A stretch of 64,000 nt of DNA, taken from NCBI GenBank assembly GCA_965248995.1, contig CBDFKY010000005.1:172719-236718 (forward strand), written 5' to 3'. This DNA comes from Rickettsiales bacterium (GTDB taxonomy: Bacteria; Pseudomonadota; Alphaproteobacteria; Rickettsiales; UBA998). This document shows positions 1-64,000 of this stretch, piece after piece. The position numbers and the translations under genes are program-made. The notes below the pieces were generated by a model that was not told the DNA's origin, did no database searches, and saw only the letters and a list, made by a program, of their open reading frames with translations. Every line of letters starts with the position of its first letter. Position 1 is the stretch's first letter.

Positions 1-605
1 TTCTGGCAATTCTGGTGCCTCTGTGGCTCGGAAAAGCGATTCTGACCAGCAACATCAAGAAGCGTAACGATAAATTCATCGCCATGTTTCCGGATGTACT
101 GGATATGATCGTACGCAGCGTCCGCTCGGGTTTTCCCATCAACAGCGCCATCAATATGGTTTCCGAAAATATGGAGGAACCGGTGCGTGGAGAGTTCCGC
201 CAGGTAGCGGATGAACTGGCACTCGGACGCCCTCTTAACGAAGCGCTGACCCGTCTGGCGACGCGTATTGAAGAGCAGGACATCCGTTTTTTCGTTGTAG
301 TACTTAAAATTCAGCAGGAAACCGGTGGTAACCTGGGGGAAATTATCAGCAACCTGTCGGGCGTCATTCGTAAGCGTAAACAGCTGCGTCAGAAAATTCG
401 CGCCATGACCTCGGAAGGCCGTGTCACGGGCTATATTCTGAGCGCGATTCCTATCGCGCTGTTCTGTATACTGCTGTATCTTGCACCCAAGCATCTGGAA
501 CCTTTGTTCACGACGACACAGGGCAATGTCATCCTGGCGATTGCAGCCGGCATGATCGTCGTAGCGCAGATCATCGTCAGAAGAATGGTCCAGATCGACA
601 TTTAA
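1..605 (+). CDS. tadB: Tad/Flp pilus assembly inner-membrane protein TadB (type II secretion system F family); 5' end outside the window
   Basis: The frame is open to the window edge. The sequence is GspF/TadB-type with C-terminal TM helices and is followed directly by the paralogous TadC-type ORF. Confidence 0.7.
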   Translation, partial: LAILVPLWLGKAILTSNIKKRNDKFIAMFPDVLDMIVRSVRSGFPINSAINMVSENMEEPVRGEFRQVADELALGRPLNEALTRLATRIEEQDIRFFVVVLKIQQETGGNLGEIISNLSGVIRKRKQLRQKIRAMTSEGRVTGYILSAIPIALFCILLYLAPKHLEPLFTTTQGNVILAIAAGMIVVAQIIVRRMVQIDI

Positions 606-625
606 GAGAAATCAGGAATATCGCC

Positions 626-1585
626 ATGTTAGAGAACCCCAATATTTTTATCGCCGCATTTATCGGGCTGGTGTTTTTCGTCCTCTATTTGTTTATCGAC
701 AAGACCATCACGCGAAGCCAGAAGCTCAAGCGCATCGAACGTGATGCCAGGCTGACCAGCAACTATGATGAAATGGGCTACAGTCAGGATCTGACGTCGC
801 CCATCGAACTTGAACAGGAAATGTCTTTATCCACCAAAGCGATGGATCAATTCATGCGGGTGCTCGGTATTGATGTCGACCGCAATATGAAGACGCTTCG
901 TCCCGAAGTGACGCAGGCGGGCCTGGATGTCACCAATGCGCCCGTCACTCTGCTTTTTTATCGCCGCATTGCCGCTCCCATCGTGACGCTTATCGGTATA
1001 TTGCTGCTTTTGAAAGGTGAGGAATGGCTTTATTACATCTCCGGTGGATTATTTCTGGTGTGCGGGCTGTTCGGCGCCCAGCTATATGTTTCGAACTGTA
1101 CCCAGAAACGTAAGAAATCGTTGCTTCGTTCCTTTCCAGATGGTCTGGATCTGATGGTGGTGTGCGTGGAATCCGGACTGGCCTTAGATGCTGCCGTCAA
1201 TCGGGTCTGCGTGGAACTGGGGTATGCGCATCCGGCGCTGGCCAAAGAACTGAACCGTACGCGGCTGGAGCTCGCGTTGCTCAACAACCGTTCCCAAGCA
1301 TTATCCAACCTCGCGGAGCGCACCGATCTCGTCGCGTTTCGCTCACTGGTCGCCGCCCTGATCCAGACGGAACGCTTCGGCACCAACCTGACCGACACCC
1401 TGAGGGTTCTCTCTGATGATTACCGGCAGTCACGCCTGATGCTCGCGGAAGAAAAAGCGGGGCGTCTGCCGGCATTGATGGCTATCCCCCTCGTCACGCT
1501 GTTACTGCCCGCATTCATTCTGGTGATTCTCGGCCCGCCGTTTATCCAGTTGAAGGCGCAGGGCGGTATCTTCGGAGACAAATGA
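626..1585 (+). CDS. tadC: Tad/Flp pilus assembly inner-membrane protein TadC (type II secretion system F family)
   Basis: 319-aa ORF with an N-terminal TM segment, a GspF-like domain (ELNRTRLELALLNNRSQAL...ERFGTNL) and C-terminal TM helices. It is paired with tadB. Confidence 0.7.
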   Translation: MLENPNIFIAAFIGLVFFVLYLFIDKTITRSQKLKRIERDARLTSNYDEMGYSQDLTSPIELEQEMSLSTKAMDQFMRVLGIDVDRNMKTLRPEVTQAGLDVTNAPVTLLFYRRIAAPIVTLIGILLLLKGEEWLYYISGGLFLVCGLFGAQLYVSNCTQKRKKSLLRSFPDGLDLMVVCVESGLALDAAVNRVCVELGYAHPALAKELNRTRLELALLNNRSQALSNLAERTDLVAFRSLVAALIQTERFGTNLTDTLRVLSDDYRQSRLMLAEEKAGRLPALMAIPLVTLLLPAFILVILGPPFIQLKAQGGIFGDK

Positions 1586-1592
1586 TCACGCG

Positions 1593-3005
1593 ATGACGGA
1601 AGCGGCTTCCATTACTTATCGCTCGACGCGAGGTCTATCCCCGGAACTTTCGTTTGAAGAGGTTTTACTTGCCGGCCTGGCGCCTGACGGGGGATTGTAT
1701 GTCCCCTCCCATCTTCCCTTTTTCAACCCGTCAGCATTGGTAAAAATGGCATCGCTGCCTTATGCGCAACTGGCCGAACGTATTCTCGCCCCTTTCATAG
1801 GCGATACATTATCCGGGGAAGAGCTGCGGGAAGCGATTGGCGAAAGCTACGCAACGTTCCGCCATGCCGCCGTGACTCCTCTTAAACAGTTGGGGCATAA
1901 CGAGTATCTGCTGGAACTGTTTCATGGCCCTACGTTGGCCTTCAAGGATGTCGCTCTGCAGTTTCTCGGCCGACTTATGGAGCACGTGCTGAAGAAACGC
2001 GATAAGAAACTGGTCATCATCGGTGCGACTTCAGGCGATACGGGTTCCGCCGCCATCGCAGGCTGCCAGGGCAGAGACCGGATGGACATGGTGATTCTCT
2101 ATCCGCATGGCCGTGTTTCCGACGTGCAGCGCCGCCAGATGACCACCGTGGAAGACGCCAACGTCCATTGCCTTGCCATTGACGGCACCTTCGACGACTG
2201 CCAGCATATCGTCAAAGCGCTTCTGGTCGACAAGGCCTTTCTGAGCGACCATCCGCTCGGTGCGGTCAATTCGATCAACTGGACACGCATCATCGCCCAG
2301 ATCGTCTATTATTTTTATGCCGCCTTTCAGCTGGGTGCGCCCAGCCGCAACATCAGTTTTTCCGTTCCTACCGGAAATTTCGGGGATATTTACGCCGGAT
2401 ACCTGGCCAAACGGATGGGGCTGCCGCTGGATAAGCTGATAATCGCAAGCAACAGCAACGATATTCTGACGCGCTGCCTGGAAACCGGCACTTACGAGAT
2501 ACGCGACGTCGTCAAAACGCTCAGTCCCAGTATGGATATCGGCATCTCCAGTAATTTTGAACGGGTTCTGCATGATCTTTATGAGGGTGATACGGAAACG
2601 GTGCGTACACATATGGCCTCCATGCAGACTTCACGTTCTTTTACTCTTTCGCCTCAGGCCCACGCCCGCTTAAGCCGCGATTTCGCGGCCATGCGCGCGC
2701 ATGATGAGATGACGACAGACACCATCCGCCTTGTGTATGAGCGCACCGGCGAACTGGTGGATCCTCATACTGCCATCGGTATACGGGCGGTGCATGACAC
2801 TGCGCGCAAAGCCGACACCGCATATGTGACACTGGCAACCGCGCATCCCGCAAAATTTCCGGACGCGGTGATGAAAGCCACGGGCCAGTATCCCGCTTTG
2901 CCGGAGCATCTCACCGATTTATTTGAACGGCCTGAGCGTTTCACCCGTGTGAGTAACGACATCGAAGCCGTCAAATCGTTTATTGCGGCGCTTTCAGAAA
3001 GCTGA
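1593..3005 (+). CDS. thrC: threonine synthase
   Basis: 470 aa. It has the PLP-lysine motif PTLAFKDVALQF and the phosphate loop ATSGDTGSAA typical of ThrC. Confidence 0.9.
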   Translation: MTEAASITYRSTRGLSPELSFEEVLLAGLAPDGGLYVPSHLPFFNPSALVKMASLPYAQLAERILAPFIGDTLSGEELREAIGESYATFRHAAVTPLKQLGHNEYLLELFHGPTLAFKDVALQFLGRLMEHVLKKRDKKLVIIGATSGDTGSAAIAGCQGRDRMDMVILYPHGRVSDVQRRQMTTVEDANVHCLAIDGTFDDCQHIVKALLVDKAFLSDHPLGAVNSINWTRIIAQIVYYFYAAFQLGAPSRNISFSVPTGNFGDIYAGYLAKRMGLPLDKLIIASNSNDILTRCLETGTYEIRDVVKTLSPSMDIGISSNFERVLHDLYEGDTETVRTHMASMQTSRSFTLSPQAHARLSRDFAAMRAHDEMTTDTIRLVYERTGELVDPHTAIGIRAVHDTARKADTAYVTLATAHPAKFPDAVMKATGQYPALPEHLTDLFERPERFTRVSNDIEAVKSFIAALSES

Positions 3006-3336
3006 AGGTACTATCCAGTCCCCCGGTACACCGATTGTAGGTCAGCACCATGTAATCCCCGTTCGGTTTCCGTATCGTCGCACTGATATGCGTATCCGAA
3101 AGATACAGGGGCTGAACGACAACCCCCTCAGGCAACGAAATGCTCTCTGTATTTTTTATACAGGTCGACGTCACAGGTTTCTGCAGACCCGTATGGTCCC
3201 TGCCCTCCTGCTCGATTTTGCGAAATCCGGCATAAACCAGAACCAGCACGCCGCCGATCAGCACCACCCCCATCGCTGACACCATCAGCTTCATCCCGCG
3301 CATGGAATCATCAGGAGTCGGAGGCTTCACACTCAT
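2980..3336 (-). CDS. small membrane protein of unknown function
   Basis: I chose the internal Met (MSVKPP...) because its ATG overlaps the eda stop in an ATGA junction at 3333-3336. There is one clear TM helix (LMVSAMGVVLIGGVLVLVYAGF). I do not recognise a family. Confidence 0.4.
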   Translation of the reverse strand: MSVKPPTPDDSMRGMKLMVSAMGVVLIGGVLVLVYAGFRKIEQEGRDHTGLQKPVTSTCIKNTESISLPEGVVVQPLYLSDTHISATIRKPNGDYMVLTYNRCTGGLDSTFSFLKAPQ

Positions 3337-3971
3337 GCCGCTTTCGGCCGCAGAGCGGCGATGCTCCGCTTCGCGATGGCAGTAATCCCTTTCCAGTCTT
3401 TCGCAGCGATCAGTTCTTTCGGGGTGATCCATGATCCGCCAATGGCAAAGATGGATTTAAGCACCGCATATTCCTGCATATTGCTTTCATCGATCCCGCC
3501 GGTGGGGCAGAATTTCAATTGCGGAAAAACGGAAGCGAACTGTTTCAGCATGGGAACTCCTCCTAACAAGGAAGCCGGGAAAAATTTCATATGGTCCGCG
3601 CCGTATTCCATGGCTGTCAGGATATTCGTCGCATTGGCCACACCCGGCAGCCACTGAATACCGTTTTCCTTGGCATACAGCGCCATCAAAGGAGTCATTC
3701 CCGGACTCACCTGAAAGACCGCTCCCGCATCGCAGGCGGAACGCATCTGCGCAACGGAAGTGATGGTGCCGGCACCGTTCAGAATCGAAGGAACATGCCG
3801 AGCCACTTCGGCAATCGCCGTTAGTCCGGCTTCGGTACGCAACGTGATTTCAATTGATTTGACCCCACCTTCCAGCAATGCCTCCGCGAGAGGAACGGCA
3901 TCCTGTGCATGTTCAAGCACGACGACCGGGACAAATGAAAAGGAAGGAAACAGCTCACCAATTGCGTTCAT
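3333..3971 (-). CDS. eda: 2-keto-3-deoxy-6-phosphogluconate / 4-hydroxy-2-oxoglutarate aldolase
   Basis: KDPG-aldolase-like sequence (VPVVVLEH...GGVKSIEITLRT...GAGTI...FKFCPTGGI). The start is placed at the internal ATG (MNAIGELF). Confidence 0.85.
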   Translation of the reverse strand: MNAIGELFPSFSFVPVVVLEHAQDAVPLAEALLEGGVKSIEITLRTEAGLTAIAEVARHVPSILNGAGTITSVAQMRSACDAGAVFQVSPGMTPLMALYAKENGIQWLPGVANATNILTAMEYGADHMKFFPASLLGGVPMLKQFASVFPQLKFCPTGGIDESNMQEYAVLKSIFAIGGSWITPKELIAAKDWKGITAIAKRSIAALRPKAA

Positions 3972-4105
3972 ATGATATCCAAATGATTGCTTATAGTGCT
4001 TTATATAGGATTTGAAAAGCAATGAATGTTATGAACGCATAGAGGCGCAATCCTATTTAGCACTTGCCACCCCTCGTGGAATTTGATAGCAGTGAATGTC
4101 GTTTC

Positions 4106-4182
4106 GGCGGGGTAGCTCAGTTGGTTAGAGCAGCGGAATCATAATCCGCGTGTCGGGGGTTCAAATCCCTCTCCCGCTACCA
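4106..4182 (+). tRNA. tRNA with CAT anticodon (elongator Met or lysidine-modified Ile2); CCA encoded
   Basis: Cloverleaf folded by hand. Acceptor GGCGGGG/TCCCGCT, D arm GCTC-AGTTGGTTA-GAGC, anticodon arm GCGGA-ATCATAA-TCCGC, T arm GGGGG-TTCAAAT-CCCTC, then discriminator A and CCA. Confidence 0.9.
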
Positions 4183-4193
4183 TATTTTTCAAT
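4138..4193 (+). repeat. attL: 56-bp direct repeat (last 45 nt of the tRNA plus 11 nt downstream)
   Basis: The sequence atcataatccgcgtgtcgggggttcaaatccctctcccgctaccatatttttcaat is identical to 18652-18707. Confidence 0.9.
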
Positions 4194-4228
4194 GGGTTAG
4201 AACGATTTTGAAATCAGGATTTTTCTCT

Positions 4229-4254
4229 TCTGTGTAATTCCTGTGTAATCGTGC
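4229..4254 (+). repeat. 26-bp element with tandem CTGTGTAAT half-sites; candidate integrase arm-type site (integrase-proximal arm)
   Basis: tctgtgtaattcctgtgtaatcgtgc is identical to 18502-18527. Both copies lie just inside the island ends. Confidence 0.6.
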
Positions 4255-4265
4255 AATTTTCGTCA

Positions 4266-5399
4266 TCACGCCTTGATAAGGTATCGTGCTTCCAGTTTAT
4301 CCATTGCCGCCTGAATATGCGCCCCGTTCTGGTGGCTATACCGTTCTACCATCTGCATGGTTTTATGCCCTGAAATCCGTTTAACGGTTGGCAAATCCAC
4401 GCCCGCCTGTACCAAGTGCGTGATGGCGGTATGACGTAGCGTATGGCGCACCACAACACGCGGATCAAGCCCTGCCTTAGTTACTACCCGCGTCCAAGGT
4501 TTTTCAATGTTCATGGTATGCCCACTACGGGCTGCAATAGCAGGGAAAAGCCATTCCTGCCCTGCACCTGCAATTTCTATATATCCCTTCAAGAATTGCG
4601 CTAAATGCTGAGTGATAGGCTGTTGTCGTGCCCCCGCCTTTGCTTCTGGTATGAAAATCATCATTTTATCCAAGTCTATATGCTCAATACGGATGGATAA
4701 AATCTCTGAACGACGCATGGCAGTTGCCAGACCGATAACAATAAAGGGGTAAATGTGAGGGTTCTGATCCTCTTTTGCCGCCTCTAACAGGGCGTGTGCC
4801 TGTTCTGTCGTAAGGTAGGTAATTCGTGCTCTTTCTTCTTTCAGTTGCCTGATATTGCAAGGCTTATGATCCAGCCACCGCCATTCCATCGCTTTATAGA
4901 GCATATGAGAGAGTGCCGCTAATTCCCGATTAATCGTACCATGTGCCGCCTTTTCTTCCAAACGGTGCTTTTTATATCGTTCAATGTCAAATGTGGTAAG
5001 CTGTGCGAGTGACTTTGTCTTGAAAAAAGGGATGACGTGCTGATTCAGGCGGTGCGTCTTTGATTTTATATCCTTGCCCCCTTCCTCTTTGAGTTTTGCA
5101 AGATATTGTTCCACTGCCTTATCAACCATAAGCGTGGTTTTCCTGCCCTTGGGTAGATTCAACCTCCCTTCTTTGGCATCCATTCTTGCTTTTTCAATGA
5201 ACTCTTCCGCTTGAGTGCGGGTTGTGCCGTCTGATTCCTTGCCTATCACTCGATGGATGCGCTGACCATCCACCATGACATTAACAGAATAACGACCATC
5301 ACCATTTGCAAGACGTTCAAAGGTAATGCCATGTTCCTGTAGCTTTTGACCTCCTTCCAGTTTTCGTGAGGCTTGACGGGTGAGAGTAACAAACTTCAT
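4266..5399 (-). CDS. tyrosine-type site-specific integrase
   Basis: 377 aa. The C-terminal catalytic region has RRSEIL...HTLRHTAITHLVQAG...GHKTMQMVERYSH (R..HxxR..Y pattern). It lies next to the tRNA att site. Confidence 0.9.
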   Translation of the reverse strand: MKFVTLTRQASRKLEGGQKLQEHGITFERLANGDGRYSVNVMVDGQRIHRVIGKESDGTTRTQAEEFIEKARMDAKEGRLNLPKGRKTTLMVDKAVEQYLAKLKEEGGKDIKSKTHRLNQHVIPFFKTKSLAQLTTFDIERYKKHRLEEKAAHGTINRELAALSHMLYKAMEWRWLDHKPCNIRQLKEERARITYLTTEQAHALLEAAKEDQNPHIYPFIVIGLATAMRRSEILSIRIEHIDLDKMMIFIPEAKAGARQQPITQHLAQFLKGYIEIAGAGQEWLFPAIAARSGHTMNIEKPWTRVVTKAGLDPRVVVRHTLRHTAITHLVQAGVDLPTVKRISGHKTMQMVERYSHQNGAHIQAAMDKLEARYLIKA

Positions 5400-5401
5400 G
5401 T

Positions 5402-5926
5402 TTATTGCCCTCCTTGCACTTTACCATTTTGCTTTTTGGTAAGGCGCGGTGGCTTGGGTAACGCATCCTTTCCTAATTCACCATTTGCAACTTTTTTGAA
5501 AGTATCAAAATGCTCTCTAAGACCCTCTCTCATTTTTTGATGATAAATATGCGGATTTTCATCATTTTTTAGATGAAGAAAACTATCACTAAGTGCATGG
5601 AAATAATCACTTTCAATAATTATTTTTATCAGCTTTTCTTCCTCAAAGTTCATTAGATTACGCCTACACGTTGCTAATTGATACAATCTATCGGATTCTT
5701 CCACATCCCATAAAAACTCCAGAAGATTAAGTTCTTTCCCTTGTTCATCGTAAAGCCCTTCAGCAGTGTCATGAATCGCTTTCTGTAAAGCCCATTCAAC
5801 TACAGAAGAAATGGTACGACGTTGCTTGCGTGCCAAAAGTTCTAAGCCATATCTGATTTTAGGTTCAAGCCGTACCGTAATGCTTTCCGCCTTCGGTTGG
5901 TTTGAGCTATTTGCCTTGCGTGCCAT
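5402..5926 (-). CDS. ribbon-helix-helix-like DNA-binding protein with an unknown C-terminal domain
   Basis: N-terminal ITVRLEPKIRYGLELLARKQRRTISSVVEWALQKAI looks like a CopG/Arc-type RHH. The gene ends 2 nt before the integrase start codon. Confidence 0.45.
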   Translation of the reverse strand: MARKANSSNQPKAESITVRLEPKIRYGLELLARKQRRTISSVVEWALQKAIHDTAEGLYDEQGKELNLLEFLWDVEESDRLYQLATCRRNLMNFEEEKLIKIIIESDYFHALSDSFLHLKNDENPHIYHQKMREGLREHFDTFKKVANGELGKDALPKPPRLTKKQNGKVQGGQ

Positions 5927-6078
5927 AATGTATCCTTAACGTCAAAAGTTCTATATAATGCCATATCCTTCTTACACCGATTCAATAACTTGTGTAAAGG
6001 ACAAAATTGGATTATGTCTTTCCTTGTAAGACGATATTTATCGTAATTTTTATATCCAATGCAGGAAATGTATACACA

Positions 6079-6309
6079 ATGCAACAAACGACTCACTCTG
6101 TTTTCATTTTTCCTGATGGAAGAATGGATACACAAAATGCGGCTACTTATTTAGGATTAGCCGTCAAAACTCTCGCCATGATGCGTTCCAGCGGGACAAG
6201 TCCTAAGTTTATCAAACGCGGCAAAGTGTTTTATTACCAGAATGATCTGGATGAATGGTTGCTTCAAGGTGGCAAATGCACAAGCACTGCACAGCAACGG
6301 ATGCAGTAA
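6079..6309 (+). CDS. AlpA/excisionase-family helix-turn-helix protein
   Basis: NAATYLGLAVKTLAMMRSSGTSPKFIKRGKVFYYQNDLDEWL matches the HTH_17/AlpA pattern. The start is set at the internal ATG (MQQTTHS). Confidence 0.7.
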   Translation: MQQTTHSVFIFPDGRMDTQNAATYLGLAVKTLAMMRSSGTSPKFIKRGKVFYYQNDLDEWLLQGGKCTSTAQQRMQ

Positions 6310-6310
6310 G

Positions 6311-7198
6311 ATGCGTGATAGTTTACACCACGCTGCACTTGCATATGCAGCGGCGGGTTATGCTGTGTTCCCTTGTGTGCCAAGGAGCAAAAAACCGCTC
6401 ACATCCAACGGCTTTAAGGACGCGACAACTAACACGGCAATCATCAATGGTTGGTGGCAGAAATGCCCTTCTGCCAATGTTGCAATGGCTATGGGTGTGA
6501 AGTCTGGGGCATGGGTGCTTGATGTTGATTCACCAGAAGGGCAGGCATGGCTGGACGCGCAAAAAAGTTTGCCGATTACCCCCTTACAGCGTACTTACAA
6601 GGGGCAGCATCTTTTTTTTGCCATGCAGGAAGGGCAGGAATTACGCAATACGGCAAAGCGTGTTAAGGGCATAGATACAAGGGGCAATGGCGGCTATATT
6701 ATGCTCGCCCCTTCCATTCACCCCGACACAGGCAAGCCCTACACTTGGGAGCGTTCCTTGCTGGACTACCTCTTGCAACCTGCCCCTAATAGCTTGATTG
6801 CCGCCATTTACCCCCCACCAAAACCGATGCAGCCATATGCACCGTGTCGATTGCGGGATGATTCCAGCGGTTCACGCTACGGGTTGAAAGCATTGGAGAA
6901 TCAATGCAACACCATTGCACAAGCCCCGTCTGGTACTCAAAATCACGCGCTCAACAAAGGGACTTTCCTCATTGGAAAATTGGTGGGAGGTGGTGAACTT
7001 TCTATTTCCTGTGCCTTTCAATCATTAGTGAGGGCGGGGCTAATGATGCAGCCAAGTGCGGAAGTATGGACGCAAGCGCAGGTGGAGAAAATTGTCAAAG
7101 CCGCCCTGAAAGCGGGTGCGATGCAGCCTAAAAAAGCCTCACCGCATTCCAGAAAATTCACAAAGAAAAACCCCCTTGCCAAAGGGGTTCAAAGGTAA
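6311..7198 (+). CDS. bifunctional DNA primase/polymerase (PrimPol) N-terminal domain protein
   Basis: AAAGYAVFPCVPRSKKPLTSNGFKDATTN...GWW...VLDVDSPEG...IDTRGNGGYIMLAPSIHPDTGKPYTW. The ATG lies 1 nt after the preceding stop. Confidence 0.8.
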   Translation: MRDSLHHAALAYAAAGYAVFPCVPRSKKPLTSNGFKDATTNTAIINGWWQKCPSANVAMAMGVKSGAWVLDVDSPEGQAWLDAQKSLPITPLQRTYKGQHLFFAMQEGQELRNTAKRVKGIDTRGNGGYIMLAPSIHPDTGKPYTWERSLLDYLLQPAPNSLIAAIYPPPKPMQPYAPCRLRDDSSGSRYGLKALENQCNTIAQAPSGTQNHALNKGTFLIGKLVGGGELSISCAFQSLVRAGLMMQPSAEVWTQAQVEKIVKAALKAGAMQPKKASPHSRKFTKKNPLAKGVQR

Positions 7199-7203
7199 AA
7201 ATC

Positions 7204-8796
7204 ATGTTTAATCATAGCACTAATCTACAGACAGAATCAACCGAAAACCATGTACATGAGGCGATTGATAACGCTGAATATGACCCAGATGCAGCGCCAC
7301 CTGAAGAGCATTCCTACGATTCACTCATGGCGCGAGCAGAGAGTTTTACGCCTGAGACCAGCCCTGAGGAAATAGGTGCATTGCTCAAGGATACAGAGGG
7401 GCTGGACAGGCTTTCGTTAGAACGCCTCCGCAAAGTACTCAAAAAAAACACAGGCACAACCATAAGCGCAATGAAGGGCTTTATCGCTGACGAACGCGAG
7501 GAAGGTGATGTGCAGGATGACCCTGACGATTTAGAAATGGCGCGGGAAATTATTGAGTCACTTGGGAAAGAAAACCTGCTTGGCACCACCGCGCATGTGT
7601 GGCGGTGGGATGAAAAAGGGGTATGGCTTACCCGTGAGGATCGGGAGGTCAAGCAATGGGTGCAGCATGGGCTGGAGCGCATTGGTTACGCTGTCAAGAG
7701 TCATGTGGTGAATGGGGTGGTGGATGTACTAAAAACAGAAATACATGCCCCTGACCAGCAATGGAATAAGAATAACGAGATTATAACTTTTATTAACGGT
7801 GCATTACATTGGGAAGGTGGAAAATGGATACTGAAACCGCACGAGCGAGAGGATTATTGCACCACCCAGATTCCCCACGCGTATAACGTAAAAGCAACTT
7901 GCCCCCGCTTTATCCAGTTTCTACCAGAGATTTTCAGAGATGATAGTGACGGGAAAGACAAAGCCCTCCTGATTTTAGAATTGATCGGATACAGCATGGT
8001 AGCCCATGCCAATTTTGAGACTTTTGTATTACTGATTGGATCGGGTGCGAATGGTAAGAGTGTGTTGCTGTATGTCATCATGATGTTGGTTGGAAAGGTG
8101 AATGTATCGGCGGTGCAGCCAGCACAATTCAGCCATAAGTTTCAGCGGGCGCATTTGCATATGAAACTGGTGAATCTGGTGACAGAAATTGCAGAAGGTG
8201 GCGAAATTGCCGATGCAGAATTGAAAGCGATTACATCAGGCGAATTGACCACCGCAGAGCATAAGAATAAGCCGCCGTTTGACTTCATTCCCTATTGTAC
8301 CTGTTGGTTTGGCACGAACCACTTACCTCATACACGGGACTTTTCCGATGCATTATTCAGACGGGCAAAGGTGATTCAATTCAACCGCGTATTTGCCGAA
8401 GCAGAGCGTGACCCACAGCTTAAGGCAACGCTGGCAACAGAGATTGAGGGCATTATTGCGCTGGCACTACAGGCATATGCAGGGGTAATACAGCGCGGTG
8501 GAGTCTTTACTGAACCTGCAAGCTGCAAAACTGCCAAGCAGGAATGGCGCAAGGAAGCCGATCAGGTGGCGCAATTTATAGAGGAAAAATGCGAACTTAC
8601 CCCTGATTCCACCATGCTTTCCAGTGACCTCTATATGGCTTACGATAACTGGACGCGGGGCGCAGGCATTACCCGCAAGCTGAACCGTAAAAACTTCACT
8701 AACCGCATGGAGCGATTAGGCGCAACACCCCGCAAAGGCACAAAAGGGGTACGGCTTATTGCAGGCATTCGTTTAATTGAGGAGTCGGACTTATGA
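7204..8796 (+). CDS. phage/plasmid primase, P4-family C-terminal (D5-type SF3 helicase/NTPase) protein
   Basis: 530 aa. Walker A is LLIGSGANGKSVLL, and the D5_N/P4-primase-like context continues with LVNLVTE...WFGTNHLP...RRAKVIQF. Confidence 0.8.
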   Translation: MFNHSTNLQTESTENHVHEAIDNAEYDPDAAPPEEHSYDSLMARAESFTPETSPEEIGALLKDTEGLDRLSLERLRKVLKKNTGTTISAMKGFIADEREEGDVQDDPDDLEMAREIIESLGKENLLGTTAHVWRWDEKGVWLTREDREVKQWVQHGLERIGYAVKSHVVNGVVDVLKTEIHAPDQQWNKNNEIITFINGALHWEGGKWILKPHEREDYCTTQIPHAYNVKATCPRFIQFLPEIFRDDSDGKDKALLILELIGYSMVAHANFETFVLLIGSGANGKSVLLYVIMMLVGKVNVSAVQPAQFSHKFQRAHLHMKLVNLVTEIAEGGEIADAELKAITSGELTTAEHKNKPPFDFIPYCTCWFGTNHLPHTRDFSDALFRRAKVIQFNRVFAEAERDPQLKATLATEIEGIIALALQAYAGVIQRGGVFTEPASCKTAKQEWRKEADQVAQFIEEKCELTPDSTMLSSDLYMAYDNWTRGAGITRKLNRKNFTNRMERLGATPRKGTKGVRLIAGIRLIEESDL

Positions 8797-8911
8797 AATG
8801 GGTGGCGCAAGTGGCACGAGTGGCGCGACACTGCATCGCAGTCACTTCTGGGATGAAATACATATATCATCCGCTAAATAATGCCACTGGAAACGGCATT
8901 TATGCTTATAT

Positions 8912-9292
8912 GTGTTTACTACAGAAGGGCGTGCGATGAAAAGTCGCGCCACTCACGCCATTCACGCCACGGGTGATTGTGGATTGCTGGAAGCATTGGA
9001 AAGTGCATTTGCCACGCCTTCGCTACCCAATCCCGATAATGCCACCCACGCAACCGCGCCTGACGTATATTATGGCATTTGGCAGGAACGCGCTGCAATC
9101 CTCACCTATGAGGCAGGGTACACTAAAGAAATAGCAGAAGCGGCGGCGGTGATTTTCTGCATCAGCCCACCCGCAGAAATTGACCTGAACGCGTGGCAGC
9201 ATGTCATGGATATTCTGGGACACGGGCTGGATGATTATGCGCGACAAACAACCTCACAAAACCTCACAAAAGGAACCCTAGATCATGACTGA
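8912..9292 (+). CDS. hypothetical island protein
   Basis: ORF only. It overlaps the next gene by 8 nt. I do not recognise a family. Confidence 0.35.
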   Translation: MFTTEGRAMKSRATHAIHATGDCGLLEALESAFATPSLPNPDNATHATAPDVYYGIWQERAAILTYEAGYTKEIAEAAAVIFCISPPAEIDLNAWQHVMDILGHGLDDYARQTTSQNLTKGTLDHD

Positions 9293-9755
9293 CAAAAAAC
9301 CTGCCAACAATACACCTGAAAATACAGGTCGAATACAGGTGGGGAAGTTTCAGCCTGGGCAATCGGGCAACCCAGCGGGGAAACCCAAAGGGGCGCGGCA
9401 TAAGGTAACGCTGGCAGTGCAGGCGTTACTGGAAGAGGAAGCCGAAGCCATATCGCGCAAGGCGATTGAACTGGCAAAAGCAGGCGATATGACGGCGATA
9501 CGGCTGGTACTGGAGCGGGTACTACCACCGCGCAAAGATGCACCTGTGCTTTTTACGATCCCCAAAGCCACCACCCCTGAAGAAATCAGCGCGGCGATGG
9601 ATGCACTGATTCAAGCGGTGGCAGGTGGCGAACTCACCCCGCAGGAAGGACATGCGATTGCTTCCTTGCTGGAAGGACAGCGGCGCATATTAGAAACCAC
9701 CCTGCTTGCCCGCAAAATGGATGCGCTGCAAGCCGTTATCGCGCAGAGGAAATAA
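9285..9755 (+). CDS. DUF5681-like protein (GQSGNPAGKPKG motif)
   Basis: The N-terminal motif FQPGQSGNPAGKPKGARHK is characteristic of a phage/island-associated family of unknown function. Confidence 0.5.
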   Translation: MTDKKPANNTPENTGRIQVGKFQPGQSGNPAGKPKGARHKVTLAVQALLEEEAEAISRKAIELAKAGDMTAIRLVLERVLPPRKDAPVLFTIPKATTPEEISAAMDALIQAVAGGELTPQEGHAIASLLEGQRRILETTLLARKMDALQAVIAQRK

Positions 9756-9757
9756 CC

Positions 9758-10492
9758 ATGAAACCAACCCCCGCCGCTACTCTTAAATGTGCCCAATCCC
9801 TGACTGGCAAAGAAGTCTTCGCTTTGACGCTGCAACGTCACTTGGATGCGTGGCAGAAATTGCCACCCACCTTCAGTGAAGGTGAGATTGCGCGCATGGT
9901 GGCGGAGTTTGACCGCCGCCCAGATGAAGGACATGCCTATAACGCATGGTGGAAAATGTATGATATGATCCAGCATGTGAGTACCGAAGCCCGCAGGTTA
10001 GCAATGGAAGCGGCATGGCGCATCAGTATTGAAACAGACTGGATGTTACGCATCTCACAGCGCATCAACCGACAGGATGAGAGCACACGCAATCCCACAC
10101 CTGAAGCACTGGCACGGCTGGAGAAGTCTCTCACCTTCATTCAAGTGATCATTGGTGGCTTTTTGCGGTGGAACATGCTGGTGGACGTATTTGTAACGCT
10201 GCATGGCTGTGACGTGAGTGTGATGACAGGGCGCGAGCGGCGCATCCTGGAGCAGAGTGTAGAGCATTGTAACTGGACAATAGAGTGTTTTACCGATGAC
10301 CTGACCTATGCAGCGTGCCGTGAGGATAAAGAACTGGATACCTATACCCTTGCTCTCCCCAATCTCACCATGACCCCGCCTGATATTCCAGCGAGCCTTG
10401 CCGATGACCTTAAAGCCGCGATTGTGACATGCCACCGCGAGCGCGAAGTGTGGAAAGTGACAGAGGCGTTTGACATTTCCCTTTATTGCTAA
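9758..10492 (+). CDS. hypothetical island protein, paralogue A
   Basis: The N-terminus LTGKEVFALTLQRHLDAWQKLPPTFSEGEIARMV aligns with LSGKEAFLVIMQGYVERTLKEAPTFTDPEIERMM of the next ORF. Confidence 0.5.
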   Translation: MKPTPAATLKCAQSLTGKEVFALTLQRHLDAWQKLPPTFSEGEIARMVAEFDRRPDEGHAYNAWWKMYDMIQHVSTEARRLAMEAAWRISIETDWMLRISQRINRQDESTRNPTPEALARLEKSLTFIQVIIGGFLRWNMLVDVFVTLHGCDVSVMTGRERRILEQSVEHCNWTIECFTDDLTYAACREDKELDTYTLALPNLTMTPPDIPASLADDLKAAIVTCHREREVWKVTEAFDISLYC

Positions 10493-10573
10493 GGGAGATG
10501 ATAATAAACGCACTGCCCTCACAGGAATCTGGACGCGCTGCACAGCCTGCTTCTCAAACGATAGGATGACATC

Positions 10574-11341
10574 ATGACCATCACCAAAGCCCAAACAACC
10601 CGCCTGCTCACACAATTATCAGGCAAGGAGGCGTTTCTTGTCATCATGCAGGGGTATGTGGAACGTACCTTAAAAGAAGCCCCTACCTTCACTGACCCTG
10701 AAATAGAACGCATGATGGATGCAATGTGGAGCAATCCGCAGCGCGCCTACGAATACCGCAGGATGCGTGATGCCCATGATGTCATGCAGGTCGCCATGTA
10801 TGAGGGGAGGATTGCGGCACTGAACGCACTGAACGCCATGCAGGGACAAATGATGCTAACCAACCGCATGACCAGATTCCATAGTGCCAGCCCGCCAGAT
10901 TACGCTAAAATCACCGCATGGGCGGCAGAGGATACCCCGTTTTTACAGCGGCAACATCACTATATTTTGCATTGTCTGGAATGGTATCAACTATGGCGGG
11001 TAGTACTGGAAGCGTTTGATACAGTATTTTCCACCCGTATGGTGGACATGCTGACACATGAGGCAGAACGGCTGGAAATGTTCACTGTCCTTTACCATGA
11101 CCGTATGGAATGGTATGACGATGATATTGTTTTCGCCCGTATGATGGCTTCCAGAGGATCAGAAGAATCCTGTAAAACCTTGTCTGCGGAAGTCACCGAA
11201 TCAGGGGAAGATATAAGCGCGTGGCGGCTTCCCGAAGCGGATAAGCAAGCGCATGATGACAGGCTGCAACGCTGCATTACCTACCTGCATCAATGCCCTG
11301 ACCAGCCCTTCCATAAAGTGCTGGAGGTGGTGGGGGTATAG
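10574..11341 (+). CDS. hypothetical island protein, paralogue B
   Basis: Homologous by eye to 9758-10492 along the N-terminal half. Confidence 0.5.
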   Translation: MTITKAQTTRLLTQLSGKEAFLVIMQGYVERTLKEAPTFTDPEIERMMDAMWSNPQRAYEYRRMRDAHDVMQVAMYEGRIAALNALNAMQGQMMLTNRMTRFHSASPPDYAKITAWAAEDTPFLQRQHHYILHCLEWYQLWRVVLEAFDTVFSTRMVDMLTHEAERLEMFTVLYHDRMEWYDDDIVFARMMASRGSEESCKTLSAEVTESGEDISAWRLPEADKQAHDDRLQRCITYLHQCPDQPFHKVLEVVGV

Positions 11342-11477
11342 CGAACCCTACTTAAAATGATTTTATCGTGTAAATTATCTGCCCCGCACCAGCTTTGACC
11401 AATACGAAAGAATAGGCTATCAAGCTACTAATAGGAAAACGTAACATATGCTTTTCGCATAAAAATAAACGGACATC

Positions 11478-13625
11478 ATGGCAGAAACCCTTACACAAAC
11501 ACTCAAAGATGGCGTAAATGCTGGGCTGATTTCCTTTGATGAAGAGCGCAAATACGTTACCTATACCCACCAAAACAAGCGCCGTAACTTTACGAATCCT
11601 GAAGAGCAAGTGCAGGCAGAAACCTATGTAAAGCTGGTGCAAGTCTATGGCTATAAACCGCAGCGCATCATACAGTTTACATCTGTTACACTGGGTTCTT
11701 CAGTGCGTGAAGCGGATATGATTGTTTATAATGACGATAAACATCACTCCCCTCATATTGTTGTGGAGTGCAAACGGCAGGAAGTTTCAGAATTAGAGTT
11801 CAAGCAAGCCATTGAGCAATGCTTTAGCTATGCGGTGGCAATAGGTGCAAAATATGTTTGGACGACATCGGGCATCAAGGATGAATACTATCAAGTCCCA
11901 AGTGAAACACCCAAAGCGCGTATTTCTATTCCAGACATCCCGCAATATGGGGTGGATAAGCTGGCAAAATATAAATACGCCAAAGGTGGCGGTTCATTGA
12001 AAGGGCAACGGCTTTTTGAACTGGAAAAGGTAACAGAAGATGAACTGACCAGACGTTTCAAGCAAGCGCATAATGCCCTATGGGGCGGTGGTGAATTGAA
12101 CCCTTCCGCAGCATTTGACGAACTGGACAAACTGATTTTCTGCAAAATATGGGATGAACGCAGACCCCGCAAGCAGGGCGAACCTTACGACTTTCAGGTA
12201 TTCAGTGAAGAAACGCCTTCCAAAACAAATGCGGAATTACTTACGCGCATTAAAAACCTTTATGAGGAAGGACGCAAAAAAGACCCTGAAGTGTTCAAGG
12301 ATGACATACGCCTTTCTGCCGAAAAATTGCGTACCGTGGTAGGGTATCTAGAATCGGTCAACCTGAACGAAACCGATTTGGATAGTAAAGGACGCGCCTT
12401 TGAAACTTTCATGGGATCATTTTTCCGTGGTGATTTCGGGCAGTATTTTACACCCCGCCCTATCGTGAAATTCATTGTAGATTGCCTCCCTATTACCCAT
12501 GAATCCTTAGTACTGGATACGTCATGCGGTAGTGGTGGCTTTTTGCTTCATGCGCTGGATAAGGTGCGGCGTGAAGCGGATGAATACTACCCCGATGAAA
12601 CGGGTAAGAACGGGACACAGGAAAGCGCAAGACATCATCGTCACTGGCATGATTTCGCAGAAAAGAAACTGTATGGCATTGAGATTAACGAGCAAATCGC
12701 CCGTACCGCTAAAATGAACATGATTATTCATGATGACGGACACACGAATGTCATTGCAGCGGATGGGTTATTGAGTGACCACGACCTACAGGAAAAGACA
12801 AAAAACCACGGCTTTCAGTATAGCCGTTTTGACTACATCATTACGAATCCGCCTTTTGGCTCAACGGTACGGCAAACCGAACAAGCCTACATGAAAAACT
12901 ACGGCTTCGCACAAAAAGAAGCGGATTGGTTGAATCTGACCGCCAAAGAAACAGAGCGCGATAACCAAAGCACTGAAGTCCTCTTTATTGAACAATGCCA
13001 TAATTTTTTGCGCGAAGGTGGCTATTTGGCAATCGTCATCCCTGACGGTATCCTCACCAATTCCAGTCTGCAATATGTCCGTGACGGGATTGAAGAAAAG
13101 TTCCGTATCATTGCAGTGATTTCCATGCCTCAAACGGCATTTTCTGCTACAGGTGCGGGCGTGAAAAGCTCTGTCATGTTTCTGAAAAAACATGATGAAG
13201 CTATTTCTGAACATATCCGTAATCAAAAAATGCGCCTGCAGGATGAAGCCAAACACACGCACCACTACCAACAGGAATGTGATAAAATTGAAGGCGAAAA
13301 AAAGCAGCATATCAAAACATTGCGCGGATTCGAGAATACGGAAGGGTTAAGCGGTGCAGCCCTCACCAAAACGGAAGCATATAAAGAATGGAAGAAGGGG
13401 GTTGATGAAGAATACCGCGAACGGATCAATGCACTCAAAGACACGTTACAGGAGGCATATACCAAAGCACGTTGCGCGGCATTGCAGGACTACCCTATCT
13501 TCATGGCGATTGCAGAGGATATAGGCTATGATGCAACAGGTAAACCGTCAGGAAAAGATGACCTGCCCCTGATTACACATGAACTCTCACGCTTCATTGG
13601 AGCCATGAATCAGGGGGAAGCATGA
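11478..13625 (+). CDS. restriction-modification protein: N-terminal HsdR-N-type PD-(D/E)xK nuclease-like domain fused to a gamma-class N6-adenine DNA methyltransferase
   Basis: Nuclease-like motif D80...E97-C-K99 (EADMIVY...IVVECKRQ). SAM motif I is LDTSCGSGGFL and motif IV is IITNPPFGS. The stop overlaps the start of the specificity gene (ATGA). Confidence 0.8.
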   Translation: MAETLTQTLKDGVNAGLISFDEERKYVTYTHQNKRRNFTNPEEQVQAETYVKLVQVYGYKPQRIIQFTSVTLGSSVREADMIVYNDDKHHSPHIVVECKRQEVSELEFKQAIEQCFSYAVAIGAKYVWTTSGIKDEYYQVPSETPKARISIPDIPQYGVDKLAKYKYAKGGGSLKGQRLFELEKVTEDELTRRFKQAHNALWGGGELNPSAAFDELDKLIFCKIWDERRPRKQGEPYDFQVFSEETPSKTNAELLTRIKNLYEEGRKKDPEVFKDDIRLSAEKLRTVVGYLESVNLNETDLDSKGRAFETFMGSFFRGDFGQYFTPRPIVKFIVDCLPITHESLVLDTSCGSGGFLLHALDKVRREADEYYPDETGKNGTQESARHHRHWHDFAEKKLYGIEINEQIARTAKMNMIIHDDGHTNVIAADGLLSDHDLQEKTKNHGFQYSRFDYIITNPPFGSTVRQTEQAYMKNYGFAQKEADWLNLTAKETERDNQSTEVLFIEQCHNFLREGGYLAIVIPDGILTNSSLQYVRDGIEEKFRIIAVISMPQTAFSATGAGVKSSVMFLKKHDEAISEHIRNQKMRLQDEAKHTHHYQQECDKIEGEKKQHIKTLRGFENTEGLSGAALTKTEAYKEWKKGVDEEYRERINALKDTLQEAYTKARCAALQDYPIFMAIAEDIGYDATGKPSGKDDLPLITHELSRFIGAMNQGEA

Positions 13626-15061
13626 GTTTTGCCCTCTCCCCCACCATAGACCCAAACAAGATATTTCTCATTCAGAGCAGTGAACTGGAAGGGCGGCTTG
13701 ATCCATTTTGCTATATTCCTGAGCTTGTCGCCTTGGATAAAATACTGAAATCAAAAACTCCTTATCGGCTTAAAGATTTTTCCATCTATCATGCGGGGGG
13801 AGCCACCCCAAAAAAAGATAATGCAGAAAATTATGCAACCAAAGAAGAAGGCGGTGTGCCTTTTATAAGAGTACAAAACCTCTCTATTACAGGTGAATTA
13901 CAGCTTAACGATTTGGCATTTATTGCGCGAGAAACGCATGAAGGTTTATTAAAGAGAAGCCGCTTACAAGCAGGTGACCTTCTGGTTAAAATTACTGGTG
14001 TGGGGAGAATGGCAGTTGCTTCTGTTGTGCCTGAAAACTTTGAAGGCAATATCAATCAGCATATGGTAGTAATTCGTACAGGTTCCAAAGAAATTAGCGA
14101 AAATATAGCTGCATATCTTAATTTAGATAGTGTAGAAAAAATAGCGAGTAAAAGGGCTACAGGTGGAACTCGCCCTGCCTTAGATTATAAAGCCCTCCTT
14201 TCTATTCCCGTCATAAATGATTCTAATATTAAAGAAAAAACTCAAAAAGCTGTACTTGCCAAGCAACGCAAGGAAGCAGAGGCGCAAGCGTTGCTGGCAA
14301 GTATTGATGATTATCTGCTTTCAGAACTTGGCATCACCCTGCCACCCGCCCCCGACAACACTACCGCCAGCCGCATCTTCACCCGCCCTTTAAGCGACCT
14401 AACAGGCGGACGGTTTGATCCTCTTTATCATGCAGAACAAATTTTTCATTTCATTGAACATGGTACGTTTGAAACGGAATATCTGTTTAAGGGTGTGCAA
14501 TACATGCAATCTGGTTTTGCTTCTGGAAAGAGCGACCAAGGGAAAGAAGAAAGCGGCATTATTCAGATACGACCAACAAATATCACGAATAATAGAGAAT
14601 TTTCATTTGAGAAAAATATCTATATCCCCTCAAATGAACTGCAAAATAGAAAAAATGACATTTTGCAATATGGTGAAGTCTTGTTCAATAACACAAACAG
14701 CCAGATATTGGTTGGCAAATCCGTATGGTTTGATTTGAAAGGTGACTATTTTTGCTCTAACCATATGACCAGAATCAGGGTAAAGGCAGAAAAATTGAAT
14801 CCTCAATACCTGACGCATCTCTTGAACTTATACCAGCGTAAAAAGGTGTTTTTTACCATTTGTACCAACTGGAACAATCAATCAGGGGTGAATCCAGAGG
14901 TATTACGACAAATAAAAATCCCTTTCCCTCCCCTTCCTAAACAACAGGAAATTGCTGACCATATCAAAGCGATGCGCGCTCACGCCAAGCAGTTACAGAT
15001 TGAAGCAAAAGAGGGGCTAGACACCGCCAAACGTGAAATTGAAGCCATGATTTTAGGGTGA
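13622..15061 (+). CDS. restriction-modification specificity (S) subunit with two target-recognition domains
   Basis: 479 aa. It has HsdS-like central and C-terminal conserved helices (KQRKEAEAQALLASIDDYLLSELGI; LPKQQEIADHIKAMRAHAKQLQIEAKEGLDTAKREIEAMILG). Confidence 0.85.
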   Translation: MSFALSPTIDPNKIFLIQSSELEGRLDPFCYIPELVALDKILKSKTPYRLKDFSIYHAGGATPKKDNAENYATKEEGGVPFIRVQNLSITGELQLNDLAFIARETHEGLLKRSRLQAGDLLVKITGVGRMAVASVVPENFEGNINQHMVVIRTGSKEISENIAAYLNLDSVEKIASKRATGGTRPALDYKALLSIPVINDSNIKEKTQKAVLAKQRKEAEAQALLASIDDYLLSELGITLPPAPDNTTASRIFTRPLSDLTGGRFDPLYHAEQIFHFIEHGTFETEYLFKGVQYMQSGFASGKSDQGKEESGIIQIRPTNITNNREFSFEKNIYIPSNELQNRKNDILQYGEVLFNNTNSQILVGKSVWFDLKGDYFCSNHMTRIRVKAEKLNPQYLTHLLNLYQRKKVFFTICTNWNNQSGVNPEVLRQIKIPFPPLPKQQEIADHIKAMRAHAKQLQIEAKEGLDTAKREIEAMILG

Positions 15062-15064
15062 TAT

Positions 15065-16651
15065 ATGGTAGCTAGAAAACGACCGAAACCTATACAAAAT
15101 CCTATAATTCTTCGTGGTTTACTGGATAGGGCACTTGCGAATTTTACTTGCTTGCGTGGCTATGCCACCATGAAAGATTTGCACGGCATTTCTAAGGCAG
15201 ACGAAAGCTATCAACGCAGCTTGATTACTAAACACCATGAAAGGATGGTAAATTTTCTTAATGATGAAGAATACCTTTTTTTCCCTGAAGTCATTTTAGG
15301 CGCATCTCTTGTAAATGGTCTGCGAAATGAAATTTATATGGACGATGTAGATGATTTTTTGAAAAATCTGGATCAGGGTAAAGGGCAATCTCATCCGTTC
15401 GATGACTTTACACTGCGGTATAATACCACTGCCTACCAAAACCCAAATGATGCGCGGCAAAAAAACTATTTGAAACGCGCCAGATTGACGATCACTAATG
15501 ATGCGTTTCAAAAATTCCATCGTATTGACGGCAATCACCGCTTAAGCGTACTAGATGAGCCTGAAAAGCTAAAAGATGATGCGCAACGGCAGAAATTTGA
15601 AGCATTAAACGTACCCTTTTGCCTTGTCCTGTTTCCTACCAGTGCAGATTTAGAAAAACATAGTCGCGTTTTGTTTCATAATCTCAATTTCCACCAGATA
15701 CCCATCACCAAGGAAAAAAATTTAAGCCTGATTCTGGACCAAGGCAGCCCTTTTGATAATGAGAAATTACGAACCACATTTGGGGAATCATACCCGCTGG
15801 CGCGCCAGATATTAGACAGTTGGGACTTGGAAATGATCCCGCATATCATGGCAGTGATTGAACCAGCGGATGGTGTGGACAAAGAAAAAGAGTGCAAGCG
15901 CACATATCTTATCAATACATTGGAACTACTAAATAAAAAAGAAGTGGTGCATGACGCACAACGGGTAAAAGCCGTATTAGGAGTAATTAATCCGCTTTTT
16001 GAAAATCATATGATGCAGGCATCCCCAAATCATGGCTTGCTTACTGCCTACACCTACTATGCAATCAGCAAACCCCATGCACTAAGAATTTTCCATAATT
16101 GGGTTGTGCAAAACCACATCTACCATACTGAAAGCATTAAGGCAGAAGAATTAATTAAAGTGTTTGACTGTGTGCTGGAATCACGCCACCAAACGGTATT
16201 TGTATCCATGCAGTTTAGTCCTGAAACAGAAGGAAATTATGAGGCAATCCAAAAAGCTATTGATGAGGTGAATGCCGATAACCGACTTGATTTGAAAATT
16301 CAACCCATCCGTATTGACCAGTTTAAGAAAGGCTATTCTTATGAAATTACCGATGAAATTTTAGAACTGATTCAAGGATGTGGTTTGCTTATTGCAGATT
16401 TAACGTATGGTAACAAAAATGTATATCATGAAGTAGGTTTTCTTATGGGGCAAAATGCAGGAAAAGACAAACCGCAAGACAATTTTATTTTTGTTTGGAA
16501 TGATAGTGCATCTAAAGATAAATTTAATAAAGATGTAAGTTTTAATCTAAATCATAAACAAGTGCTTAAAGCTAAGGGTACGGGTGATATGACGGCACAA
16601 CTCAAAGAACAGATTGAGATTTTTTATCAGTTGAAAGTGCTTGAGATTTGA
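15065..16651 (+). CDS. fusion protein: DndB/DGQHR-family (ParB/Srx-like) N-terminal domain plus TIR / nucleoside 2-deoxyribosyltransferase-like C-terminal domain
   Basis: The start lies 3 nt after the S-subunit stop. The N-terminal part has YQRSL..MVNFL...FFPEVILGA and HRIDGNHRLSVL (DGNHR at 15527-15541). The C-terminal part has TVFVSMQF...GLLIADLTYGNKNVYHEVGFLMGQ. The domain calls are pattern recognition, not a search result. Confidence 0.55.
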   Translation: MVARKRPKPIQNPIILRGLLDRALANFTCLRGYATMKDLHGISKADESYQRSLITKHHERMVNFLNDEEYLFFPEVILGASLVNGLRNEIYMDDVDDFLKNLDQGKGQSHPFDDFTLRYNTTAYQNPNDARQKNYLKRARLTITNDAFQKFHRIDGNHRLSVLDEPEKLKDDAQRQKFEALNVPFCLVLFPTSADLEKHSRVLFHNLNFHQIPITKEKNLSLILDQGSPFDNEKLRTTFGESYPLARQILDSWDLEMIPHIMAVIEPADGVDKEKECKRTYLINTLELLNKKEVVHDAQRVKAVLGVINPLFENHMMQASPNHGLLTAYTYYAISKPHALRIFHNWVVQNHIYHTESIKAEELIKVFDCVLESRHQTVFVSMQFSPETEGNYEAIQKAIDEVNADNRLDLKIQPIRIDQFKKGYSYEITDEILELIQGCGLLIADLTYGNKNVYHEVGFLMGQNAGKDKPQDNFIFVWNDSASKDKFNKDVSFNLNHKQVLKAKGTGDMTAQLKEQIEIFYQLKVLEI

Positions 16652-16824
16652 CCGATATGTATAGAAATGGTCGTTTTCTATGTGTGTTCTTTTTATAAAA
16701 ATTGAGTAGCAAGTTTCCGTAATTACCGAAGTTCCCTATACGGTTCGTTTTAAGAGCGGTCTTTGCTTCCACAGAATTCCCCCTTGCAGGACTCTCAAAA
16801 CATCTATATACTTCTACCTAACAT

Positions 16825-16857
16825 GACCAGCCCCACCACAGGCTGGTCTTCTTGTTT
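16825..16857 (+). terminator. candidate rho-independent terminator after the three-gene operon
   Basis: Hairpin gaccagcc-ccaccaca-ggctggtc followed by ttcttgtttg. Confidence 0.5.
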
Positions 16858-16865
16858 GTAGTGAG

Positions 16866-17210
16866 ATGATGAACTATTCCAAGCCTTACCTTGCTATCCC
16901 TGACCAGCTATCCTTACTTCAACAGCGCGGATTGCATATCACGGATCACGACAAAGCCGCGCATTACCTTTCTAACCTTGGCTATTACCGCCTTAGTGGG
17001 TATTCTTACGCCTTTCGCCAGAGTACACACCGCCCCGATGGAACCGTGCAGGTGCATGATGATTTCAAGGAAGGTGTGCAGTTTGATGACATCCTTGCCC
17101 TGTATGTCTTTGATAAGCGTTTGCGCCTGTTATTGCTGGTTGCGATTGAACGCATAAGCACTGCGAAGAATTCCCGCTCGCTCACAAGACCCTTGGATTG
17201 CGCCTCATGA
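16866..17210 (+). pseudogene. Abi_2 (AbiD/AbiF-like) abortive-infection gene, N-terminal fragment only
   Basis: The family-typical N-terminus is present (LSLLQQRGLHI...HYLSNLGYYRLSGYSYAF...LYVFDKRLRLLLLVAIERI). The sequence then diverges and stops at about one third of normal length. Confidence 0.65.
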
Positions 17211-17394
17211 TGACATCCGCTTCAAGTCTGCTCTATTTTTAAGAGAAAAGAATATACAATAAAGATAAAGAACGGCTTCATAATTATTTAATAATTATTT
17301 AATAGACAATGTATATAAACATCTTTATATTAAATTAATGCATACTGATTCTTTGAGTATGAAAGAAGATAAATCCTTATTATAGAGGCACCAT

Positions 17395-18207
17395 ATGAGC
17401 GAAGTTGAAAATGATGTTATTTCACGTGAAACAGCCAACGGATTTGAGGTAACAGTATTTAAGGGCGGGCAGATCGATGTAACGAATACACATGCTAAGC
17501 CAGGCGAGCTACAATCGGTTAGTGCGTTTCCTGACGGTAACCGCGCGGGGTATATCGCCACCGCAAATAATGGGATTGATCTTGCTCCCGCTGGCACAGA
17601 CTTAAGCCAGATGACACATGGTCATACAGTAGTGGAAATTGATCCTAAATTGTTACACGTGGAAGTGAAACATGACGGTATCACTATTTATAAAGTCGAT
17701 GAAACCAGAACGGTTGAGACGCGGCAAACACAAAAAGCTGAAAGTCCTCCCATCTTCAGTGAAACGGCAAATGGATTTCAGGTGACAGCTTTGGAAGGTG
17801 GTCGTATCATGGTATCCAATACGCACGCTAATACACCAGGGGAACTGCAATCGGTTGATTTATTTCCTGACGGAACACGTACTGGTTATGTTCTGACGGA
17901 AAATGGCGGCGTTGCTTTGGCTCCTGCGGGGATGGATCTTACGAAGATGACGCATGGCCACACCGTGGTGAACATTGATCCTGAAAAGTTAAAAGTGCAG
18001 GTGCTGCATGACGGTAAGGAAATTCTTGGACTTGACAGAACCGTCAAAACCGAGACACAACGCAGCAATGACCCAGCACGTTTTGAGGAAATGCTTCAGG
18101 GCTTAGATAAATCGGTGCTTGATAAAATAGCCCTTAACCCTTCAGATAGGGAACATACAAATACAGCCGAAAAATCTAATGCTAAGAGTGGTGGAAGACC
18201 ACGTTAA
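17395..18207 (+). CDS. orphan protein with two tandem repeats of about 110 aa
   Basis: ETANGFEVTVFKGGQIDVTNTHAKPGELQSV..FPDG.R.GY....N.G..LAPAG.DL..MTHGHTVV.IDP..L.V.V.HDG occurs twice. The flanks are AT-rich. I do not recognise a family. Confidence 0.55.
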   Translation: MSEVENDVISRETANGFEVTVFKGGQIDVTNTHAKPGELQSVSAFPDGNRAGYIATANNGIDLAPAGTDLSQMTHGHTVVEIDPKLLHVEVKHDGITIYKVDETRTVETRQTQKAESPPIFSETANGFQVTALEGGRIMVSNTHANTPGELQSVDLFPDGTRTGYVLTENGGVALAPAGMDLTKMTHGHTVVNIDPEKLKVQVLHDGKEILGLDRTVKTETQRSNDPARFEEMLQGLDKSVLDKIALNPSDREHTNTAEKSNAKSGGRPR

Positions 18208-18308
18208 TGCCTATCTAAAAAGGGTGGTGCCTCAGTTTGCATATGTTGTCATTCTGAGCGCAGCGAAGAATCTCACTGATACATAAGAAATCCTTTGCGA
18301 CGCTCAGG

Positions 18309-18383
18309 GTATGTCTTTATAAACGGTTGCGCCTGTTATTGCTGGATGCGATTGAATGCATAGAAGTTGGAAGGAACGTGTGA
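18309..18383 (+). pseudogene. second, degenerate Abi_2 fragment duplicating the 17098-17155 segment
   Basis: gtatgtcttt..ttgcgcctgttattgctgg.tgcgattgaa.gcata is about 88 percent identical by eye to 17098-17155. It has a 1-nt indel. It reads on as ...IEVGRNV and then stops, resembling the usual IERIEV continuation. Confidence 0.45.
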
Positions 18384-18501
18384 TAAACCTCATAGATGCT
18401 TTTCCCGCATCACCGCATATCAATGTAGGGATGATGGGAGCGCAAGGGGAATGGAAGCAGTGGGATTTATGGCGGTAATCCTTGCGTTTGCGGTGAAAAA
18501 G

Positions 18502-18527
18502 TCTGTGTAATTCCTGTGTAATCGTGC
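18502..18527 (+). repeat. second copy of the 26-bp tandem CTGTGTAAT element; candidate arm-type site (distal arm)
   Basis: Identical to 4229-4254. It lies about 125 bp inside attR. Confidence 0.6.
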
Positions 18528-18651
18528 CAAGAAAACCATAGAATATGAGAGAATAAAACTGTTATCTGAATCCGTCATTAAAGACCCAATAAACTGATTT
18601 ATATAAATATATAGAACTTTATAGAATGATACAGAACATATCCCTTGAGGT

Positions 18652-18707
18652 ATCATAATCCGCGTGTCGGGGGTTCAAATCCCTCTCCCGCTACCATATT
18701 TTTCAAT
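18652..18707 (+). repeat. attR: 56-bp direct repeat (duplicated tRNA 3' part)
   Basis: Identical to 4138-4193. No tRNA 5' half lies upstream, so this is a tRNA fragment and not a gene. Confidence 0.9.
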
Positions 18708-18775
18708 TAGCTATGTAGAACCTGCATAAGAAATAAATATTTTATGAAGTTAATGATCAACTTTGGCAACACAGT

Positions 18776-19090
18776 ACGCTCTCCGGTTCCGGCGCGCTCG
18801 CCAAGTGGCAGCAGTACCTCCCCACCCTACTCGGACTCAAGGATTACGTCCTCCACACCATCCCCCAGACCGAGGATTTCTTCGGCAATGCCATCAGCAC
18901 CCCCATCAACATCGTCGGCATGTCCGATACCCAGCTTCTTACCAACATCGTCGAGGAAGCGTACGGGCGCACCCTCCCCCTGACCATGGCGCAACTCACC
19001 GGCGGCATCACCTCCGACGCGGATGCCAGTAAAACATTGCAACCTGTAAATGATAATACTTCCTGGTTTTTCTCTTTACGAGCAGCATAA
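18776..19090 (+). pseudogene. orphan 3' fragment of an RTX-head-array gene (shared module plus NDN tail), no start codon
   Basis: It translates as TLSGSGALAKWQQYLPTLLGLKDYVLHTIPQTEDFFGNAISTPINIVGMSDTQLLTNIVEEAYGRTLPLTMAQLTGGITSDADASKTLQPVNDNTSWFFSLRAA and then stops. It is about 90 percent or more identical in DNA to 25830-26075. Confidence 0.8.
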
Positions 19091-19112
19091 AAATCTGGTA
19101 AGGAAAATTGCT

Positions 19113-19555
19113 ATGAAAAAACGATATCTGCTTCTGCTGCCTGTTTTCGCCCTGATGCTACCTGCGGGACTAAACTACTCTGGTATGTGCCTAGCGGAAG
19201 GCGGATGGCTTAGTGATGAGGAGCGGATTGATATAGCAATTCAACGCATCATTTCTCAAAAAAAAGTATGGATTTCTGATGGTGCAGCAGGTTCGCAAGA
19301 ATATGATTTTGTGCCCTATGCTTCAGTAAAGGAGTTTAAGAAAAAAAATCCCAATTGTTGTACTGTTTATGGGGGGGCTATAAGGACTATTTTCCATCCG
19401 ACTCTTTTTTAAATAAAATCTTTGGTTATGGTTATCATAACATCGCTTTTGACTATGAAGCAAAATACCTTGATAATGGAAAAATAAAAATTTCATACCT
19501 TAAAGACACTATTTACACTTACGATAATTGCCAAAAACTTAGAAACCTAAATTGA
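19113..19555 (+). pseudogene. small secreted protein (candidate immunity 1), split by a frameshift in a G7 tract
   Basis: Signal peptide MKKRYLLLLPVFALMLPAG. The ORFs 19113-19412 and 19355-19555 overlap. Adding one G at 19371-19377 fuses them into a 147-aa ORF. Confidence 0.6.
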
Positions 19556-19565
19556 TGAGATTGTT

Positions 19566-21224
19566 ATGACATTACCAAGCGCTAAGACAATTTTGAATTG
19601 GTACCTTTATGGAAGCAGTAATGTTCCCGTTGAAAAGGCTACGGATACTTTAATCCGTCCAGACGATAGAACAAGTACAGTGTCTATCAACAAACAGGAG
19701 TTTATGGATACGGGTGGAGGTCGTTTCGCAGTTGCATCACAGTTTGAACTTGTTCAAAGATTTTTTGCTGCACCTGTTGATTTATTTGTTCGTGATAAGG
19801 TTTACACCAAGACAGAAGTTGCTTCATTGCTTGGATATACTAGCAATGATTTTTATGGATGGGATATGCAGCAATACAACTTTGTAGATGGCAAAGATGA
19901 TCTTGCTGAACGCACTTACATATATAACTCAATGCGATTTAAAATTGTAGACAATACCACGTTTGTTTTACCTAGTGGGTCACTAGATGATCGTAAAATT
20001 ACTAATTTTGCATCAGAGCCAATTTATAAAGACGGTGCAGGAAACGTAACGGAAAATTTTGATCTTAAAAGTAATGATCTCGCTACGTTAATTGCAAATG
20101 GGGTGTTTCTTAAGCCTTGGAATGATCCTTCAGGAATTGGAAGGACTGTATATTTGAACTTTACTGGCAATGTAACTCCACGCACTACAGATTATACTCG
20201 TACTACTTATACAAATGAAAAAGATACTGCTTTAGCGTGGAATTCTTCTTATTTAAACAATGGATTATACGATAAAGTCAAAGCGCTATCTGATAATTTA
20301 TTTTCTGAGCAAGTCGGAACAACACGCTTTCTCGATTCACAAAACCGCCCTATTTTTTACGGTACAGACAGTGATAATTCCCTCTCAACGCATGACTTGC
20401 AAAGGGCTCCTTACTTAAAGCCTTATATTCAAAACGGAGTTGTCCTCATTGGCGGAAAAGGGAATGATACGTTAACTGGTTATGGCAAGAATGACCTGCT
20501 TATTGGTGGGGCGGGGGCGGATAAGTTCCATGTTCAAGGTAAGGAAACGATTCAAGACGCCACGCCGGAAGACCGTGTTTATATTAATGGCGTGGAAGTT
20601 ACAGGAGGGCTTAAGCCGCTTGGTTTTGATGTGCCGATTGCGGTAAATGAAGCGCGGGGACATGTATTTGAAGTGTTAAGCGGCGACATCAACCAGCCCA
20701 CGGGTGCGACATTGGCGGTCAAATATCTGTGGGATAATGATGCGATTGCTATCATCAAGGATTACACCCGCCCTTATTTGGGCATTGGCGATGGTAACAT
20801 TGAAATTTACGAATATAAGCATGGCACGCCAACTTCACTTTCTGATTTAATCAAAGCATACAACACTGCTTACAATAATACGACCAACACGACCACAACC
20901 GCAGGTGGCAGTTCCGCAGCCGCACCCTCTGGGGCGGATACCAATTCTGCCAATGCCAGCGCAACGGTGTACAAACCCACCATCGGCACCACGGAACTGC
21001 ATGCGACGATAGACGCGGTGTTCGACGGCCTGTCAGGTTCGGGAGCACTCGCCAAATGGCAGCAGTTCCTGCCAACATTGGTGAAACTCAAAGATTATAC
21101 ACTACATTCCATTCCCCAAACCGAAGATTTCTTCGGTAACGCCACCACCACCCCGATCCCGCAAGTGGGGATGAGTGCTGCTAACGATAATTTTTCTTTA
21201 ATGGTTCTCTTGAAAGCTGCATAA
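19566..21224 (+). CDS. RTX-module protein with an unknown AT-rich N-terminal head (about 295 aa)
   Basis: The C-terminal half has GGKGNDTLTGYGKNDLLIGGAGADKF nonapeptide repeats and a diverged copy of the shared module (..GLKPLGFDVPIAVNE..ALAKWQQFLPTL..IPQTEDFFGNA..). It ends in NDNFSLMVLLKAA. Confidence 0.75.
   Translation: MTLPSAKTILNWYLYGSSNVPVEKATDTLIRPDDRTSTVSINKQEFMDTGGGRFAVASQFELVQRFFAAPVDLFVRDKVYTKTEVASLLGYTSNDFYGWDMQQYNFVDGKDDLAERTYIYNSMRFKIVDNTTFVLPSGSLDDRKITNFASEPIYKDGAGNVTENFDLKSNDLATLIANGVFLKPWNDPSGIGRTVYLNFTGNVTPRTTDYTRTTYTNEKDTALAWNSSYLNNGLYDKVKALSDNLFSEQVGTTRFLDSQNRPIFYGTDSDNSLSTHDLQRAPYLKPYIQNGVVLIGGKGNDTLTGYGKNDLLIGGAGADKFHVQGKETIQDATPEDRVYINGVEVTGGLKPLGFDVPIAVNEARGHVFEVLSGDINQPTGATLAVKYLWDNDAIAIIKDYTRPYLGIGDGNIEIYEYKHGTPTSLSDLIKAYNTAYNNTTNTTTTAGGSSAAAPSGADTNSANASATVYKPTIGTTELHATIDAVFDGLSGSGALAKWQQFLPTLVKLKDYTLHSIPQTEDFFGNATTTPIPQVGMSAANDNFSLMVLLKAA
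20452..21180 (+). repeat. shared module, copy A (most diverged)
   Basis: Aligned by eye with 23008-23815 and 25275-26075. Confidence 0.7.
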
Positions 21225-21245
21225 AAATCTGGTAAGGATTACGTC

Positions 21246-21932
21246 GTGAAAAAACAGATACATATAACTGCTCTGATATTTGCAACTTTGTTAAATCTTG
21301 CAAATGAAACAAGCGTTGCAAATGCGAGTGAAAAAAGGGAATGGACGCTTGACCCTATAGATAATCGTGCGAATATTCCTAATAAGTTTCCGCTTTGCCA
21401 TGAATTGCTTTCTTTGCTAAACGATTCAGCAAATAAAGATTATATTCTTCAATGGAAGAAGGGAGATGTGGCGTTAGTAATTCCGAAGTCCTTCAAAAAC
21501 TTCCGTCTTCCCATTTGGAAGGACGTGCCGAAAGATCAATGGGGAGAAATACTTTCTAAAAAGGACCAAAAGAGCATGACACCAGCAGGAGGTATTCAAA
21601 CCACGCAGATGGATGTAGATCATGACGGGAAAGCGGATAAAATCCTTAGGTTTTGGATTGGCGATCCACAATCAAGCTGGCGTACCCCTAGATGTCGCGT
21701 GGCGTTAGATTCACTAAAGTATCTTAAAGCATTTAACACAGAGGGAGGCAATAATACTGATGCCTGTTTCATGCTCTATTATAAGGGCAGAGCCTATCAA
21801 AAAGCAGGTACAGCATTCATAATTGTTTATGAAGGTTCGCAAACTCGTACAATAGACGGTCTGCATTTCTATGCGTCACCTGTTTGCAGCTTTACTCCAC
21901 CTAAAACCTATTTTCAGAAATCCACCAAATAA
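21246..21932 (+). CDS. small secreted protein (candidate immunity 2)
   Basis: GTG start. Signal peptide MKKQIHITALIFATLLNLANETSVANA. The gene is AT-rich and ends 16 nt before the GH24-head gene. Confidence 0.65.
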   Translation: MKKQIHITALIFATLLNLANETSVANASEKREWTLDPIDNRANIPNKFPLCHELLSLLNDSANKDYILQWKKGDVALVIPKSFKNFRLPIWKDVPKDQWGEILSKKDQKSMTPAGGIQTTQMDVDHDGKADKILRFWIGDPQSSWRTPRCRVALDSLKYLKAFNTEGGNNTDACFMLYYKGRAYQKAGTAFIIVYEGSQTRTIDGLHFYASPVCSFTPPKTYFQKSTK

Positions 21933-21948
21933 CTACGGAGATCTTATC

Positions 21949-23823
21949 ATGCCCATCACCTATAAACCACTGACACAATCCGCTTATGTTACCCAGCGCT
22001 ATGATTTGATTCGTTTGTTTGAAAACTACAAACCCTTTTTATACGACGATTCAAAAAACAAAGCCACTATTGGCACGGGATTTAACGTGGAAGATGATAG
22101 GGTACGCATAGAAGTGGTAAAAGTAATTACGGTGGCGGCTGGCACCAATGCTGATGGAGACATTCTTAGTGCAAGCCTTAATAACATCATCTCCACCCAC
22201 GCATCCTCCAGCGCAAACACATTGGCTGGCTTGCTAAACCCAGAAATGAAAAACTATTCCGATGCGCACCCTACTCTAAATATGCGTACCACCTTCACCT
22301 TTACCAGTGAAGCGGAAGCCAAGCAGGTATTCAACACTCTTGCGCCAACTTATGAAAATGTGGTGAGTGCGAAACTGCCTTCCGTACCTCAATATGCAGA
22401 AGAACGGCTTGCGCTGTTTTCGCTTGCCTATAATAGCCCTACCCTGATCGGACCAAAATTAACCGCTGCAATTAGTGATGGCAATCGTGCCGAGGCTTGG
22501 TATGAAATCCGTTATGATTCAAACGGTGATGATCTGCCAGGCATTGCCAAGGGGCGATATTACGAGTCTGAAGTGTTCAAGCCGTACAAAGACCATGTCA
22601 ATCCAACACTGGATGAGGCAAAAGAAATGGGCACCATGTTTGCCCATCATAAAACAGATATTCTTGCCTATGACAAGCTGTACGGGGCACAATTAACGCT
22701 GGAGTATAATGCGCTATTTTCAAATGATTTAAAATACCATATAGAGCCTGCCATCACGTTACTAAAAACAACGTACAACATTCCTGTAAGCATTGCGTTA
22801 GATGAACTTCAAGTAGCGGACACTGAAAATCTCCACTTAAAAGGGGATGGCACGCCGAATGACGTTAACAAAAACGACTTTTTGATTGGCGATGACAGTG
22901 CCAACCTGTTAAACGGTGGGGGAGGCAGAAACGTGCTTGTTGGTGGTGCGGGCAACGATGCGTTGGGTGATTATAATGCAGCGACCACGATGGCAACCGC
23001 ATCACAACTTTACGGAGGCGCTGGTGACGACCACTTCGGCGTGTTTGGAAAAGCCGTCATCAAGGACATCGAACGTAACGACAAAGTGTATGTTGATAAC
23101 ATCCAGGTGACGGGCGGGATCAAGCCGCTTGGCTTTGATGTTCCCATTGCCACCAACTTCCAGACGGGCCATGTGTTTCAGGTAGCGGGTGGAGACATCC
23201 TACAAGAAAACGGCGCGACACTTAACGTCAAATTCCTGTGGGATAACGACGCGATCGCCACCATAGAGAATTACACGCGCCCTTACCTGCAGCAGGGTGA
23301 CGGGCATATCGAAATCTACCAGGTCGGGCATGGCTCCTCCACGCCGCTCGCCACGTGGATCAAAGCCTATAACGACGCCTATAACAACACCACGAACAGT
23401 ACCAACACCACTACAACAGCGGGTGGCGGTTCAGCTGCCGCGCCATCCGGTGCAAGCAACTCCGCTAATAGCAGCGCCAACGTATACAAACCCACCATCG
23501 GCACGACGGAACTGCATGCGACGATAGACGCGGTGTTCGACGGGTTCTCCGGCTCTTCCGCTTCCGCCGCACTTGCCAAATGGCAGCAGCACCTCCCCAC
23601 CCTGCTCGGACTCAAGGATTACGTCCTCCACACCATCCCCCAGACCGAGGATTTCTTCGGGAATGCCATCAGCACCCCCATCAACATCGTCGGCATGTCC
23701 GATACCCAGCTGCTCACCGATATCGTCGAGGAAGCTTACGGGCGCACCCTCCCCCTGACATGGCGCAGCTCACCGCAGGCATCACCTCCGACGCCGATGC
23801 GAGTAAAACATTGCAGCCCGTAA
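21949..23823 (+). CDS. RTX-module protein with a GH24 (T4-lysozyme-like) N-terminal head; the C-terminal tail is frameshifted
   Basis: RLFENYKPFLYDDSKNKATIGTGFN has E25/D34/T40 at the T4-lysozyme E11/D20/T26 spacing, and LALFSLAYN follows. A GGAG RBS lies at 21937-21940. A 1-nt deletion at 23759/23760 diverts the frame. The ancestral frame would end at 23864 (..KTLQPVNDNCIFNFILKAV). Confidence 0.8.
   Translation: MPITYKPLTQSAYVTQRYDLIRLFENYKPFLYDDSKNKATIGTGFNVEDDRVRIEVVKVITVAAGTNADGDILSASLNNIISTHASSSANTLAGLLNPEMKNYSDAHPTLNMRTTFTFTSEAEAKQVFNTLAPTYENVVSAKLPSVPQYAEERLALFSLAYNSPTLIGPKLTAAISDGNRAEAWYEIRYDSNGDDLPGIAKGRYYESEVFKPYKDHVNPTLDEAKEMGTMFAHHKTDILAYDKLYGAQLTLEYNALFSNDLKYHIEPAITLLKTTYNIPVSIALDELQVADTENLHLKGDGTPNDVNKNDFLIGDDSANLLNGGGGRNVLVGGAGNDALGDYNAATTMATASQLYGGAGDDHFGVFGKAVIKDIERNDKVYVDNIQVTGGIKPLGFDVPIATNFQTGHVFQVAGGDILQENGATLNVKFLWDNDAIATIENYTRPYLQQGDGHIEIYQVGHGSSTPLATWIKAYNDAYNNTTNSTNTTTTAGGGSAAAPSGASNSANSSANVYKPTIGTTELHATIDAVFDGFSGSSASAALAKWQQHLPTLLGLKDYVLHTIPQTEDFFGNAISTPINIVGMSDTQLLTDIVEEAYGRTLPLTWRSSPQASPPTPMRVKHCSP
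23008..23815 (+). repeat. shared module, copy B
   Basis: About 80 percent DNA identity to copy C at its 5' end by eye. Identity rises to 100 percent over 23591-23806, apart from one missing C. Confidence 0.8.
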
Positions 23824-23886
23824 ATGATAATTGCATTTTTAATTTTATCTTGAAAGCTGTTTAAGCTTTCTGATATTCATATTAGC

Positions 23887-24432
23887 ATGAAGAAGATAAT
23901 CAGACTCTGCCTTGCCTTATTTCTTGCGTTGCTGTGTGGAGCGGAGACGCATGCTGAAACCGTGACTAAAAAATATGAAGGAGATAGTTCCTTTACCTGT
24001 GGTGGAAAAACCTATTCGATACCCACGTATTTTCCTTATCAAAAATCTTATTCTTCTGGTACTCGCTATTTAAAAGCAAGTTGTTCAAAAACTGGCTTTG
24101 AAGTCAGCATTAATTTAGATAAAGACTGTCAAGGTCAACATGATTGCGAGGTAGCAAAATTTACTTTCGGCATTATCGACCAAGGAGTTATGGGTGTAAT
24201 TTCAGCAGGATATTTCAATACCACTAAAAGTTTTTCCTTGAAAGATGAGCCATTAAACGGTTTCTATCTGCCTTCCAAGTGTTATGCCTACTGTAATAAA
24301 ATGTTTTTTTTATGGTTTGATAATAATAAAGCGTACGCTATAGGTTCTGAGTTTTCTCATGGCTTCGAAAAAGATACAAGAGAGCTTGAACAGTCTGTTA
24401 AATCATATCTTCATAGCGCAAAAGGAAATTAA
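23887..24432 (+). CDS. small secreted Cys-rich protein (candidate immunity 3)
   Basis: Signal peptide MKKIIRLCLALFLALLCGAETHA. The stop lies 2 nt before the start of the giant gene. Confidence 0.65.
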   Translation: MKKIIRLCLALFLALLCGAETHAETVTKKYEGDSSFTCGGKTYSIPTYFPYQKSYSSGTRYLKASCSKTGFEVSINLDKDCQGQHDCEVAKFTFGIIDQGVMGVISAGYFNTTKSFSLKDEPLNGFYLPSKCYAYCNKMFFLWFDNNKAYAIGSEFSHGFEKDTRELEQSVKSYLHSAKGN

Positions 24433-24434
24433 CA

Positions 24435-27400
24435 ATGAAAGAGAAGCAAGTTACTATTTTCGAAACCCCTTTTATCGCAGATATTGGTGCAATTTACAAC
24501 AGTGGGCATAATGATTATATCAAATATCTTTTTGATGAAATGATTTTTCAGGGTGTTACTGAAACGAATCAGATTTCCTATGTCTTAGCAACTGCAAAAC
24601 ACGAAACTCAAGGATTTACTAGCTTACACGAAAAATATAATGGCAATTCTGCTTACGACTATTTCATGGCTAAATACAGTGATAGAACAGATTTAGGAAA
24701 TCGTCCTGGAACTGACGATGGATATACTTATTATGGTCGAGGATTTGTTCATCTGACCGGACGTGCCAATTACGAAAAGATGGGTAATCAGTTTGGAGTA
24801 GATTTATTAAATCATCCTGAAAAAGCAGAGGAACCTCTCCTTGCAGCAAAAATCGCCGTTTACGGTATGTTGCATGGTTCTTTTACGGGAGCCACACTTT
24901 CGCAATATATTAATTCAGATAAGGCAGATTATTTAGGGGCGAGAGCCATAATAAATGGTATTGATCAAAATTCTTTAATCGCTGGTTACGCTAAAGATTA
25001 CGACGCATTACTGGAATCAAAATTACCCACCAGAACGATTCCATATACATGGGACATGCGTACGGATAACGCCACCAACGATCTTATCAAAGGAGGCAAT
25101 GCTAACGATACGCTTTACGGTGGAAAAGGCGATGATAAACTCTATGGCGGGAAAGGTGACGACTACCTAGATGGAGGTGACGGCATTGATTACCTCTATG
25201 GTGGGCCTGGAAAAAACACATTAGTCGGTGGTGAAAAGGGTGATGTGATTGCTAACTTTGGTGGTCAGGATTCCATTTACGGAGGCGCTGGCGACGACCA
25301 TTTCGGTGTTTACGGCAAAGGCACGATCAAGGACATCGAACGCGACGACCACGTCTATGTCGACAACATCCAGGTTACCGGCGGCATCAAACCTCTCGGC
25401 TTCGACGTGCCCATCGCCCTGAACACCAAAACGGGGCATGTGTTCCAGGTCACCGGCGGCGATATCCTGCAGGAGAACGGAGCTACGCTGAATATCAAGT
25501 TTCTCTGGGACAATGACGCCGTCGCCACCATCGAAAATTATACCCGTCCCTACCTTCAGCAGGGTGACGGACATATCGAGATCTACCAGATGGGGCACGG
25601 TTCCTCCACCCCGCTCGCCAGTCTCCTCAAAGCCTATAACGACGCCTACAACAATACCACCAACAGCAGCAACGGCAGCAGCAGCGCAGGCGGCGCTTCC
25701 GCCGCCGCGCCCTCCGGTGCTTCCAATTCCGCCAACAGCAGCGCGGAGGTCTACAAGCCCACCGTCGGTACCGTCCAGCTGCGTGCCTCCGTCGACGGCG
25801 CGTTCGATACCTTGTCGGGTTCCGGTGCGCTCGCCAAATGGCAGCAGTACCTCCCCACCCTGCTCGGACTCAAGGATTACGTCCTCCACACCATCCCCCA
25901 GACCGAGGATTTCTTCGGGAATGCCATCAGCACCCCCATCAACATCGTCGGCATGTCCGATACCCAGCTGCTCACCGATATCGTCGAGGAAGCTTACGGG
26001 CGCACCCTCCCCCTGACCATGGCGCAGCTCACCGCAGGCATCACCTCCGACGCCGATGCGAGTAAGACCCTCCAGCCCATCATCATCGCTGCCGGCAATC
26101 AGTCCGTCACCGGTAACACGCTGGATACGCCCTACATCATCACCGGCAGCAACGCCACCGTCACCGATGCCAAAGGCTCCGACACCTACATCGTCGATCC
26201 CGGTTTCGGGTCGCTTACCATCAAAGATTCCAGCGGCGGCACTTATACCAACATCATTGCGGCCGCCTATAACCAGACCAACGTTCAGACCGATACCATC
26301 CGCTTTACCCACCTTACCGCCGATCATGCCTCCATCACCCGTGACGGCAACGACCTGCTCATCAGGGAAGTCGGTACCAGCAACCTGGTGCGCGTCAAGG
26401 ACGATTTCGCCCATGAAGCGGGCAGCTCGCTCCTGTTCAGCAGCAGCGCCGATCATGCCGTCGAGCAGATCGTGTTCGCGGACGGAGCGACCAAAACCAC
26501 CATCGACATCCGCCGTGCGGTCACGGAAGCGCAGGCAACGGACGGGAACGACCATATCATTGGCACCGTCGACCCGGATATCCTGCAGGGGAAGAAAGGC
26601 GCGGATACACTGGAAGGTGGCGATGGCGGAGATATGTATAAATTCAACGCGGGCGACGGAGCCGACCTGATCCGCGATCATCAGCAGGACGTGTTCCTGG
26701 ACAGTAACGACAGCGTCAAGTTCGGTGCGGGCCTCAGTCTGGACAACGCCGTCTTCACCCGCGTCGATGTCTCGGCCAGTGGACAGGCGACCGCGAACCT
26801 GGAAGGTAAGGGGCTGCTGATCGATTTCGGCGGCGGGGACAAGATGGTGATCGACAGCCAGTTCGATGTCTCAACGCTCGGTTACGGCACGTTCGACGCG
26901 TACAGCTTCGTGCCACAGGCCATTTTGAATAATCCGCTGAGCCAACTGGCTTCGGTGACGCAAATCCCGCCCGGTTTCGATTCCACCGGGTATACCAACC
27001 AGTCCGGCATCCATATCGTGACCAATACGGTCACGGGCGGATATGATGTGACCGTGGACGATATCAATTATCATTACACCACGCCCGCCAATCCGCAGGC
27101 GGGGGGGCTGGTAATTCCCGCCCCCGATGACCGTATCGAGACGTTCATCTTTTTCGGCGACGGCACTGCACTTTCCGCGGAAGAAGTACAGCAATTGATG
27201 GTGGACCGCGCGAAGACCGACGGTAATGACCATATCGCAGGGTTTGCAGAGAGCGAGACGCTCGACGGCGGTGCGGGGAACGATACGCTGGAAGGTGGAG
27301 ACGACGGCGATACCTACCTGTTCGGTCTCGGTTACGGCCAGGACACCGTTCATGACTCTATGACCAACGTGTTGATGAAAGCACCGGATACCGTAGAATT

Positions 27401-30400
27401 CGGTGACGGCATCACTACCGCTAATATTCACGCGACGCGGGCGGCAGGATCAGACGATCTGGTATTCAGGATTGACGGGGTGAGTGATACGTTGACCATT
27501 AAGAACCAGTTCGCCTCCAGCACGCTGGGACTGGACAGTTTTTATTCACTGAACGAACGCATCGAGTCGTTCCAGTTCGCGGGCGGCACCAGCTGGAACG
27601 CGTCGGATATTCAAACCAGACTGTTGCAGAAAACAGCGGGCAATGACCTGCTGCAGGGCTTTTTCTCGAAAGACGTGCTCGACGGCGGTGCGGGCAACGA
27701 CACGCTGATGGGCGGCGATATGGGCGATACTTATATCTTTGCCAAAGGGTATGGCAACGACGTCATCGACGACCGCATGACCAGTATCCTGTTCAAGGAT
27801 AACGACCGCCTCGCTTTCGGGCCCGGCATCACGAAAACCAATGTGAGCTTTGCGCGGGGAACGGATCAGGATGATCTGGTGGTGACCCTGAACGATACCG
27901 GTGAGGCGGTGACGATTAAAAACCAGTTCGACTACGAACCGTTCGAACCGGAAAGCATTTTCTCCATCAACAACGCTATCGAGGAATTTTATTTTTCGGA
28001 CGGCAGCGCCTATACCTATCAGGATATCTGGAACCTCCTGCTCAAAAGCACACCGGGTGACGATCACCTGATCGGCTTCTTCCGCAACGATACGCTGGAC
28101 GGCGGGGCCGGGAACGATCTGCTCGAAGGTGGTACTATGAGCGATACCTACATTTACGCTACGGGATACGGCAACGACACCATCCGTGATCTCGATTCGG
28201 GTATTACCAGTGACGATAACGACAAGGTGCAGTTCACCAACCTGACGCGTGCGCAAGTCACGTTCGCGGAAGGCGCCGACCGCAACGACCTCGTGGTTAA
28301 AATTATCGCGACGGGTGAAACTTTGACCATTATCGATCAAAACCTGACCTTTAACGTAGGCGGCCCACCTTATCAGATCGAACAGTTCATGTTCAGCGAC
28401 CAGACACTTTCCGCGGCAGAGGTGCGTACCGCCATTACCGCCAGCCAAGGCACGACGGGAAATGACACGATTCACGGCTCTTTCGGCAATGACACGCTGG
28501 ACGGCGGTGCAGGTAACGACCGTCTGGAAGGCGGCGACGGCGCGGATACGTACGTCTTCGGCAAAGGATATGGGCAGGACACGATCTACGATGTCGAGAA
28601 CGAAGTCTTCCTTGCGGGAAATGATCGCATCCTGTTCAACAGTTCGGTCACGCCCGCTGATGTGACGCTGGCACGCAACGCCAATCCGTTCGATCTCGTG
28701 GTAAAGCTCAGTTCCGGCGACAGCATCACCGTGCAGGACCATCATAAGATTTTCAATATTGGTGCGCCTCCTTTTGAAATGGCGACCATCGAGTTTTCCG
28801 ACGGCACGGTATGGAACACCGACATGATCCGCTCCAAGCTTTTGCAAGCCACGGCTGGCAATGACACCATCACGGGGTTTTTCACCAATGATACGCTGAT
28901 CGGCGGCAAGGGGAACGACCTGCTCGACGGTGGCGACGGCAGCGACACCTATATCTACAATACGGGCGACGGTGTGGATACGATCGCGGAACATCTGGCC
29001 AATGTGTTTTATGATACGCCGGATACGCTGCAGTTCGGCGCGGGCATCACGGAGGCAAGCATCAGTCTTTCCAAATCCAGCCTTTCCAGCACCGATCTGA
29101 CGGTAAAGATAAACAATGTCGCTGCAGTGGTGATCAAAGACCAGTTCAGTGATTATAACCATGTGGAACAGATAAAATTCGCCAGCGGCGTGGTGTGGGA
29201 CGATGAGGCGGTTCTTGCCAGACTGACCGGCGGCACGGCAGGGAACGATACGATTTCGGGCAGCACGGTCGTCAACACCATCGCGGGCGGAGCGGGCAAC
29301 GACGTGCTGGAATTCGCCGACACCGCCAACCAGCATTATACGCAGCATCTCCTGGGCGGTACGGGTAATGACACGTATTTTTACGGCAGCGGTTACGGCC
29401 CGACGTTCATCTCCGACAGCGCCGGGTCGGATACGCTGAAATTCAACTCCGGCATCACGCTTTCCAGCCTGACTTACGAACAGAGCCGAAACGACCTGGT
29501 CATCCATGTGGGCACCAGCGCGAATGACAGCATCCGTATCGAAGGGTATTTCGATGCGGGCAACGGCCACAGGGTAGAATCGCTCAACGTCGCGGGTACG
29601 ACGACTTCGCTTAATGCATTGCTCAGCACCAGTACGAACGGGAATGACAATCTGCTTGGCACCGCGGGCGCCGACGTAATGACGGGCGGCCTCGGCAATG
29701 ATACGCTGGACGGCGCCGGGGGACGCGATACGCTGGACGGCGGGCCCGGCAACGACCGCCTGATCGGCGGTGCGCCTTCACTGTACGAAACGGTGAACGA
29801 TGTTTATATCTTCAACATCGGCTACGGCAACGACACCATCTACGACGTGCAGCAGCATCTTTATTATTCGACGATGGATACGATTCAATTGGGTGCAGGC
29901 ATTACGCCGAACGCCGTGACGGTGATGCGTGATGGCGACGACATGGTGCTGCGCATCAGTGCCACGGACACACTTCGGGTGGAAAGCCAATTTGATGTCC
30001 TGGGCTACAACGCCGTGGAAGTGGTGCAATTCGCCGACGGTACCGTCTGGGGGATGCAGGAACTGCGCCAGCACGCGCAGACCGTAACCGACGGCAATGA
30101 TCTGATCGGCACCTATCATAACATCAATGACAGCGTCCATGCCGGTGCGGGTAACGATACGGTGCTCGGCTCCAGCGGTGACGACGCCATTTTCGGAGAT
30201 GCGGGGGATGATTTCATCAATTACCGCTCGGGCCTTTATACGGGATACTGCACGCTGGATGGCGGAGACGGTAACGATACGATCACCGGCTCAGGGAGTA
30301 GCGTCCTGATCTACGGGGGTAACGGCAATGATTCCATCACCGGCGGCATCGGCGACTACGATACGCTGCAAGGCGGCAACGGGAACGATACGCTGGACAA

Positions 30401-31475
30401 TGACAGCGGCTTTTTCGACAAGCTGTACGGCGGCGACGGCAACGACCTGATCCGGGCCGAAATCGGCGCCAGTCTGCGGGCAGGCACCACTGCCTATGCG
30501 AATACGGTCGATGGCGGCCTCGGCAACGATACCGTCAGCTTCCACAACAGCGGAGCGACGTCCCTCGTGGTGAACCTCGCAGCGGGTACGCTTACCGTGA
30601 ACTATGACTATAATACCGAGCATTACACCGTCACCGCCCCGTTTCTCAACGTGGAAAACGTCAGCATCAGTTCCGGCACCGTCACCATGATCGGCTCAGC
30701 TGCCAATAATCAGCTCATCGGCGCATCCGGAAACGATTCCCTGTCTGGCGGCGACGGGAACGACACGCTGCAGGGCGGCATTGGCGTCGACACGATGGAC
30801 GGCGGCAACGGCATCGACCTGGTCGATTACCGTGACCAGAGCGGCAACTGGAACATCAACCTGCTGACCGACAAGGCCGTTTATTCCAGTATCACGGAAA
30901 ATATCACCAACATCGAATCGGCTTTCGGCAGCAAAGGTAATGACACCCTCACCGGAGATGCCGGCGGCAATTTCCTCGGCGGCGCGGACGGCAATGATTT
31001 CTTGGCTGGCGGCGATGGGAACGACACATTGATGGGCGGTGCGGGTCGCGACACTCTAAATGGTGGCAACGGTACCGACATGGCAGATTACGGCGACGCG
31101 ACGGTCGGCTGGAACATCTCGCTCAGCGCCGGCACCGCCGTCTCTGCCGGTGTGACGGAAACACTGACGCTTATCGAATCGGTCAATGGTTCCGTGGGCA
31201 ACGATACCATTACCGGGGATGCGGGGGCGAACCTCTTGCTCGGCAATACGGGCGACGATCTGCTAACCGGCGGCATCGGCCGGGACACGATGACCGGCGG
31301 CGATGGGGCAGACATCTTCATTTTCTCCGCCCTCACCCACAGCCCGGATGCCACACCCGACATCATCACCGACTTCCAGCCGGGCATCGACAAAATCGAT
31401 TTGCGCGGCCTCGGCCTTACCGGGTTCGATACGGACGGCGGACTCACCGAAGCGGGAGAACTGCGCCTCGCTTAA
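24435..31475 (+). CDS. giant RTX protein (2346 aa) with a GH19 chitinase/muramidase-like N-terminal head
   Basis: The head has AKHETQGF...YSDRTDLGNRPGTDDGYTYYGRGFVHLTGRANYEKMG. GGxGxD nonapeptides follow, then the shared module, 8 RTX plus HCBP-related modules and a long nonapeptide block. It ends at an in-frame TAA inside the conserved C-terminus. Confidence 0.85.
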   Translation: MKEKQVTIFETPFIADIGAIYNSGHNDYIKYLFDEMIFQGVTETNQISYVLATAKHETQGFTSLHEKYNGNSAYDYFMAKYSDRTDLGNRPGTDDGYTYYGRGFVHLTGRANYEKMGNQFGVDLLNHPEKAEEPLLAAKIAVYGMLHGSFTGATLSQYINSDKADYLGARAIINGIDQNSLIAGYAKDYDALLESKLPTRTIPYTWDMRTDNATNDLIKGGNANDTLYGGKGDDKLYGGKGDDYLDGGDGIDYLYGGPGKNTLVGGEKGDVIANFGGQDSIYGGAGDDHFGVYGKGTIKDIERDDHVYVDNIQVTGGIKPLGFDVPIALNTKTGHVFQVTGGDILQENGATLNIKFLWDNDAVATIENYTRPYLQQGDGHIEIYQMGHGSSTPLASLLKAYNDAYNNTTNSSNGSSSAGGASAAAPSGASNSANSSAEVYKPTVGTVQLRASVDGAFDTLSGSGALAKWQQYLPTLLGLKDYVLHTIPQTEDFFGNAISTPINIVGMSDTQLLTDIVEEAYGRTLPLTMAQLTAGITSDADASKTLQPIIIAAGNQSVTGNTLDTPYIITGSNATVTDAKGSDTYIVDPGFGSLTIKDSSGGTYTNIIAAAYNQTNVQTDTIRFTHLTADHASITRDGNDLLIREVGTSNLVRVKDDFAHEAGSSLLFSSSADHAVEQIVFADGATKTTIDIRRAVTEAQATDGNDHIIGTVDPDILQGKKGADTLEGGDGGDMYKFNAGDGADLIRDHQQDVFLDSNDSVKFGAGLSLDNAVFTRVDVSASGQATANLEGKGLLIDFGGGDKMVIDSQFDVSTLGYGTFDAYSFVPQAILNNPLSQLASVTQIPPGFDSTGYTNQSGIHIVTNTVTGGYDVTVDDINYHYTTPANPQAGGLVIPAPDDRIETFIFFGDGTALSAEEVQQLMVDRAKTDGNDHIAGFAESETLDGGAGNDTLEGGDDGDTYLFGLGYGQDTVHDSMTNVLMKAPDTVEFGDGITTANIHATRAAGSDDLVFRIDGVSDTLTIKNQFASSTLGLDSFYSLNERIESFQFAGGTSWNASDIQTRLLQKTAGNDLLQGFFSKDVLDGGAGNDTLMGGDMGDTYIFAKGYGNDVIDDRMTSILFKDNDRLAFGPGITKTNVSFARGTDQDDLVVTLNDTGEAVTIKNQFDYEPFEPESIFSINNAIEEFYFSDGSAYTYQDIWNLLLKSTPGDDHLIGFFRNDTLDGGAGNDLLEGGTMSDTYIYATGYGNDTIRDLDSGITSDDNDKVQFTNLTRAQVTFAEGADRNDLVVKIIATGETLTIIDQNLTFNVGGPPYQIEQFMFSDQTLSAAEVRTAITASQGTTGNDTIHGSFGNDTLDGGAGNDRLEGGDGADTYVFGKGYGQDTIYDVENEVFLAGNDRILFNSSVTPADVTLARNANPFDLVVKLSSGDSITVQDHHKIFNIGAPPFEMATIEFSDGTVWNTDMIRSKLLQATAGNDTITGFFTNDTLIGGKGNDLLDGGDGSDTYIYNTGDGVDTIAEHLANVFYDTPDTLQFGAGITEASISLSKSSLSSTDLTVKINNVAAVVIKDQFSDYNHVEQIKFASGVVWDDEAVLARLTGGTAGNDTISGSTVVNTIAGGAGNDVLEFADTANQHYTQHLLGGTGNDTYFYGSGYGPTFISDSAGSDTLKFNSGITLSSLTYEQSRNDLVIHVGTSANDSIRIEGYFDAGNGHRVESLNVAGTTTSLNALLSTSTNGNDNLLGTAGADVMTGGLGNDTLDGAGGRDTLDGGPGNDRLIGGAPSLYETVNDVYIFNIGYGNDTIYDVQQHLYYSTMDTIQLGAGITPNAVTVMRDGDDMVLRISATDTLRVESQFDVLGYNAVEVVQFADGTVWGMQELRQHAQTVTDGNDLIGTYHNINDSVHAGAGNDTVLGSSGDDAIFGDAGDDFINYRSGLYTGYCTLDGGDGNDTITGSGSSVLIYGGNGNDSITGGIGDYDTLQGGNGNDTLDNDSGFFDKLYGGDGNDLIRAEIGASLRAGTTAYANTVDGGLGNDTVSFHNSGATSLVVNLAAGTLTVNYDYNTEHYTVTAPFLNVENVSISSGTVTMIGSAANNQLIGASGNDSLSGGDGNDTLQGGIGVDTMDGGNGIDLVDYRDQSGNWNINLLTDKAVYSSITENITNIESAFGSKGNDTLTGDAGGNFLGGADGNDFLAGGDGNDTLMGGAGRDTLNGGNGTDMADYGDATVGWNISLSAGTAVSAGVTETLTLIESVNGSVGNDTITGDAGANLLLGNTGDDLLTGGIGRDTMTGGDGADIFIFSALTHSPDATPDIITDFQPGIDKIDLRGLGLTGFDTDGGLTEAGELRLA
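25275..26075 (+). repeat. shared module, copy C (inside the giant gene)
   Basis: See copies A and B and the fragment at 18776-19045. Confidence 0.8.
26539..30080 (+). repeat. eight tandem modules of about 130-150 aa (GND..L.G....LDGGAGND.LEGG.G.DTY.F..GYG.D.I.D ... D.L.FG.GI....V...R...DLV......D..TI..QF......IE...FADGT.W)
   Basis: The repeat starts are visible in the translation (TDGNDHIIG, TDGNDHIAG, TAGNDLLQG, TPGDDHLIG, TTGNDTIHG, TAGNDTITG, TAGNDTISG, TNGNDNLLG). This is the RTX plus haemolysin-type calcium-binding-protein-related pattern. Confidence 0.65.
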
Positions 31476-31586
31476 AGCGATGCCACCGACCGTACCTACA
31501 TCCGCACCGACCAGCTCGATTTCGATATCGGTCTGCAGGGAGATTATCGCACTACCCTCACTGCAAGCGATATTCTATGGAGCTAA
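31476..31586 (+). other. in-frame remnant of the RTX C-terminus downstream of the TAA at 31473-31475
   Basis: It continues in the same frame as SDATDRTYIRTDQLDFDIGLQGDYRTTLTASDILWS and then stops. This looks like the usual end of this class of RTX proteins. Confidence 0.6.
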
Positions 31587-31655
31587 GCAAGAAACCCGTC
31601 ATTTGCAATACTGGTCTATCGGTAGTCTGAACCGTTTAAAGCGGCATGATAATGT

Positions 31656-32911
31656 GTGCGGCGCATATGGAGCGGCCTATGTTCGGCCCGTGAAAATGAA
31701 TTGCAAACAAACTGCAGTCCGTGGATAATGCGTGCTTCCGTACAGGCCCATGGATGCAATAGAAACTTTGTGACGATTTCCAGCAAATCCCTCACTGCCG
31801 AGCACAGATCGACTTCTGTGGAGTCTCAGCTTCGCATGATGCTGGAAAGTGTGAAAGACTATTCTATTTTCTGCCCGGACGCCGCGGGCATCATTACGTT
31901 ATGGAACAGCGGAGCGGAACGGCTGTTCGGGTATGCGGAAGCGGAAATTCTGGACCGCCACTGCCGGATTTTATTCACGCCGGAAGATTGTGAACTGGGC
32001 GTTCCCGAAAGGGAATTGAACACCGCCGGCAAAACCGGGTGCGCCACGGACGACCGCTGGCATATGCGCAAGGACGGAAGCCGTTTTTATGCCAACGGCA
32101 TCGTGCATCCCATCCGCGATGAAGCGGGCAGCCTGCAGGGATTCACGAAAATCGCGCATGATGTGACCGCGAAAAAGCTGGAGGATGAAAAGTCGCGTTC
32201 GACCGCAGGCCAGCATGAAGCGCTGATCGCTATCCAGCGCACGGTCATCGAAGCGGGCGGCGATATTCAGAAAGTGAAGGAGGCGGAGTACGGGATACGG
32301 GTATCGGCATCGCGGAAAAGCAGCTGGCGACCGTTTTCGACATATTCGTTCAGGCGGATTCCTCCATCAACCGTAAATACGGCGGCACCGGTCTCGGCCT
32401 CGCTATCACCAAGACGCTCACCGAGATCATGGGCGGCACCATCGCGCTGGACAGCAAAACGGGTGAAGGCTCGACGTTTACGGTGTGCGTCGAATTGCCC
32501 ATAGCTTCACCGGACCCATCGGAAATCAGGGCTCCCGAATACGATATCCAGCCTGCGCATCCCCATGCGCCGGTAATTCTCATTGTGGGAGAGAATGCAT
32601 CGAATGTTGGGGAGCCACTCAATGTCTTGAGAAGTCCGGCATTGCTTACCAGGTTGTCACCAGCGGCGGCGAAGCGCTGGAACGGTTGGAAAAAGGCCAT
32701 CGCTTCGCCGCCGTGTTGATGGACGTTCAGATGCAGGGCATGAACGGGGTGGAAGCGACCAGCGTGACGGACATACGAGAAGCAGCATGGCATGCGGCAC
32801 ATCCCGATTATCGGCATGACGGCGTATGCGGCGACCGGTAATAAGGAACGTTGTATTGCCGCCGGTATGGACGATTACCTCACCCGGCCTTTTAATCCCT
32901 CCGAAGTGTAG
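31656..32911 (+). pseudogene. degraded hybrid sensor histidine kinase / response regulator (PAS ... HATPase remnant ... REC)
   Basis: An intact PAS domain is present (MLESVKDYSIFCPDAAGIITLWNSGAERLFGY...). HisKA and most of the HATPase are missing. The remnants DTGIGIAEKQLATVFDIFVQADSS..GGTGLGLAITKTLTEIMGGTIALDSKTGEGSTF and the receiver segments (LMDVQMQGMNGVEAT; IPIIGMTAYA; AAGMDDYLTRPF) lie in three different frames. Confidence 0.7.
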
Positions 32912-33098
32912 GAAAAACTGGCGTCATTCGATGTCATCACGCCAACGAACATCTAAGGCTGACAGCCGTGGAGCATGTCCGGGCAATGTATGTGCCATGG
33001 ATTTACATGCCGCTTTTATCTGCAGGCCGTTCAGCGATACCTGATTCTGCACTCGATACATCTGGATTTTGTGGATGAAAGGCGATAAGTTCATTTTT

Positions 33099-34130
33099 AT
33101 GTCCGCCCCATCATCCGAATTATCGCAACTTCATTCCCTCTGGCAGCGTGGTCGGGAACTGCTCGGCAGCGAATATGCCATTCTCGGCGGCGCCATGTCC
33201 TGGGTGTCCGAGCGCCATCTGGTAGCGGCGCTTTCCAACGCCGGGGCGTTCGGGGTGATCGCCTGCGGCGCCATGCCTCCTGCCCTGCTGGAGCAGGAAA
33301 TCCGAGCCACCCAGGCGCTTACACGGAAACCTTTCGGCGTGAACCTTATCCTGATGCATCCAGAGCTGGACGCGTTGATCGAGGTATGCAAAGGCTGCGA
33401 CGTATCACACGTGGTGCTGGCAGGCGGCATCCCCAAAGCGGTGACGGTCGATTCCATTAAAACGTTCGCTCGCGTCATCTGCTTTGCCCCTTCCGCCGCC
33501 ATCGGGAAGAAACTCGTAAAAATGGGCGCGGACGCGCTGGTGATCGAGGGTACCGAAGCGGGAGGACATATCGGTCCCGTTTCCACTTCGGTACTGGCGC
33601 AGGAAATCCTGCCCGTCATACGCGACGTACCCGTCATCGTCGCGGGCGGCATCGGACGCGGAGAGGCGATGACCTCCTACCTGCGAATGGGCGCTTCCGG
33701 CGTGCAGCTCGGAACCCGGTTCGTCTGTGCCGAGGAATCGATCGCCCATCCCGCCTTTAAAAAGGCGTTCATTCATGGCAGCGCGCGTGACGCGGTGGCG
33801 TCCGTCCAGGTGGACCCGGATTTTCCCGTCATTCCGGTGCGTGCCCTCGCCAACAAGGCTACCGACGCGTTCACCCGCACGCAGCATGAAGTGATCGCCG
33901 CCTACCGGAGCGGAAGCGTGACCAAGCAGGAAGCCCAACTGCAGATCGAACATTTCTGGGCGGGCGCGTTGCGGCGTGCCGTCATCGACGGGGATGTCGA
34001 GACGGGTTCGCTGATGGCGGGACAGAGTGTCGGTCTGGTGACGCATATCCAGCCGGCAGCGTATATTATCGCGGAACTGATAGCTCAGGCATGCGATTTT
34101 CTTTCTTCTCACACCCAACAGGCGGCCTGA
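33099..34130 (+). CDS. nitronate monooxygenase / FabK-like FMN-dependent oxidoreductase
   Basis: NMO family pattern (ILGGAMSWVS...GAFGVI...EGTEAGGHIG...VIVAGGIGRGEAM). The start is set at the internal ATG. Confidence 0.8.
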   Translation: MSAPSSELSQLHSLWQRGRELLGSEYAILGGAMSWVSERHLVAALSNAGAFGVIACGAMPPALLEQEIRATQALTRKPFGVNLILMHPELDALIEVCKGCDVSHVVLAGGIPKAVTVDSIKTFARVICFAPSAAIGKKLVKMGADALVIEGTEAGGHIGPVSTSVLAQEILPVIRDVPVIVAGGIGRGEAMTSYLRMGASGVQLGTRFVCAEESIAHPAFKKAFIHGSARDAVASVQVDPDFPVIPVRALANKATDAFTRTQHEVIAAYRSGSVTKQEAQLQIEHFWAGALRRAVIDGDVETGSLMAGQSVGLVTHIQPAAYIIAELIAQACDFLSSHTQQAA

Positions 34131-34133
34131 CTT

Positions 34134-34730
34134 ATGAATGCGCCGCAAGTGTCCTCTGACGCCTCCATGGCCGCAAAGCGTGAAGTGGGCGGTATGCTGA
34201 AGGATGCGCGTGAAGGAATGCGGCTCGAACGCGCTCCCATCGCCGGCACCCTACATATTCCTGTCGCTTATCTGGAAGCGCTGGAAAAAGGGGACTGGTC
34301 GGTCATACCGGGAGAAGTATACGGGCGGGGTTACGTCAAAAAATATGCGGGCTACCTGGGGTTCGATCCGCAGAAAATGATGGCTCATCTCCATCCAGCC
34401 CCTCTTATCCGGGAACCGATCCGCACTCCCGTTCTTCGTTCCCATAAACCTCCGTTCAATTTGCGGCCTTTCCTGATCATAGGTGTATTGCTGTTTGCCG
34501 GGGTTGGACTGGCGGCCCTCCTGTCCACTCCTCCTACACCCGCAGTGAAAGAACAGATTAAACCGCTACCCGCGGCACTCACGCAATATCTGGATAACGG
34601 ACCCACCTTCCCTTTTTACCGATCCAGTTGTCTGCAGCAGGCGGATAGCGGGACTTTGTGGGGTTGTTATGCCGAGTTGCGCTATCGCTCCGATGCGCCG
34701 CCGGTGCATCCGCTCGGATACGGGCGATAG
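34134..34730 (+). CDS. RodZ-like helix-turn-helix membrane protein
   Basis: N-terminal HTH with [39 protein letters not shown], then one TM helix. Confidence 0.55.
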
Positions 34731-34732
34731 CC

Positions 34733-35953
34733 ATGTTGCCGCGCCGGTCGTCCGTTGGGGTGAGAGTGGGAGGCGTCATGGTCGGGGGAAGCGCGCCGAT
34801 CGTGGTGCAGTCCATGACCAATACCGATACCGCCGATATCGCGGGAACAGCGGCTCAGGTTCGCCAGCTCTACGAAGCGGGTTCCGAGATCGTCCGGATT
34901 ACGGTGAATAACGACGCGTCGGCACAGGCGGTGCCGCGGATCGTCGAACAGCTGGACCGCTGGGGACTGGCCGTCCCTCTGGTCGGCGATTTTCATTATA
35001 ACGGCCACCGTCTGCTGGCGGATTATCCGGAAATGGCGCGCAGCCTTGCAAAGTACCGGATCAATCCCGGCAATGTCGGTTTCGGCGAAAAGCATGACGC
35101 GCAATTCGCCGCCATGATCGAGCAGGCCATAACTCATGATAAACCTGTGCGGATCGGCGTGAACTGGGGAAGCCTGAACCAACAGGTTCTCGCCCGCTTG
35201 ATGGATGCGAACGCGGCACTGGCAACCCCGCGGTCGGCGAGCGAGGTGAGTGAGGAGGCCCTGATCGTCTCCGCGATGGAAAGCGCCGAGACGGCGGAAA
35301 AGATCGGATTGCCGCGTAACCGCATCATCCTTTCCTGCAAGGTGAGCGAAGTGCAGCCGTTGATCCGGGTTTACCGCGCACTCGCGGCGCGGGGGGATTA
35401 TGCGCTGCATCTTGGGTTGACCGAAGCGGGAATCGGTTCGAAGGGGATCGTAGCCAGCACGGCGGCGTTGTCGGTATTGTTGCAGGAAGGCATAGGCGAT
35501 ACGATCCGCGCTTCCCTGACTCCCCGCCCAGATGAACCCAGAACGCAGGAAGTGGTAGTGGCGCAGGAGATCCTGCAGACGATGGGAATCCGCTCCTTCA
35601 TGCCGCTCGTCACCGCCTGCCCCGGCTGCGGCCGTACGACGAGCACCACTTTCCAGCAACTCGCCAGCGATATCCAGACATGGCTGCGCTCGCAAATGCC
35701 GATGTGGAAAGAGCGTTACAGCGGCGTGGAAGAGATGAGCGTCGCGGTAATGGGATGCATCGTCAACGGTCCGGGAGAATCCCGCCATGCCAATATCGGC
35801 ATTTCCCTCCCCGGCACCGGCGAAAATCCGGCCGCGCCCGTATTCGAAGACGGCGAAAAAGTCGTCACCTTACGCGGGGATACCATTACCGCCGAATTTA
35901 AAGCACGGGTTGAGGCATATATCGATCGTACTTACGTAATACGGTCATCATAG
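34733..35953 (+). CDS. ispG: 4-hydroxy-3-methylbut-2-en-1-yl diphosphate synthase
   Basis: [19 protein letters not shown]...RINPGN...ACPGCGRT...[10 protein letters not shown]. The start is set at the ATG 2 nt after the preceding stop. Confidence 0.9.
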
Positions 35954-35964
35954 TCATTGATGCA

Positions 35965-38343
35965 TCATATGTCGCGCTGTTGTGAAGGATAGTCAGAGAC
36001 GACCTTCCCCCCTAACGATCCTCCATTACCCACATGCGCATCAGGCTTTTGCGAACGCTGGAATTCTACGATGTTATTCGCTATCAGGGTATCATAGGTA
36101 GGTTGGTAACTGTCACGATACATGGCTTCCCATTGAAACGCCTCGCCGACGTCGCCGGCATTGGCGATGGCGTGTTTTTTATAGGTTGCATAGTTTTTGG
36201 TCACTTCTCCCATTTTTGCCGCAAAATCTTCTACGTTTCCTGAGGCGAACGGTAAAATGCTTACACCCTGCTGCTGCATGTGCGCCTGCATGAAATTGGT
36301 GGACTGGTATTTATCTGACGCAAGGATAGGGATACCAGTTCCCGCCTGCTCCACCCCTACCAGCCCCCACGGCTCATTAAGGCTCGGGGAGAGTCCGACG
36401 GCTTTGGGAAGCGCGTAGAGGGCACGTACCTGGTCGCTCCGCAGGGAAGGCATAAGGAAAATGCGTTCGCCTAAATGCAGTTCGGGATGCTCCATGTCCA
36501 GCGCTTCCACCAAATTAAGCAGGGTTTGCTGGTAATCAGACGCTTTTCCTTTCTCCGGTTTATGGGCTCCCAAAATCAGGGAACCCTTTTCATCCGGATG
36601 TTCCAACGCCCACTGGGCAAATGCATTTATGGAAAGATCGCTTCCCTTGCGTGCATCCGGACGGGAAATGGCAATGAATGTCGTGCCTTCCCGCAATTGT
36701 TCGGCCTGGCGATCTATTTTCGACTGGATGCCGTCAATGGTTTCCTCCAGCGCCAGCGCGGATGACTTGATATCATTCATGTCACCGATATACGTGCTGG
36801 CCCATGTCATGTGCTGTTGAAAAGAAGCAAAATCTTCTTTGCGGTCCCGCTGTTCCGCTTTCACCAGTTCGGCGATCGACTCCTTGCTGTCGCCACGCCT
36901 GATCACCTCCACGACTTCTCTTTCCCCACGCAGGTAAGGATGGTTCAGCAGCCCGGTTTTCGCCGCTTGTTCATCACCGACCAGATTCAGATCTTCAATT
37001 TTCGCTTCTATCGTTCGCAACAGCGCAGCGCCGGGGACAAACGGATGCGCTTCCCCGAGCAAAGTCTGCGCACTGGTGACGATCACTTCTTCCGTTACGT
37101 TTTCAAGCGCATCCGGTCTGTACACGTTACTGTCGAACCCGTTTCGCACGAATTCGACCGGAATACGGTCATTGGTCCACTTCCGAAGTGGCTCTACGGA
37201 CTCTTCACCTACCGATTTGATCGCTCCGACCCGGGAAAGATTTTCCCCGCTTTCCATGGTGAGGCGGTCAATGAAGGAAAATTCTTCGTTTCGTGCCGCC
37301 AGATCATGGAGAGCCGCTTCTTTCAGGATAACGGCGGTTATTTGAGGATCAAGCCGCGCCTCTGCCAGTTTCTGCTGAAACGACGCGAAATCCGTCTCCC
37401 TCGTTTCCAGCACTTCCGCGATAGCCCCGGCCACATTCGCAGAATCCTCATAACGTGCCGCCATTTTTTGGACGTTACGTTGTTTTTCAAGATACGGCTG
37501 CTCTTTGAGAGCGCTAATTTTTCCGCTGTCCAGCCCCGATGCGTCCAGGGCATTATCCATGAATTTAATGAACGCCTCGCTCATGGATTTACATTTTTCA
37601 ATCCCTAACGTATGCGGAGTGACTACGGTCGCGGTTGCCCCCTTGAACGCGTCATCCTCTTTTAAAATTTCCTGGGCATGGATGATCGTCTGCGCCCCAT
37701 CCACATAATTTCCGTCCAGGATAATATTCTTCTCGTTAAAACCCTGGATGTTTTCGCGCATGAAATCGATAGATGCCTTGGCGATCAGCGGATAAAGCGC
37801 TTCACGGTGCTTCATCGTCACTTCCTTGGGAACCATGGCGAATTTAGGATTCGGATCCGTTTCCGTCTGGCCGTATTTGATCCATTCCTTTTCGGTAACA
37901 CCGCCTTGAGTAAACAGGTTGAAAGGAAGGTAAACCACGAATGCGTCACCCTGATCGAGCGAGGCAAGATTATGCCGCACTACCTTTATCTCATCCGGAT
38001 GCTGGAAATCGTTCGACATGGCGAACAGAATGGATGGTGTACCGTTCTTGGCACTGGCCCATAATTTTTCAAACACATGGGCGGTCTGGCCCCCGGTGTC
38101 CGGATATTTTGCGAGATCTCCCGCATAACGGGGCATGTTGAGTTCGTTAAAGCCATTTTCAAATCCCGCCGTCACCTGCCCTTGAAGATGATAGATCGCA
38201 AGGATGTTTTTTTGTTCAGGATAGTTGAATTTGCTGTCTGCGGGAAGACTCGTTTCAACAATAGGGGCTTCAAGCAGCATAGTGGGAGAATCCTTAGAAT
38301 TTATATTTAGAATTAAATCTGGAGCGTCAGCGGCAGAACGCAT
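35965..38343 (-). CDS. large GT-B glycosyltransferase (family 4, sucrose-phosphate-synthase-like) with a long internal insertion; start uncertain (alternative 38280)
   Basis: The N-terminal half has YPDTGGQTAHVFEKL (the PDTGGQ motif of SPS/SuSy-type enzymes). The C-terminal half has SLNEPWGLVGVEQAGTGIPILASD (the EX7E region). About 300 aa between them contain a duplicated DFASFQQ segment. Confidence 0.55.
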   Translation of the reverse strand: MRSAADAPDLILNINSKDSPTMLLEAPIVETSLPADSKFNYPEQKNILAIYHLQGQVTAGFENGFNELNMPRYAGDLAKYPDTGGQTAHVFEKLWASAKNGTPSILFAMSNDFQHPDEIKVVRHNLASLDQGDAFVVYLPFNLFTQGGVTEKEWIKYGQTETDPNPKFAMVPKEVTMKHREALYPLIAKASIDFMRENIQGFNEKNIILDGNYVDGAQTIIHAQEILKEDDAFKGATATVVTPHTLGIEKCKSMSEAFIKFMDNALDASGLDSGKISALKEQPYLEKQRNVQKMAARYEDSANVAGAIAEVLETRETDFASFQQKLAEARLDPQITAVILKEAALHDLAARNEEFSFIDRLTMESGENLSRVGAIKSVGEESVEPLRKWTNDRIPVEFVRNGFDSNVYRPDALENVTEEVIVTSAQTLLGEAHPFVPGAALLRTIEAKIEDLNLVGDEQAAKTGLLNHPYLRGEREVVEVIRRGDSKESIAELVKAEQRDRKEDFASFQQHMTWASTYIGDMNDIKSSALALEETIDGIQSKIDRQAEQLREGTTFIAISRPDARKGSDLSINAFAQWALEHPDEKGSLILGAHKPEKGKASDYQQTLLNLVEALDMEHPELHLGERIFLMPSLRSDQVRALYALPKAVGLSPSLNEPWGLVGVEQAGTGIPILASDKYQSTNFMQAHMQQQGVSILPFASGNVEDFAAKMGEVTKNYATYKKHAIANAGDVGEAFQWEAMYRDSYQPTYDTLIANNIVEFQRSQKPDAHVGNGGSLGGKVVSDYPSQQRDI

Positions 38344-38488
38344 ATATTCAAAAAGTTGCTTATAGCTTTCGCCCTGAAAGACGATTGCCTTTACAGAAAA
38401 ATGAAATACATTGTTAATTTTTAATAACAGAATTTACGCCTGACACCAATCACATTTATGTGAAAGTTTTATGTCAAGCCGCAGAACT

Positions 38489-40078
38489 CTAGGCGTAGGA
38501 CACTACCAGGCAAATGGTCAGCACCAGCAGGAACACGGAAAGCACGCGGTAATTATTGTACCATTTCACGCCTTTCAATGTCAGGCCTTCCTGTTTGTAA
38601 TACGCCGAAGTCCAGACCAGATTATCGGTTTTCGACGCGTCCGGGGCAGGAGTCGACAGGCTTACCGTTACCAGAGTCGCTACGCAGATGATGACCAGAA
38701 TCGGTACGATATAGAGGAAATGAATATGCACGATTCCGAGTATGACATTCGCGATAAATAAAACGATGCCGCTGATAACACCGACAATCATGGCGGCGTA
38801 CGCTCCCTGTGCGTTAGCGCGTTTCCAGAAAGCGCCGACGAGGAACATGGAAGCGCTTGGCGGTACTGCGTAGGCGATGACCGTCTGGAGATACTTGAAC
38901 AGGGAATCGAAGTGCCTGATCTGCGGAGCCCAGAGCACCGCTACGAACATGATGACGATCGTCGCCAGCTTGCCGACGCGCATCAGCTGCTTGCTGGTAA
39001 GGTTGGGACGATAGCGGCTGACGATATCCATCGTCACCAGCGTGGAAGCGGAATTGAGGGTCGCATCGACCGCCGACAGAAGCGCGCCCAGGAAACCGGC
39101 GAATACCAGTCCGAGCAGACCGATCGGCATCAGGTCGAATAATAAGGTGGGGTATACGAGGTCAGGGCGTTTCAGGTGCGGATACAGCAGGATGGCGGCC
39201 GTTCCCGGCAGCACCATGATAAACAGCACGGAAAGCTTGAGAAGCCCCGCCATGAGCGCGCCTTTGCGTCCATGCAGCACGTCTTTGGCGCTTAGGATAC
39301 GCTGTACCATGAACTGGTTGGTACACCAGAAGTAAAACCCGAGCAGCGGCACGCCGGTCGCCAGTCCCAGCCAGGGTACGCCGGGATCGTTCAACGGGCG
39401 GATCAGGCTCAAATGATCGGCAGGTATTTTTTCGAAAATAGCGTGAAATCCGCCGATTTTATCGTAGGCGAGATAGGACAGGATCACCGAGCCGATCAAC
39501 AGCACGATCACCATCACCGTCTCGGCGATCATGACGGCGGATAATCCGCCGATCGCCGTATAGCATCCTGCCAGCACCGCCAGAATCGTGATGATCTGCC
39601 ATTGTTCCAGATTAGGAAACGCCATATTGGCGACCAGGCTCCCCGCATATAGGCTCGCCGCCGTTTCCACGACAATGTTAAGAAACAGGGTCAGGCAGGC
39701 GAAATAGAGCCTTACCCGGTGGTCATAACGTCGCTCGAGATACTCCGGCATTGTATAGACTTTGGACTGCACGATAAACGGCAGCATGAAGACGCAGAAA
39801 AAGACCAAGACGAACGCGGCCATCCATTCATAATTATAAACAGAAATACCGGTAGCGTAGGCATCGCCGGCCAGACCGATCAGCGTGGTGGATGAGATGT
39901 TGGAAGCGAACAGCGAAAAACCGATGATCGGCCACAACATGGAGCGGCCCGCCAGAAAGTAATCCTCGGAAGATTTATTTTTGCGCGAAAGCAGGATTCC
40001 CAGACTCAGCGCAACGATGAAAAATACGATGATCACGGCAATATCTATCGTAGTCAATCGTATTGCAAAATCCGTCAT
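38489..40078 (-). CDS. sodium:solute symporter family transporter
   Basis: 529 aa and multi-TM. SSF-type N-terminus (DYFLAGRSMLWPIIGFSLFASNISSTTLIGLAG). Confidence 0.8.
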   Translation of the reverse strand: MTDFAIRLTTIDIAVIIVFFIVALSLGILLSRKNKSSEDYFLAGRSMLWPIIGFSLFASNISSTTLIGLAGDAYATGISVYNYEWMAAFVLVFFCVFMLPFIVQSKVYTMPEYLERRYDHRVRLYFACLTLFLNIVVETAASLYAGSLVANMAFPNLEQWQIITILAVLAGCYTAIGGLSAVMIAETVMVIVLLIGSVILSYLAYDKIGGFHAIFEKIPADHLSLIRPLNDPGVPWLGLATGVPLLGFYFWCTNQFMVQRILSAKDVLHGRKGALMAGLLKLSVLFIMVLPGTAAILLYPHLKRPDLVYPTLLFDLMPIGLLGLVFAGFLGALLSAVDATLNSASTLVTMDIVSRYRPNLTSKQLMRVGKLATIVIMFVAVLWAPQIRHFDSLFKYLQTVIAYAVPPSASMFLVGAFWKRANAQGAYAAMIVGVISGIVLFIANVILGIVHIHFLYIVPILVIICVATLVTVSLSTPAPDASKTDNLVWTSAYYKQEGLTLKGVKWYNNYRVLSVFLLVLTICLVVSYA

Positions 40079-40197
40079 AACAGTATTTTCCAGTCATTCT
40101 AATGATAATGTCGCAGAGTTAACATAGAAATTCAGGTCTGTAAACCTAAAGCTTGCAGGAAAAAAACCGTATTTTCAATATGTTGCACCGCAACATA

Positions 40198-41232
40198 TCA
40201 TGCCGCAGCGATGCGTTGAAGTGATTCTTCACTCAGTTGCGGTTCCGCCTGCGAAATCACCGCCGCCGCCACGCGATGGCCGAGTCTCAGGCTTTCTTCT
40301 TCACCTTGGTCGTTCAACAGCCCGGAAATCACCCCGGCCATAAAGGCGTCGCCTGCTCCCAGCGTATTGACAACATTGGGCACGGAAGCGGGCGGCGTCT
40401 GAAAAACTCCGTTTCTGGTACGTAAGTAAGGCGCGGCGTTTCCGTGGCTGATGCAGAGCAGCGCGTCATCCGACCGCCCGGCGAGCGCTTCATATATCGT
40501 ATCGCAGGCTTGCGCGTAATCCTGAAACTTTTCGCCGAACAGCGCTTTTATCTCTTCCTCGTTTCCGAAAACACAGGCCGCATGTCGCTCGATCGTTTCC
40601 ATGAACAGTACGCTATGTACCCTCACCTGTTCTGCGCCGAAAAGGGTAAACCCTACCGCGGTATCATGTTTCGCCGCCAGCGCGAGTATATCCCGCCACA
40701 GTGTATAACCTTCGGGCAGGGCGGGCAGTTCTCCTTCCAGCAGGATCATATCCGCCCGTTCAATCTGCGCCTCAATCATCTGCGCATTCAGGGAAGACAT
40801 GCTGTCCCCCAGATAGCGGGCGACGGCGCGCTCTCCCTTTTCATCCGTCAACACGTAGGAACGGGAGGTCTCCAGGCCCATGCACTGTTCGGGAATCAGT
40901 TCCATTCCCGCGTCGATCACAGCGTCGGAAAAGATCTCGCCATACGTATCCTTCGCGCTCGCGGCGCAGAACGTAATGGCGACATCGGGGCAGAGCCGCG
41001 TCACCGCGGACGCCGTATTCGCCATCGAGCCGCCTGCCACGACGTCGATTCCATCCTTCAGCGTCGCGATTTCCTTTTCCATCGCCGCGATCTGGACCGG
41101 CGACAACATATTGCGCACGCCGGGTTTCATGCCGTAACGCTGCATCAGGTCACCCGCTTTTGCTTTGCCGATCAGAATGTCCGCCACCGGCATACCGATG
41201 CAGAGCAGATTATCCACATGTGAAAGTTTCAT
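40198..41232 (-). CDS. PfkB-family carbohydrate/nucleoside kinase
   Basis: The C-terminal signature NTLGAGDAFMAGVISGL and an N-terminal GG dipeptide region (VVAGGSMANT). Confidence 0.8.
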   Translation of the reverse strand: MKLSHVDNLLCIGMPVADILIGKAKAGDLMQRYGMKPGVRNMLSPVQIAAMEKEIATLKDGIDVVAGGSMANTASAVTRLCPDVAITFCAASAKDTYGEIFSDAVIDAGMELIPEQCMGLETSRSYVLTDEKGERAVARYLGDSMSSLNAQMIEAQIERADMILLEGELPALPEGYTLWRDILALAAKHDTAVGFTLFGAEQVRVHSVLFMETIERHAACVFGNEEEIKALFGEKFQDYAQACDTIYEALAGRSDDALLCISHGNAAPYLRTRNGVFQTPPASVPNVVNTLGAGDAFMAGVISGLLNDQGEEESLRLGHRVAAAVISQAEPQLSEESLQRIAAA

Positions 41233-41256
41233 TGTATTCCCTGTCCGAATGAATGG

Positions 41257-41853
41257 TTATGAAAGCAGTACCACGATGGTGTCGGGATGAATATGCCAGC
41301 CCATCAGTCCCGACAGTCCCATCAGTATTCCGAGCCCTGACGGCACCAGCGCCAGGACGTAGAGCCAGCGTTTTTGCACCAGGGCGGTAATCGCCAGCAG
41401 GGAAATGGCGATGGCGAGCATGGCGTCGCTTAAGTCGAACTGGTCGTCGCGGTAATTCAGCGCGTCGTATTTTTCCTGATCGGCTTTGGCACTGGTTTCC
41501 ATTTCCTTTTTCTGGCCGTCCAGATGGCTCAGTCTCGCATCCGCTTCCTTCAATGCCGCCTTGTAGAGCTCCTGTTGGGGAGCGGCAGCCGTCTGCATTC
41601 CCAGCGTCAGGGCGGAAATATGCTGCGAGGTCGTTTCCTCGCGGATATGAAGGGCCTGGTACCACGACCAGTGATCGATCTTGTCCGCCTGCGCCTGTTC
41701 CATCGTCTGCACCAGGTTATCATCCTTGACCTTGCAGATGCCCGTAAAGCTGGCGATGATCGCCACCGTCAGCGCCACGTACGTATTCAGGCGCGAAGCG
41801 TTCTGTTCGCGGATTTTTTCAACCGTTTCAACGGGGTCTACGTCCATGTTCAT
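41257..41853 (-). CDS. DUF4337-like membrane protein
   Basis: LNTYVALTVAIIASF...DHWSWYQALHIRE plus two C-terminal TM helices, as in that family. Confidence 0.5.
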   Translation of the reverse strand: MNMDVDPVETVEKIREQNASRLNTYVALTVAIIASFTGICKVKDDNLVQTMEQAQADKIDHWSWYQALHIREETTSQHISALTLGMQTAAAPQQELYKAALKEADARLSHLDGQKKEMETSAKADQEKYDALNYRDDQFDLSDAMLAIAISLLAITALVQKRWLYVLALVPSGLGILMGLSGLMGWHIHPDTIVVLLS

Positions 41854-41862
41854 TCCCTGCGG

Positions 41863-42924
41863 TTATAGCGTGAAATCACGGAAATCCATGGAGGCCGGCC
41901 GCAGATGTTCCATACGGCGCACCGTCGAGGCGCGGATCACTCCAGCATCGGTATCGAACCCGATAATCTGTCCTCCCAGTTCAGGGACCACCTGGCACGC
42001 GTAGAGCGCGTCTTCACCATAAGAGAGGAGAGGCGTCTTTTCCTTTTCGGAAACCGTGATTACCTGAAATTCCCCTGTCGACGCTTCCGCCTGGGCGGCC
42101 AGGGAGGCCATGTCTACGGGGAAGCCGTAAAATCCGTACTGAACGCGTGATTTATCGGGGGTATGAGGAATATACGCCTCGCTGTTCTTGCAGCTGAAAG
42201 CGATCAGATGCCGGCCGGTCAGTGCGTCGATATACATCCTCGGAACTTCCGCCTCGGGCACGCCGACGGCGAAGCTGATACCGGTCGCCACCCAGTCCGT
42301 CAACATGCGGGGCTGGCGGGAGCGCAGGAGTGCGACCACTCCGTGTGCGCCGTTTTTCTCTCCTTTCATGCCATGCGGCAAATCCTTACCGTGTGCGCAC
42401 AATAACATATATGCATACTCACTCCCGGGCGCGCGGAAAATGACCGGGTCCCGCCATGCATGGATGACAACGTCACCTTTAATGCTTTGCGTGTTGAAAA
42501 AACGTGGGTCGGCGTCGATATGCGCGTTTTTTACCCGCTGCCAATGCAGCCCGTCGGACGACATGGCAAAACTGATATGCTGCGTAAACGGACGGGGCAG
42601 ACCCTCCACGGGAGTTTGTGCGCTGTCACGTGACGTATACGCCATCAGCCGGTCGGTTTCCTTCCCGTACGCTAGCGAGCAACCCGTCCATATCGACGTA
42701 TTATCCCGGGAGGTGGACGCATCTGTCGCCGTCATCACCGCATGGTCATGATAATCGTACGTAACGAAGTCTCTGGTCGTTGCATAACCGATACGGGCAT
42801 GGAAATGATGCTCTTCTTTCGGCACGAGGGTGTGATCATCCACGTTCAGATAATAGACGTGGAAAAGCCCGGTCGCCGAATCGAACCAGTACCACGAATC
42901 CCAGATATAGGGAGTATTTTGCAT
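41863..42924 (-). CDS. clan GH-J (GH68/GH32-like) beta-fructofuranosidase/levansucrase-like protein
   Basis: The IWDSWYWFD and AWRDPVIF motifs (WDSW nucleophile block and RDP block). The start is set at the internal ATG (MQNTPY). Confidence 0.55.
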   Translation of the reverse strand: MQNTPYIWDSWYWFDSATGLFHVYYLNVDDHTLVPKEEHHFHARIGYATTRDFVTYDYHDHAVMTATDASTSRDNTSIWTGCSLAYGKETDRLMAYTSRDSAQTPVEGLPRPFTQHISFAMSSDGLHWQRVKNAHIDADPRFFNTQSIKGDVVIHAWRDPVIFRAPGSEYAYMLLCAHGKDLPHGMKGEKNGAHGVVALLRSRQPRMLTDWVATGISFAVGVPEAEVPRMYIDALTGRHLIAFSCKNSEAYIPHTPDKSRVQYGFYGFPVDMASLAAQAEASTGEFQVITVSEKEKTPLLSYGEDALYACQVVPELGGQIIGFDTDAGVIRASTVRRMEHLRPASMDFRDFTL

Positions 42925-43006
42925 CGTCTTTACCGCTTGAAACTTCAGCCCTGTATTAAGCAAGTTTACGAGTAAGGGCAAGCAGTTTATAAGGGGGATT
43001 GATGCC

Positions 43007-44773
43007 TTAATGCACGGTCAGCGAGGGCATTGCCTGCGTCATGGGCGTATGCATCACTTCGTTGGTGGCATCGATCGTCGTAGCCGGCGGCGTTATCCCC
43101 GAAGCATCTCTTATTCTGGCGAATTCCTCGTGCAGTTCCTCTTTTGCCTGTTTTCCCTGCGTTTGCGATTGATGCGGCGTCGTTTTAGACACAAACGGGT
43201 TATGCTCGATTTCCTGCACCAGCTGCTTCAAATGATCGGCGATATCGTTCGCTTTGACACCCCGCACCTGATCATGCATCGCGGCAAGCCCCGTGGCTGC
43301 CATGCTGATCACACGCTCACGTTCGACACCGGTCTCCGCCTGAGTGACCATCTGCGCCGTACGTGCGAGCAGTTCCTCGTATTTCATGAAAGGATCCTTG
43401 TCCTCCGCCGCATTTTTGGAACAGAAAATGGAGGCGAGGTTGCAGAGCAGGTAAAACGTGCTCATCGCGGAATGCGCCTGCCAGACGATGTCCTGATTAT
43501 TGCCGAGCTTCACCGCGTTTTCAGCTACGGATACATTGCTGCGCAGCTTGTTGATGTTCGCATTCGATGCGGAAATGTCGACGTCCACGCCGTTATTGAA
43601 ACGCAATTTATCAGGATCGGCATCGATGGAAAGCCCTTGCTGCTTATTCCACGCCTGCTCGAATTCCCCGCGCGCCTTTTCTAAATCCAGCCCGGCTTTC
43701 TCCTTATACCTCATGCTGAGATTCGTTACCTGTCCATTTTCCGTTTCCTGAAAATCGACGGGCCGGTTTTTAATCAGATTATAACGGCGCCAGGAATCCA
43801 TCGGCAACGCCACGGTACCGACGATATTCGAGAGCGTATTGACGAAGAACGGCGAAGACTGCGCGATCGCCTGCGCCTTACCAAGCGGGCTGGCCAGTTT
43901 TTCCGGCGGCTGTTCCTTCATCGGGATTTCCTTGACCGCCGTGGCGTACGTGGAGCCAAGCAACGCCGAGGCGCTCAGGATGAAACGCCCGTAATCCTGA
44001 TCTTTAAGGCCTGCCATACCGGTCTGTACGTTGTTGACGATACCGATGCCTTCCGTGAACCACATGAGGTTGTCACTGATGAAATCATCCAGCTTCTTGG
44101 CGAAAGGCTTGTTGGATTCGTAATGCTTGATCGTGTCCTCCACGGAGGTATTGGCGAGGTCGATTCCGTTTTCGGCGAACATACCGTGAAGTTTCTGCAA
44201 GACGGGATCCGTCTGCAACCCCCGGTCGCCGTTGCCTTTCCACAGGTACAGGCTGCAATTGAGGATGTTCAGGGCCGCCTGCCGGAGATTGTCGGTATTC
44301 CCTTCCCCCTCGAATCCGAATTTTCGCGTTATTTCCTTGGGCAACCCCAGAAACACCGCCTGGGTAAGGTGGCCCATCATGCCGAGACCTGCATAGACTC
44401 TCATCCCGTGCGTATGGCGGAACTCATCGAAGCGGTCACTGAACGTCATCGGCTTCGCGTTCGGGTCCTTCACTTCCTGCACGGTAGGAGTACCGGCAAC
44501 CACCCCGGTGGATTGAAGCGCTTCCAGCAGATGTTCCGGCTTGCCGAAATTCTTGGCGATGAGCGCGGGTTTTCCTTCGATGTTCTGCGCATAGCTGTAG
44601 ATACCATGGTCACGGATCAGCGTTTCCTGAAGCGCGGCCAGCTTTTCATGCGAAGCCGTATCTTCCGGTGCGTACAGGACCGCCCACAGTTTTCCGCCAT
44701 GTCCCGTTTCAATCGTCATATCCTGAAGGGCAGGACTGTCATTCCAGTGGTAATGGTCGCTTCGTTTTGTCAT
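43007..44773 (-). CDS. large hypothetical protein (588 aa), distant paralogue of 61870-63606
   Basis: A long ORF with coding-like composition. I do not recognise a family. The N-terminal 130 aa align by eye with the 599-aa ORF. Confidence 0.5.
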   Translation of the reverse strand: MTKRSDHYHWNDSPALQDMTIETGHGGKLWAVLYAPEDTASHEKLAALQETLIRDHGIYSYAQNIEGKPALIAKNFGKPEHLLEALQSTGVVAGTPTVQEVKDPNAKPMTFSDRFDEFRHTHGMRVYAGLGMMGHLTQAVFLGLPKEITRKFGFEGEGNTDNLRQAALNILNCSLYLWKGNGDRGLQTDPVLQKLHGMFAENGIDLANTSVEDTIKHYESNKPFAKKLDDFISDNLMWFTEGIGIVNNVQTGMAGLKDQDYGRFILSASALLGSTYATAVKEIPMKEQPPEKLASPLGKAQAIAQSSPFFVNTLSNIVGTVALPMDSWRRYNLIKNRPVDFQETENGQVTNLSMRYKEKAGLDLEKARGEFEQAWNKQQGLSIDADPDKLRFNNGVDVDISASNANINKLRSNVSVAENAVKLGNNQDIVWQAHSAMSTFYLLCNLASIFCSKNAAEDKDPFMKYEELLARTAQMVTQAETGVERERVISMAATGLAAMHDQVRGVKANDIADHLKQLVQEIEHNPFVSKTTPHQSQTQGKQAKEELHEEFARIRDASGITPPATTIDATNEVMHTPMTQAMPSLTVH

Positions 44774-44964
44774 AGTGACACGGTTCCTTGTGTAGGCTTC
44801 ACTTGGATGTTACCAGTGATTCGCATATACTAACAAAAAAAGGTAAGGATTTTGTGTGAAGATTCGGTGAAAATCATGCTGCAACGCAGCAAATCCGCCT
44901 TCCCTCCACGATATTATACTTACGTGCTCCATTAATCTATTCTAACCTGTTTTACGCGTTTATT

Positions 44965-45735
44965 ATGTTTCTACCCCAGCTATTTCGATTTATTTCATTG
45001 TTTTTTATAGCGTTTTTGGTATCGGTCGCTGCTTCAGCCTGCGGTTTTCTAGGATACTTAAATGCTCGAAAAAAAGTACAAGGGTTATTTTATATTAACC
45101 TGAAACGACTGTGGAAGCTGGTGATTACGGTGGAAGGATCTCTGGCTGAGGCCCCTCTCCTGATCGCCGCCAACCATTGCGGTTATATCGACGTGGCGGT
45201 GGTCGGTTCTCTGGCCGACATACGGTTCACCCCGAAAATGGAAGCGAAAAAATGGCCTTTGCTGGGAGCTATGGCACGCGCGTTCGACGTCATCTTTGTC
45301 AGCCGCGCCCGTGCGGACAGCAAGCATACGCAGCACATGCTGTTTGAAAAACTCCATGAAGGAGAGAAGATCTGTATTTTTCCTGAAGGTACCACCAGTA
45401 ACGGCAGGACGCTTAAACCGTTTAAGGCATCGTTGTTCGCGCTGGCGGAACAATGGCCCTATCCTGAACCCCTGAACGTTCAGCCCGTCGCCATCTGCTA
45501 TGAATCCGTTGACGGCGTGCCGATGAACGATACCAACTGGGAAGTGATCGCCTGGTACGGGGACGATACGCTGATTCGCCATGTATGGCGCCTGTCACGG
45601 GTAAAGGAAATCAGGGTAACGCTCAAATGCCTGGAGCCGCTGCACCTGCGTCCCGATGAAAATCGGAAAATGTTGTGTAAGGAAGTGGAGACGGCTATTT
45701 ATCACTCCCTGCCCCGCTCGAAAGAAATCACTTGA
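44965..45735 (+). CDS. lysophospholipid (1-acyl-sn-glycerol-3-phosphate) acyltransferase
   Basis: The HX4D block NHCGYIDV and the FPEGTTSNG block. An N-terminal TM helix is present. Confidence 0.8.
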
Positions 45736-45788
45736 TTTTATCCTCCGATGCATTAAATATCCTCCTCTTTATTGATAGAGAATCAGAC

Positions 45789-46028
45789 ATGAAGAAAGAC
45801 ATCCATCCCAAATACCACGAAATCACCATCGTCATGACCGATGGAAGTTCCTTCAAGACCCGCTCCACATACGGCAAGGAAGGGGCGTCGATTCAACTGG
45901 ATGTGGATATCACCACGCATCCCGCCTGGAACAGCGGCAAGGCGACCCTGAAGAAAACGGGCGCGATGGACAAGTTCGCAGCGAAATTCGGCAATATGAA
46001 TTTCGGTGGGAAAAAAGCCGCTTCCTGA
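45789..46028 (+). CDS. rpmE: 50S ribosomal protein L31
   Basis: [32 protein letters not shown]...HPAWN. Confidence 0.9.
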
Positions 46029-46063
46029 TTCAAGAAACCGGTTTAAAAAAATTCCTAAGTCAG

Positions 46064-46095
46064 AAAAACCCGTAAAGACAGTTACGGGTTTTTTG
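46064..46095. terminator. bidirectional rho-independent terminator between rpmE and the convergent kinase gene
   Basis: aaaaacccgtaa-agacag-ttacgggttttt: a perfect stem flanked by an A-run and a T-run. Confidence 0.65.
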
Positions 46096-46126
46096 AAGTG
46101 TTTTTTACCGAAAGTTTCGCTTTATT

Positions 46127-47527
46127 TTAAGACTCCTCGTAAAGCGGAAGGTAAATCACAAATACCGACCCCTGCCCCACGGTAGAATTAATGCTGATGG
46201 CACCCCGGTGGCGATTGAGAATCCCTTTTACGATCGCCAGCCCCAGTCCCGTCCCCCCGACCTGTCTCGTGCGGGCCGAGTCCACCCGGTAAAAACGCTC
46301 CGTCAGCCGGGCAAGATGTTCTTTAGGAATCCCTTCGCTCTGGTCACGCACGGAAAACATGACGGCGCGGCTGATATTACGCATCGTCTGATCCGAAGGC
46401 AGTTCCGTGGTAACACGGCTGCTGACCAGCACTTCCGTCGAAGGATTACCGTATTTGATGGCATTACCGATCAAGTTATGGACGATCTGCGCCAGTTCGT
46501 TCCGGTCCCCTTTCACGTGCGGCATATCATCCGGCACGTCGAGAACGACGCTCATCTGTTTTTCCTTCGCGGGCAGCTCGAAATACCGGGCTTCCGAACG
46601 GATCACCCGTACCAGATCCACCGGGTCCGTCGGGACGCTATGCGCGTTCATCTCAATCTTGGAAAGGGAAAGCAGATCGTTGATCAGCTGCCGCATCCGC
46701 TCCGCCTGTTCGGCCATGATTTCCAGGAACATGTCGATCGCCGGATCATCGTCCCGCGCCGGACCGCGGATGGTTTCGATCATACCGGAAATACTCGCCA
46801 GAGGCGTGCGGATTTCATGGCTGGCATTGGCGACGAAATCGGCCCGCATCTGCTCCACGCTTTTGAGTTCGGTGATGTCGTTCATGGTGATCACCACGCT
46901 GATGCTCCCCTTGGAAGAGATGGGAAACCGCTCGATAATCGCCAGGAAATCGCGCACCACCGGTTCTTCCATGCGAAATTCGATTTCCCGTCCGCGCAGA
47001 TCTTCCAGCACTCCCTCCACCGCTTCCGTCAGCGAATGATTAGGAATGACGCTGCTTAAGCGTCGTTTCGCCAGATTCTGGCCGAAAATGGCCCGTGCCG
47101 CGCGGTTGGTGCGGACGATCTGTTTGTTATCGTCGATCATGATGAGAATGTCGGGCAGCGTATCCACCAGGATTTCCCGCTCGGTAATCACCGTCTGCAT
47201 GTCGGAGCGCTTGCGTTCCCATAATGCCTGCAGGCTGGCCAGTGCGCCGGAAAGCTCGAACATCATGCTGATGACCATCAGTTTCGGCGGCACCACTTTC
47301 TTATCCTGCGCCAGCGCCCGGACATACTCGGTCAACGCCGCCATATTTTTCAAAAACGGATAGACGAAGAGCAACGTCGCGCAGATGATCAGCAGATAAC
47401 TGATCAGGAATACCGAAATATCGATCTGCCCGAGCAGCACCAGTCCTGCCAGTACCAGCAGCGGTGAGAGCGCCACCACCGCGGTGAATTTCAGCATGAC
47501 GGAGAGAGAAACGGAAGACCCTGACAT
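46127..47527 (-). CDS. membrane sensor histidine kinase (2 TM, PAS, HisKA, HATPase; PhoR-like architecture)
   Basis: H-box FVANASHEIRTPL, plus the N/G boxes IGNAIKYG, VRDQSEGIP and GGTGLGLAIVK. Confidence 0.85.
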   Translation of the reverse strand: MSGSSVSLSVMLKFTAVVALSPLLVLAGLVLLGQIDISVFLISYLLIICATLLFVYPFLKNMAALTEYVRALAQDKKVVPPKLMVISMMFELSGALASLQALWERKRSDMQTVITEREILVDTLPDILIMIDDNKQIVRTNRAARAIFGQNLAKRRLSSVIPNHSLTEAVEGVLEDLRGREIEFRMEEPVVRDFLAIIERFPISSKGSISVVITMNDITELKSVEQMRADFVANASHEIRTPLASISGMIETIRGPARDDDPAIDMFLEIMAEQAERMRQLINDLLSLSKIEMNAHSVPTDPVDLVRVIRSEARYFELPAKEKQMSVVLDVPDDMPHVKGDRNELAQIVHNLIGNAIKYGNPSTEVLVSSRVTTELPSDQTMRNISRAVMFSVRDQSEGIPKEHLARLTERFYRVDSARTRQVGGTGLGLAIVKGILNRHRGAISINSTVGQGSVFVIYLPLYEES

Positions 47528-47618
47528 GGCAATTATTGGATTAAATCATTTTTTACAGTAGGTTATGAATTATATAATAGATAACGCAGCATAAAGCGTT
47601 TATGGTGCAGTGCAACTA

Positions 47619-49508
47619 CTATATCGTTCTTTTTATCTTCGTTACGTGATGGGATGTCTTATCCCATTGATAAGGTGCGAAGATCAGCTGCCAGACGGAG
47701 CGTATGCTGGCGACGGCGTGGAGGCTGAAATAGAAAGGCCATGTGAGGATCGTAAGCCAGGAAGGAGCGTATTCACCGTCTTTTCTCATGACCAATGCAA
47801 AACCCCATTGCAGGATCAGGCTTGCACCTAACGTGAACCAGCATACCTGATGCACGAATACCGGAATATTCAGGGAAGGCGGCATGAAAAGCCACCAGAG
47901 CGCCGCCATCCATAGAAACGGTGAGATCACGTAACTGAACGACGCCGCGCCGATAAAAAAATGAATACCCCAGAATCCCGTATTCCCCAGTTCCAGCCTT
48001 CTTATACCGGGAGTCCGGGCGAGCACCGTCCACGTCTGGATATACCCTTTTATCCAGCGCGCCCGCTGTTTCAACCATGCGTTTATACGTATAGGGGCTT
48101 CTTCACGAGTAAGGGAAGGAAACGGCAGGGTAACATATCCCTCGCTGGCCAGGCGCACCCCTAAATCCGCATCTTCCGTAACGTTGTAGGCATCCCATGC
48201 GCCCAGCCCTTCCAACACGGAGCGCCGCAGGTGGTTACTTGTGCCACCGAGCGGAATAGGGATTTTCAAACTGAACAAAGCAGGCAGCATGACGTTGAAC
48301 AACATCGCATATTCCAGTGAAAACAACCGTGTCAGCAGATTTTCCCGGGCATTGTAGTAATTGAGGCAGGCCTGCAGGCAGGCGACTTCGGGGTATGCAC
48401 GAAATACGGCGACCGCGTGGCGCAGCTGGGAGGGAGCGGGATTATCCTCCGCGTCGTAAATAGCGACGAATTCTCCCTCGGCGAATTGCAGGGCGTAATT
48501 ACAGGCTTTTGGTTTGGTCTGCGGCAGAGAATACGGTACCGTTACCAGGTGAAACCGCGCATCGGGCCGCTCGGCGAGGATGGCGGCACGTGTCGCTAGA
48601 TCGTTCGACTCGGTAATCAGCTTGATATCCAAGCGGTCGGCAGGGTAATCGAGCGCTTTGAGGCTTTCCAGCAGATCGGGTACGGCTTTCGCCTCATCGT
48701 ACAAAGGCACCAGTATCGTATAGACCGGACAGTTGACATGGTCCGCCAGCGGGACGTCGCATTTTTGCATGATGCCAGAGCGGACATGCAAGCCCTTCCG
48801 TATCAATAGTAATTTAAATAACAGAATCGTGAGAAAAAATACTGAAAAAAGAAGGAGCAGCGCGCTTACCGCCACGGAAGGAAACATCCAGGCCATTACG
48901 ACGCCGCTCACCGCTGAAGCCCCGCGCAGCAACACACCGAACCGTAAAGGCGCCTTAGCCTCAAATTCCCTACGCAACGCATAATGCGGCAGTTCCCGGC
49001 ATAACGTTTCACTCGCTTTTTCACTGAAATGCGCGCCGAAAACCCTCTCCAGCGTCCATTGAATATCTCTCGGTGAGGTAAGCAGTAAAGTAACGTCCTC
49101 TCCAAAAATTCTGTTTTCCTGACGTTCAAATCGTTTTATGTCAGTGGTCGCCACCATTAACGTGCCACCTGCCCGCCGGTAGGGAATCGCCTGAAGGCGC
49201 TGATACGTCGGCAGATGCCCTGCTTCCAGCAACGCCCCGTCCGGTGGATCGCTTACTAAATCCACCAGCGGTATTTTCTGCTGTTTCGCGAGAACACGAT
49301 ACAGTGAAAGCACGGATAATTTTCCGTTTTTCGTTAGAATCTCTCCGATTCTGCCCCCATGAAGACGCTGAATGTCCAATGCCTCTTTAAGTGTCTTTTC
49401 TGAAATCAATCCTTCATGAATCAGCCACTCTCCGATTGGTGGCGAAAGCGCTTCGCGCTTCAGCATATCTATCGTTTCGGAGAAAGGGAAAGCTATAAGC
49501 TGATCCAT
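47619..49508 (-). CDS. processive family-2 glycosyltransferase (polysaccharide synthase) with an N-terminal MshEN/T2SS-E-N domain
   Basis: GT2 blocks LVPLYDE, YDAEDNP, VTEDADLG and KQRARWIKG (D, DxD, TED, QRxRW), plus C-terminal TM helices. The N-terminus carries two 24-aa MshEN motifs. The start could alternatively be at 49466. Confidence 0.75.
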   Translation of the reverse strand: MDQLIAFPFSETIDMLKREALSPPIGEWLIHEGLISEKTLKEALDIQRLHGGRIGEILTKNGKLSVLSLYRVLAKQQKIPLVDLVSDPPDGALLEAGHLPTYQRLQAIPYRRAGGTLMVATTDIKRFERQENRIFGEDVTLLLTSPRDIQWTLERVFGAHFSEKASETLCRELPHYALRREFEAKAPLRFGVLLRGASAVSGVVMAWMFPSVAVSALLLLFSVFFLTILLFKLLLIRKGLHVRSGIMQKCDVPLADHVNCPVYTILVPLYDEAKAVPDLLESLKALDYPADRLDIKLITESNDLATRAAILAERPDARFHLVTVPYSLPQTKPKACNYALQFAEGEFVAIYDAEDNPAPSQLRHAVAVFRAYPEVACLQACLNYYNARENLLTRLFSLEYAMLFNVMLPALFSLKIPIPLGGTSNHLRRSVLEGLGAWDAYNVTEDADLGVRLASEGYVTLPFPSLTREEAPIRINAWLKQRARWIKGYIQTWTVLARTPGIRRLELGNTGFWGIHFFIGAASFSYVISPFLWMAALWWLFMPPSLNIPVFVHQVCWFTLGASLILQWGFALVMRKDGEYAPSWLTILTWPFYFSLHAVASIRSVWQLIFAPYQWDKTSHHVTKIKRTI

Positions 49509-50353
49509 ACCGATAGCAACCCTCCTCCCCCTGCTCCCGTATTGCGGCCGGCCACGTGGTCGAATATTCCGCCCTGCAATCTGACACGGTCATTTACCTT
49601 GTATACCGCGGAAAGTTGCGCTTTGGTCAGATCATAATCGTTCTGACCCGTAATAGTCGTCGTCGCCAGGTGAATGCCGGTAGCCGAAATGGTGGTATCC
49701 AGTTCAGGCAGCAGCGTCCAGTCATCATCAAGTGACAGGCCCACACCTGCGTGAAGGCGATACTGATCGCCGAGCCCATCCCCGCGAACGCGGTATCCGG
49801 CGCTTAAATCCGCAAAATGCATCCGGCCAAGGAGAGAAAAGTTCAGGCCGCCCATCGCATCTGCGCCCCACTCGAACGCATCGGCAATTGCCGATCCTTC
49901 CGAGTGGGTCACATAATATCCCGGAAGCGAAACGACGGGTTGCAGCGAAAAAACGTAGGCATCATCGCGATACAGCTGGCTGCGCAGGAACAACTCCGTA
50001 CGGCGCAGGCCCGAGAGCTCTATTTTGCTGGACATCGGCGCGGATTCTTCAAACGCCGTGTAAGCATTCGCGCGGGACACGTCGGAAGAACGGCTGACGA
50101 ACAGCGAGACTCCCGCCGTCAGGTCGTTCGTCACCCCATATTCGCTGTAGACGTTGACTTCCTGCTTATTGAAACGACCGAGCTTGTCTCTCCTGTCGCC
50201 GTTACCCGAGAAATACGCGACCGTCGCATAACTTCGGTACGTGACGATATACTGCTGTTTTCCTTTCTCCAACGTCCATGCGCCGCCGTAAGCGTCGCTC
50301 ACCATCAATCCAAGGATCAGGCACGCCGTATATCTGAGAAGCGCACACCTCAT
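49493..50353 (-). CDS. putative outer-membrane beta-barrel protein
   Basis: Signal peptide (CLILGLMVSDAYG) with alternating beta-strand-like composition throughout. It overlaps the synthase start by 16 nt. Confidence 0.5.
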   Translation of the reverse strand: MRCALLRYTACLILGLMVSDAYGGAWTLEKGKQQYIVTYRSYATVAYFSGNGDRRDKLGRFNKQEVNVYSEYGVTNDLTAGVSLFVSRSSDVSRANAYTAFEESAPMSSKIELSGLRRTELFLRSQLYRDDAYVFSLQPVVSLPGYYVTHSEGSAIADAFEWGADAMGGLNFSLLGRMHFADLSAGYRVRGDGLGDQYRLHAGVGLSLDDDWTLLPELDTTISATGIHLATTTITGQNDYDLTKAQLSAVYKVNDRVRLQGGIFDHVAGRNTGAGGGGLLSVWISL

Positions 50354-50361
50354 GAAAACGC

Positions 50362-50844
50362 CTAGTGGACGATGCGGTTTACGTCTTTCAGCGCAAGCTG
50401 GATAAGCGTGTCATCCGCCTCCTGGTTCAGTTTATCGATAATGATTTGCCGGGCCGCTTCCAGCGCCACGTCCACCACCTGCCGCTGCACGTCCTGGACG
50501 GCGCGCTCCTCCGCCCGGCGGATCTTGTCGTTCGCTGCGGTCATGCGTGTTTCTATGGCGGCTTTCAGCGTTGATTCGGCTTCCCGATACATCGCTTCCA
50601 CCGTCGCTTCCGCATGGCGAAGCATTTCGGCGGACTCCGCTTCAACTTCCCGATATTTCTGTTCGTACTCCGCCAGCATGGTCTGCGCTTCCTCACGCAG
50701 CCGGATGGCTTCAGAGAGCTCATGTTCGATGCGGGCGGCGCGTGCGTCCAGCGTTTTTGTCAAAAAACGCGCAAAGGGTTTATAGCAAAACGCGATAAAC
50801 AGGAAAAATGAAATTGCTACGACTAACGGTTCATCCAGTCTCAT
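50362..50844 (-). CDS. atpF: F0F1 ATP synthase subunit b
   Basis: 160 aa, with an N-terminal TM helix and a long charged helix. It occupies the last position of atpI-B-E-F'-F. Confidence 0.8.
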   Translation of the reverse strand: MRLDEPLVVAISFFLFIAFCYKPFARFLTKTLDARAARIEHELSEAIRLREEAQTMLAEYEQKYREVEAESAEMLRHAEATVEAMYREAESTLKAAIETRMTAANDKIRRAEERAVQDVQRQVVDVALEAARQIIIDKLNQEADDTLIQLALKDVNRIVH

Positions 50845-50868
50845 GAGACTCCTCGCATATTCTTTATA

Positions 50869-51486
50869 TTAGCCTGTTTTACGATGTGAAGCCAGTGCTG
50901 ATTGCAGGGTAGCCACATCAGGTGTTTTACCTGTCAGTTCCTGAACAAGGCGTTCCGCCAACCCTTCCGCGAAAGGCAACATCTCTTCCAGAAAATGCTT
51001 CCTGCGTTCTTTTACGACCGCTTCGGCGTTTTGCAGCAGGGCGATGACCTGTGCGTCCGCCTGCCCCAGTTCCTTTTCCTGGCGAAGGCGCTGTGCCTGC
51101 AAAGCTCCGGTTATGCGCTCGGCAGCGGTTTCCCTGGCCCGCCGATGCATTTCGGCGTAAGCATGTTCCGCCTTTGCCGCGTCTTCCGAAAATTTTTCCG
51201 CTGCGACAAGATCACGTTCGATACGGCTCTTACGCTTTTCCAGCACAGTTTCGATCGAAGGCAGGGCCGATTTCGCCAGCAGGCGGTAAAGCAGGAAAAA
51301 TGCGATCAGCAACCAGAGTATCTGCGAAGGAAACGTGCTGACGTCCAGTTGCGGCATCCCCGTTTTTTCATGAGGCACCGTGTTCACTTCGCCGCCCGCA
51401 TGGTATGACGCATCGCTTTTTTTAAGCAATGCGTCTACCGCGCTCGTTACCGGTGGTTCGGAATGATGGTGCGTCTCATGAGGCAT
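50869..51486 (-). CDS. F0F1 ATP synthase subunit b'
   Basis: A second b-type subunit, as in the alphaproteobacterial arrangement. The start is set at the internal ATG (MPHETHHH). Confidence 0.75.
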   Translation of the reverse strand: MPHETHHHSEPPVTSAVDALLKKSDASYHAGGEVNTVPHEKTGMPQLDVSTFPSQILWLLIAFFLLYRLLAKSALPSIETVLEKRKSRIERDLVAAEKFSEDAAKAEHAYAEMHRRARETAAERITGALQAQRLRQEKELGQADAQVIALLQNAEAVVKERRKHFLEEMLPFAEGLAERLVQELTGKTPDVATLQSALASHRKTG

Positions 51487-51508
51487 GGATATTTCCCGGG
51501 ACGGCTGC

Positions 51509-51736
51509 TTAAGCGACGAAAATAAGCAGTAGCGCAACGATCAGTGAAAACAGGCCCATCGCCTCGGAAAGCCCCGCGCCGACATAGATATATTTCGCCA
51601 GTTTCGATTCAGCCGACGGGTTGCGGGCGATCCCGTTCAGCATCGCCACGAAAATGTTCGCCACGCCGAGCGCGGCACCGAGCATGCCGAACGCCATTAG
51701 ACCCACACCGATATATTTTAACGATTCCCCTTCCAT
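51509..51736 (-). CDS. atpE: F0F1 ATP synthase subunit c
   Basis: 75-aa hairpin proteolipid ([18 protein letters not shown]...[19 protein letters not shown]). Confidence 0.9.
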
Positions 51737-51774
51737 GTCTTCACTCCTTAAGATGTTAATTAAAATGTTATTAG

Positions 51775-52512
51775 TTAATGCAAATGCAGCGCATCGTGCA
51801 GATACACGCAGGTTAAGACGGTAAAGATATAGGCCTGCAATATCGCAATCCCGATTTCAAAACCGGTCAAGACCACCAGCAGCGCCAGCGGCACCACTCC
51901 GGCGATGCCGAGCATGATGACGAAACTCGCGATCACTTTCAGCATGGTATGCCCGGCCATGATGTTGGCAGCCAGACGAATGGACAGGCTGACCGGGCGG
52001 GCAAGGTAAGCGAACAGTTCGATCAGGTACATCATCGGCGCCATCCACCACGGCGTCCCTTCCGGCAGGAAGAACATCAGGAATTTCGTGCCGTGTTTCA
52101 CGAAGGCAAGCACGGTGACGCCGAGGAATACGATGATCGCCAGGACGAACGTCACGATGATATGGCTGGTCGGCGTGAAGGAATACGGGATCATGCCGAG
52201 CAGGTTGCACATCAGGATGAACATGAAGAGCGAGAAGATCAGCGGGAAATACGGCTTGCCTTTCGCCCCGACATTGTCACGCACCGTGGCGGCGATGAAT
52301 TCGTACGTCATTTCCACGACGGACTGAAAGCGGTTGGGCACCATGGTCGCCCCGCGTATCCCGAAGCTTAGAAAACCGTAAGCGCAGAAGGTGGCGAGCA
52401 TCATGAACAGGGATGCGTTGGTGAAATCAAACGTATAGCCGCCGATTTCCGGCAGCCTAATCAGCGTTTTAACGGTGAATTGCTCTAAGGGTGAATGGTG
52501 CCCGCCCGCCAT
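51775..52512 (-). CDS. atpB: F0F1 ATP synthase subunit a
   Basis: The [19 protein letters not shown] motif with the conserved Arg. Confidence 0.9.
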
Positions 52513-52568
52513 GTGCTATATATGATCCTATGATTTTCTGTTCGCCCATGTGCTTAAGCAATCACGCG

Positions 52569-52883
52569 TCATTTGTCCAGCATTTCGTTTGCGTCAGCTT
52601 CAGATTTTTCCAGTTGGGCCGTGAATGCGTCATTCACGCGCCTGATGGTGACATATCCGGCGGCGATGCCGAGCAGCAGGCAGATCAGCAGGAAAACCGG
52701 CGACGATCCCAGGGCTTTGTCAATAAACCACCCGATCACGCCGCCTGTGGTGACGGCTGCGATCAGTTCGATAGCGATCCGCAGAACCATTCCGCCCTGG
52801 GACGGTGGTCCCGCTTCCTCTGGTTGACGATGTTTTTCCCGGATGGTTTTCGCTTCCGCGGCGATTTCCTCAGGCGTGCTCAT
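52569..52883 (-). CDS. atpI: AtpI/AtpZ-type ATP synthase protein I
   Basis: A small two-TM protein directly upstream of atpB. Confidence 0.65.
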   Translation of the reverse strand: MSTPEEIAAEAKTIREKHRQPEEAGPPSQGGMVLRIAIELIAAVTTGGVIGWFIDKALGSSPVFLLICLLLGIAAGYVTIRRVNDAFTAQLEKSEADANEMLDK

Positions 52884-53146
52884 GAAGCCTGGCGCAGCAG
52901 CGGATCGAGTTTGCCCTGCCTGTCGAGGGCATTCAAATCATCAAAACCCCCTACGTGCGTGGAGCCGATAAAAATCTGCGGGACGGTTTTGCGGCCGCCG
53001 GAACGCTCCAGCATTTCTTCACGCAGACTGTCGTCACGGGAAATATCCATTTCCTCAATGTCGCTGACTCCTTTCATCTTAAGCAGGGCGAGCGCCCGCT
53101 GGCAATAAGGACAGGAAGGGGTTTTATATATTTTTACAGGTGACAT
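52880..53146 (-). CDS. grxC: glutaredoxin 3
   Basis: CPYC active site, TVPQIFI and GGFDD. The stop overlaps the atpI start (ATGA). Confidence 0.85.
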   Translation of the reverse strand: MSPVKIYKTPSCPYCQRALALLKMKGVSDIEEMDISRDDSLREEMLERSGGRKTVPQIFIGSTHVGGFDDLNALDRQGKLDPLLRQAS

Positions 53147-53172
53147 GAGCTACTCCGGCAGTTTACACCACC

Positions 53173-53877
53173 CTACTGCCGCACCGCCGCCGCCTCAAGC
53201 ATTTTCTGATCTTCGAGCGGCTTACCCTCGTAACGGGTTTCCGGCTGCGCATGGGTGCGGGTGCTGGGCGATTCCCTCATTTCCGGCGCATTTTTCTGAA
53301 TGAGTACGGTCGGCTCCGGTGTAATTCCGCCCACGGCCGCCGGTACCGTACCGTTCGTATTCGCCGCACCGGCGATCATGGCCTGCTGCTGTTCCTGATG
53401 CAGTTCCTTGATGGCGTCCTTGAATGCCGACTTGACTTCCTGCCCTACCGACTGGGAGATAGCAGGGGCCAGCTCTCTCGTCGTGCTGCGCGCATTCAGA
53501 TCGGCATTGGTTTCATTGACGTTCATCCAGTTGCGGCCCTGGGATTTGAAACTGACATACGCGGCAGCGAGAGACGCGGTTGCCAATGCGACACCGACGG
53601 CCCCTAATAACGGCAGACCAAACGATCCTGCTGCGGCCGCTTTTACCAGCGTGCCCGTCACACCTCCCATTAATACCGCCGACATCACCATGGTGAGGAT
53701 TTCGCTGGCCTTGCCCCACATGAAATGCTTTTCGCTCTGCCGCAGGTTATGCTCCGCCTGCTCACGGTAGCGGGAATCGGTTTCGCGGCCTTCCGGCAAC
53801 ACCGGGTCGCTGAAATGGTCGGCTTTTTGCCGAACCTTCGAGACCGCCTCCGTTAAAAAATTTCTGACCAAGGGCAT
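53173..53877 (-). CDS. hypothetical membrane protein
   Basis: ORF with two Gly/Ala-rich TM helices. I do not recognise a family. Confidence 0.4.
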   Translation of the reverse strand: MPLVRNFLTEAVSKVRQKADHFSDPVLPEGRETDSRYREQAEHNLRQSEKHFMWGKASEILTMVMSAVLMGGVTGTLVKAAAAGSFGLPLLGAVGVALATASLAAAYVSFKSQGRNWMNVNETNADLNARSTTRELAPAISQSVGQEVKSAFKDAIKELHQEQQQAMIAGAANTNGTVPAAVGGITPEPTVLIQKNAPEMRESPSTRTHAQPETRYEGKPLEDQKMLEAAAVRQ

Positions 53878-53972
53878 AGTAATTCCAATGTGTATTCCAT
53901 CACTCTTTTTCAGGATACCATATCGGCAATCAAAAAAGGTGAATATTTAATGACAATTAAGGATGATCCTGC

Positions 53973-54809
53973 TTATGCCGGATCGAAACCAAAGGTTTTT
54001 AAGATATGCCATGCCTCTTCAGAAGCAAGGTAGGTCAGGAACCGGCGTGAGCTGTCCATCTCATCACCGACGATTACCACACCCTGATAGAGTATGGGCG
54101 GATGGTCTTTCGGTTTGAACACGCTCATTTCCTTGATGTCCGGAAACAGCAGCGCGTCGCTGCGAAAGGTGATACCCATCGAATGATAACGGCTGATCGT
54201 GTCCGTTATCTGGTAACTGGTATGCAGGCGGAGGACGTAAGGTGCCAGTATGTCCGACAAATGGTGAGTATGCAACGCGGCTTCGGCATAATTTCCTTCG
54301 GCGGTATCCCCGGCGTCACCGATAATGAACGTAAATCCATCTGGATGATCGGTGAATGCGCCGATAGCGTGCGCCGCCTGGATATCCACGCTCTGCAGCT
54401 CGAATTCCGAACCTGCCAGCACCAGACGGTTGCGGGCGATGTTTTTCCGGGAATAAATATCGATCAGCCCTTTCTGCTGGAGATCGTCCACCCATTCCGG
54501 ACGGGCCGCCAACAGTATCCCGGCCTCAGCACCCTTTTCAATCTGGGCGATCTGCTCTTTCGTCGAGTTGAAACTGGTGGAGACAGACAGATGGTGGTCC
54601 AGCGCATATCGCCTGGCGATCAGGGTGATCGGCACCCTCAGACTGGGGTCCGCCATAATGGTCAGCGTCTGCATGGGTGCGCCTTCCGCCGTCGATTGTG
54701 TAAAGGCATAGAAGATCAGGCACGTGCAGGCAAAAGCAACTTGTACCATTCGCCTGTAAAAAGACGTTGTTGCCGGAATACGGAGCAAGATTTTTTCCCC
54801 TTTTTCCAT
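53973..54809 (-). CDS. periplasmic substrate-binding protein (ModA/molybdate-binding-like family)
   Basis: Signal peptide, then LTIMADPSLRVPITLIARRY...FNSTKEQIAQIEKGAEAGILLAA, resembling type-II SBPs of the ModA group. Confidence 0.5.
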   Translation of the reverse strand: MEKGEKILLRIPATTSFYRRMVQVAFACTCLIFYAFTQSTAEGAPMQTLTIMADPSLRVPITLIARRYALDHHLSVSTSFNSTKEQIAQIEKGAEAGILLAARPEWVDDLQQKGLIDIYSRKNIARNRLVLAGSEFELQSVDIQAAHAIGAFTDHPDGFTFIIGDAGDTAEGNYAEAALHTHHLSDILAPYVLRLHTSYQITDTISRYHSMGITFRSDALLFPDIKEMSVFKPKDHPPILYQGVVIVGDEMDSSRRFLTYLASEEAWHILKTFGFDPA

Positions 54810-54810
54810 C

Positions 54811-55011
54811 TTAGCGATTCTGCTGCAGTTTTCGCAGTTTCTTCACCGCCTGCGATGCCAGATATTCTTTCGGATAGCGTGCATCTCCCATGATGCTGAC
54901 CTCTTCGTACGTCACGGGATCCACGGCGGATACTTTCACGTAACGTCCCTGAACGCGGTATTCGATGATAACGTCCGCAGGATCGAACGGGAGTGAGCCG
55001 CGCATGGTCAC
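54811..55011 (-). CDS. small conserved hypothetical protein (66 aa)
   Basis: Tightly packed between the CorC-type gene and the SBP gene, with overlapping or abutting stops and starts. Confidence 0.45.
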   Translation of the reverse strand: MTMRGSLPFDPADVIIEYRVQGRYVKVSAVDPVTYEEVSIMGDARYPKEYLASQAVKKLRKLQQNR

Positions 55012-56297
55012 CCTTCGCTTTCCTGTTCGCTCAAACGCTCGATCACCAGTTGCAGGATCTGGTTGGCGCGTTTGTCTTCCACCGTGAAACGGTAGCCATG
55101 AAACACGAAGCTGGCCCCTTTTTCCGGAATATGACGCGTTTCATGCATCAGCAACCCGCCGACCGTGGCCGCTTCCTCGTCGGGCAGTCCCCAGTCCAGC
55201 AGGCGGTTGATGTCGCGTATCGTCATGGTGCCTTTGACACGGTAGGCATGGTCACCGATTTTTTTCACGCCCGACGCCACCGCGATATCATGTTCATCGA
55301 CGATATCGCCGACGATTTCCTCCAGAATGTCTTCCAGCGTGATGATTCCCTCACAGGCCCCGTATTCATTCACCACGATGGCGAAATGGCGGTTGTTCTG
55401 GCGAAATGCCAGCAGCTGCTCATTGAGCAGCGTGGATTCGGGGACGAACCAGGGCGGAGAGAGCAATGCCAGAATTTCGGCATGCTCCACCTTTTTATCA
55501 TTGCGGGCGATCAGGCGCATGACGTCCCTTATATGCAGTATCCCGATAATGTTGTCCTGCTGTTCCCGCCAGAGCGGCAGGCGGCTGCGCGAGGAACGCA
55601 CCACCTGCTGGATGATTTCATGAACCGATCCGTCCGCGTCGATGATTTCCATCTGCTTACGGTGGGTCATCACGTCACTGACGCTCACTTCGCTCAGATC
55701 CAAGATTGACCCGAGCATGTCGCGCGAATGCTTCAGCACCTCCCCTTCCTGATGGTGCAGCTCGATGGTGCCGCGAATCGCTTCCGAGGCGGACACCAGC
55801 GAATCATTTCCGGAAATATCGACGCCGAGCAACCGGAACATGATCTTGATGAACCAGTGAATGCTTTGCGTAATGGGGGAAAGCAACCGCACCAGCGGTG
55901 CGAGCACGGGAGCGGCGAACAGTGCCATGCGTTCGGCATTCTGGATAGCGAAGGTTTTGGGGAGGATTTCACAGAATATCAGTACGAGTACGGTCAGGAC
56001 GATGGTGGCGTAAATCAGCCCGTCCTGACCCAGCAGGTTGATGGACAGGGAAGTACCGACCGCCGTCGCCATGATATTGAGCAGGGTATAGCTGAGTAGT
56101 ACGGTCCCCAGCAGGTCTTCCTTCTTGTCCTGCAGGGCGTTGACTTTATGGGCGCGCTTGTTTCCTTCCTTGAGCAGCTTGTAGATCCGGGCGCGGGAGA
56201 CAGCGGTAAGGCCGGTTTCCGCCGCGGAGAAAAACGCGGAGAGGACGAGCAGAACGAAAATCGCGCAGGCATCGAACATCCAGGGGGCGGTCTCCAT
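55008..56297 (-). CDS. HlyC/CorC-family transporter (DUF21 - CBS pair - CorC_HlyC)
   Basis: N-terminal TM DUF21 region, a CBS pair and a C-terminal transporter-associated domain. The start is set at METAPW (alternative 56342). Confidence 0.8.
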   Translation of the reverse strand: METAPWMFDACAIFVLLVLSAFFSAAETGLTAVSRARIYKLLKEGNKRAHKVNALQDKKEDLLGTVLLSYTLLNIMATAVGTSLSINLLGQDGLIYATIVLTVLVLIFCEILPKTFAIQNAERMALFAAPVLAPLVRLLSPITQSIHWFIKIMFRLLGVDISGNDSLVSASEAIRGTIELHHQEGEVLKHSRDMLGSILDLSEVSVSDVMTHRKQMEIIDADGSVHEIIQQVVRSSRSRLPLWREQQDNIIGILHIRDVMRLIARNDKKVEHAEILALLSPPWFVPESTLLNEQLLAFRQNNRHFAIVVNEYGACEGIITLEDILEEIVGDIVDEHDIAVASGVKKIGDHAYRVKGTMTIRDINRLLDWGLPDEEAATVGGLLMHETRHIPEKGASFVFHGYRFTVEDKRANQILQLVIERLSEQESEG

Positions 56298-56301
56298 GAT
56301 C

Positions 56302-57417
56302 TTAACGATACTCCCTGAAAATGGCTTCAATGCGCCCGGCATCCACCTGTTTATCCACTATCGCATCACCGATCGCACGTAAGGTAACGAAGGTCAGCGC
56401 ACCGCTATCGGCTTTTTTATCCTGATAGCAATAGTCCGTCAGTTCGCCGGCATCCCATGTAACCTCTTCGCTCAGATCCTTCAAGCGGCAAGGCAGACCG
56501 ACCCGGCGATAATGGGTGCGCAGGCGCTCCACGTCCCGCTCCTCGATCAGCGGCGCGGAAAGCGTCATCGCCATCAGGCATCCCAGCGCCACGGCTTCGC
56601 CATGCAGCACGCTTCCGTCATAACCGGCCGCTTTCTCGATGGCGTGGCCGAACGTGTGGCCGAGGTTGAGCAGCGCCCGCCTTCCCTGTTCTTTTTCGTC
56701 TTCCTCGACGATGGTCGCCTTCATCGCACAACACTTAGCGATTACTTCTTTCCGTACCTGATGGTCACCGCTCAGCATCCGCTCCCCTTCCGCTAGCATA
56801 CGCTCATAAAACGCGGTATCACCGAGCAAGCCGTATTTCAGCACTTCCCCGTAGCCCGCCAGCATTTCACGTTTGGGCAGCGTCTCAAGCGTCGTGATAT
56901 CCATCACCACTGCCATCGGCGGGTAAAAACTACCGATCAGGTTTTTCCCCGCCTTGCAATTGATCGCCGTCTTGCCGCCGACCGAGCTGTCCACCTGCGC
57001 CAGCAAGGTGGTCGGTATTTGTATGAACGGCAGACCGCGTAAGGTGACGGACGCCGCGAATCCCGTCAGATCTCCGATGACGCCGCCGCCGAGCGCGACA
57101 AGCGTGGTATGGCGGTCCGGCTGGAAAGACAGGATCTCCTCGCAGAGCGATTGAAAAACGGGGAAAGATTTGCTCGCTTCTCCTTCCGGCACAGTAACGA
57201 CGTGAACCTGTTTCCCCAGACGCGCGCAAGCCGACCGAGCGGGTTCCAAATACCGCGACGCCACCTGATCGTCCGTCACGATCACCAGTTTATGACCCCT
57301 GCAATAGGGAGCGATGATCGCGTCCAGCCTTTGAATACCGGCTTCCTCGAACAGGATAGGATAGGAATGCGTCGCCGTGCGTATGGTAAGCGTCGGGGAC
57401 GTGAGCGGATCATTCAT
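56302..57417 (-). CDS. aroB: 3-dehydroquinate synthase
   Basis: GGGVIGDLTGFAA, DSSVGGKTAIN and LNLGHTFGHAIE. Confidence 0.9.
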   Translation of the reverse strand: MNDPLTSPTLTIRTATHSYPILFEEAGIQRLDAIIAPYCRGHKLVIVTDDQVASRYLEPARSACARLGKQVHVVTVPEGEASKSFPVFQSLCEEILSFQPDRHTTLVALGGGVIGDLTGFAASVTLRGLPFIQIPTTLLAQVDSSVGGKTAINCKAGKNLIGSFYPPMAVVMDITTLETLPKREMLAGYGEVLKYGLLGDTAFYERMLAEGERMLSGDHQVRKEVIAKCCAMKATIVEEDEKEQGRRALLNLGHTFGHAIEKAAGYDGSVLHGEAVALGCLMAMTLSAPLIEERDVERLRTHYRRVGLPCRLKDLSEEVTWDAGELTDYCYQDKKADSGALTFVTLRAIGDAIVDKQVDAGRIEAIFREYR

Positions 57418-57421
57418 AGGC

Positions 57422-57973
57422 TCAATGCACCCATTCGCCGCCATGGTGCTGGAAGTGACGCACTTCCGGCGCCAGGGAACGCATGATCGAGGAGACGATC
57501 AGTTCATGGTTGCCGCTGTCACTGTCGATAGTGACGTCGGCCCGGGCATAAAACGGATAACGCTCTTCCATCATCTTGCTCAGGATGGCCTGCTTATCCC
57601 CCTGCTCCAGCAGAGGTCGCGTATTGCGTTTCGACACCCGTTCCACCAGCACGGAAAGTTCCGCCTTCAGCCAAACCGAACGGGCGTGCTTCGCGGTTAA
57701 GGTACGGATGTCTTCGTTCATCCAAGCGCCCCCGCCGGTCGCCAGCACCTTGGGAATATTATCGGTCAGCAGGCGTGTCAGCACCCGTTTTTCCAGGTCG
57801 CGAAAAATGGCTTCCCCGTGAATGTAGAACAAGTCGGAAATGCTGCATCCGGCCGCTTCGCTGATTTCATCGTCCGAATCCCGAAACTCGATGCCGAGCG
57901 TTTTCGCAAGCCTTTTCCCGATGGTGGATTTGCCTGCGCCCATCAATCCCACTAATACGATGGTTTTTTCCAT
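57422..57973 (-). CDS. aroK: shikimate kinase
   Basis: Walker A GLMGAGKSTIGKRLA and the typical size. It lies upstream of aroB. Confidence 0.9.
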   Translation of the reverse strand: MEKTIVLVGLMGAGKSTIGKRLAKTLGIEFRDSDDEISEAAGCSISDLFYIHGEAIFRDLEKRVLTRLLTDNIPKVLATGGGAWMNEDIRTLTAKHARSVWLKAELSVLVERVSKRNTRPLLEQGDKQAILSKMMEERYPFYARADVTIDSDSGNHELIVSSIMRSLAPEVRHFQHHGGEWVH

Positions 57974-58071
57974 TTCCTTGACTGCTGATTTGTTCTATGA
58001 CGAATGTTGTAACGTAATTCGGCATGATTTCATACTAGAAATTCGTAAAAATCAGAGGAAAGGGAAGGGAA

Positions 58072-58221
58072 ATGGCTAAAAAAACTTCGCGTCGTTATGT
58101 AGTGGTGCTGGTGATAGGCGGTGTCCTGATCGCCGGACTCGGCGTGCTGGGTATGCTGGATTTGCGTCCTGTCGCGCATGAGGCGAACGTCACCATTTCC
58201 ACCGGCTCGCTGGCGGAATAA
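58072..58221 (+). CDS. possible 49-aa single-TM protein (below the ORF-track cutoff)
   Basis: ATG preceded by a purine-rich aggaaagggaagggaa. It encodes MAKKTSRRYVVVLVIGGVLIAGLGVLGML... and sits where exbB would be expected. Confidence 0.3.
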   Translation: MAKKTSRRYVVVLVIGGVLIAGLGVLGMLDLRPVAHEANVTISTGSLAE

Positions 58222-58236
58222 GGGCTATACAATCGA

Positions 58237-58680
58237 ATGATGGAGATCACCCGCCGCCCCCGACGTTCACGAGGCATTCCGCTCACCTCGCTGATCGACG
58301 TCATGTTCCTGCTGATGAAGTTTTTCGTCCTCACCACGAGCTACATCAATATCGAGGCGCTGACGCTTTCCATGCTGGATACGGAAGCGAAAGGCGGCAA
58401 AACGGCCCTTCAGCGTCCTGCCGCCGAACCGCCGCAGGAACTGGTGCTGCTCGGCAGCGGCGCGGCGTTCCTGAATAACCAGCTGGTGTATTTCGGAGAT
58501 CTGGAAGACAAACTGGAAGCGGCGCTGGTCACCCATGCAGGCAGTCCCGTCGTCATTCTCTGCGATGCCGGCGTCAAAGTGCAGATGATGGTCGACGCGC
58601 TGGATATGGTCAAGCGGGCGGGCGGCAAGGACGTGAAGCTGGCGCGATGGAAGAAGCGCGAAGCGGGAGCGGCCCTATGA
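58237..58680 (+). CDS. ExbD/TolR-family biopolymer transport protein 1
   Basis: IPLTSLIDVMFLLMKFFVL TM segment plus a periplasmic domain of the typical length. Confidence 0.7.
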   Translation: MMEITRRPRRSRGIPLTSLIDVMFLLMKFFVLTTSYINIEALTLSMLDTEAKGGKTALQRPAAEPPQELVLLGSGAAFLNNQLVYFGDLEDKLEAALVTHAGSPVVILCDAGVKVQMMVDALDMVKRAGGKDVKLARWKKREAGAAL

Positions 58681-59099
58681 GCGATGAGGCGTATATGCTC
58701 GATATCTACCGCAAGCGCAAGACCCCGCGCGAAGTCGGTCTGGTACCGATGATCAACGTCATGCTGCTGATGCTGATCTTTTTCATCGTCACCGGCAAGG
58801 TCACGCCTGTAACGATTCTGCCGGTCAAGATCCCTTTCTCCGAACAGACGGGTGATACGTCGCTCGGCGAAGCGATGATCAGCCTCGGCATCCATGACGA
58901 GATCGTCGCCGACGACGAGGTCATGTTCACGCTGGAAGATTTACGGGTGTGGGTAGGCAAGCGCTTGAAGAAAAGCCCCAAACTTCGCTTCACCATCAAG
59001 GCGGACGCCGGGATGGAAGCGGTCAAACTGATCGACATCATGCGGTTCGTCGAACAGGCGGGGGCATCCGACGTGGTGCTTGCCGCGCAAAAGCCGTGA
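58677..59099 (+). CDS. ExbD/TolR-family biopolymer transport protein 2
   Basis: VPMINVMLLMLIFFIV TM segment. The ATGA overlaps the upstream exbD-like gene. Confidence 0.7.
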   Translation: MSDEAYMLDIYRKRKTPREVGLVPMINVMLLMLIFFIVTGKVTPVTILPVKIPFSEQTGDTSLGEAMISLGIHDEIVADDEVMFTLEDLRVWVGKRLKKSPKLRFTIKADAGMEAVKLIDIMRFVEQAGASDVVLAAQKP

Positions 59100-59108
59100 G
59101 CCGTTCCC

Positions 59109-59339
59109 ATGAATATACCTTTAGCTTCTGCCAGTTCACTAAAACCGGACATTTTCAATGGCTTTATAGCGTTCCTGCTGTTCGGCTTACCGGTGATTTT
59201 CGGACTGATATTGGGCCGGCGGGCAGCCCGGGAACGAAAGAGACACATGGCATTGATATGGCCGACCTGCGGTTTGCTGCCTCTGCTCTATCTATTTATC
59301 CTAATGACAGGAATTCAGATGCGATGGTGGGGCGAGTAA
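59109..59339 (+). CDS. small two-TM membrane protein
   Basis: ORF between the second exbD-like gene and tonB. I do not recognise a family. Confidence 0.35.
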   Translation: MNIPLASASSLKPDIFNGFIAFLLFGLPVIFGLILGRRAARERKRHMALIWPTCGLLPLLYLFILMTGIQMRWWGE

Positions 59340-59343
59340 GATC

Positions 59344-60219
59344 ATGGTGATTGGTTACAGTTCCGCTTATCTTACTCACCTGGAACGTTTGAAACGCGAT
59401 GAACGTGAGCGCGCCGCCGGAATTCCTCCCTTTATGGCGCTGCTGCTCACCGCCGTCGCGCTTCATCTGGGGGTACTGCTGCCTTGGATGATCTTTAAAT
59501 CCCACGCTCCCGTTGCCGAAACCCGTCAGGTGCATCTCACGTTCGGCAAAAAAACGGGGGAATACGGCGGCGGCCCCGCTCCTTCTTCGCCACCTGCCGC
59601 ACATCAGGGTACGTCGATGAATGATGCCGTAACCAGCATGGACCGTATGTTCAGCCCACCCCCTCCCGTCAAAACGGCGCCCCTGCCGCCTTCACCAGGC
59701 CAGGCGACTCCGAAACCTTCGCCGGTAGCCGAACCGGACGTCACGCCGCCCGCTCGCCCCGAATCTTCGTATTCTCAGCCGGGACGAGAGGCCGCACGTC
59801 ACATGTCACGGCCAGAATTAAGGAATTCCGGCGGCAGCAGCGGCAATACGGGAGCACATCAGGGAGACGGTTCAGGCGGCGGCAGCGGAACCGGCGGTGA
59901 AGGGGGAACGGACAGCGCGGCGCGTGAGGTGATTTCAAAATATGAGCAGCTTCTGTCCGGCTGGATCGACCGCCACAAAATTTATCCTGCCGCCGCCCTT
60001 AAGGACGGCATGGAAGGAAAAGTGGTGTTACGCCTGCGTATCCGTCGTAACGGCGAAGTGATACGCGCCGCCATCGAGCGCTCCTCCGGTTACGTCCTGC
60101 TGGATCAGGCGGTGCTGGAAACGGTCACCCGCTCCGCCGCCATGCCGGCGGTGCCGTCCGAATATCCCGGCGGCGCGCAGCTGGAATTTCTGATCCCGAT
60201 CCGTTTCTCCGTGAAATAA
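59344..60219 (+). CDS. energy transducer TonB-family protein
   Basis: N-terminal TM segment, a Pro-rich spacer and a C-terminal TonB domain (YPAAALKDGMEGKVVLRLRIRRNGEV...SSGYVLLDQAVLETV). Confidence 0.75.
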   Translation: MVIGYSSAYLTHLERLKRDERERAAGIPPFMALLLTAVALHLGVLLPWMIFKSHAPVAETRQVHLTFGKKTGEYGGGPAPSSPPAAHQGTSMNDAVTSMDRMFSPPPPVKTAPLPPSPGQATPKPSPVAEPDVTPPARPESSYSQPGREAARHMSRPELRNSGGSSGNTGAHQGDGSGGGSGTGGEGGTDSAAREVISKYEQLLSGWIDRHKIYPAAALKDGMEGKVVLRLRIRRNGEVIRAAIERSSGYVLLDQAVLETVTRSAAMPAVPSEYPGGAQLEFLIPIRFSVK

Positions 60220-60227
60220 TCAGCGGC

Positions 60228-61160
60228 ATGAGCGGTCGGGAAACCATTCTGATCATCAAGCACGGGGCGCTCGGCGACATGGTGCTTGCTTCAGGAGTGA
60301 TGAAGGCGATCCGCCGTCGCCATGCAGACGCGCATCTCGTCCTGCTGACCACGAAAGCCTACGCCCCGCTGATGCAGCCGTCCGGCTGGTTCGATGAAAT
60401 ATGGGTGGATACGCGCCCGGCATGGTCACACTGGCGCGCATGGCGGGCTTTATTGAAACGGCTGCGCTCACAACGCTTCACCTGGGTCTATGATCTGCAG
60501 ACTTCGATGCGTTCCGGCCTGTATTTTCATCTTCTGCCTTTCCCGAAACCCCGTTTCTCCGGAATCGCGAAAGGTGCGTCGCACCGGCACCGGTCAGACT
60601 ATCGTACCCGGATGCATACGATCGACAGGCAGGCGGAACAGATGCGGATTGCCAGAATGGAAACGGTCTTTCCTCCGGATATCAGCTGGATGCATGGGGA
60701 AAATCTCGCGGCACTTCAACCTTCTTCCCCTTATTCCCTGCTGGTGCCCGGCGGCTCGGCCCACCGGCCGGAAAAACGCTATCCGAAGGAACATTACATC
60801 ACGCTGGCGCAACTTCTGGCACAACAGGGAGTGATTCCCCTGCTGATAGGAAGCGGAGCGGAAGCGACCCTCCTTTCCGATATCGCCGCTCAGGTGCCGC
60901 AAGCCGTCGATCTCTCTAACCGGACCTCGTTCGGCGATATCGCGGATCTGGCCCGCGCAGCCACTTTCTCCGTCGGCAATGACACCGGCCCGATGCATAT
61001 CATCGCAGCGGCGGGCTGCAGGAGCGTCGTGCTGTTTTCCCACGCTTCCAATCCGGAACTCTGCGCCCCCAGAGGCGATCACGTCATGATACTGCAAAGA
61101 GAAGATCTGCGGGAACTATTACCGGAAGAAATATTGGCATCGCTTGGAATGCGCCGCTGA
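60228..61160 (+). CDS. glycosyltransferase family 9 (heptosyltransferase-like)
   Basis: ILIIKHGALGDMV and VGNDTGPMHIIAAAG blocks. Confidence 0.75.
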   Translation: MSGRETILIIKHGALGDMVLASGVMKAIRRRHADAHLVLLTTKAYAPLMQPSGWFDEIWVDTRPAWSHWRAWRALLKRLRSQRFTWVYDLQTSMRSGLYFHLLPFPKPRFSGIAKGASHRHRSDYRTRMHTIDRQAEQMRIARMETVFPPDISWMHGENLAALQPSSPYSLLVPGGSAHRPEKRYPKEHYITLAQLLAQQGVIPLLIGSGAEATLLSDIAAQVPQAVDLSNRTSFGDIADLARAATFSVGNDTGPMHIIAAAGCRSVVLFSHASNPELCAPRGDHVMILQREDLRELLPEEILASLGMRR

Positions 61161-61820
61161 ATGCGTTCCCTGATTTCCTCCAGCACGTATTCCTATATCG
61201 ACCGTACCTTCGTGCATGAATCAGAATTGTTGCGGCAGGTACGGCTGCGGGGTGAGCGGATCAATCCCGGAATGCAGGTCAGCCCGCTGGAAGGACAGTG
61301 GCTGAAAATGCTGGTCAGGCTGATAGGTGCCGCACATATCCTGGAGATCGGTACGTTCGTAGGGTATTCGGCATTATGGATGGCGGAGGCGCTGCCGGAA
61401 GGCGGCATGATCACGACGATCGAGGGAAGCGCGCATCAGGCGTCGGTGGCGAGAGAACATTTCGACGCTTCTCCCTACCCCGAACGTTTCACGGTAGCGC
61501 AGGGGATGGCACTCCCCATACTGAAAAATATGCAACAAACGGTTGACATGGTGTTCATCGATGCATCAAAATGCGACTATGCGGCGTTTCTTGAACTGAC
61601 GTATCCTATGCTGCGCGAAGGGGGAATAATGGTTGCGGACAACAGCTTGTTATTCGGCCATATGGCCGGGGAACCCGCCAAGGCGGCTTCGAACGGCGCC
61701 GTCGCCTCCATGCGGGCATTTAATGCGAAGATGAGCGATCCCGCTCTTTTTGAAAGCATTTTGCTGCCGTTCGAAGAAGGACTGACGATCGGTATCAAAA
61801 AAAGAGTTGCGTTGCCATAA
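61161..61820 (+). CDS. class I SAM-dependent O-methyltransferase (caffeoyl-CoA OMT-like)
   Basis: ILEIGTFVGYSALWMA (motif I) and DMVFIDASK. Confidence 0.8.
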   Translation: MRSLISSSTYSYIDRTFVHESELLRQVRLRGERINPGMQVSPLEGQWLKMLVRLIGAAHILEIGTFVGYSALWMAEALPEGGMITTIEGSAHQASVAREHFDASPYPERFTVAQGMALPILKNMQQTVDMVFIDASKCDYAAFLELTYPMLREGGIMVADNSLLFGHMAGEPAKAASNGAVASMRAFNAKMSDPALFESILLPFEEGLTIGIKKRVALP

Positions 61821-61869
61821 ACTTGTCATAATTCAGCCGTACCATGAAAGGGTTCAAAAGGGAATTGAT

Positions 61870-63606
61870 ATGAAATACAGCTTCCACCATCCCGACTCCC
61901 TGCTCAAAGACGTTGAAATCTATACGGCGGGAAAAGGCCTGAACGCGGTGATCCAGGCGCCGCCGGAAGCGAGTGCGGAGCAGCTCGGAGCGATCAAGAC
62001 CCTGCTGGATCAAAAGGGATTTAACGTACTGGCCGATGAGCAGGACGGAAAACAGGTGCTTCGCCTGCGGGATATCGGAAGCGCCGAGGGACTGCTGACC
62101 GCGCTTGCGAATACGAAAAATCCTGCCGTAGTGGGTAATTATACCGCGGAATTGACGGACCGGGATCATAAGGAAAAAAAATCTCTTGGCCAGTTGGTCA
62201 AGGAAAAGCAGCTGACAGTCGCGGGGCTTTTGTATCTGGCGGCCGACACCTGCCTTATCGCGTCCGGAGTCTATCGCAGCCGGGGACGTGCCGACGGCAA
62301 CGTATTCAACAGCGAGACGGTCGGCGGCATCCTGTGGGCCATTCCGAGCGTGCTGCTGATCGCGGCGGGCCAGCAGAATCCCGACGTGGTGAACGGCTTC
62401 GCCATGCGCGACATGAAGAAAAAACTGGGCGACCACGGCATAGACATTCCGGCGGACGCGCTTCGCACTTTGGAATCCGCCGCCGCGGAACGTACGCAGT
62501 GGGATCGCGCCGTGCAGCTTGTCTATGAACATGCACCTGAAATCAATAACGCCATGCAGGTGTGGGGCGGCATCGAGATGTCCAACTCCGGAAAGGAGCA
62601 GGGCAATCTCGGCAAACAGGTCGCAGGGCTTCTGGTCGCTTTCGGGATGGGACTCGGCCTGATTCTGCCTGAAAAGGAAAAACACCGGACGCATGCCAGC
62701 GCGCTCGGCAACGGGGAGCTGGCAGGCGGGCCCGCCGCCACGGATGCGCAAGGCAAGGAAAACCCTGCCATTATTTCTCCGTTAGAGAAAAAAGGCGGAT
62801 TGCTGGATCAGCCTCCACAATTTTATGCCGGTCTGTTCCCCAGATTCAACAACGTGCTGAACTTTATCGGCGCCGCCAATACCATGCGTGAGTGGCATCA
62901 GGGTAAGACGTGGCTCGGGCAGGACGAAGCCAAGATCAATCCTTATAAAATAGGAAAAAATGAAGATGGCTCGCCGATCAAGGTCCTTTCAAAAGACCAT
63001 TACGAACGTGAGCGCAATAAATTTGAAAAAATATTTCATGACAGCAATGATCAGCTGACGAATGGTAATCTCAGCGGTGATACGCTGGCGTTGGAAAAAC
63101 TTCGTAATGAAGGATATAAAGCCGATTACAATAAAGCGGCGGGAGACTACAACACGCAGCGCATCAATTCCAGCGCCTCCGTGTTCAATATGGCTGCCTC
63201 CCTGCTGTATGTCGGCGCTAACCAGTGTTATTCCCATACCAGCAAGGAAAACACGGCGGATATCGAAAAAGTAGACGGGGTCAGCACGATCGTCGCGGCT
63301 TTCGCCAACATCATCGCTTCCCACCCCAGAGCGGAACAAGCGGAACTGACCAGTCAGCTCAGTATGCTGCTGGCGGAAAACAAGCACGTTAACCTATCAC
63401 TCGATGAAGCGTCCGCGACGTTGACCAAAAAAGCGGAGGCTTTGAATGCCAGCCCATGGCTTAGCCAGCCGGCCAATAATGCCGTTGCCTTCACGCGCAA
63501 GAAAGAGCCTGCGGAAACGGATCGTTCCACCCCTGATATCCGGATCACTACGGCCCATCAGGCCGATGGCAGAATGCTCAGCGAGCCGCAACTGGCGCTT
63601 CAGTAG
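61870..63606 (+). CDS. large hypothetical membrane protein (578 aa from the chosen start), distant paralogue of 43007-44773
   Basis: Long ORF. The start is set at the internal ATG (MKYSFHH). I do not recognise a family. Confidence 0.5.
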   Translation: MKYSFHHPDSLLKDVEIYTAGKGLNAVIQAPPEASAEQLGAIKTLLDQKGFNVLADEQDGKQVLRLRDIGSAEGLLTALANTKNPAVVGNYTAELTDRDHKEKKSLGQLVKEKQLTVAGLLYLAADTCLIASGVYRSRGRADGNVFNSETVGGILWAIPSVLLIAAGQQNPDVVNGFAMRDMKKKLGDHGIDIPADALRTLESAAAERTQWDRAVQLVYEHAPEINNAMQVWGGIEMSNSGKEQGNLGKQVAGLLVAFGMGLGLILPEKEKHRTHASALGNGELAGGPAATDAQGKENPAIISPLEKKGGLLDQPPQFYAGLFPRFNNVLNFIGAANTMREWHQGKTWLGQDEAKINPYKIGKNEDGSPIKVLSKDHYERERNKFEKIFHDSNDQLTNGNLSGDTLALEKLRNEGYKADYNKAAGDYNTQRINSSASVFNMAASLLYVGANQCYSHTSKENTADIEKVDGVSTIVAAFANIIASHPRAEQAELTSQLSMLLAENKHVNLSLDEASATLTKKAEALNASPWLSQPANNAVAFTRKKEPAETDRSTPDIRITTAHQADGRMLSEPQLALQ

Positions 63607-63661
63607 AACAGTAAGTTTCACCTTGCCTTTGCGGCATAATATTCCTATATTCCCACATTCG

Positions 63662-63735
63662 GGCTGGGTAGCAAAGTGGTAATGCACGGGACTGCAAATC
63701 CTGTATCGGCGGTTCGATTCCGCCCCTGGCCTCCA
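63662..63735 (+). tRNA. tRNA-Cys (GCA); CCA encoded
   Basis: Acceptor GGCTGGG/CCTGGCC, anticodon loop CTGCAAA, T arm GGCGG-TTCGATT-CCGCC. Confidence 0.9.
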
Positions 63736-63744
63736 CTTTCCTCC

Positions 63745-64000
63745 CTATATGAACGCCTCGTCCCATGAACCGCTGGTCGCCGCTTTGGTGTATTCCGTCA
63801 CGCGGTTTTCAAAGAAATTGGTATGCTCAACCCCGTTCAGGATCTCATCCATCCACGGCAGCGGATTGCTCTCGATGCGGTACATGGGCTTCAGGTCCAG
63901 CTGGACGAGACGGCGGTCACCGATATAGCGGATATACCGCTTCACGTCTTCCGGCGTCAGCCCTTCGATCCCCCCTACCCCGAACGCGAGGTCGATGAAC
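63745..64000 (-). CDS. nrdB: ribonucleotide reductase beta (small) subunit, C-terminal part; 5' end outside the window
   Basis: The frame is open to the window edge. It reads ...YIGDRRLVQLDLKPMY...NPLPWMDEIL..VEHTNFFENRVTEYTKA, typical of the class I RNR beta C-terminus. Confidence 0.7.
   Translation of the reverse strand, partial: FIDLAFGVGGIEGLTPEDVKRYIRYIGDRRLVQLDLKPMYRIESNPLPWMDEILNGVEHTNFFENRVTEYTKAATSGSWDEAFI

Follow-up and report, generated by a model that had tools for sequence, protein, structure and literature searches.

The window analysed here is a 64,000-nucleotide stretch of DNA from a Rickettsiales bacterium (GCA_965248995.1 CBDFKY010000005.1:172719-236718), read on one strand. 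It carries four copies of one module in direct orientation, as the initial annotation had described, and each of the three full copies is preceded by a different AT-rich N-terminal domain, hereafter a head. Small open reading frames (ORFs) precede the heads at distances of 10, 16 and 2 nt, in line with the short gaps of 2-16 nt reported earlier. The features of the array and its left border are as follows:

18652-18707, plus strand: 56-bp copy of the tRNA-Met 3' end, an exact repeat forming the right-hand repeat of a 14.5-kb integrase island
18775-19045, plus strand: fragment 0, the 3' part of the module (…SGSGALAKWQQ…ASKTLQP, in-frame translation), 5' side missing
19046-19090, plus strand: tail 0, VNDNTSWFFSLRAA and stop, ssrA-tag-like
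19113-19555, plus strand: small ORF 1, probable partner of head 1, with a signal-like N-terminus; frameshifted near the G7 run at 19371-19377
19566-21224, plus strand: displaced gene 1 (552 aa), composed of head 1, a short RTX block, module copy 1 and a tail
20499-21176, plus strand: module copy 1, within ORF 19566-21224
21177-21224, plus strand: tail of displaced gene 1, AANDNFSLMVLLKAA and stop
21246-21932, plus strand: small ORF 2 (228 aa), probable partner of head 2, with a signal-peptide-like N-terminus (…SVANA/SE)
21949-23823, plus strand: displaced gene 2, whose GH24-like lysozyme head is followed by a short RTX block and then module copy 2
23008-23700, plus strand: module copy 2, homology continuing to ~23819, within ORF 21949-23823
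23820-23864, plus strand: tail 2, VNDNCIFNFILKAV and stop, in the frame that copy 2 would have minus its 1-nt deletion
23887-24432, plus strand: small ORF 3 (181 aa), probable partner of the GH19 head, with a signal-peptide-like N-terminus
24435-31475, plus strand: full-length RTX gene, 2346 aa as read, composed of the GH19 head, a short RTX block, module copy 3 and the RTX body
25275-25958, plus strand: module copy 3, homology continuing to 26078, within ORF 24435-31475
31473-31475, plus strand: premature in-frame TAA
31476-31586, plus strand: cut-off RTX remainder, 36 codons (SDATDRTYIRTDQLDFDIGLQGDYRTTLTASDILWS) and the natural stop, read in the same frame

The array begins 68 nt downstream of the right-hand 56-bp repeat. 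The left copy of this repeat lies at 4138-4193, tRNA-Met at 4106-4182, and the integrase of the island at 4266-5399 on the minus strand. The array also has the eroded pseudogene of a histidine kinase as a neighbour. Base composition follows the division into parts, with a GC content of 0.36-0.44 in heads and small ORFs against 0.51-0.60 in the modules, 0.58 in the RTX body and 0.60 in the flanking genes.

The module is ~230-270 aa long and is present after every head. Although it had been described as an RTX module, it contains no RTX repeats itself and sits directly after a short RTX block. Compared with copy 3, its protein sequence is 85% identical in copy 2 and 67% in copy 1. A low-complexity linker joins the module halves in the window copies, none of which has an Asp-Pro bond or self-processing module (D-PLxLDLDGDG). 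Since the module matched no PDB sequence and structure prediction gave no usable model (pLDDT 28), its role is assigned solely from its position.

The three heads are distinct. Head 1 (19566-20465) has 12 homologues and a confident AlphaFold2 model (pLDDT 83, pTM 0.81), which showed no fold match among PDB structures. Head 2 passed Pfam PF00959 (Phage_lysozyme) narrowly, with 23.6-25.8 bits over a cut-off of 22.3 and in its C-terminal lobe only, and its N-terminal residues E25/D34/T40 align with E11/D20/T26 of T4 lysozyme (BLASTP, pairwise E 0.007). Head 2 is a candidate for the proposed GH24 lysozyme-like identity; it gave no match in PHROGs or the PDB. The GH19-like assignment of head 3 (about 24435-25120) is borne out by three sources that all agree: Pfam PF00182 (33.6 bits, cut-off 25.5, 4.5e-8), a PHROG endolysin (1.4e-32), and PDB endolysins and chitinases down to 1e-9. 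The GH19 signature consists of two catalytic glutamates in HE[TS]xG … E; head 3 has the fold signature and these glutamates in an HET...E motif, and AKHETQGFTSLHEKY aligns with endolysin motifs. Its closest relatives are phage endolysins, not chitinases, and the head joined to the RTX body is clearly predicted to be a GH19 muramidase of the endolysin type.

Three small ORFs with a Sec signal peptide had been described. ORF 1 is not intact: it contains stop codons when read in a single frame and is split between two overlapping frames. Small ORF 2 has no match in Pfam, NCBIfam, PHROGs or the PDB, and neither ORF 2 nor ORF 3 matched a known immunity family in profile and PDB searches.

The body of the full-length gene has the glycine/aspartate-rich nonapeptide calcium-binding repeats of RTX proteins, with 17 HemolysinCabind stretches (8.3e-85) and six HCBP_related stretches, and the gene matches NCBIfam RTX_toxin at 5e-126. 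The type I secretion signal of RTX proteins is C-terminal and uncleaved, within the last ~50-60 residues. The body had been thought to end like a type I secretion substrate; its end is cut by the TAA at 31473-31475, which is TAT (Tyr) in the related contig L006 and also Tyr in L001. The homologous C-terminal region is present, with its last 36 residues lost to this codon. The initial annotation had noted no type I secretion genes in the window, and a screen of its larger reading frames detected no gene for an ABC transporter, a membrane fusion protein or an outer-membrane channel. The system is probably inactive in this genome, given the nonsense codon that removes the last 36 RTX residues and the frameshifted small ORF 1.

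A homology search with the module across genomes revealed that it is very rare, with 11 matches among 1.84 billion proteins, and that different heads occur on the same plan at five other loci. Homologous loci do not share one fixed head; heads vary among relatives. At least six different heads are found on modules at least 80% identical (three in the window, an M10 head in L006/P0002, and two in L004), and more distant modules carry further heads. The related metagenome contig L006, with 72% DNA identity in the RTX gene, is ordered as an M10 protease head with module, paralogues of small ORF 3, a GH19 head and the RTX body. The small contig L004 has the stacked plan with other heads and is 92% identical over the first half of the module. 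L002, an alphaproteobacterial MAG, starts with a module fragment and tail. A membrane ORF comes next, then a head and module that end in NDNYMTECLAA and stop, a second membrane ORF, and lastly a 3393-aa RTX gene that bears a further head. In L003, an ORF with a signal peptide precedes a truncated head, and a lipoprotein-like ORF precedes the protease-headed RTX gene that follows.

These relatives also connect heads with their small ORFs. Small ORF 1 and head 1 recur linked, an ORF homologous to the former lying directly upstream of the head-1 homologue in L005 (E 2e-14), and small ORF 3 is 41% identical to the ORF directly upstream of the L006 GH19 head (E 9e-43). Heads (57%) and small ORFs (41%) have diverged faster than the scaffold (about 80%). 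The type of small ORF tracks the type of head, with signal-peptide proteins beside cell-wall hydrolases and multi-pass membrane proteins adjoining heads with hydrophobic segments.

Recombination between module copies had been proposed, and the mosaic DNA identity along the module is what it predicts. Copies 2 and 3 are 72-87% identical in DNA and then 98-100% identical over the final ~210 nt or more before the junction, copies 1 and 2 share a patch of 83-93% where copy 3 differs, and fragment 0, which lacks any head, is 92-98% identical to copy 3. Three upstream units retain module homology, as orphan cassettes do. It could be argued that the array has no organised function and is pseudogene debris, or an artefact from assembling a repetitive RTX gene: three lesions occur in 12 kb (the frameshift, a 1-nt deletion near 23758 that shifts the frame of the last codons of module copy 2, and the nonsense codon), and the adjoining histidine kinase gene is eroded. 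We regard this as extremely improbable, given that the ordered plan recurs with different heads and partners in five independent assemblies and that the heads, being unrelated in sequence, are no collapsed repeats. Moreover, the copies differ by 15-45% in DNA and are therefore not assembly duplicates.

The boundaries of the units carry a short tail. Its motif was found in 6 of 2499 open segments, all six at unit boundaries, and it is conserved at unit boundaries in three lineages, which backs the earlier proposal that the exchange unit comprises tail and stop, small ORF and head. Tail 0 is followed by a ribosome-binding-site-like sequence, AAATCTGGTAAGGA. The tail patterns AANDNF…KAA and VNDN…RAA resemble the alphaproteobacterial ssrA tag; the Caulobacter tag is AANDNFAEEFAVAA (PMC1233412), and AANDNFSLMVLLKAA fits the same pattern, with an AANDN-type start and a hydrophobic-Ala-Ala end. 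No tmRNA-like RNA is present in the window. The ssrA-like tail is missing from the displaced genes of L003 and L004, and L006 has another conserved tail. A 744-aa RTX protein of L005, truncated by only ~10 residues, also ends in the ssrA-like tail, which leaves room for the tail to serve another purpose.

The displaced genes might instead be complete, independently secreted small toxins that form an active battery, the module and tail acting as their own export signal. Every displaced gene forms a full ORF that has a start and RTX repeats of its own and a partner gene beside it, and both the retention of the tail across lineages and its place at the end of the L005 protein would suit such a battery. 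Yet the sequence ahead of each tail is colinear with an internal stretch of the full-length gene, and the point at which it stops varies (behind VGMS or TLQP, and behind GVLGS in L002). The tail of copy 2 is out of frame, fragment 0 is headless, and the tails look like a degradation tag, unlike the natural C-termini of full-length proteins. Independent toxins are thus highly unlikely. The array retains the GH24-like head and head 1 in truncated genes upstream of the RTX gene.

Ordinary secreted exoenzymes, too, include GH19 enzymes and metalloproteases. The array could accordingly encode exoenzymes for nutrition or host interaction, each with a cognate periplasmic inhibitor in the style of serralysin and Inh/AprI, in which case the small ORFs would guard the producer from leaked enzyme and any upstream copy would be a decayed duplicate without an interbacterial role. 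Serralysins share with the array proteins an N-terminal enzyme and a C-terminal RTX region with a secretion signal, which is putative in the array, and a neighbouring small signal-peptide protein (Inh/AprI) blocks the enzyme in the periplasm. Serralysin-type M10 protease heads occur in the relatives P0002, P0011 and L003, the C-terminal region of the RTX gene in the window matches Peptidase_M10_C and serralysin models, GH19 is a chitinase family too, and the locus is decaying in this genome. Serralysins, however, have one fixed head, are not known to carry module repeats or stored heads, and have a body of ~470 aa against ~2000-3400 aa in the array family. Head turnover between close relatives and exchange units with a common boundary tail are traits of conflict systems rather than of housekeeping. 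Together with the membrane-protein partners beside hydrophobic heads and the proximity of the GH19 head to phage endolysins rather than chitinases, they make an exoenzyme role unlikely.

MARTX toxins are likewise giant RTX proteins; they are exported by type I secretion, and recombination between strains reshuffles their effector domains. Those domains are internal and are freed by a cysteine protease domain inside eukaryotic cells, and MARTX toxins are not known to have the adjacent immunity genes, putative in the array described here, or orphan arrays.

When compared with polymorphic toxin systems (sensu Zhang et al. 2012, PMC3482391), the array has a conserved trafficking scaffold with a variable, putatively toxic domain, orphan cassettes with scaffold homology, and a small ORF beside every head; two of these pairs are linked elsewhere, and no known immunity family was matched. 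As in CdiA/CdiI and Rhs, an exchangeable domain, here a predicted toxin, is attached to a conserved delivery scaffold with the partner gene directly beside it, displaced orphan units keep scaffold homology, and toxin sets differ between related strains. In CdiA and Rhs the variable domain is C-terminal, with immunity genes and cassettes downstream, whereas here it is N-terminal and both partner genes and displaced units lie upstream; the array is for this reason not a standard member. It further differs in having an RTX scaffold of the type I secretion kind instead of two-partner or type VI secretion, a new ~230-aa module as the presumed handle instead of the VENN or PxxxxDPxGL motif, and displaced genes that gain a short conserved tail.

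Variation at the C-terminus had been given as the rule for known polymorphic toxins, which leaves out the effectors of the bacteria-killing type IV secretion system (T4SS) of Xanthomonadales and the FrpC/FrpD hypothesis (PMC6759196). The former (X-Tfe/X-Tfi) have N-terminal toxins, a C-terminal XVIPCD and, within a small operon, an upstream immunity gene, and one X-Tfe toxin domain has homologues at the N-termini of large RTX proteins (PMC6759196). The array resembles them in its N-terminal lysozyme-like or peptidoglycan hydrolase domains and, putatively, in a conserved C-terminal secretion region and an upstream immunity gene. X-Tfe use another secretion system with XVIPCD, and are separate scattered genes with no stacked displaced heads on one giant body. 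FrpC of Neisseria meningitidis is a large RTX protein secreted by a type I system, and the product of the upstream gene binds its N-terminal domain tightly (PMC6759196, PMC5233953, PMC7078468), and FrpC/FrpD have been proposed as a type I secretion antibacterial effector-immunity pair (PMC6759196). No sequence similarity to the FrpC head or FrpD was found, and displaced-head arrays were not found in the published FrpC description. The self-processing module of FrpC (PMC7078468) is a self-cleaving Asp-Pro module. The relatives L003 and P0009 have its like at the equivalent place between head and RTX body, where FrpC-type DPLVLDLDGDG modules separate the shared-module halves. The window copies differ from FrpC in this respect, having the low-complexity linker in place of a cleavable Asp-Pro site of the FrpC/ApxIVA clip-and-link type.

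We consider that the region is probably a polymorphic toxin-immunity locus that uses a giant RTX protein of the type I secretion kind as its scaffold, with its polarity reversed relative to CdiA/Rhs. The small exported proteins would act as periplasmic immunity proteins or inhibitors. Since FrpC-type self-cleaving modules lie between the module halves in distant relatives, a head with the first module half is probably a releasable warhead. The module may serve as a homology handle for recombination with a donor array, which would insert a unit of short tail and stop, small gene, new head and start of module, displacing the previous head upstream and severing it from the RTX body. The ssrA-like tails probably flag such stranded, non-secretable head proteins for ClpXP degradation, and a crossover between direct module copies could rejoin a stored head to the RTX body.

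The array between about 18.7 and 31.6 kb proved to be a real feature of this genome and, with corrections to its details, one that generalises beyond it. Repeat finding and alignments bear out the four direct copies of a shared module:

18775-19045, fragment 0 of the module, truncated at its 5' end
20499-21176, module copy 1, within an ORF at 19566-21224 (552 aa)
23008-23700, module copy 2, within an ORF at 21949-23823
25275-25958, module copy 3, within an ORF at 24435-31475 (2346 aa)

Each unit runs from a small exported ORF through an AT-rich head and a short RTX block to the module, and only the gene of copy 3 continues into a giant RTX body, those of copies 1 and 2 being displaced. The initial annotation had called the repeat an RTX module; it has no RTX repeats of its own and is instead placed after the short RTX block. 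It comprises a first half of about 115 aa (VYVDNIQVTGG…GDGHIEIY), a low-complexity linker of Asn, Thr, Ser, Ala and Gly, and a second half of about 70-110 aa (VYKPT…ALAKWQQ…TEDFFGN…). The motif …ASKTLQP marks the end of homology for fragment 0 (19045), copy 2 (about 23819) and copy 3 (26078). The compositional contrast described earlier also holds, with heads and small ORFs at 0.36-0.44 GC and modules at 0.51-0.60, next to 0.58 for the RTX body and 0.60 for the flanking genes.

The module is extremely rare: a profile searched exhaustively against 1.84 billion representative proteins matched 11, and a word-indexed protein search matched none, the module itself included. The profile that recovered relatives was a five-sequence alignment of the first half; a genome scan with the three window copies returned nothing, and a nine-sequence alignment was too diverse to serve as a query. 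PDB sequence searches with the module, head 1 and small ORF 2 gave no match, and an AlphaFold2 model of the head-1 gene built on a three-sequence alignment (pLDDT 28) was unusable for the module fold. Looking for exact matches of window proteins among public assemblies gave none, the relatives pointing to an alphaproteobacterium-like source, and a plasmid DNA search gave no more than a trivial RTX match.

At the protein level, copies 2 and 1 are 85% and 67% identical to copy 3, respectively. DNA identity varies along the module: copies 2 and 3 share 72-87% identity over 25262-25800 and 98-100% from about 25830 to about 26050, a stretch over which fragment 0 is 92-98% identical to copy 3, while copy 1 is 55-77% identical to the other copies except for a patch of 83-93% with copy 2 at 25726-25800. 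Shifts as abrupt as these are what recombination or gene conversion within a shared handle leaves behind. Were a donor array and a recipient gene to undergo a plain double crossover, both exchanges falling inside the module, the inserted segment would consist of the rest of the module, a tail, a small ORF, a new head and the start of a module, which would reproduce the observed unit order.

The three heads differ in how firmly they can be assigned. Head 3, first proposed to be GH19-like, is a solid GH19 domain of the endolysin type, with matches in Pfam (4.5e-8), a PHROG endolysin family (1.4e-32) and PDB endolysins and chitinases (down to 1e-9), and it has the AKHETQG…LHEKY catalytic motif. 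For head 2, the proposed E/D/T triad does align, E25/D34/T40 in its N-terminal part falling opposite E11/D20/T26 of T4 lysozyme; Pfam support is narrow, since Phage_lysozyme covers the C-terminal lobe only, at 23.6-25.8 bits against a cut-off of 22.3, and PHROGs and PDB gave no match. Head 2 is probably a GH24 lysozyme. Head 1 matched no curated family and is a real domain nonetheless: it has 12 homologues (34-45% identity), of which several carry names from cyanobacterial MAGs and many bear RTX repeats at the C-terminus. Modelled on the homologue alignment, AlphaFold2 gives it a confident structure (pLDDT 83.4, pTM 0.81) for which Foldseek found no match in the PDB (best E 2.5). Head 1 (19566-20465) and its homologues P0012-P0023 form an uncharacterised domain family, positioned at the N-terminus of small RTX proteins, in which the motifs DDYAERVYIYNS, DPSxIGRTV and RPIxYGT are conserved.

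The small ORFs lie 10, 16 and 2 nt ahead of their heads, in agreement with the spacing of 2-16 nt noted before. Two of the three signal-peptide ORFs initially annotated are intact and start like signal peptides (21246-21932 and 23887-24432); the other, small ORF 1 (19113-19555), is broken into two frames overlapping near a G7 run at 19371-19377. None of the three matched Pfam, NCBIfam, PHROGs or PDB. Relatives in other loci show that two of these pairings recur. A small ORF 1 homologue (E 2e-14, with the motifs PAGLNYSG.C, WLSDEE and NPNCC) lies directly upstream of a head-1 homologue in locus L005, and the ORF directly upstream of the GH19 head in locus L006 is 41% identical to small ORF 3 (E 9e-43); the latter was located through gene neighbourhood, the indexed homologue search with small ORF 3 having returned itself alone. 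Small ORF 1 with head 1 and small ORF 3 with the GH19 head are thus pairs kept linked elsewhere. The GH19 heads of the window and L006 are 57% identical, while the module of the displaced L006 gene (P0002) is 80% identical to copy 3, so that head and partner evolve faster than the scaffold. Localisation matches as well: signal-peptide proteins stand beside cell-wall hydrolase heads, and multi-pass membrane proteins beside heads with hydrophobic segments (L002, L004 and the phospholipase-like head of L005). The predicted type of the partner tracks that of the head.

The initial annotation had proposed a module search across genomes as a check; the related loci carry varied heads, and the stacked arrays among them have small ORFs between or ahead of the heads:

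L001 (Rickettsiales MAG), one giant gene of the same build
L002 (alphaproteobacterial MAG), module fragment with tail, 203-aa membrane ORF, 611-aa head with module, 185-aa membrane ORF, 3393-aa RTX gene with another head
L003, signal-peptide ORF, truncated head with RTX block, lipoprotein-like ORF, protease-headed RTX gene
L004 (small contig), truncated gene, 109-aa membrane ORF, new head; module first half 92% identical
L006, module fragment, 173-aa ORF, M10 protease head with module, two small-ORF-3 paralogues, GH19 head, RTX body

The same module follows M10 metalloprotease heads in P0002 and P0011 (HEISHALGL, HEIGHALGL) and a head of no recognised type in P0003. Rather than one fixed head without cassette variation, L006 shares the terminal unit of the window and differs in its stored unit; its RTX gene has 72% DNA identity to that of the window, pointing to a related organism. 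The tandem small-ORF-3 paralogues upstream of its GH19 head (11887-12996) include one that is frameshifted, which may be a sequencing error given contig coverage of only 3x. In L005, a phospholipase-like head and the head-1 homologue carry near-identical C-terminal stretches of about 150 aa, each with its own upstream ORF. These small RTX toxins of the same logic (511-6790, JGI 3300059061 Ga0574372_04439) are followed by a further truncated pair, and genes of the RepB/ParB type make the contig look plasmid-borne. In L001, the stretch 2343-8800 directly after rpsC is taken up by a giant RTX gene together with a membrane ORF of five helices (8334-8798), interrupting the run tuf-rpsJ-rplC-rplD-rplW-rplB-rplV-rpsC at the expected rplP position; the insertion site is unusual, or else the MAG is misassembled.

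All displaced genes in the window close with a short tail added at the break point, AANDNFSLMVLLKAA after VGMS, and VNDNTSWFFSLRAA and VNDNCIFNFILKAV after TLQP, each followed by a stop. L002 has NDNYMTECLAA and NDTSMTKYLAA, and the tails of L005 are ANDNNIFQFEIVA and ANDNYYDYGMKAA, in both of which the stop codon overlaps the next small ORF at its start. The tail pattern matched 6 of 2499 open segments in all sequences analysed, and all six lie at unit boundaries. The tails look like the alphaproteobacterial ssrA tag, that of Caulobacter being AANDNFAEEFAVAA (PMC1233412). Their origin as pieces of a tmRNA gene was rejected, as ARAGORN called none and Rfam matches taken up to an E value of 10 included no tmRNA, and the likeness is therefore at the peptide level only. 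Such a tail probably serves as a built-in tag that directs head proteins cut off from secretion to degradation. On a bolder reading, which we regard as tentative and rather unlikely, the exchange unit would carry its own silencer: opened by an ssrA-mimic tail and stop, its insertion would install an immunity gene and head, sever the old head from the secretion body and mark the stranded toxin for cytoplasmic destruction by ClpXP. Tails of L003 and L004 are unrelated, and L006 and P0006 have in common a conserved tail of a different type. This second type, FL[TV]MQK[RT]H.S..L[MI]KSL..LT, occurs at 9380-9500 and 11770-11900 of L006 and in P0006; its DNA includes TTGACA-N17-TAAGGT immediately before the next small ORF start, so that the L006 unit boundary may also carry a promoter. 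Promoter and terminator scans gave sites no commoner than in shuffled sequence.

The RTX gene itself is interrupted. Its frame does run to 31586 with the C-terminus described as type I-like, past a TAA at 31473-31475 beyond which it reads SDATDRTYIRTDQLDFDIGLQGDYRTTLTASDILWS and a stop. Homologues read through this position, L001 with AGEIRFVYSSNNDFTYVRTDQSNFEF and L006 with …GELRVAYSAST, a TAT codon lying opposite the TAA. By this alignment, the TAA is a nonsense substitution by which the last 36 residues are lost, and type I secretion signals lie in the equivalent C-terminal region. Copy 2 has a 1-nt deletion near 23758. A hybrid PAS histidine kinase/response regulator gene at 31656-33050 is heavily eroded, with at least three frame changes and its HisKA region missing; real pseudogenes therefore adjoin the array. 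Together with the small ORF 1 frameshift, these lesions make the locus look decaying, and the array is probably inactive in this genome. As reported before, type I secretion genes are missing from the window, judging by the larger reading frames that were screened. Further downstream, 4.4 kb from the array, lies a 792-aa protein matching the Pfam family 'GT4-conflict' (conflict-system family 4 glycosyltransferase; 35965-38343, minus strand).

On its other side, the array adjoins a 14.5-kb island in tRNA-Met, which looks like a defence island:

4138-18707, island, lying between two exact 56-bp copies of the tRNA-Met 3' end (4138-4193 and 18652-18707)
4266-5399, minus strand, integrase
6242-7198, Prim-Pol
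7204-8796, D5_N/DUF5906 (D5-type) helicase
11478-13625, restriction-modification methylase
13622-15061, restriction-modification specificity subunit

The island also contains a 528-aa ORF of no assigned family and Abi_2 fragments. Within 16866-18362, an Abi_2 gene is apparently split: its N-terminal part lies at 16866-17210, and an unrelated 270-aa ORF (17395-18207), made of two similar halves, is flanked by a 47-nt repeat whose copies (17110-17156 and 18316-18362) are 89% identical. The array starts 68 nt past the right-hand 56-bp repeat, so fragment 0 adjoined tRNA-Met before the island arrived; by then, the array had probably lost its 5' end at this hot spot. IS3-type transposase ORFs (4278-4944) abut the upstream array end of L002; this case and the tRNA-Met site suggest that mobile elements often truncate array ends.

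Descriptions of polymorphic toxin loci cover two-partner, type VI, type VII and related export routes and place the toxin at the C-terminus. The best reading of the array is a toxin-immunity locus that is polymorphic at the N-terminus and carried on a type I secretion scaffold, a reading in which we infer toxicity, immunity, secretion and the roles of module and tail from sequence. Its logic is like that of CdiA and Rhs loci with orphan cassettes and its polarity is opposite, since the type I export signal sits at the other end of the protein and the gene order as a whole is a mirror image. Related plans are also those of serralysin with its inhibitor Inh and of the MARTX toxins. Effectors of the X-T4SS carry the toxin at the N-terminus and an XVIPCD domain at the C-terminus, with the immunity gene upstream; the toxin domain of one is homologous to RTX protein N-termini, and a published hypothesis casts FrpC/FrpD as an effector-immunity pair of type I secretion (PMC6759196). 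The FrpC-type self-processing module, which cleaves an Asp-Pro bond upon calcium binding (PMC7078468), begins with DPLVLDLDG(D/N)G… after the module first half in L003 and P0009. In these distant relatives the FrpC-type module sits inside the shared module, and the head and module first half probably form a releasable unit in the wider family. The window module is not itself of this type, having a linker there and no Asp-Pro bond. A 2012 survey of polymorphic toxins mentions type I secretion for classical RTX toxins only (PMC3482391), and our literature search turned up no account of N-terminal heads stacked on an RTX scaffold, nor of this module or a tag-like tail.

New here are a conserved module of great rarity, a head domain that was modelled with confidence and lacks a solved-structure match, and a possible genetically encoded ssrA-like tag at unit boundaries. 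The locus offers a concrete test of the proposal, already in print, that FrpC and other large RTX proteins with no assigned role act as antibacterial effectors paired with immunity proteins encoded upstream, and would extend the evolutionary logic of polymorphic toxins to type I secretion. Should the tails indeed silence displaced heads, it would represent an N-terminally polymorphic family of type I secretion toxins with a built-in degradation boundary, horizontally shared across distant lineages.

Follow-up and report, generated by a model that had tools for sequence, protein, structure and literature searches.

What happens to the gene of a secreted toxin when its N-terminal part is displaced by another? 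Spare C-terminal cassettes of polymorphic toxins are silent because the start codon is missing. N-terminal cassettes cannot be silenced in this way, as the displaced piece retains its promoter and start codon and loses its export signal. A locus of this kind lies in a 64,000-nucleotide stretch of DNA from a Rickettsiales bacterium (the whole stretch analysed is called the window), where three short genes upstream of a giant RTX gene have the same ending, (V/A)NDN plus 10 residues. On sequence comparison, we consider it somewhat probable that this tail reproduces, hard-coded in the gene, the tmRNA (ssrA) tag of the cell itself, that is, an SspB/ClpXP degron that would dispose of a secretion-incompetent fragment.

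Results

Anatomy of the array

The final 44 nt of a tRNA-Met gene (4106..4182, found by ARAGORN; this and all following features are on the + strand) recur at 18655..18697, which places a 14.5-kb integrated island between the two copies, with integrase, prim-pol, D5-like and type I R-M genes. The toxin array begins ~70 nt past the second copy, the island end. It opens with fragment 1 (18770..19045), which has no start codon and consists only of the final ~90 codons of a conserved module, with 97% protein identity to the module copy of the giant gene. Tail 1 (19046..19090; V-NDN-TSWFFSLRAA-stop, ending in KTLQPVNDNTSWFFSLRAA) terminates this fragment and is followed by a small immunity-like ORF with a signal-peptide-like start, MKKRYLLLLPVFALM (19113..19412), possibly broken, given the second ORF that overlaps it at 19355-19555. 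Short gene 2 (19566..21179) encodes an N-terminal domain without known family, RTX repeats and a diverged module copy, 67% identical to that of the giant gene. With tail 2 (21180..21224; A-NDN-FSLMVLLKAA-stop, ending in GMSAANDNFSLMVLLKAA) it makes up an intact 552-aa gene (19566-21224), the only one under a tail within the window, fragment 1 being start-less and short gene 3 frameshifted. A 228-aa immunity-like ORF, also with a signal-peptide-like start (21246..21932), precedes short gene 3 (21949..23823), in which a phage-lysozyme-like N-terminal domain (PF00959) is joined to RTX repeats and the module, and whose frame is shifted by a 1-base gap at 23759/23760, relative to the two other copies. 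Tail 3 (23820..23864; V-NDN-CIFNFILKAV-stop, ending in KTLQPVNDNCIFNFILKAV) is readable only in the pre-gap frame and is at present out of frame. The first hexamer of a promoter-like site, TTGAAA-16-GATATT (23850..23877), lies within its final codons. A third immunity-like ORF, of 181 aa and with a signal-peptide-like start (23887..24432), stops 2 nt upstream of the giant RTX gene (24435..31586), which has a GH19/chitinase-like N-terminal domain, the module (25278-26078) and an RTX body. In this gene, an in-frame TAA (31473-31475) removes the final 36 codons, with their type I signal-like end ...SDILWS.

All three tails had been read by the initial annotation, which had also noted, correctly, that KTLQP in the giant gene (26064-26078) runs into IIIAAGNQ and not into a tail. 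It took the tail as the mark of a cassette breakpoint and as part of the incoming AT-rich DNA, and base composition agrees with this in the window and in genome G014. The switch from GC-rich to AT-rich DNA, which it set exactly at NDN, needs correction for tails 1 and 3: there the codons of KTLQP, aaa aca ttg car ccy, are already AT-rich, where the giant gene has aag acc ctc cag ccc, and this puts the DNA breakpoint ~15 nt upstream of NDN. The 3' part of the giant gene's module is homogenised (25830..26055; 97-100% DNA identity to 23590-23805 and 18790-19035). This stretch ends at the tail junction and, judged by its identity, is where the copies recombine.

The three N-terminal domains on one module belong to no known family, Phage_lysozyme and Glyco_hydro_19, and those of the relatives are of metalloprotease and membrane types; as in polymorphic toxins, different toxin domains share one conserved delivery scaffold. 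Each N-terminal domain is preceded, at a gap of 2-16 nt, by a small exported or membrane ORF with a putative immunity role; no matches of these immunity-like ORFs to known families were found. The array does not have a C-terminal toxin domain with downstream orphans, its domains being N-terminal and its displaced copies upstream, nor a VENN-type arrangement, as the giant genes have no NDN at the junction and junction positions vary. The giant protein is a type I RTX substrate by its PF00353 repeats, in 17 stretches, and by the ...SDILWS with which the frame ends after the in-frame stop. A PrtD-type ABC transporter is encoded on contig C2 (647 bits), and no transporter gene was found among the scanned ORFs of the window. 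For the module, a PDB profile search returned low-complexity matches only, and NCBIfam and Pfam returned RTX repeats only; the predicted fold of its core (pLDDT 68) bears a weak resemblance to RTX beta-rolls. A separate idea, that the tail serves as a shared alternative start, was discarded: the ATG within AATGATAAT shares the frame of the downstream ORF at tail 1 alone and is out of that frame at tails 2 and 3.

Recurrence of the tail

The module family is rare (11 matches in 1.84 billion representative proteins and 3 in 90% clusters; species genomes contain 2 loci and metagenomes 1), and for this reason the survey was shifted to a second, commoner family found on contig C22. The initial annotation had proposed to look for NDN-tail junctions at homologous loci elsewhere, and they do recur: tails are carried by the window, two other loci of its own genome, four further genomes within the order and one from a different order. 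Among 31 displaced ends, a count that includes paralogues, through which binomial figures overstate significance, 19 have an in-frame ND(N/T), at ~15 different junctions. The second array on C22, of a different RTX family, ends in GHNVA followed by VNDNEKILLAAVA, and a remnant on contig C6 ends in ANDNLIYFNKIT. In G014 the ends are NDNYMTECLAA and NDTSMTKYLAA, and in G004 they are ANDNQKLRNAA and VNDNNSRLKNVA, each directly before a stop codon. The tail is present on 6/6 displaced ends in G166 and on 1/1 in G141. In G355, from another order, NDN occurs in 2/4 ends, 21 residues before the end, and 4/4 finish in AA. The 12/31 displaced ends without NDN are those of G036, G185, L040, P0004, P0005, P0006, P0008 and P0010, two of G355 and a decayed G004 fragment. 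Two tandem short genes of G292, with neither NDN nor AA ends, were kept outside the 31, as no full-length gene follows them, and so were split frames in G012 (L082) and on contig C6 of G000 (~57-58 kb), which resemble broken single genes.

On the conserved module, the tail is joined after KTLQP, VGMSA, HGVLGS and GHNVA and at about ten other positions, and the same tail type sits behind unrelated upstream proteins. The initial annotation had set randomly scattered breakpoints against a conserved junction; the breakpoints are scattered, and the tail is conserved all the same. Such endings are scarce in the genome at large. When all six frames of the complete genome (2.43 Mb) were scanned for ND[NT]x6-11A[AV] before a stop, 6 of 145,016 stops matched, namely the three window tails, the tmRNA tag and two in frames of 17 and 3 aa. 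NDN stands 5-16 residues before the stop in 7 of the 18,754 frames of at least 60 aa in this genome; cassette tails make up four of them, and the cassette remnant on C6 a fifth.

Likeness to the tmRNA tag

The two-piece tmRNA of this genome encodes the tag ANDNHALVAANDNTVVAVRAAA, with which the tails share the layout of NDN, a short spacer and an Ala-rich end, a likeness that the initial annotation had not noticed. NDN opens each half of the tag, ANDNxALVAANDNxVVAxRAAA, and the motif of its adaptor-binding part (NDN after A, V or S) is found in 19/31 tails. When the last 20 residues of the 18,754 frames (at least 60 aa) were scored against the last 14 of the tag, tail 2 ranked 1st, a C22 tail 4th and tail 1 8th. 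The Caulobacter ssrA tag AANDNFAEEFAVAA, as given in PMC9393093, opens with the six residues AANDNF, found also in tail 2, and a G166 tail, VNDNVATPTATNDNHLDLSINTAIAS, mirrors the complete double-NDN tag ANDNVALVAANDNAVVEVAVAA. AA ends 10/31 displaced ends against 3.6% of own-genome frames of at least 150 aa, and AA, AV or VA ends 16/31 against 5.4% of the same frames. Other ends are common as well, G166 and G141 finishing in IAS, KVG, KVA and IVG and tail 3 in KAV, and the spacers are more hydrophobic than those of real tags. The AA of the G014 tails stands in a different frame from that of the window, relative to the shared -35-like DNA, and is therefore not a by-product of that DNA. SspB is encoded in 6/6 genomes checked (this one and five others with arrays), and this genome also encodes ClpX, in two copies, and ClpP. 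An Rfam scan of 18500-24600 detected no tmRNA-like or other RNA family, with one chance miRNA match (E 0.065).

Codon variation within NDN

Among 17 NDN motifs, no variation occurs at codon positions 1, 2, 4, 5 and 7, and position 8 changed once. The third positions of the three codons are T/C in proportions of 11/6, 11/6 and 15/2, all synonymous, and account for 14/15 differences from the commonest codons. That the differences are nearly all synonymous indicates that the peptide itself is under selection. Every one of the ~15 junction contexts is in frame, and the sole out-of-frame motif is in a decayed fragment. The interior of the tail has diverged freely, with NDN and the small C-terminal residues retained.

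Discussion

Could the conserved element be DNA, and the peptide an accidental read-through? The tail would then be a cassette promoter, with its -35 inside the tail and its -10 past the stop, perhaps with a Fur-type operator around AATGATAAT, a reading that we think unlikely. Promoter-like sites do lie over tail ends: besides that of tail 3, there is TTGACA-17-TACACT at the homologous site of G014 and TTGGCT or TTGACT-16-TATAGT on C22, and in G166 and G141 TTGAC comes immediately 3' of NDN-x. Different genera have homologous DNA around the -35 (19/22 bases, tail 3 versus G014), two Fur-family genes are present, and most of the tails with listed sequences contain a -35-like hexamer (TTGACA or TTGAAA) or have one at their end. 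A binding site, however, would not track the reading frame as the synonymous NDN changes and the in-frame junctions do. Between NDN and the hexamer the spacing is variable (7-23 nt), a -10 is missing from tails 1 and 2, where AAATCTGGTAAGGA, a ribosome-binding site, comes after the stop, and a promoter scan of the region gave fewer sites (9) than shuffled sequences did (13 +/- 4). The Fur box at AATGATAAT was itself rejected, since the tails match only 11-13/19 of the E. coli Fur consensus, and 599 genome sites score at least 13. As the hexamer overlaps the tail, DNA-level constraint explains part of the conservation, and a functional peptide and a promoter may well exist side by side. Quite unlikely, in our judgement, is a functionless scar that goes back to a single ancestral junction (perhaps a piece captured from a tmRNA gene) and has been copied between cassettes by recombination. 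Tails 1 and 2 do have 17 identical bases in common past the stop, the genera share DNA around the -35-like site, GCTGCTAACGAYAA is common to tail 2 and tmRNA genes, the double-NDN tail of G166 is tag-like in its DNA too, and several tailed genes are already broken. Yet the upstream junctions differ, and ~15 contexts mean that the tail has been joined anew many times, always in frame; NDN varies almost only at synonymous sites and, together with the small C-terminal residues, is kept while the interior diverges. Past the first 14 bases, moreover, the window tails have no DNA likeness to the tmRNA gene.

The initial annotation offered two further readings. One likened the tail to VENN of CdiA, a demarcation or recombination motif that marks the swap point; indeed, each cassette boundary of the window has the tail, and the 97-100% identical recombining stretch ends at the junction. 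VENN, though, is located within the full-length toxin at one fixed position, whereas the tail is not in the full-length genes, is joined to the module at many positions and also follows unrelated proteins, and the recombining homology is the module and not the tail. The likeness thus breaks down, and we regard this reading as very improbable. The other, a C-terminal export or sorting signal by which the short proteins would exit the cell unaided, seems to us extremely improbable. It was suggested by a short, hydrophobic and conserved C-terminus on proteins that retain RTX repeats; nothing pointing to such a signal was found. The tails end in RAA, KAA or LAA, whereas in the full-length relatives the end is a type I signal of the form D-x-I-[FYW] (...NADFIY, ...SDMIF, ...NADFLF, ...SDILWS), and a tail has just 13-16 residues, the conserved parts of which match those of the degradation tag.

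In the degron reading that we prefer, the locus would be an array of cassettes that supply a type I-secreted RTX protein with N-terminal toxin domains. The first item on an incoming cassette would be the tail, with a -35-like or promoter-like site behind it, then a small immunity-like gene and lastly a new N-terminal toxin domain, and the cassette would join the resident gene within the conserved module; this mode of insertion, like SspB binding and degradation, we infer from the sequences. The old N-terminal part would remain upstream with its own start codon, its C-terminal secretion signal lost, and the old frame would be closed by the tail: (A/V)NDN, then ~8-12 spacer residues, then a small end rich in Ala. 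SspB would bind the NDN part, a motif which alphaproteobacterial SspB is said to read, in work of 2007 attributed to Lessner and to Chien. ClpXP would take the C-terminus, so that the stranded, secretion-incompetent toxin fragment would be degraded, and the downstream immunity gene would still be expressed. More tentatively, with doubt slightly outweighing belief, the whole may be a mobile 'stop-and-destroy' leading edge, in which a full tmRNA-tag mimic (SspB and ClpX sites) overlaps the cassette promoter and which swaps N-terminal RTX warheads in small-genome alphaproteobacteria.

The closest known system is the ssrA/SspB/ClpXP pathway of Caulobacter (tag AANDNFAEEFAVAA), which shares with our tails the (A)ANDN start, the short spacer and the Ala-rich C-terminus, and whose SspB, ClpX and ClpP are encoded here as well. 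The tail has the length of the second half of this lineage's own ssrA tag. It differs from the tag in being gene-encoded rather than added by trans-translation, in overlapping a -35-like hexamer, in its more hydrophobic spacers and in its many AV, VA, AS or VG ends instead of AA. Tags fused by genetics are described as destabilising proteins (PMC9393093, PMC3064785); a Caulobacter protein bearing the ssrA tag was subject to rapid, SspB-accelerated proteolysis (PMC9393093). ClpX is described as reading the final three tag residues and SspB the N-terminal part, and tags with a weakened end such as ...DAS as being degraded only with SspB (PMC3064785). The engineered DAS+4 tags (AANDENYSENYADAS) of that work combine an N-terminal SspB site with a weakened end for adaptor-dependent degradation, a layout that the ...AIAS tails of G166 share, DAS+4 being man-made and based on the E. 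coli tag. Natural ssrA-like ClpX degrons, as described for C-motif 1 (...LAA) and for M. tuberculosis anti-sigma factors, likewise have an encoded C-terminal ending of Ala-Ala type (bioRxiv 10.1101/491043, PMC10862746); by these accounts they carry the last few residues only, whereas the tails here also copy the adaptor-binding part.

Orphan cassette arrays (CdiA-CT/CdiI, Rhs-CT, MafB-CT, Neisseria tpsC) also have variable toxin domains on a conserved delivery protein, displaced or spare copies each with a small immunity-like gene, and homology beside the variable part that permits exchange with the main gene, as described in PMC3150448 and PMC5472700. Unlike in those arrays, the variable domain here is N-terminal, the spare copies are upstream, the immunity-like gene comes before the toxin, and there is no fixed VENN-type motif. 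The displaced copies also keep a start codon and are hence translatable, which may be why a degron is needed. FrpC-like RTX proteins of Neisseria meningitidis are likewise type I-secreted, with a variable N-terminal domain of ~350 residues, and share an operon with FrpD, a small exported lipoprotein (PMC5472700); FrpD anchors FrpC and is not known as an immunity protein, and that account of FrpC/FrpD describes no displaced N-terminal arrays with tag-like tails. A literature search found no degron on displaced or orphan toxin cassettes and no type I polymorphic toxins with N-terminal domains.

Our results define a class of polymorphic toxins that are secreted by type I and have their arrays upstream. 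Its hosts are small-genome alphaproteobacteria from an order about which little is known, with relatives that carry the labels Rickettsiales or uncultured Alphaproteobacteria. With the tails as a simple marker, cassette boundaries of this kind can be located in genome sequences, and as natural tag variants the tails can serve work on the specificity of SspB and ClpX. If the degron reading is true, a built-in copy of the degradation tag would solve the silencing problem of N-terminal cassettes, and selection could put a complete tmRNA-tag mimic, adaptor site included, onto ordinary genes. Among natural mobile elements, the cassette would be the first to write a complete ssrA tag onto the gene it displaces, by which a still-translated toxin remnant would be silenced post-translationally and its immunity gene kept.

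Results

The toxin array of the window starts about 70 nt past the end of a 14.5-kb island (4183-18697), which is integrated in a tRNA-Met gene (4106-4182) with 44-nt direct repeats at both ends; the copy of the tRNA-Met 3' end at 18655-18697 is the island end. Its genes include a tyrosine integrase on the minus strand (4266-5399), a prim-pol, a D5-like helicase, and the methylase and specificity subunit of a type I R-M system. Also present are an Abi-like fragment (16866-17210) and a protein of 270 aa that consists of two internal repeats and belongs to no family (17395-18207).

The array opens with a fragment that has no start codon (18770-19090). It is followed by a small ORF whose start resembles a signal peptide (19113-19412) and by short gene 2, of 552 aa (19566-21224). 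Next come another small exported ORF (21246-21932), short gene 3, of 624/650 aa (21949-23823), and the last of the three small exported ORFs (23887-24432). The giant RTX gene (24435 to the stop at 31584-31586) begins 2 nt after this ORF. Another ORF (19355-19555) overlaps the first small ORF and reaches short gene 2, and the two may be a single broken immunity-like gene. Gaps between a small ORF and the next N-terminal domain measure 2 to 16 nt. All three long genes have an N-terminal domain, then a few RTX repeats and then the common module of about 270 residues; the N-terminal domains all differ (no known family, Phage_lysozyme and Glyco_hydro_19), and an RTX body follows the module only in the giant gene. 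A PrtD-type type I transporter is encoded elsewhere in the genome. The locus is arranged like a polymorphic toxin array in reverse, with the variable domain N-terminal and the displaced copies upstream. The giant gene contains an in-frame TAA (31473-31475); downstream of it the frame stays open for another 36 codons, the last of which encode a type I signal-like ending, ...SDILWS; as assembled, the protein is thus without an export signal-like end, and because of this stop the copy of the locus in the window may be decaying or may carry assembly errors.

The three truncated genes end in (V/A)NDN plus ten residues (19046-19090, 21180-21224 and 23820-23864), as the initial annotation had reported, and the observation is extended here. 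Two of the three tails are on dead genes. Tail 3 is present in the frame preceding a 1-base gap at 23759/23760, seen against the other two module copies, but only that frame reaches it: the present frame of short gene 3 stops at 23823 and bypasses the tail. The proposed switch in composition exactly at NDN does not hold for tails 1 and 3, where KTLQP is already in AT-rich codons; the DNA breakpoint therefore lies about 15 nt upstream of NDN. Over roughly the last 200 nt of the module, up to the junction, identity among the three copies is 97-100%, whereas the remainder of the short gene 3 module shares only 63-88% identity with that of the giant gene, so the copies recombine within the 3' stretch. 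A scan for ND[NT]x6-11A[AV] before a stop gave six matches in 145,016 stop-terminated frames, namely the three tails, the tmRNA tag and two tiny frames, which is far beyond chance.

The tmRNA of this genome is of the two-piece, alphaproteobacterial kind, with the tag ANDNHALVAANDNTVVAVRAAA. Nine relatives in the order (tmRNA loci L020-L023 and L084-L088) share the plan ANDNxA[LF]VAANDNxVVxxxxAA; the whole order thus has an unusual tag of 22 residues, with ANDN duplicated. The second half of the tag recurs in the tails VNDNTSWFFSLRAA, AANDNFSLMVLLKAA and VNDNCIFNFILKAV: NDN comes first, then 9-10 residues, and a basic residue precedes an end rich in Ala. As an unbiased test, each of the 18,754 frames with 60 aa or more was compared, over its C-terminal 20 residues, with the last 14 residues of the tag by BLOSUM local score. 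Tail 2 ranked 1st and tail 1 ranked 8th, and the 4th-ranked frame led to a second array on another contig of the genome (C22, 283000-299000).

The C22 array has the order tail, small membrane ORF, RTX toxin. Its 999-aa RTX protein, of a family other than that in the window, is preceded by two displaced copies, each followed by a small membrane ORF; one ends in LAGHNVA and then VNDNEKILLAAVA, and the other in this tail too, disrupted there by the loss of one base. IS-like genes interrupt this array (10848-12395 of the fetched locus L044). At a third locus of the same genome (C6, 249063-252174), a remnant ending in ANDNLIYFNKIT is directly followed by an exported ORF, after which comes an RTX protein of 801 aa. 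In another genus of the family (G014), an array with the module family of the window has displaced ends HGVLGS-NDNYMTECLAA and HGVLAS-NDTSMTKYLAA; an IS3-type transposase pair lies directly upstream of its oldest displaced fragment (L018, 9899-11133).

Of 201 genomes sampled across the order, 45 had a match to the C22 family, and seven regions were fetched from six of these 45 (two from G166 and one each from G141, G185, G036, G012 and G004). NDN is found in all six displaced ends of G166, which has a five-member array and a second locus (for example ANDNYVDISVNTAIAS), in one end of G141 and in two of G004 (ANDNQKLRNAA and VNDNNSRLKNVA), the latter genome also having a decayed fragment with the motif out of frame. 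The single displaced end of G185 and the two of G036 have no NDN; both G036 ends (L081, contig C27) read ACKP[YC]FATCTVA, with small residues last. From a class-wide sample of 401 genomes, five regions were fetched from four genomes. In one of these, from another order (G355, tmRNA tag ANDNVEHEVRMAA), all four displaced ends finish in AA (RLAA, HHAA and, twice, ALAA) and two contain NDN; the two without it share ...RNIFATALAA (L091). The module family of the window is also represented by six metagenome pieces (L040, P0004, P0005, P0006, P0008 and P0010), whose tails are of other kinds: that of P0006 finishes with AAANTNSQLSHTPPTFQYAAA, and in P0008 an NDN lies 15 residues before an ...IVC end. 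The displaced module copies of P0004 and P0010 share a different tail after KDYVL[HR], FLTMQKRHNSHVLMKSLCVLT before a stop and LLAVHKTHISYVLIESLSVLT continuing, which may mark a second type of boundary for cassettes or may arise where the frame reads on into an insertion element. Overall, NDN-tail junctions recur in homologous loci, with in-frame ND(N/T) in 19 of 31 displaced ends (17 of 21 within the order) and NDN missing from 12.

Discussion

The tail could be conserved as a peptide or as DNA. The codons of 17 NDN motifs show no variation at positions 1, 2, 4, 5 and 7 and a single change at position 8, in a decayed fragment, while the third positions show T/C ratios of 11/6, 11/6 and 15/2, every such change being synonymous. 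The tail is in frame in all of about 15 different upstream contexts from several protein families, and no hidden out-of-frame motif was found in the non-NDN ends with readable DNA, the decayed G004 fragment excepted. The 31 displaced ends terminate in AA in 10 cases against a background of 3.6%, and in AA, AV or VA in 16 against 5.4%, the background being the frames of at least 150 aa in the genome of the window; since the ends include paralogues and hence are not independent, binomial figures for these excesses are too strong. In G014 the two Ala codons precede a common TTGACA, whose TGA is the stop, whereas in the window they follow TTGAAA; the same DNA thus preserves an Ala-rich end in two different registers. 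Taken together, the codon pattern, the in-frame junctions, the Ala-rich ends and the two registers point to a selected peptide.

Most of the tails compared carry a -35-like hexamer inside or at their end, and complete promoter-like sites occur at tail 3, in G014 and on C22. A -10 is missing at tails 1 and 2, where a ribosome-binding site comes after the stop, and NDN is separated from the hexamer by 7 to 23 nt. Read as a Fur box, the tail scores no better against the consensus than 599 other sites in the genome, and this reading was discarded. A constraint at the DNA level is also real, and we conclude that the tail is probably a translated, selected peptide overlapping a promoter-like site of the cassette.

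The suggestion that the tail is a VENN-type motif is rejected, given that it is missing from full-length genes and has no fixed position; its reading as a secretion signal is likewise abandoned. The cassettes of CdiA, Rhs, MafB and tpsC follow the same array logic (PMC5472700), but it is mirrored here, and Neisseria FrpC with FrpD is the nearest type I example, with a variable N-terminal domain and a small exported partner. Natural Ala-Ala degrons are already described (bioRxiv 10.1101/491043; PMC10862746). Searches of the literature on degrons and on displaced or orphan toxin cassettes turned up no case in which the complete tag, with its adaptor site, is copied at the boundaries of toxin cassettes.

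The genome encodes SspB, two ClpX and ClpP. SspB is also present in all five other array-bearing genomes, and in three of them (G166, G141 and G036) its gene adjoins that of tmRNA, within about 250 nt. Alphaproteobacterial SspB reportedly reads the NDN part of the tag. The last three residues of the tag are read by ClpX and its N-terminal part by SspB, and weakened ends (...DAS) still function when SspB is present (PMC3064785); the ...AIAS tails of G166 would resemble such adaptor-dependent tags. Genetic fusion of the Caulobacter tag AANDNFAEEFAVAA to a protein causes rapid proteolysis, accelerated by SspB (PMC9393093). Several features count against a degron: a third of the tails have no Ala-rich end, NDN is missing from 12 of the 31 displaced ends, the spacers are unusually hydrophobic, two of the three tails in the window are on dead genes, and the giant gene has its in-frame stop. 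The best explanation, towards which we lean by a modest degree, is nevertheless that the tail is a hard-coded mimic of the tmRNA tag, acting as a putative degron.

A cassette could insert inside the module either from a circular intermediate, through one crossover, or from a donor array, through two. A displaced N-terminal toxin gene retains its start codon and is without its C-terminal export signal; its product would remain in the cytoplasm. With the tag-like tail supplied by the incoming cassette, this product would be sent to ClpXP, while the operon would continue to the immunity-like gene and the new toxin.
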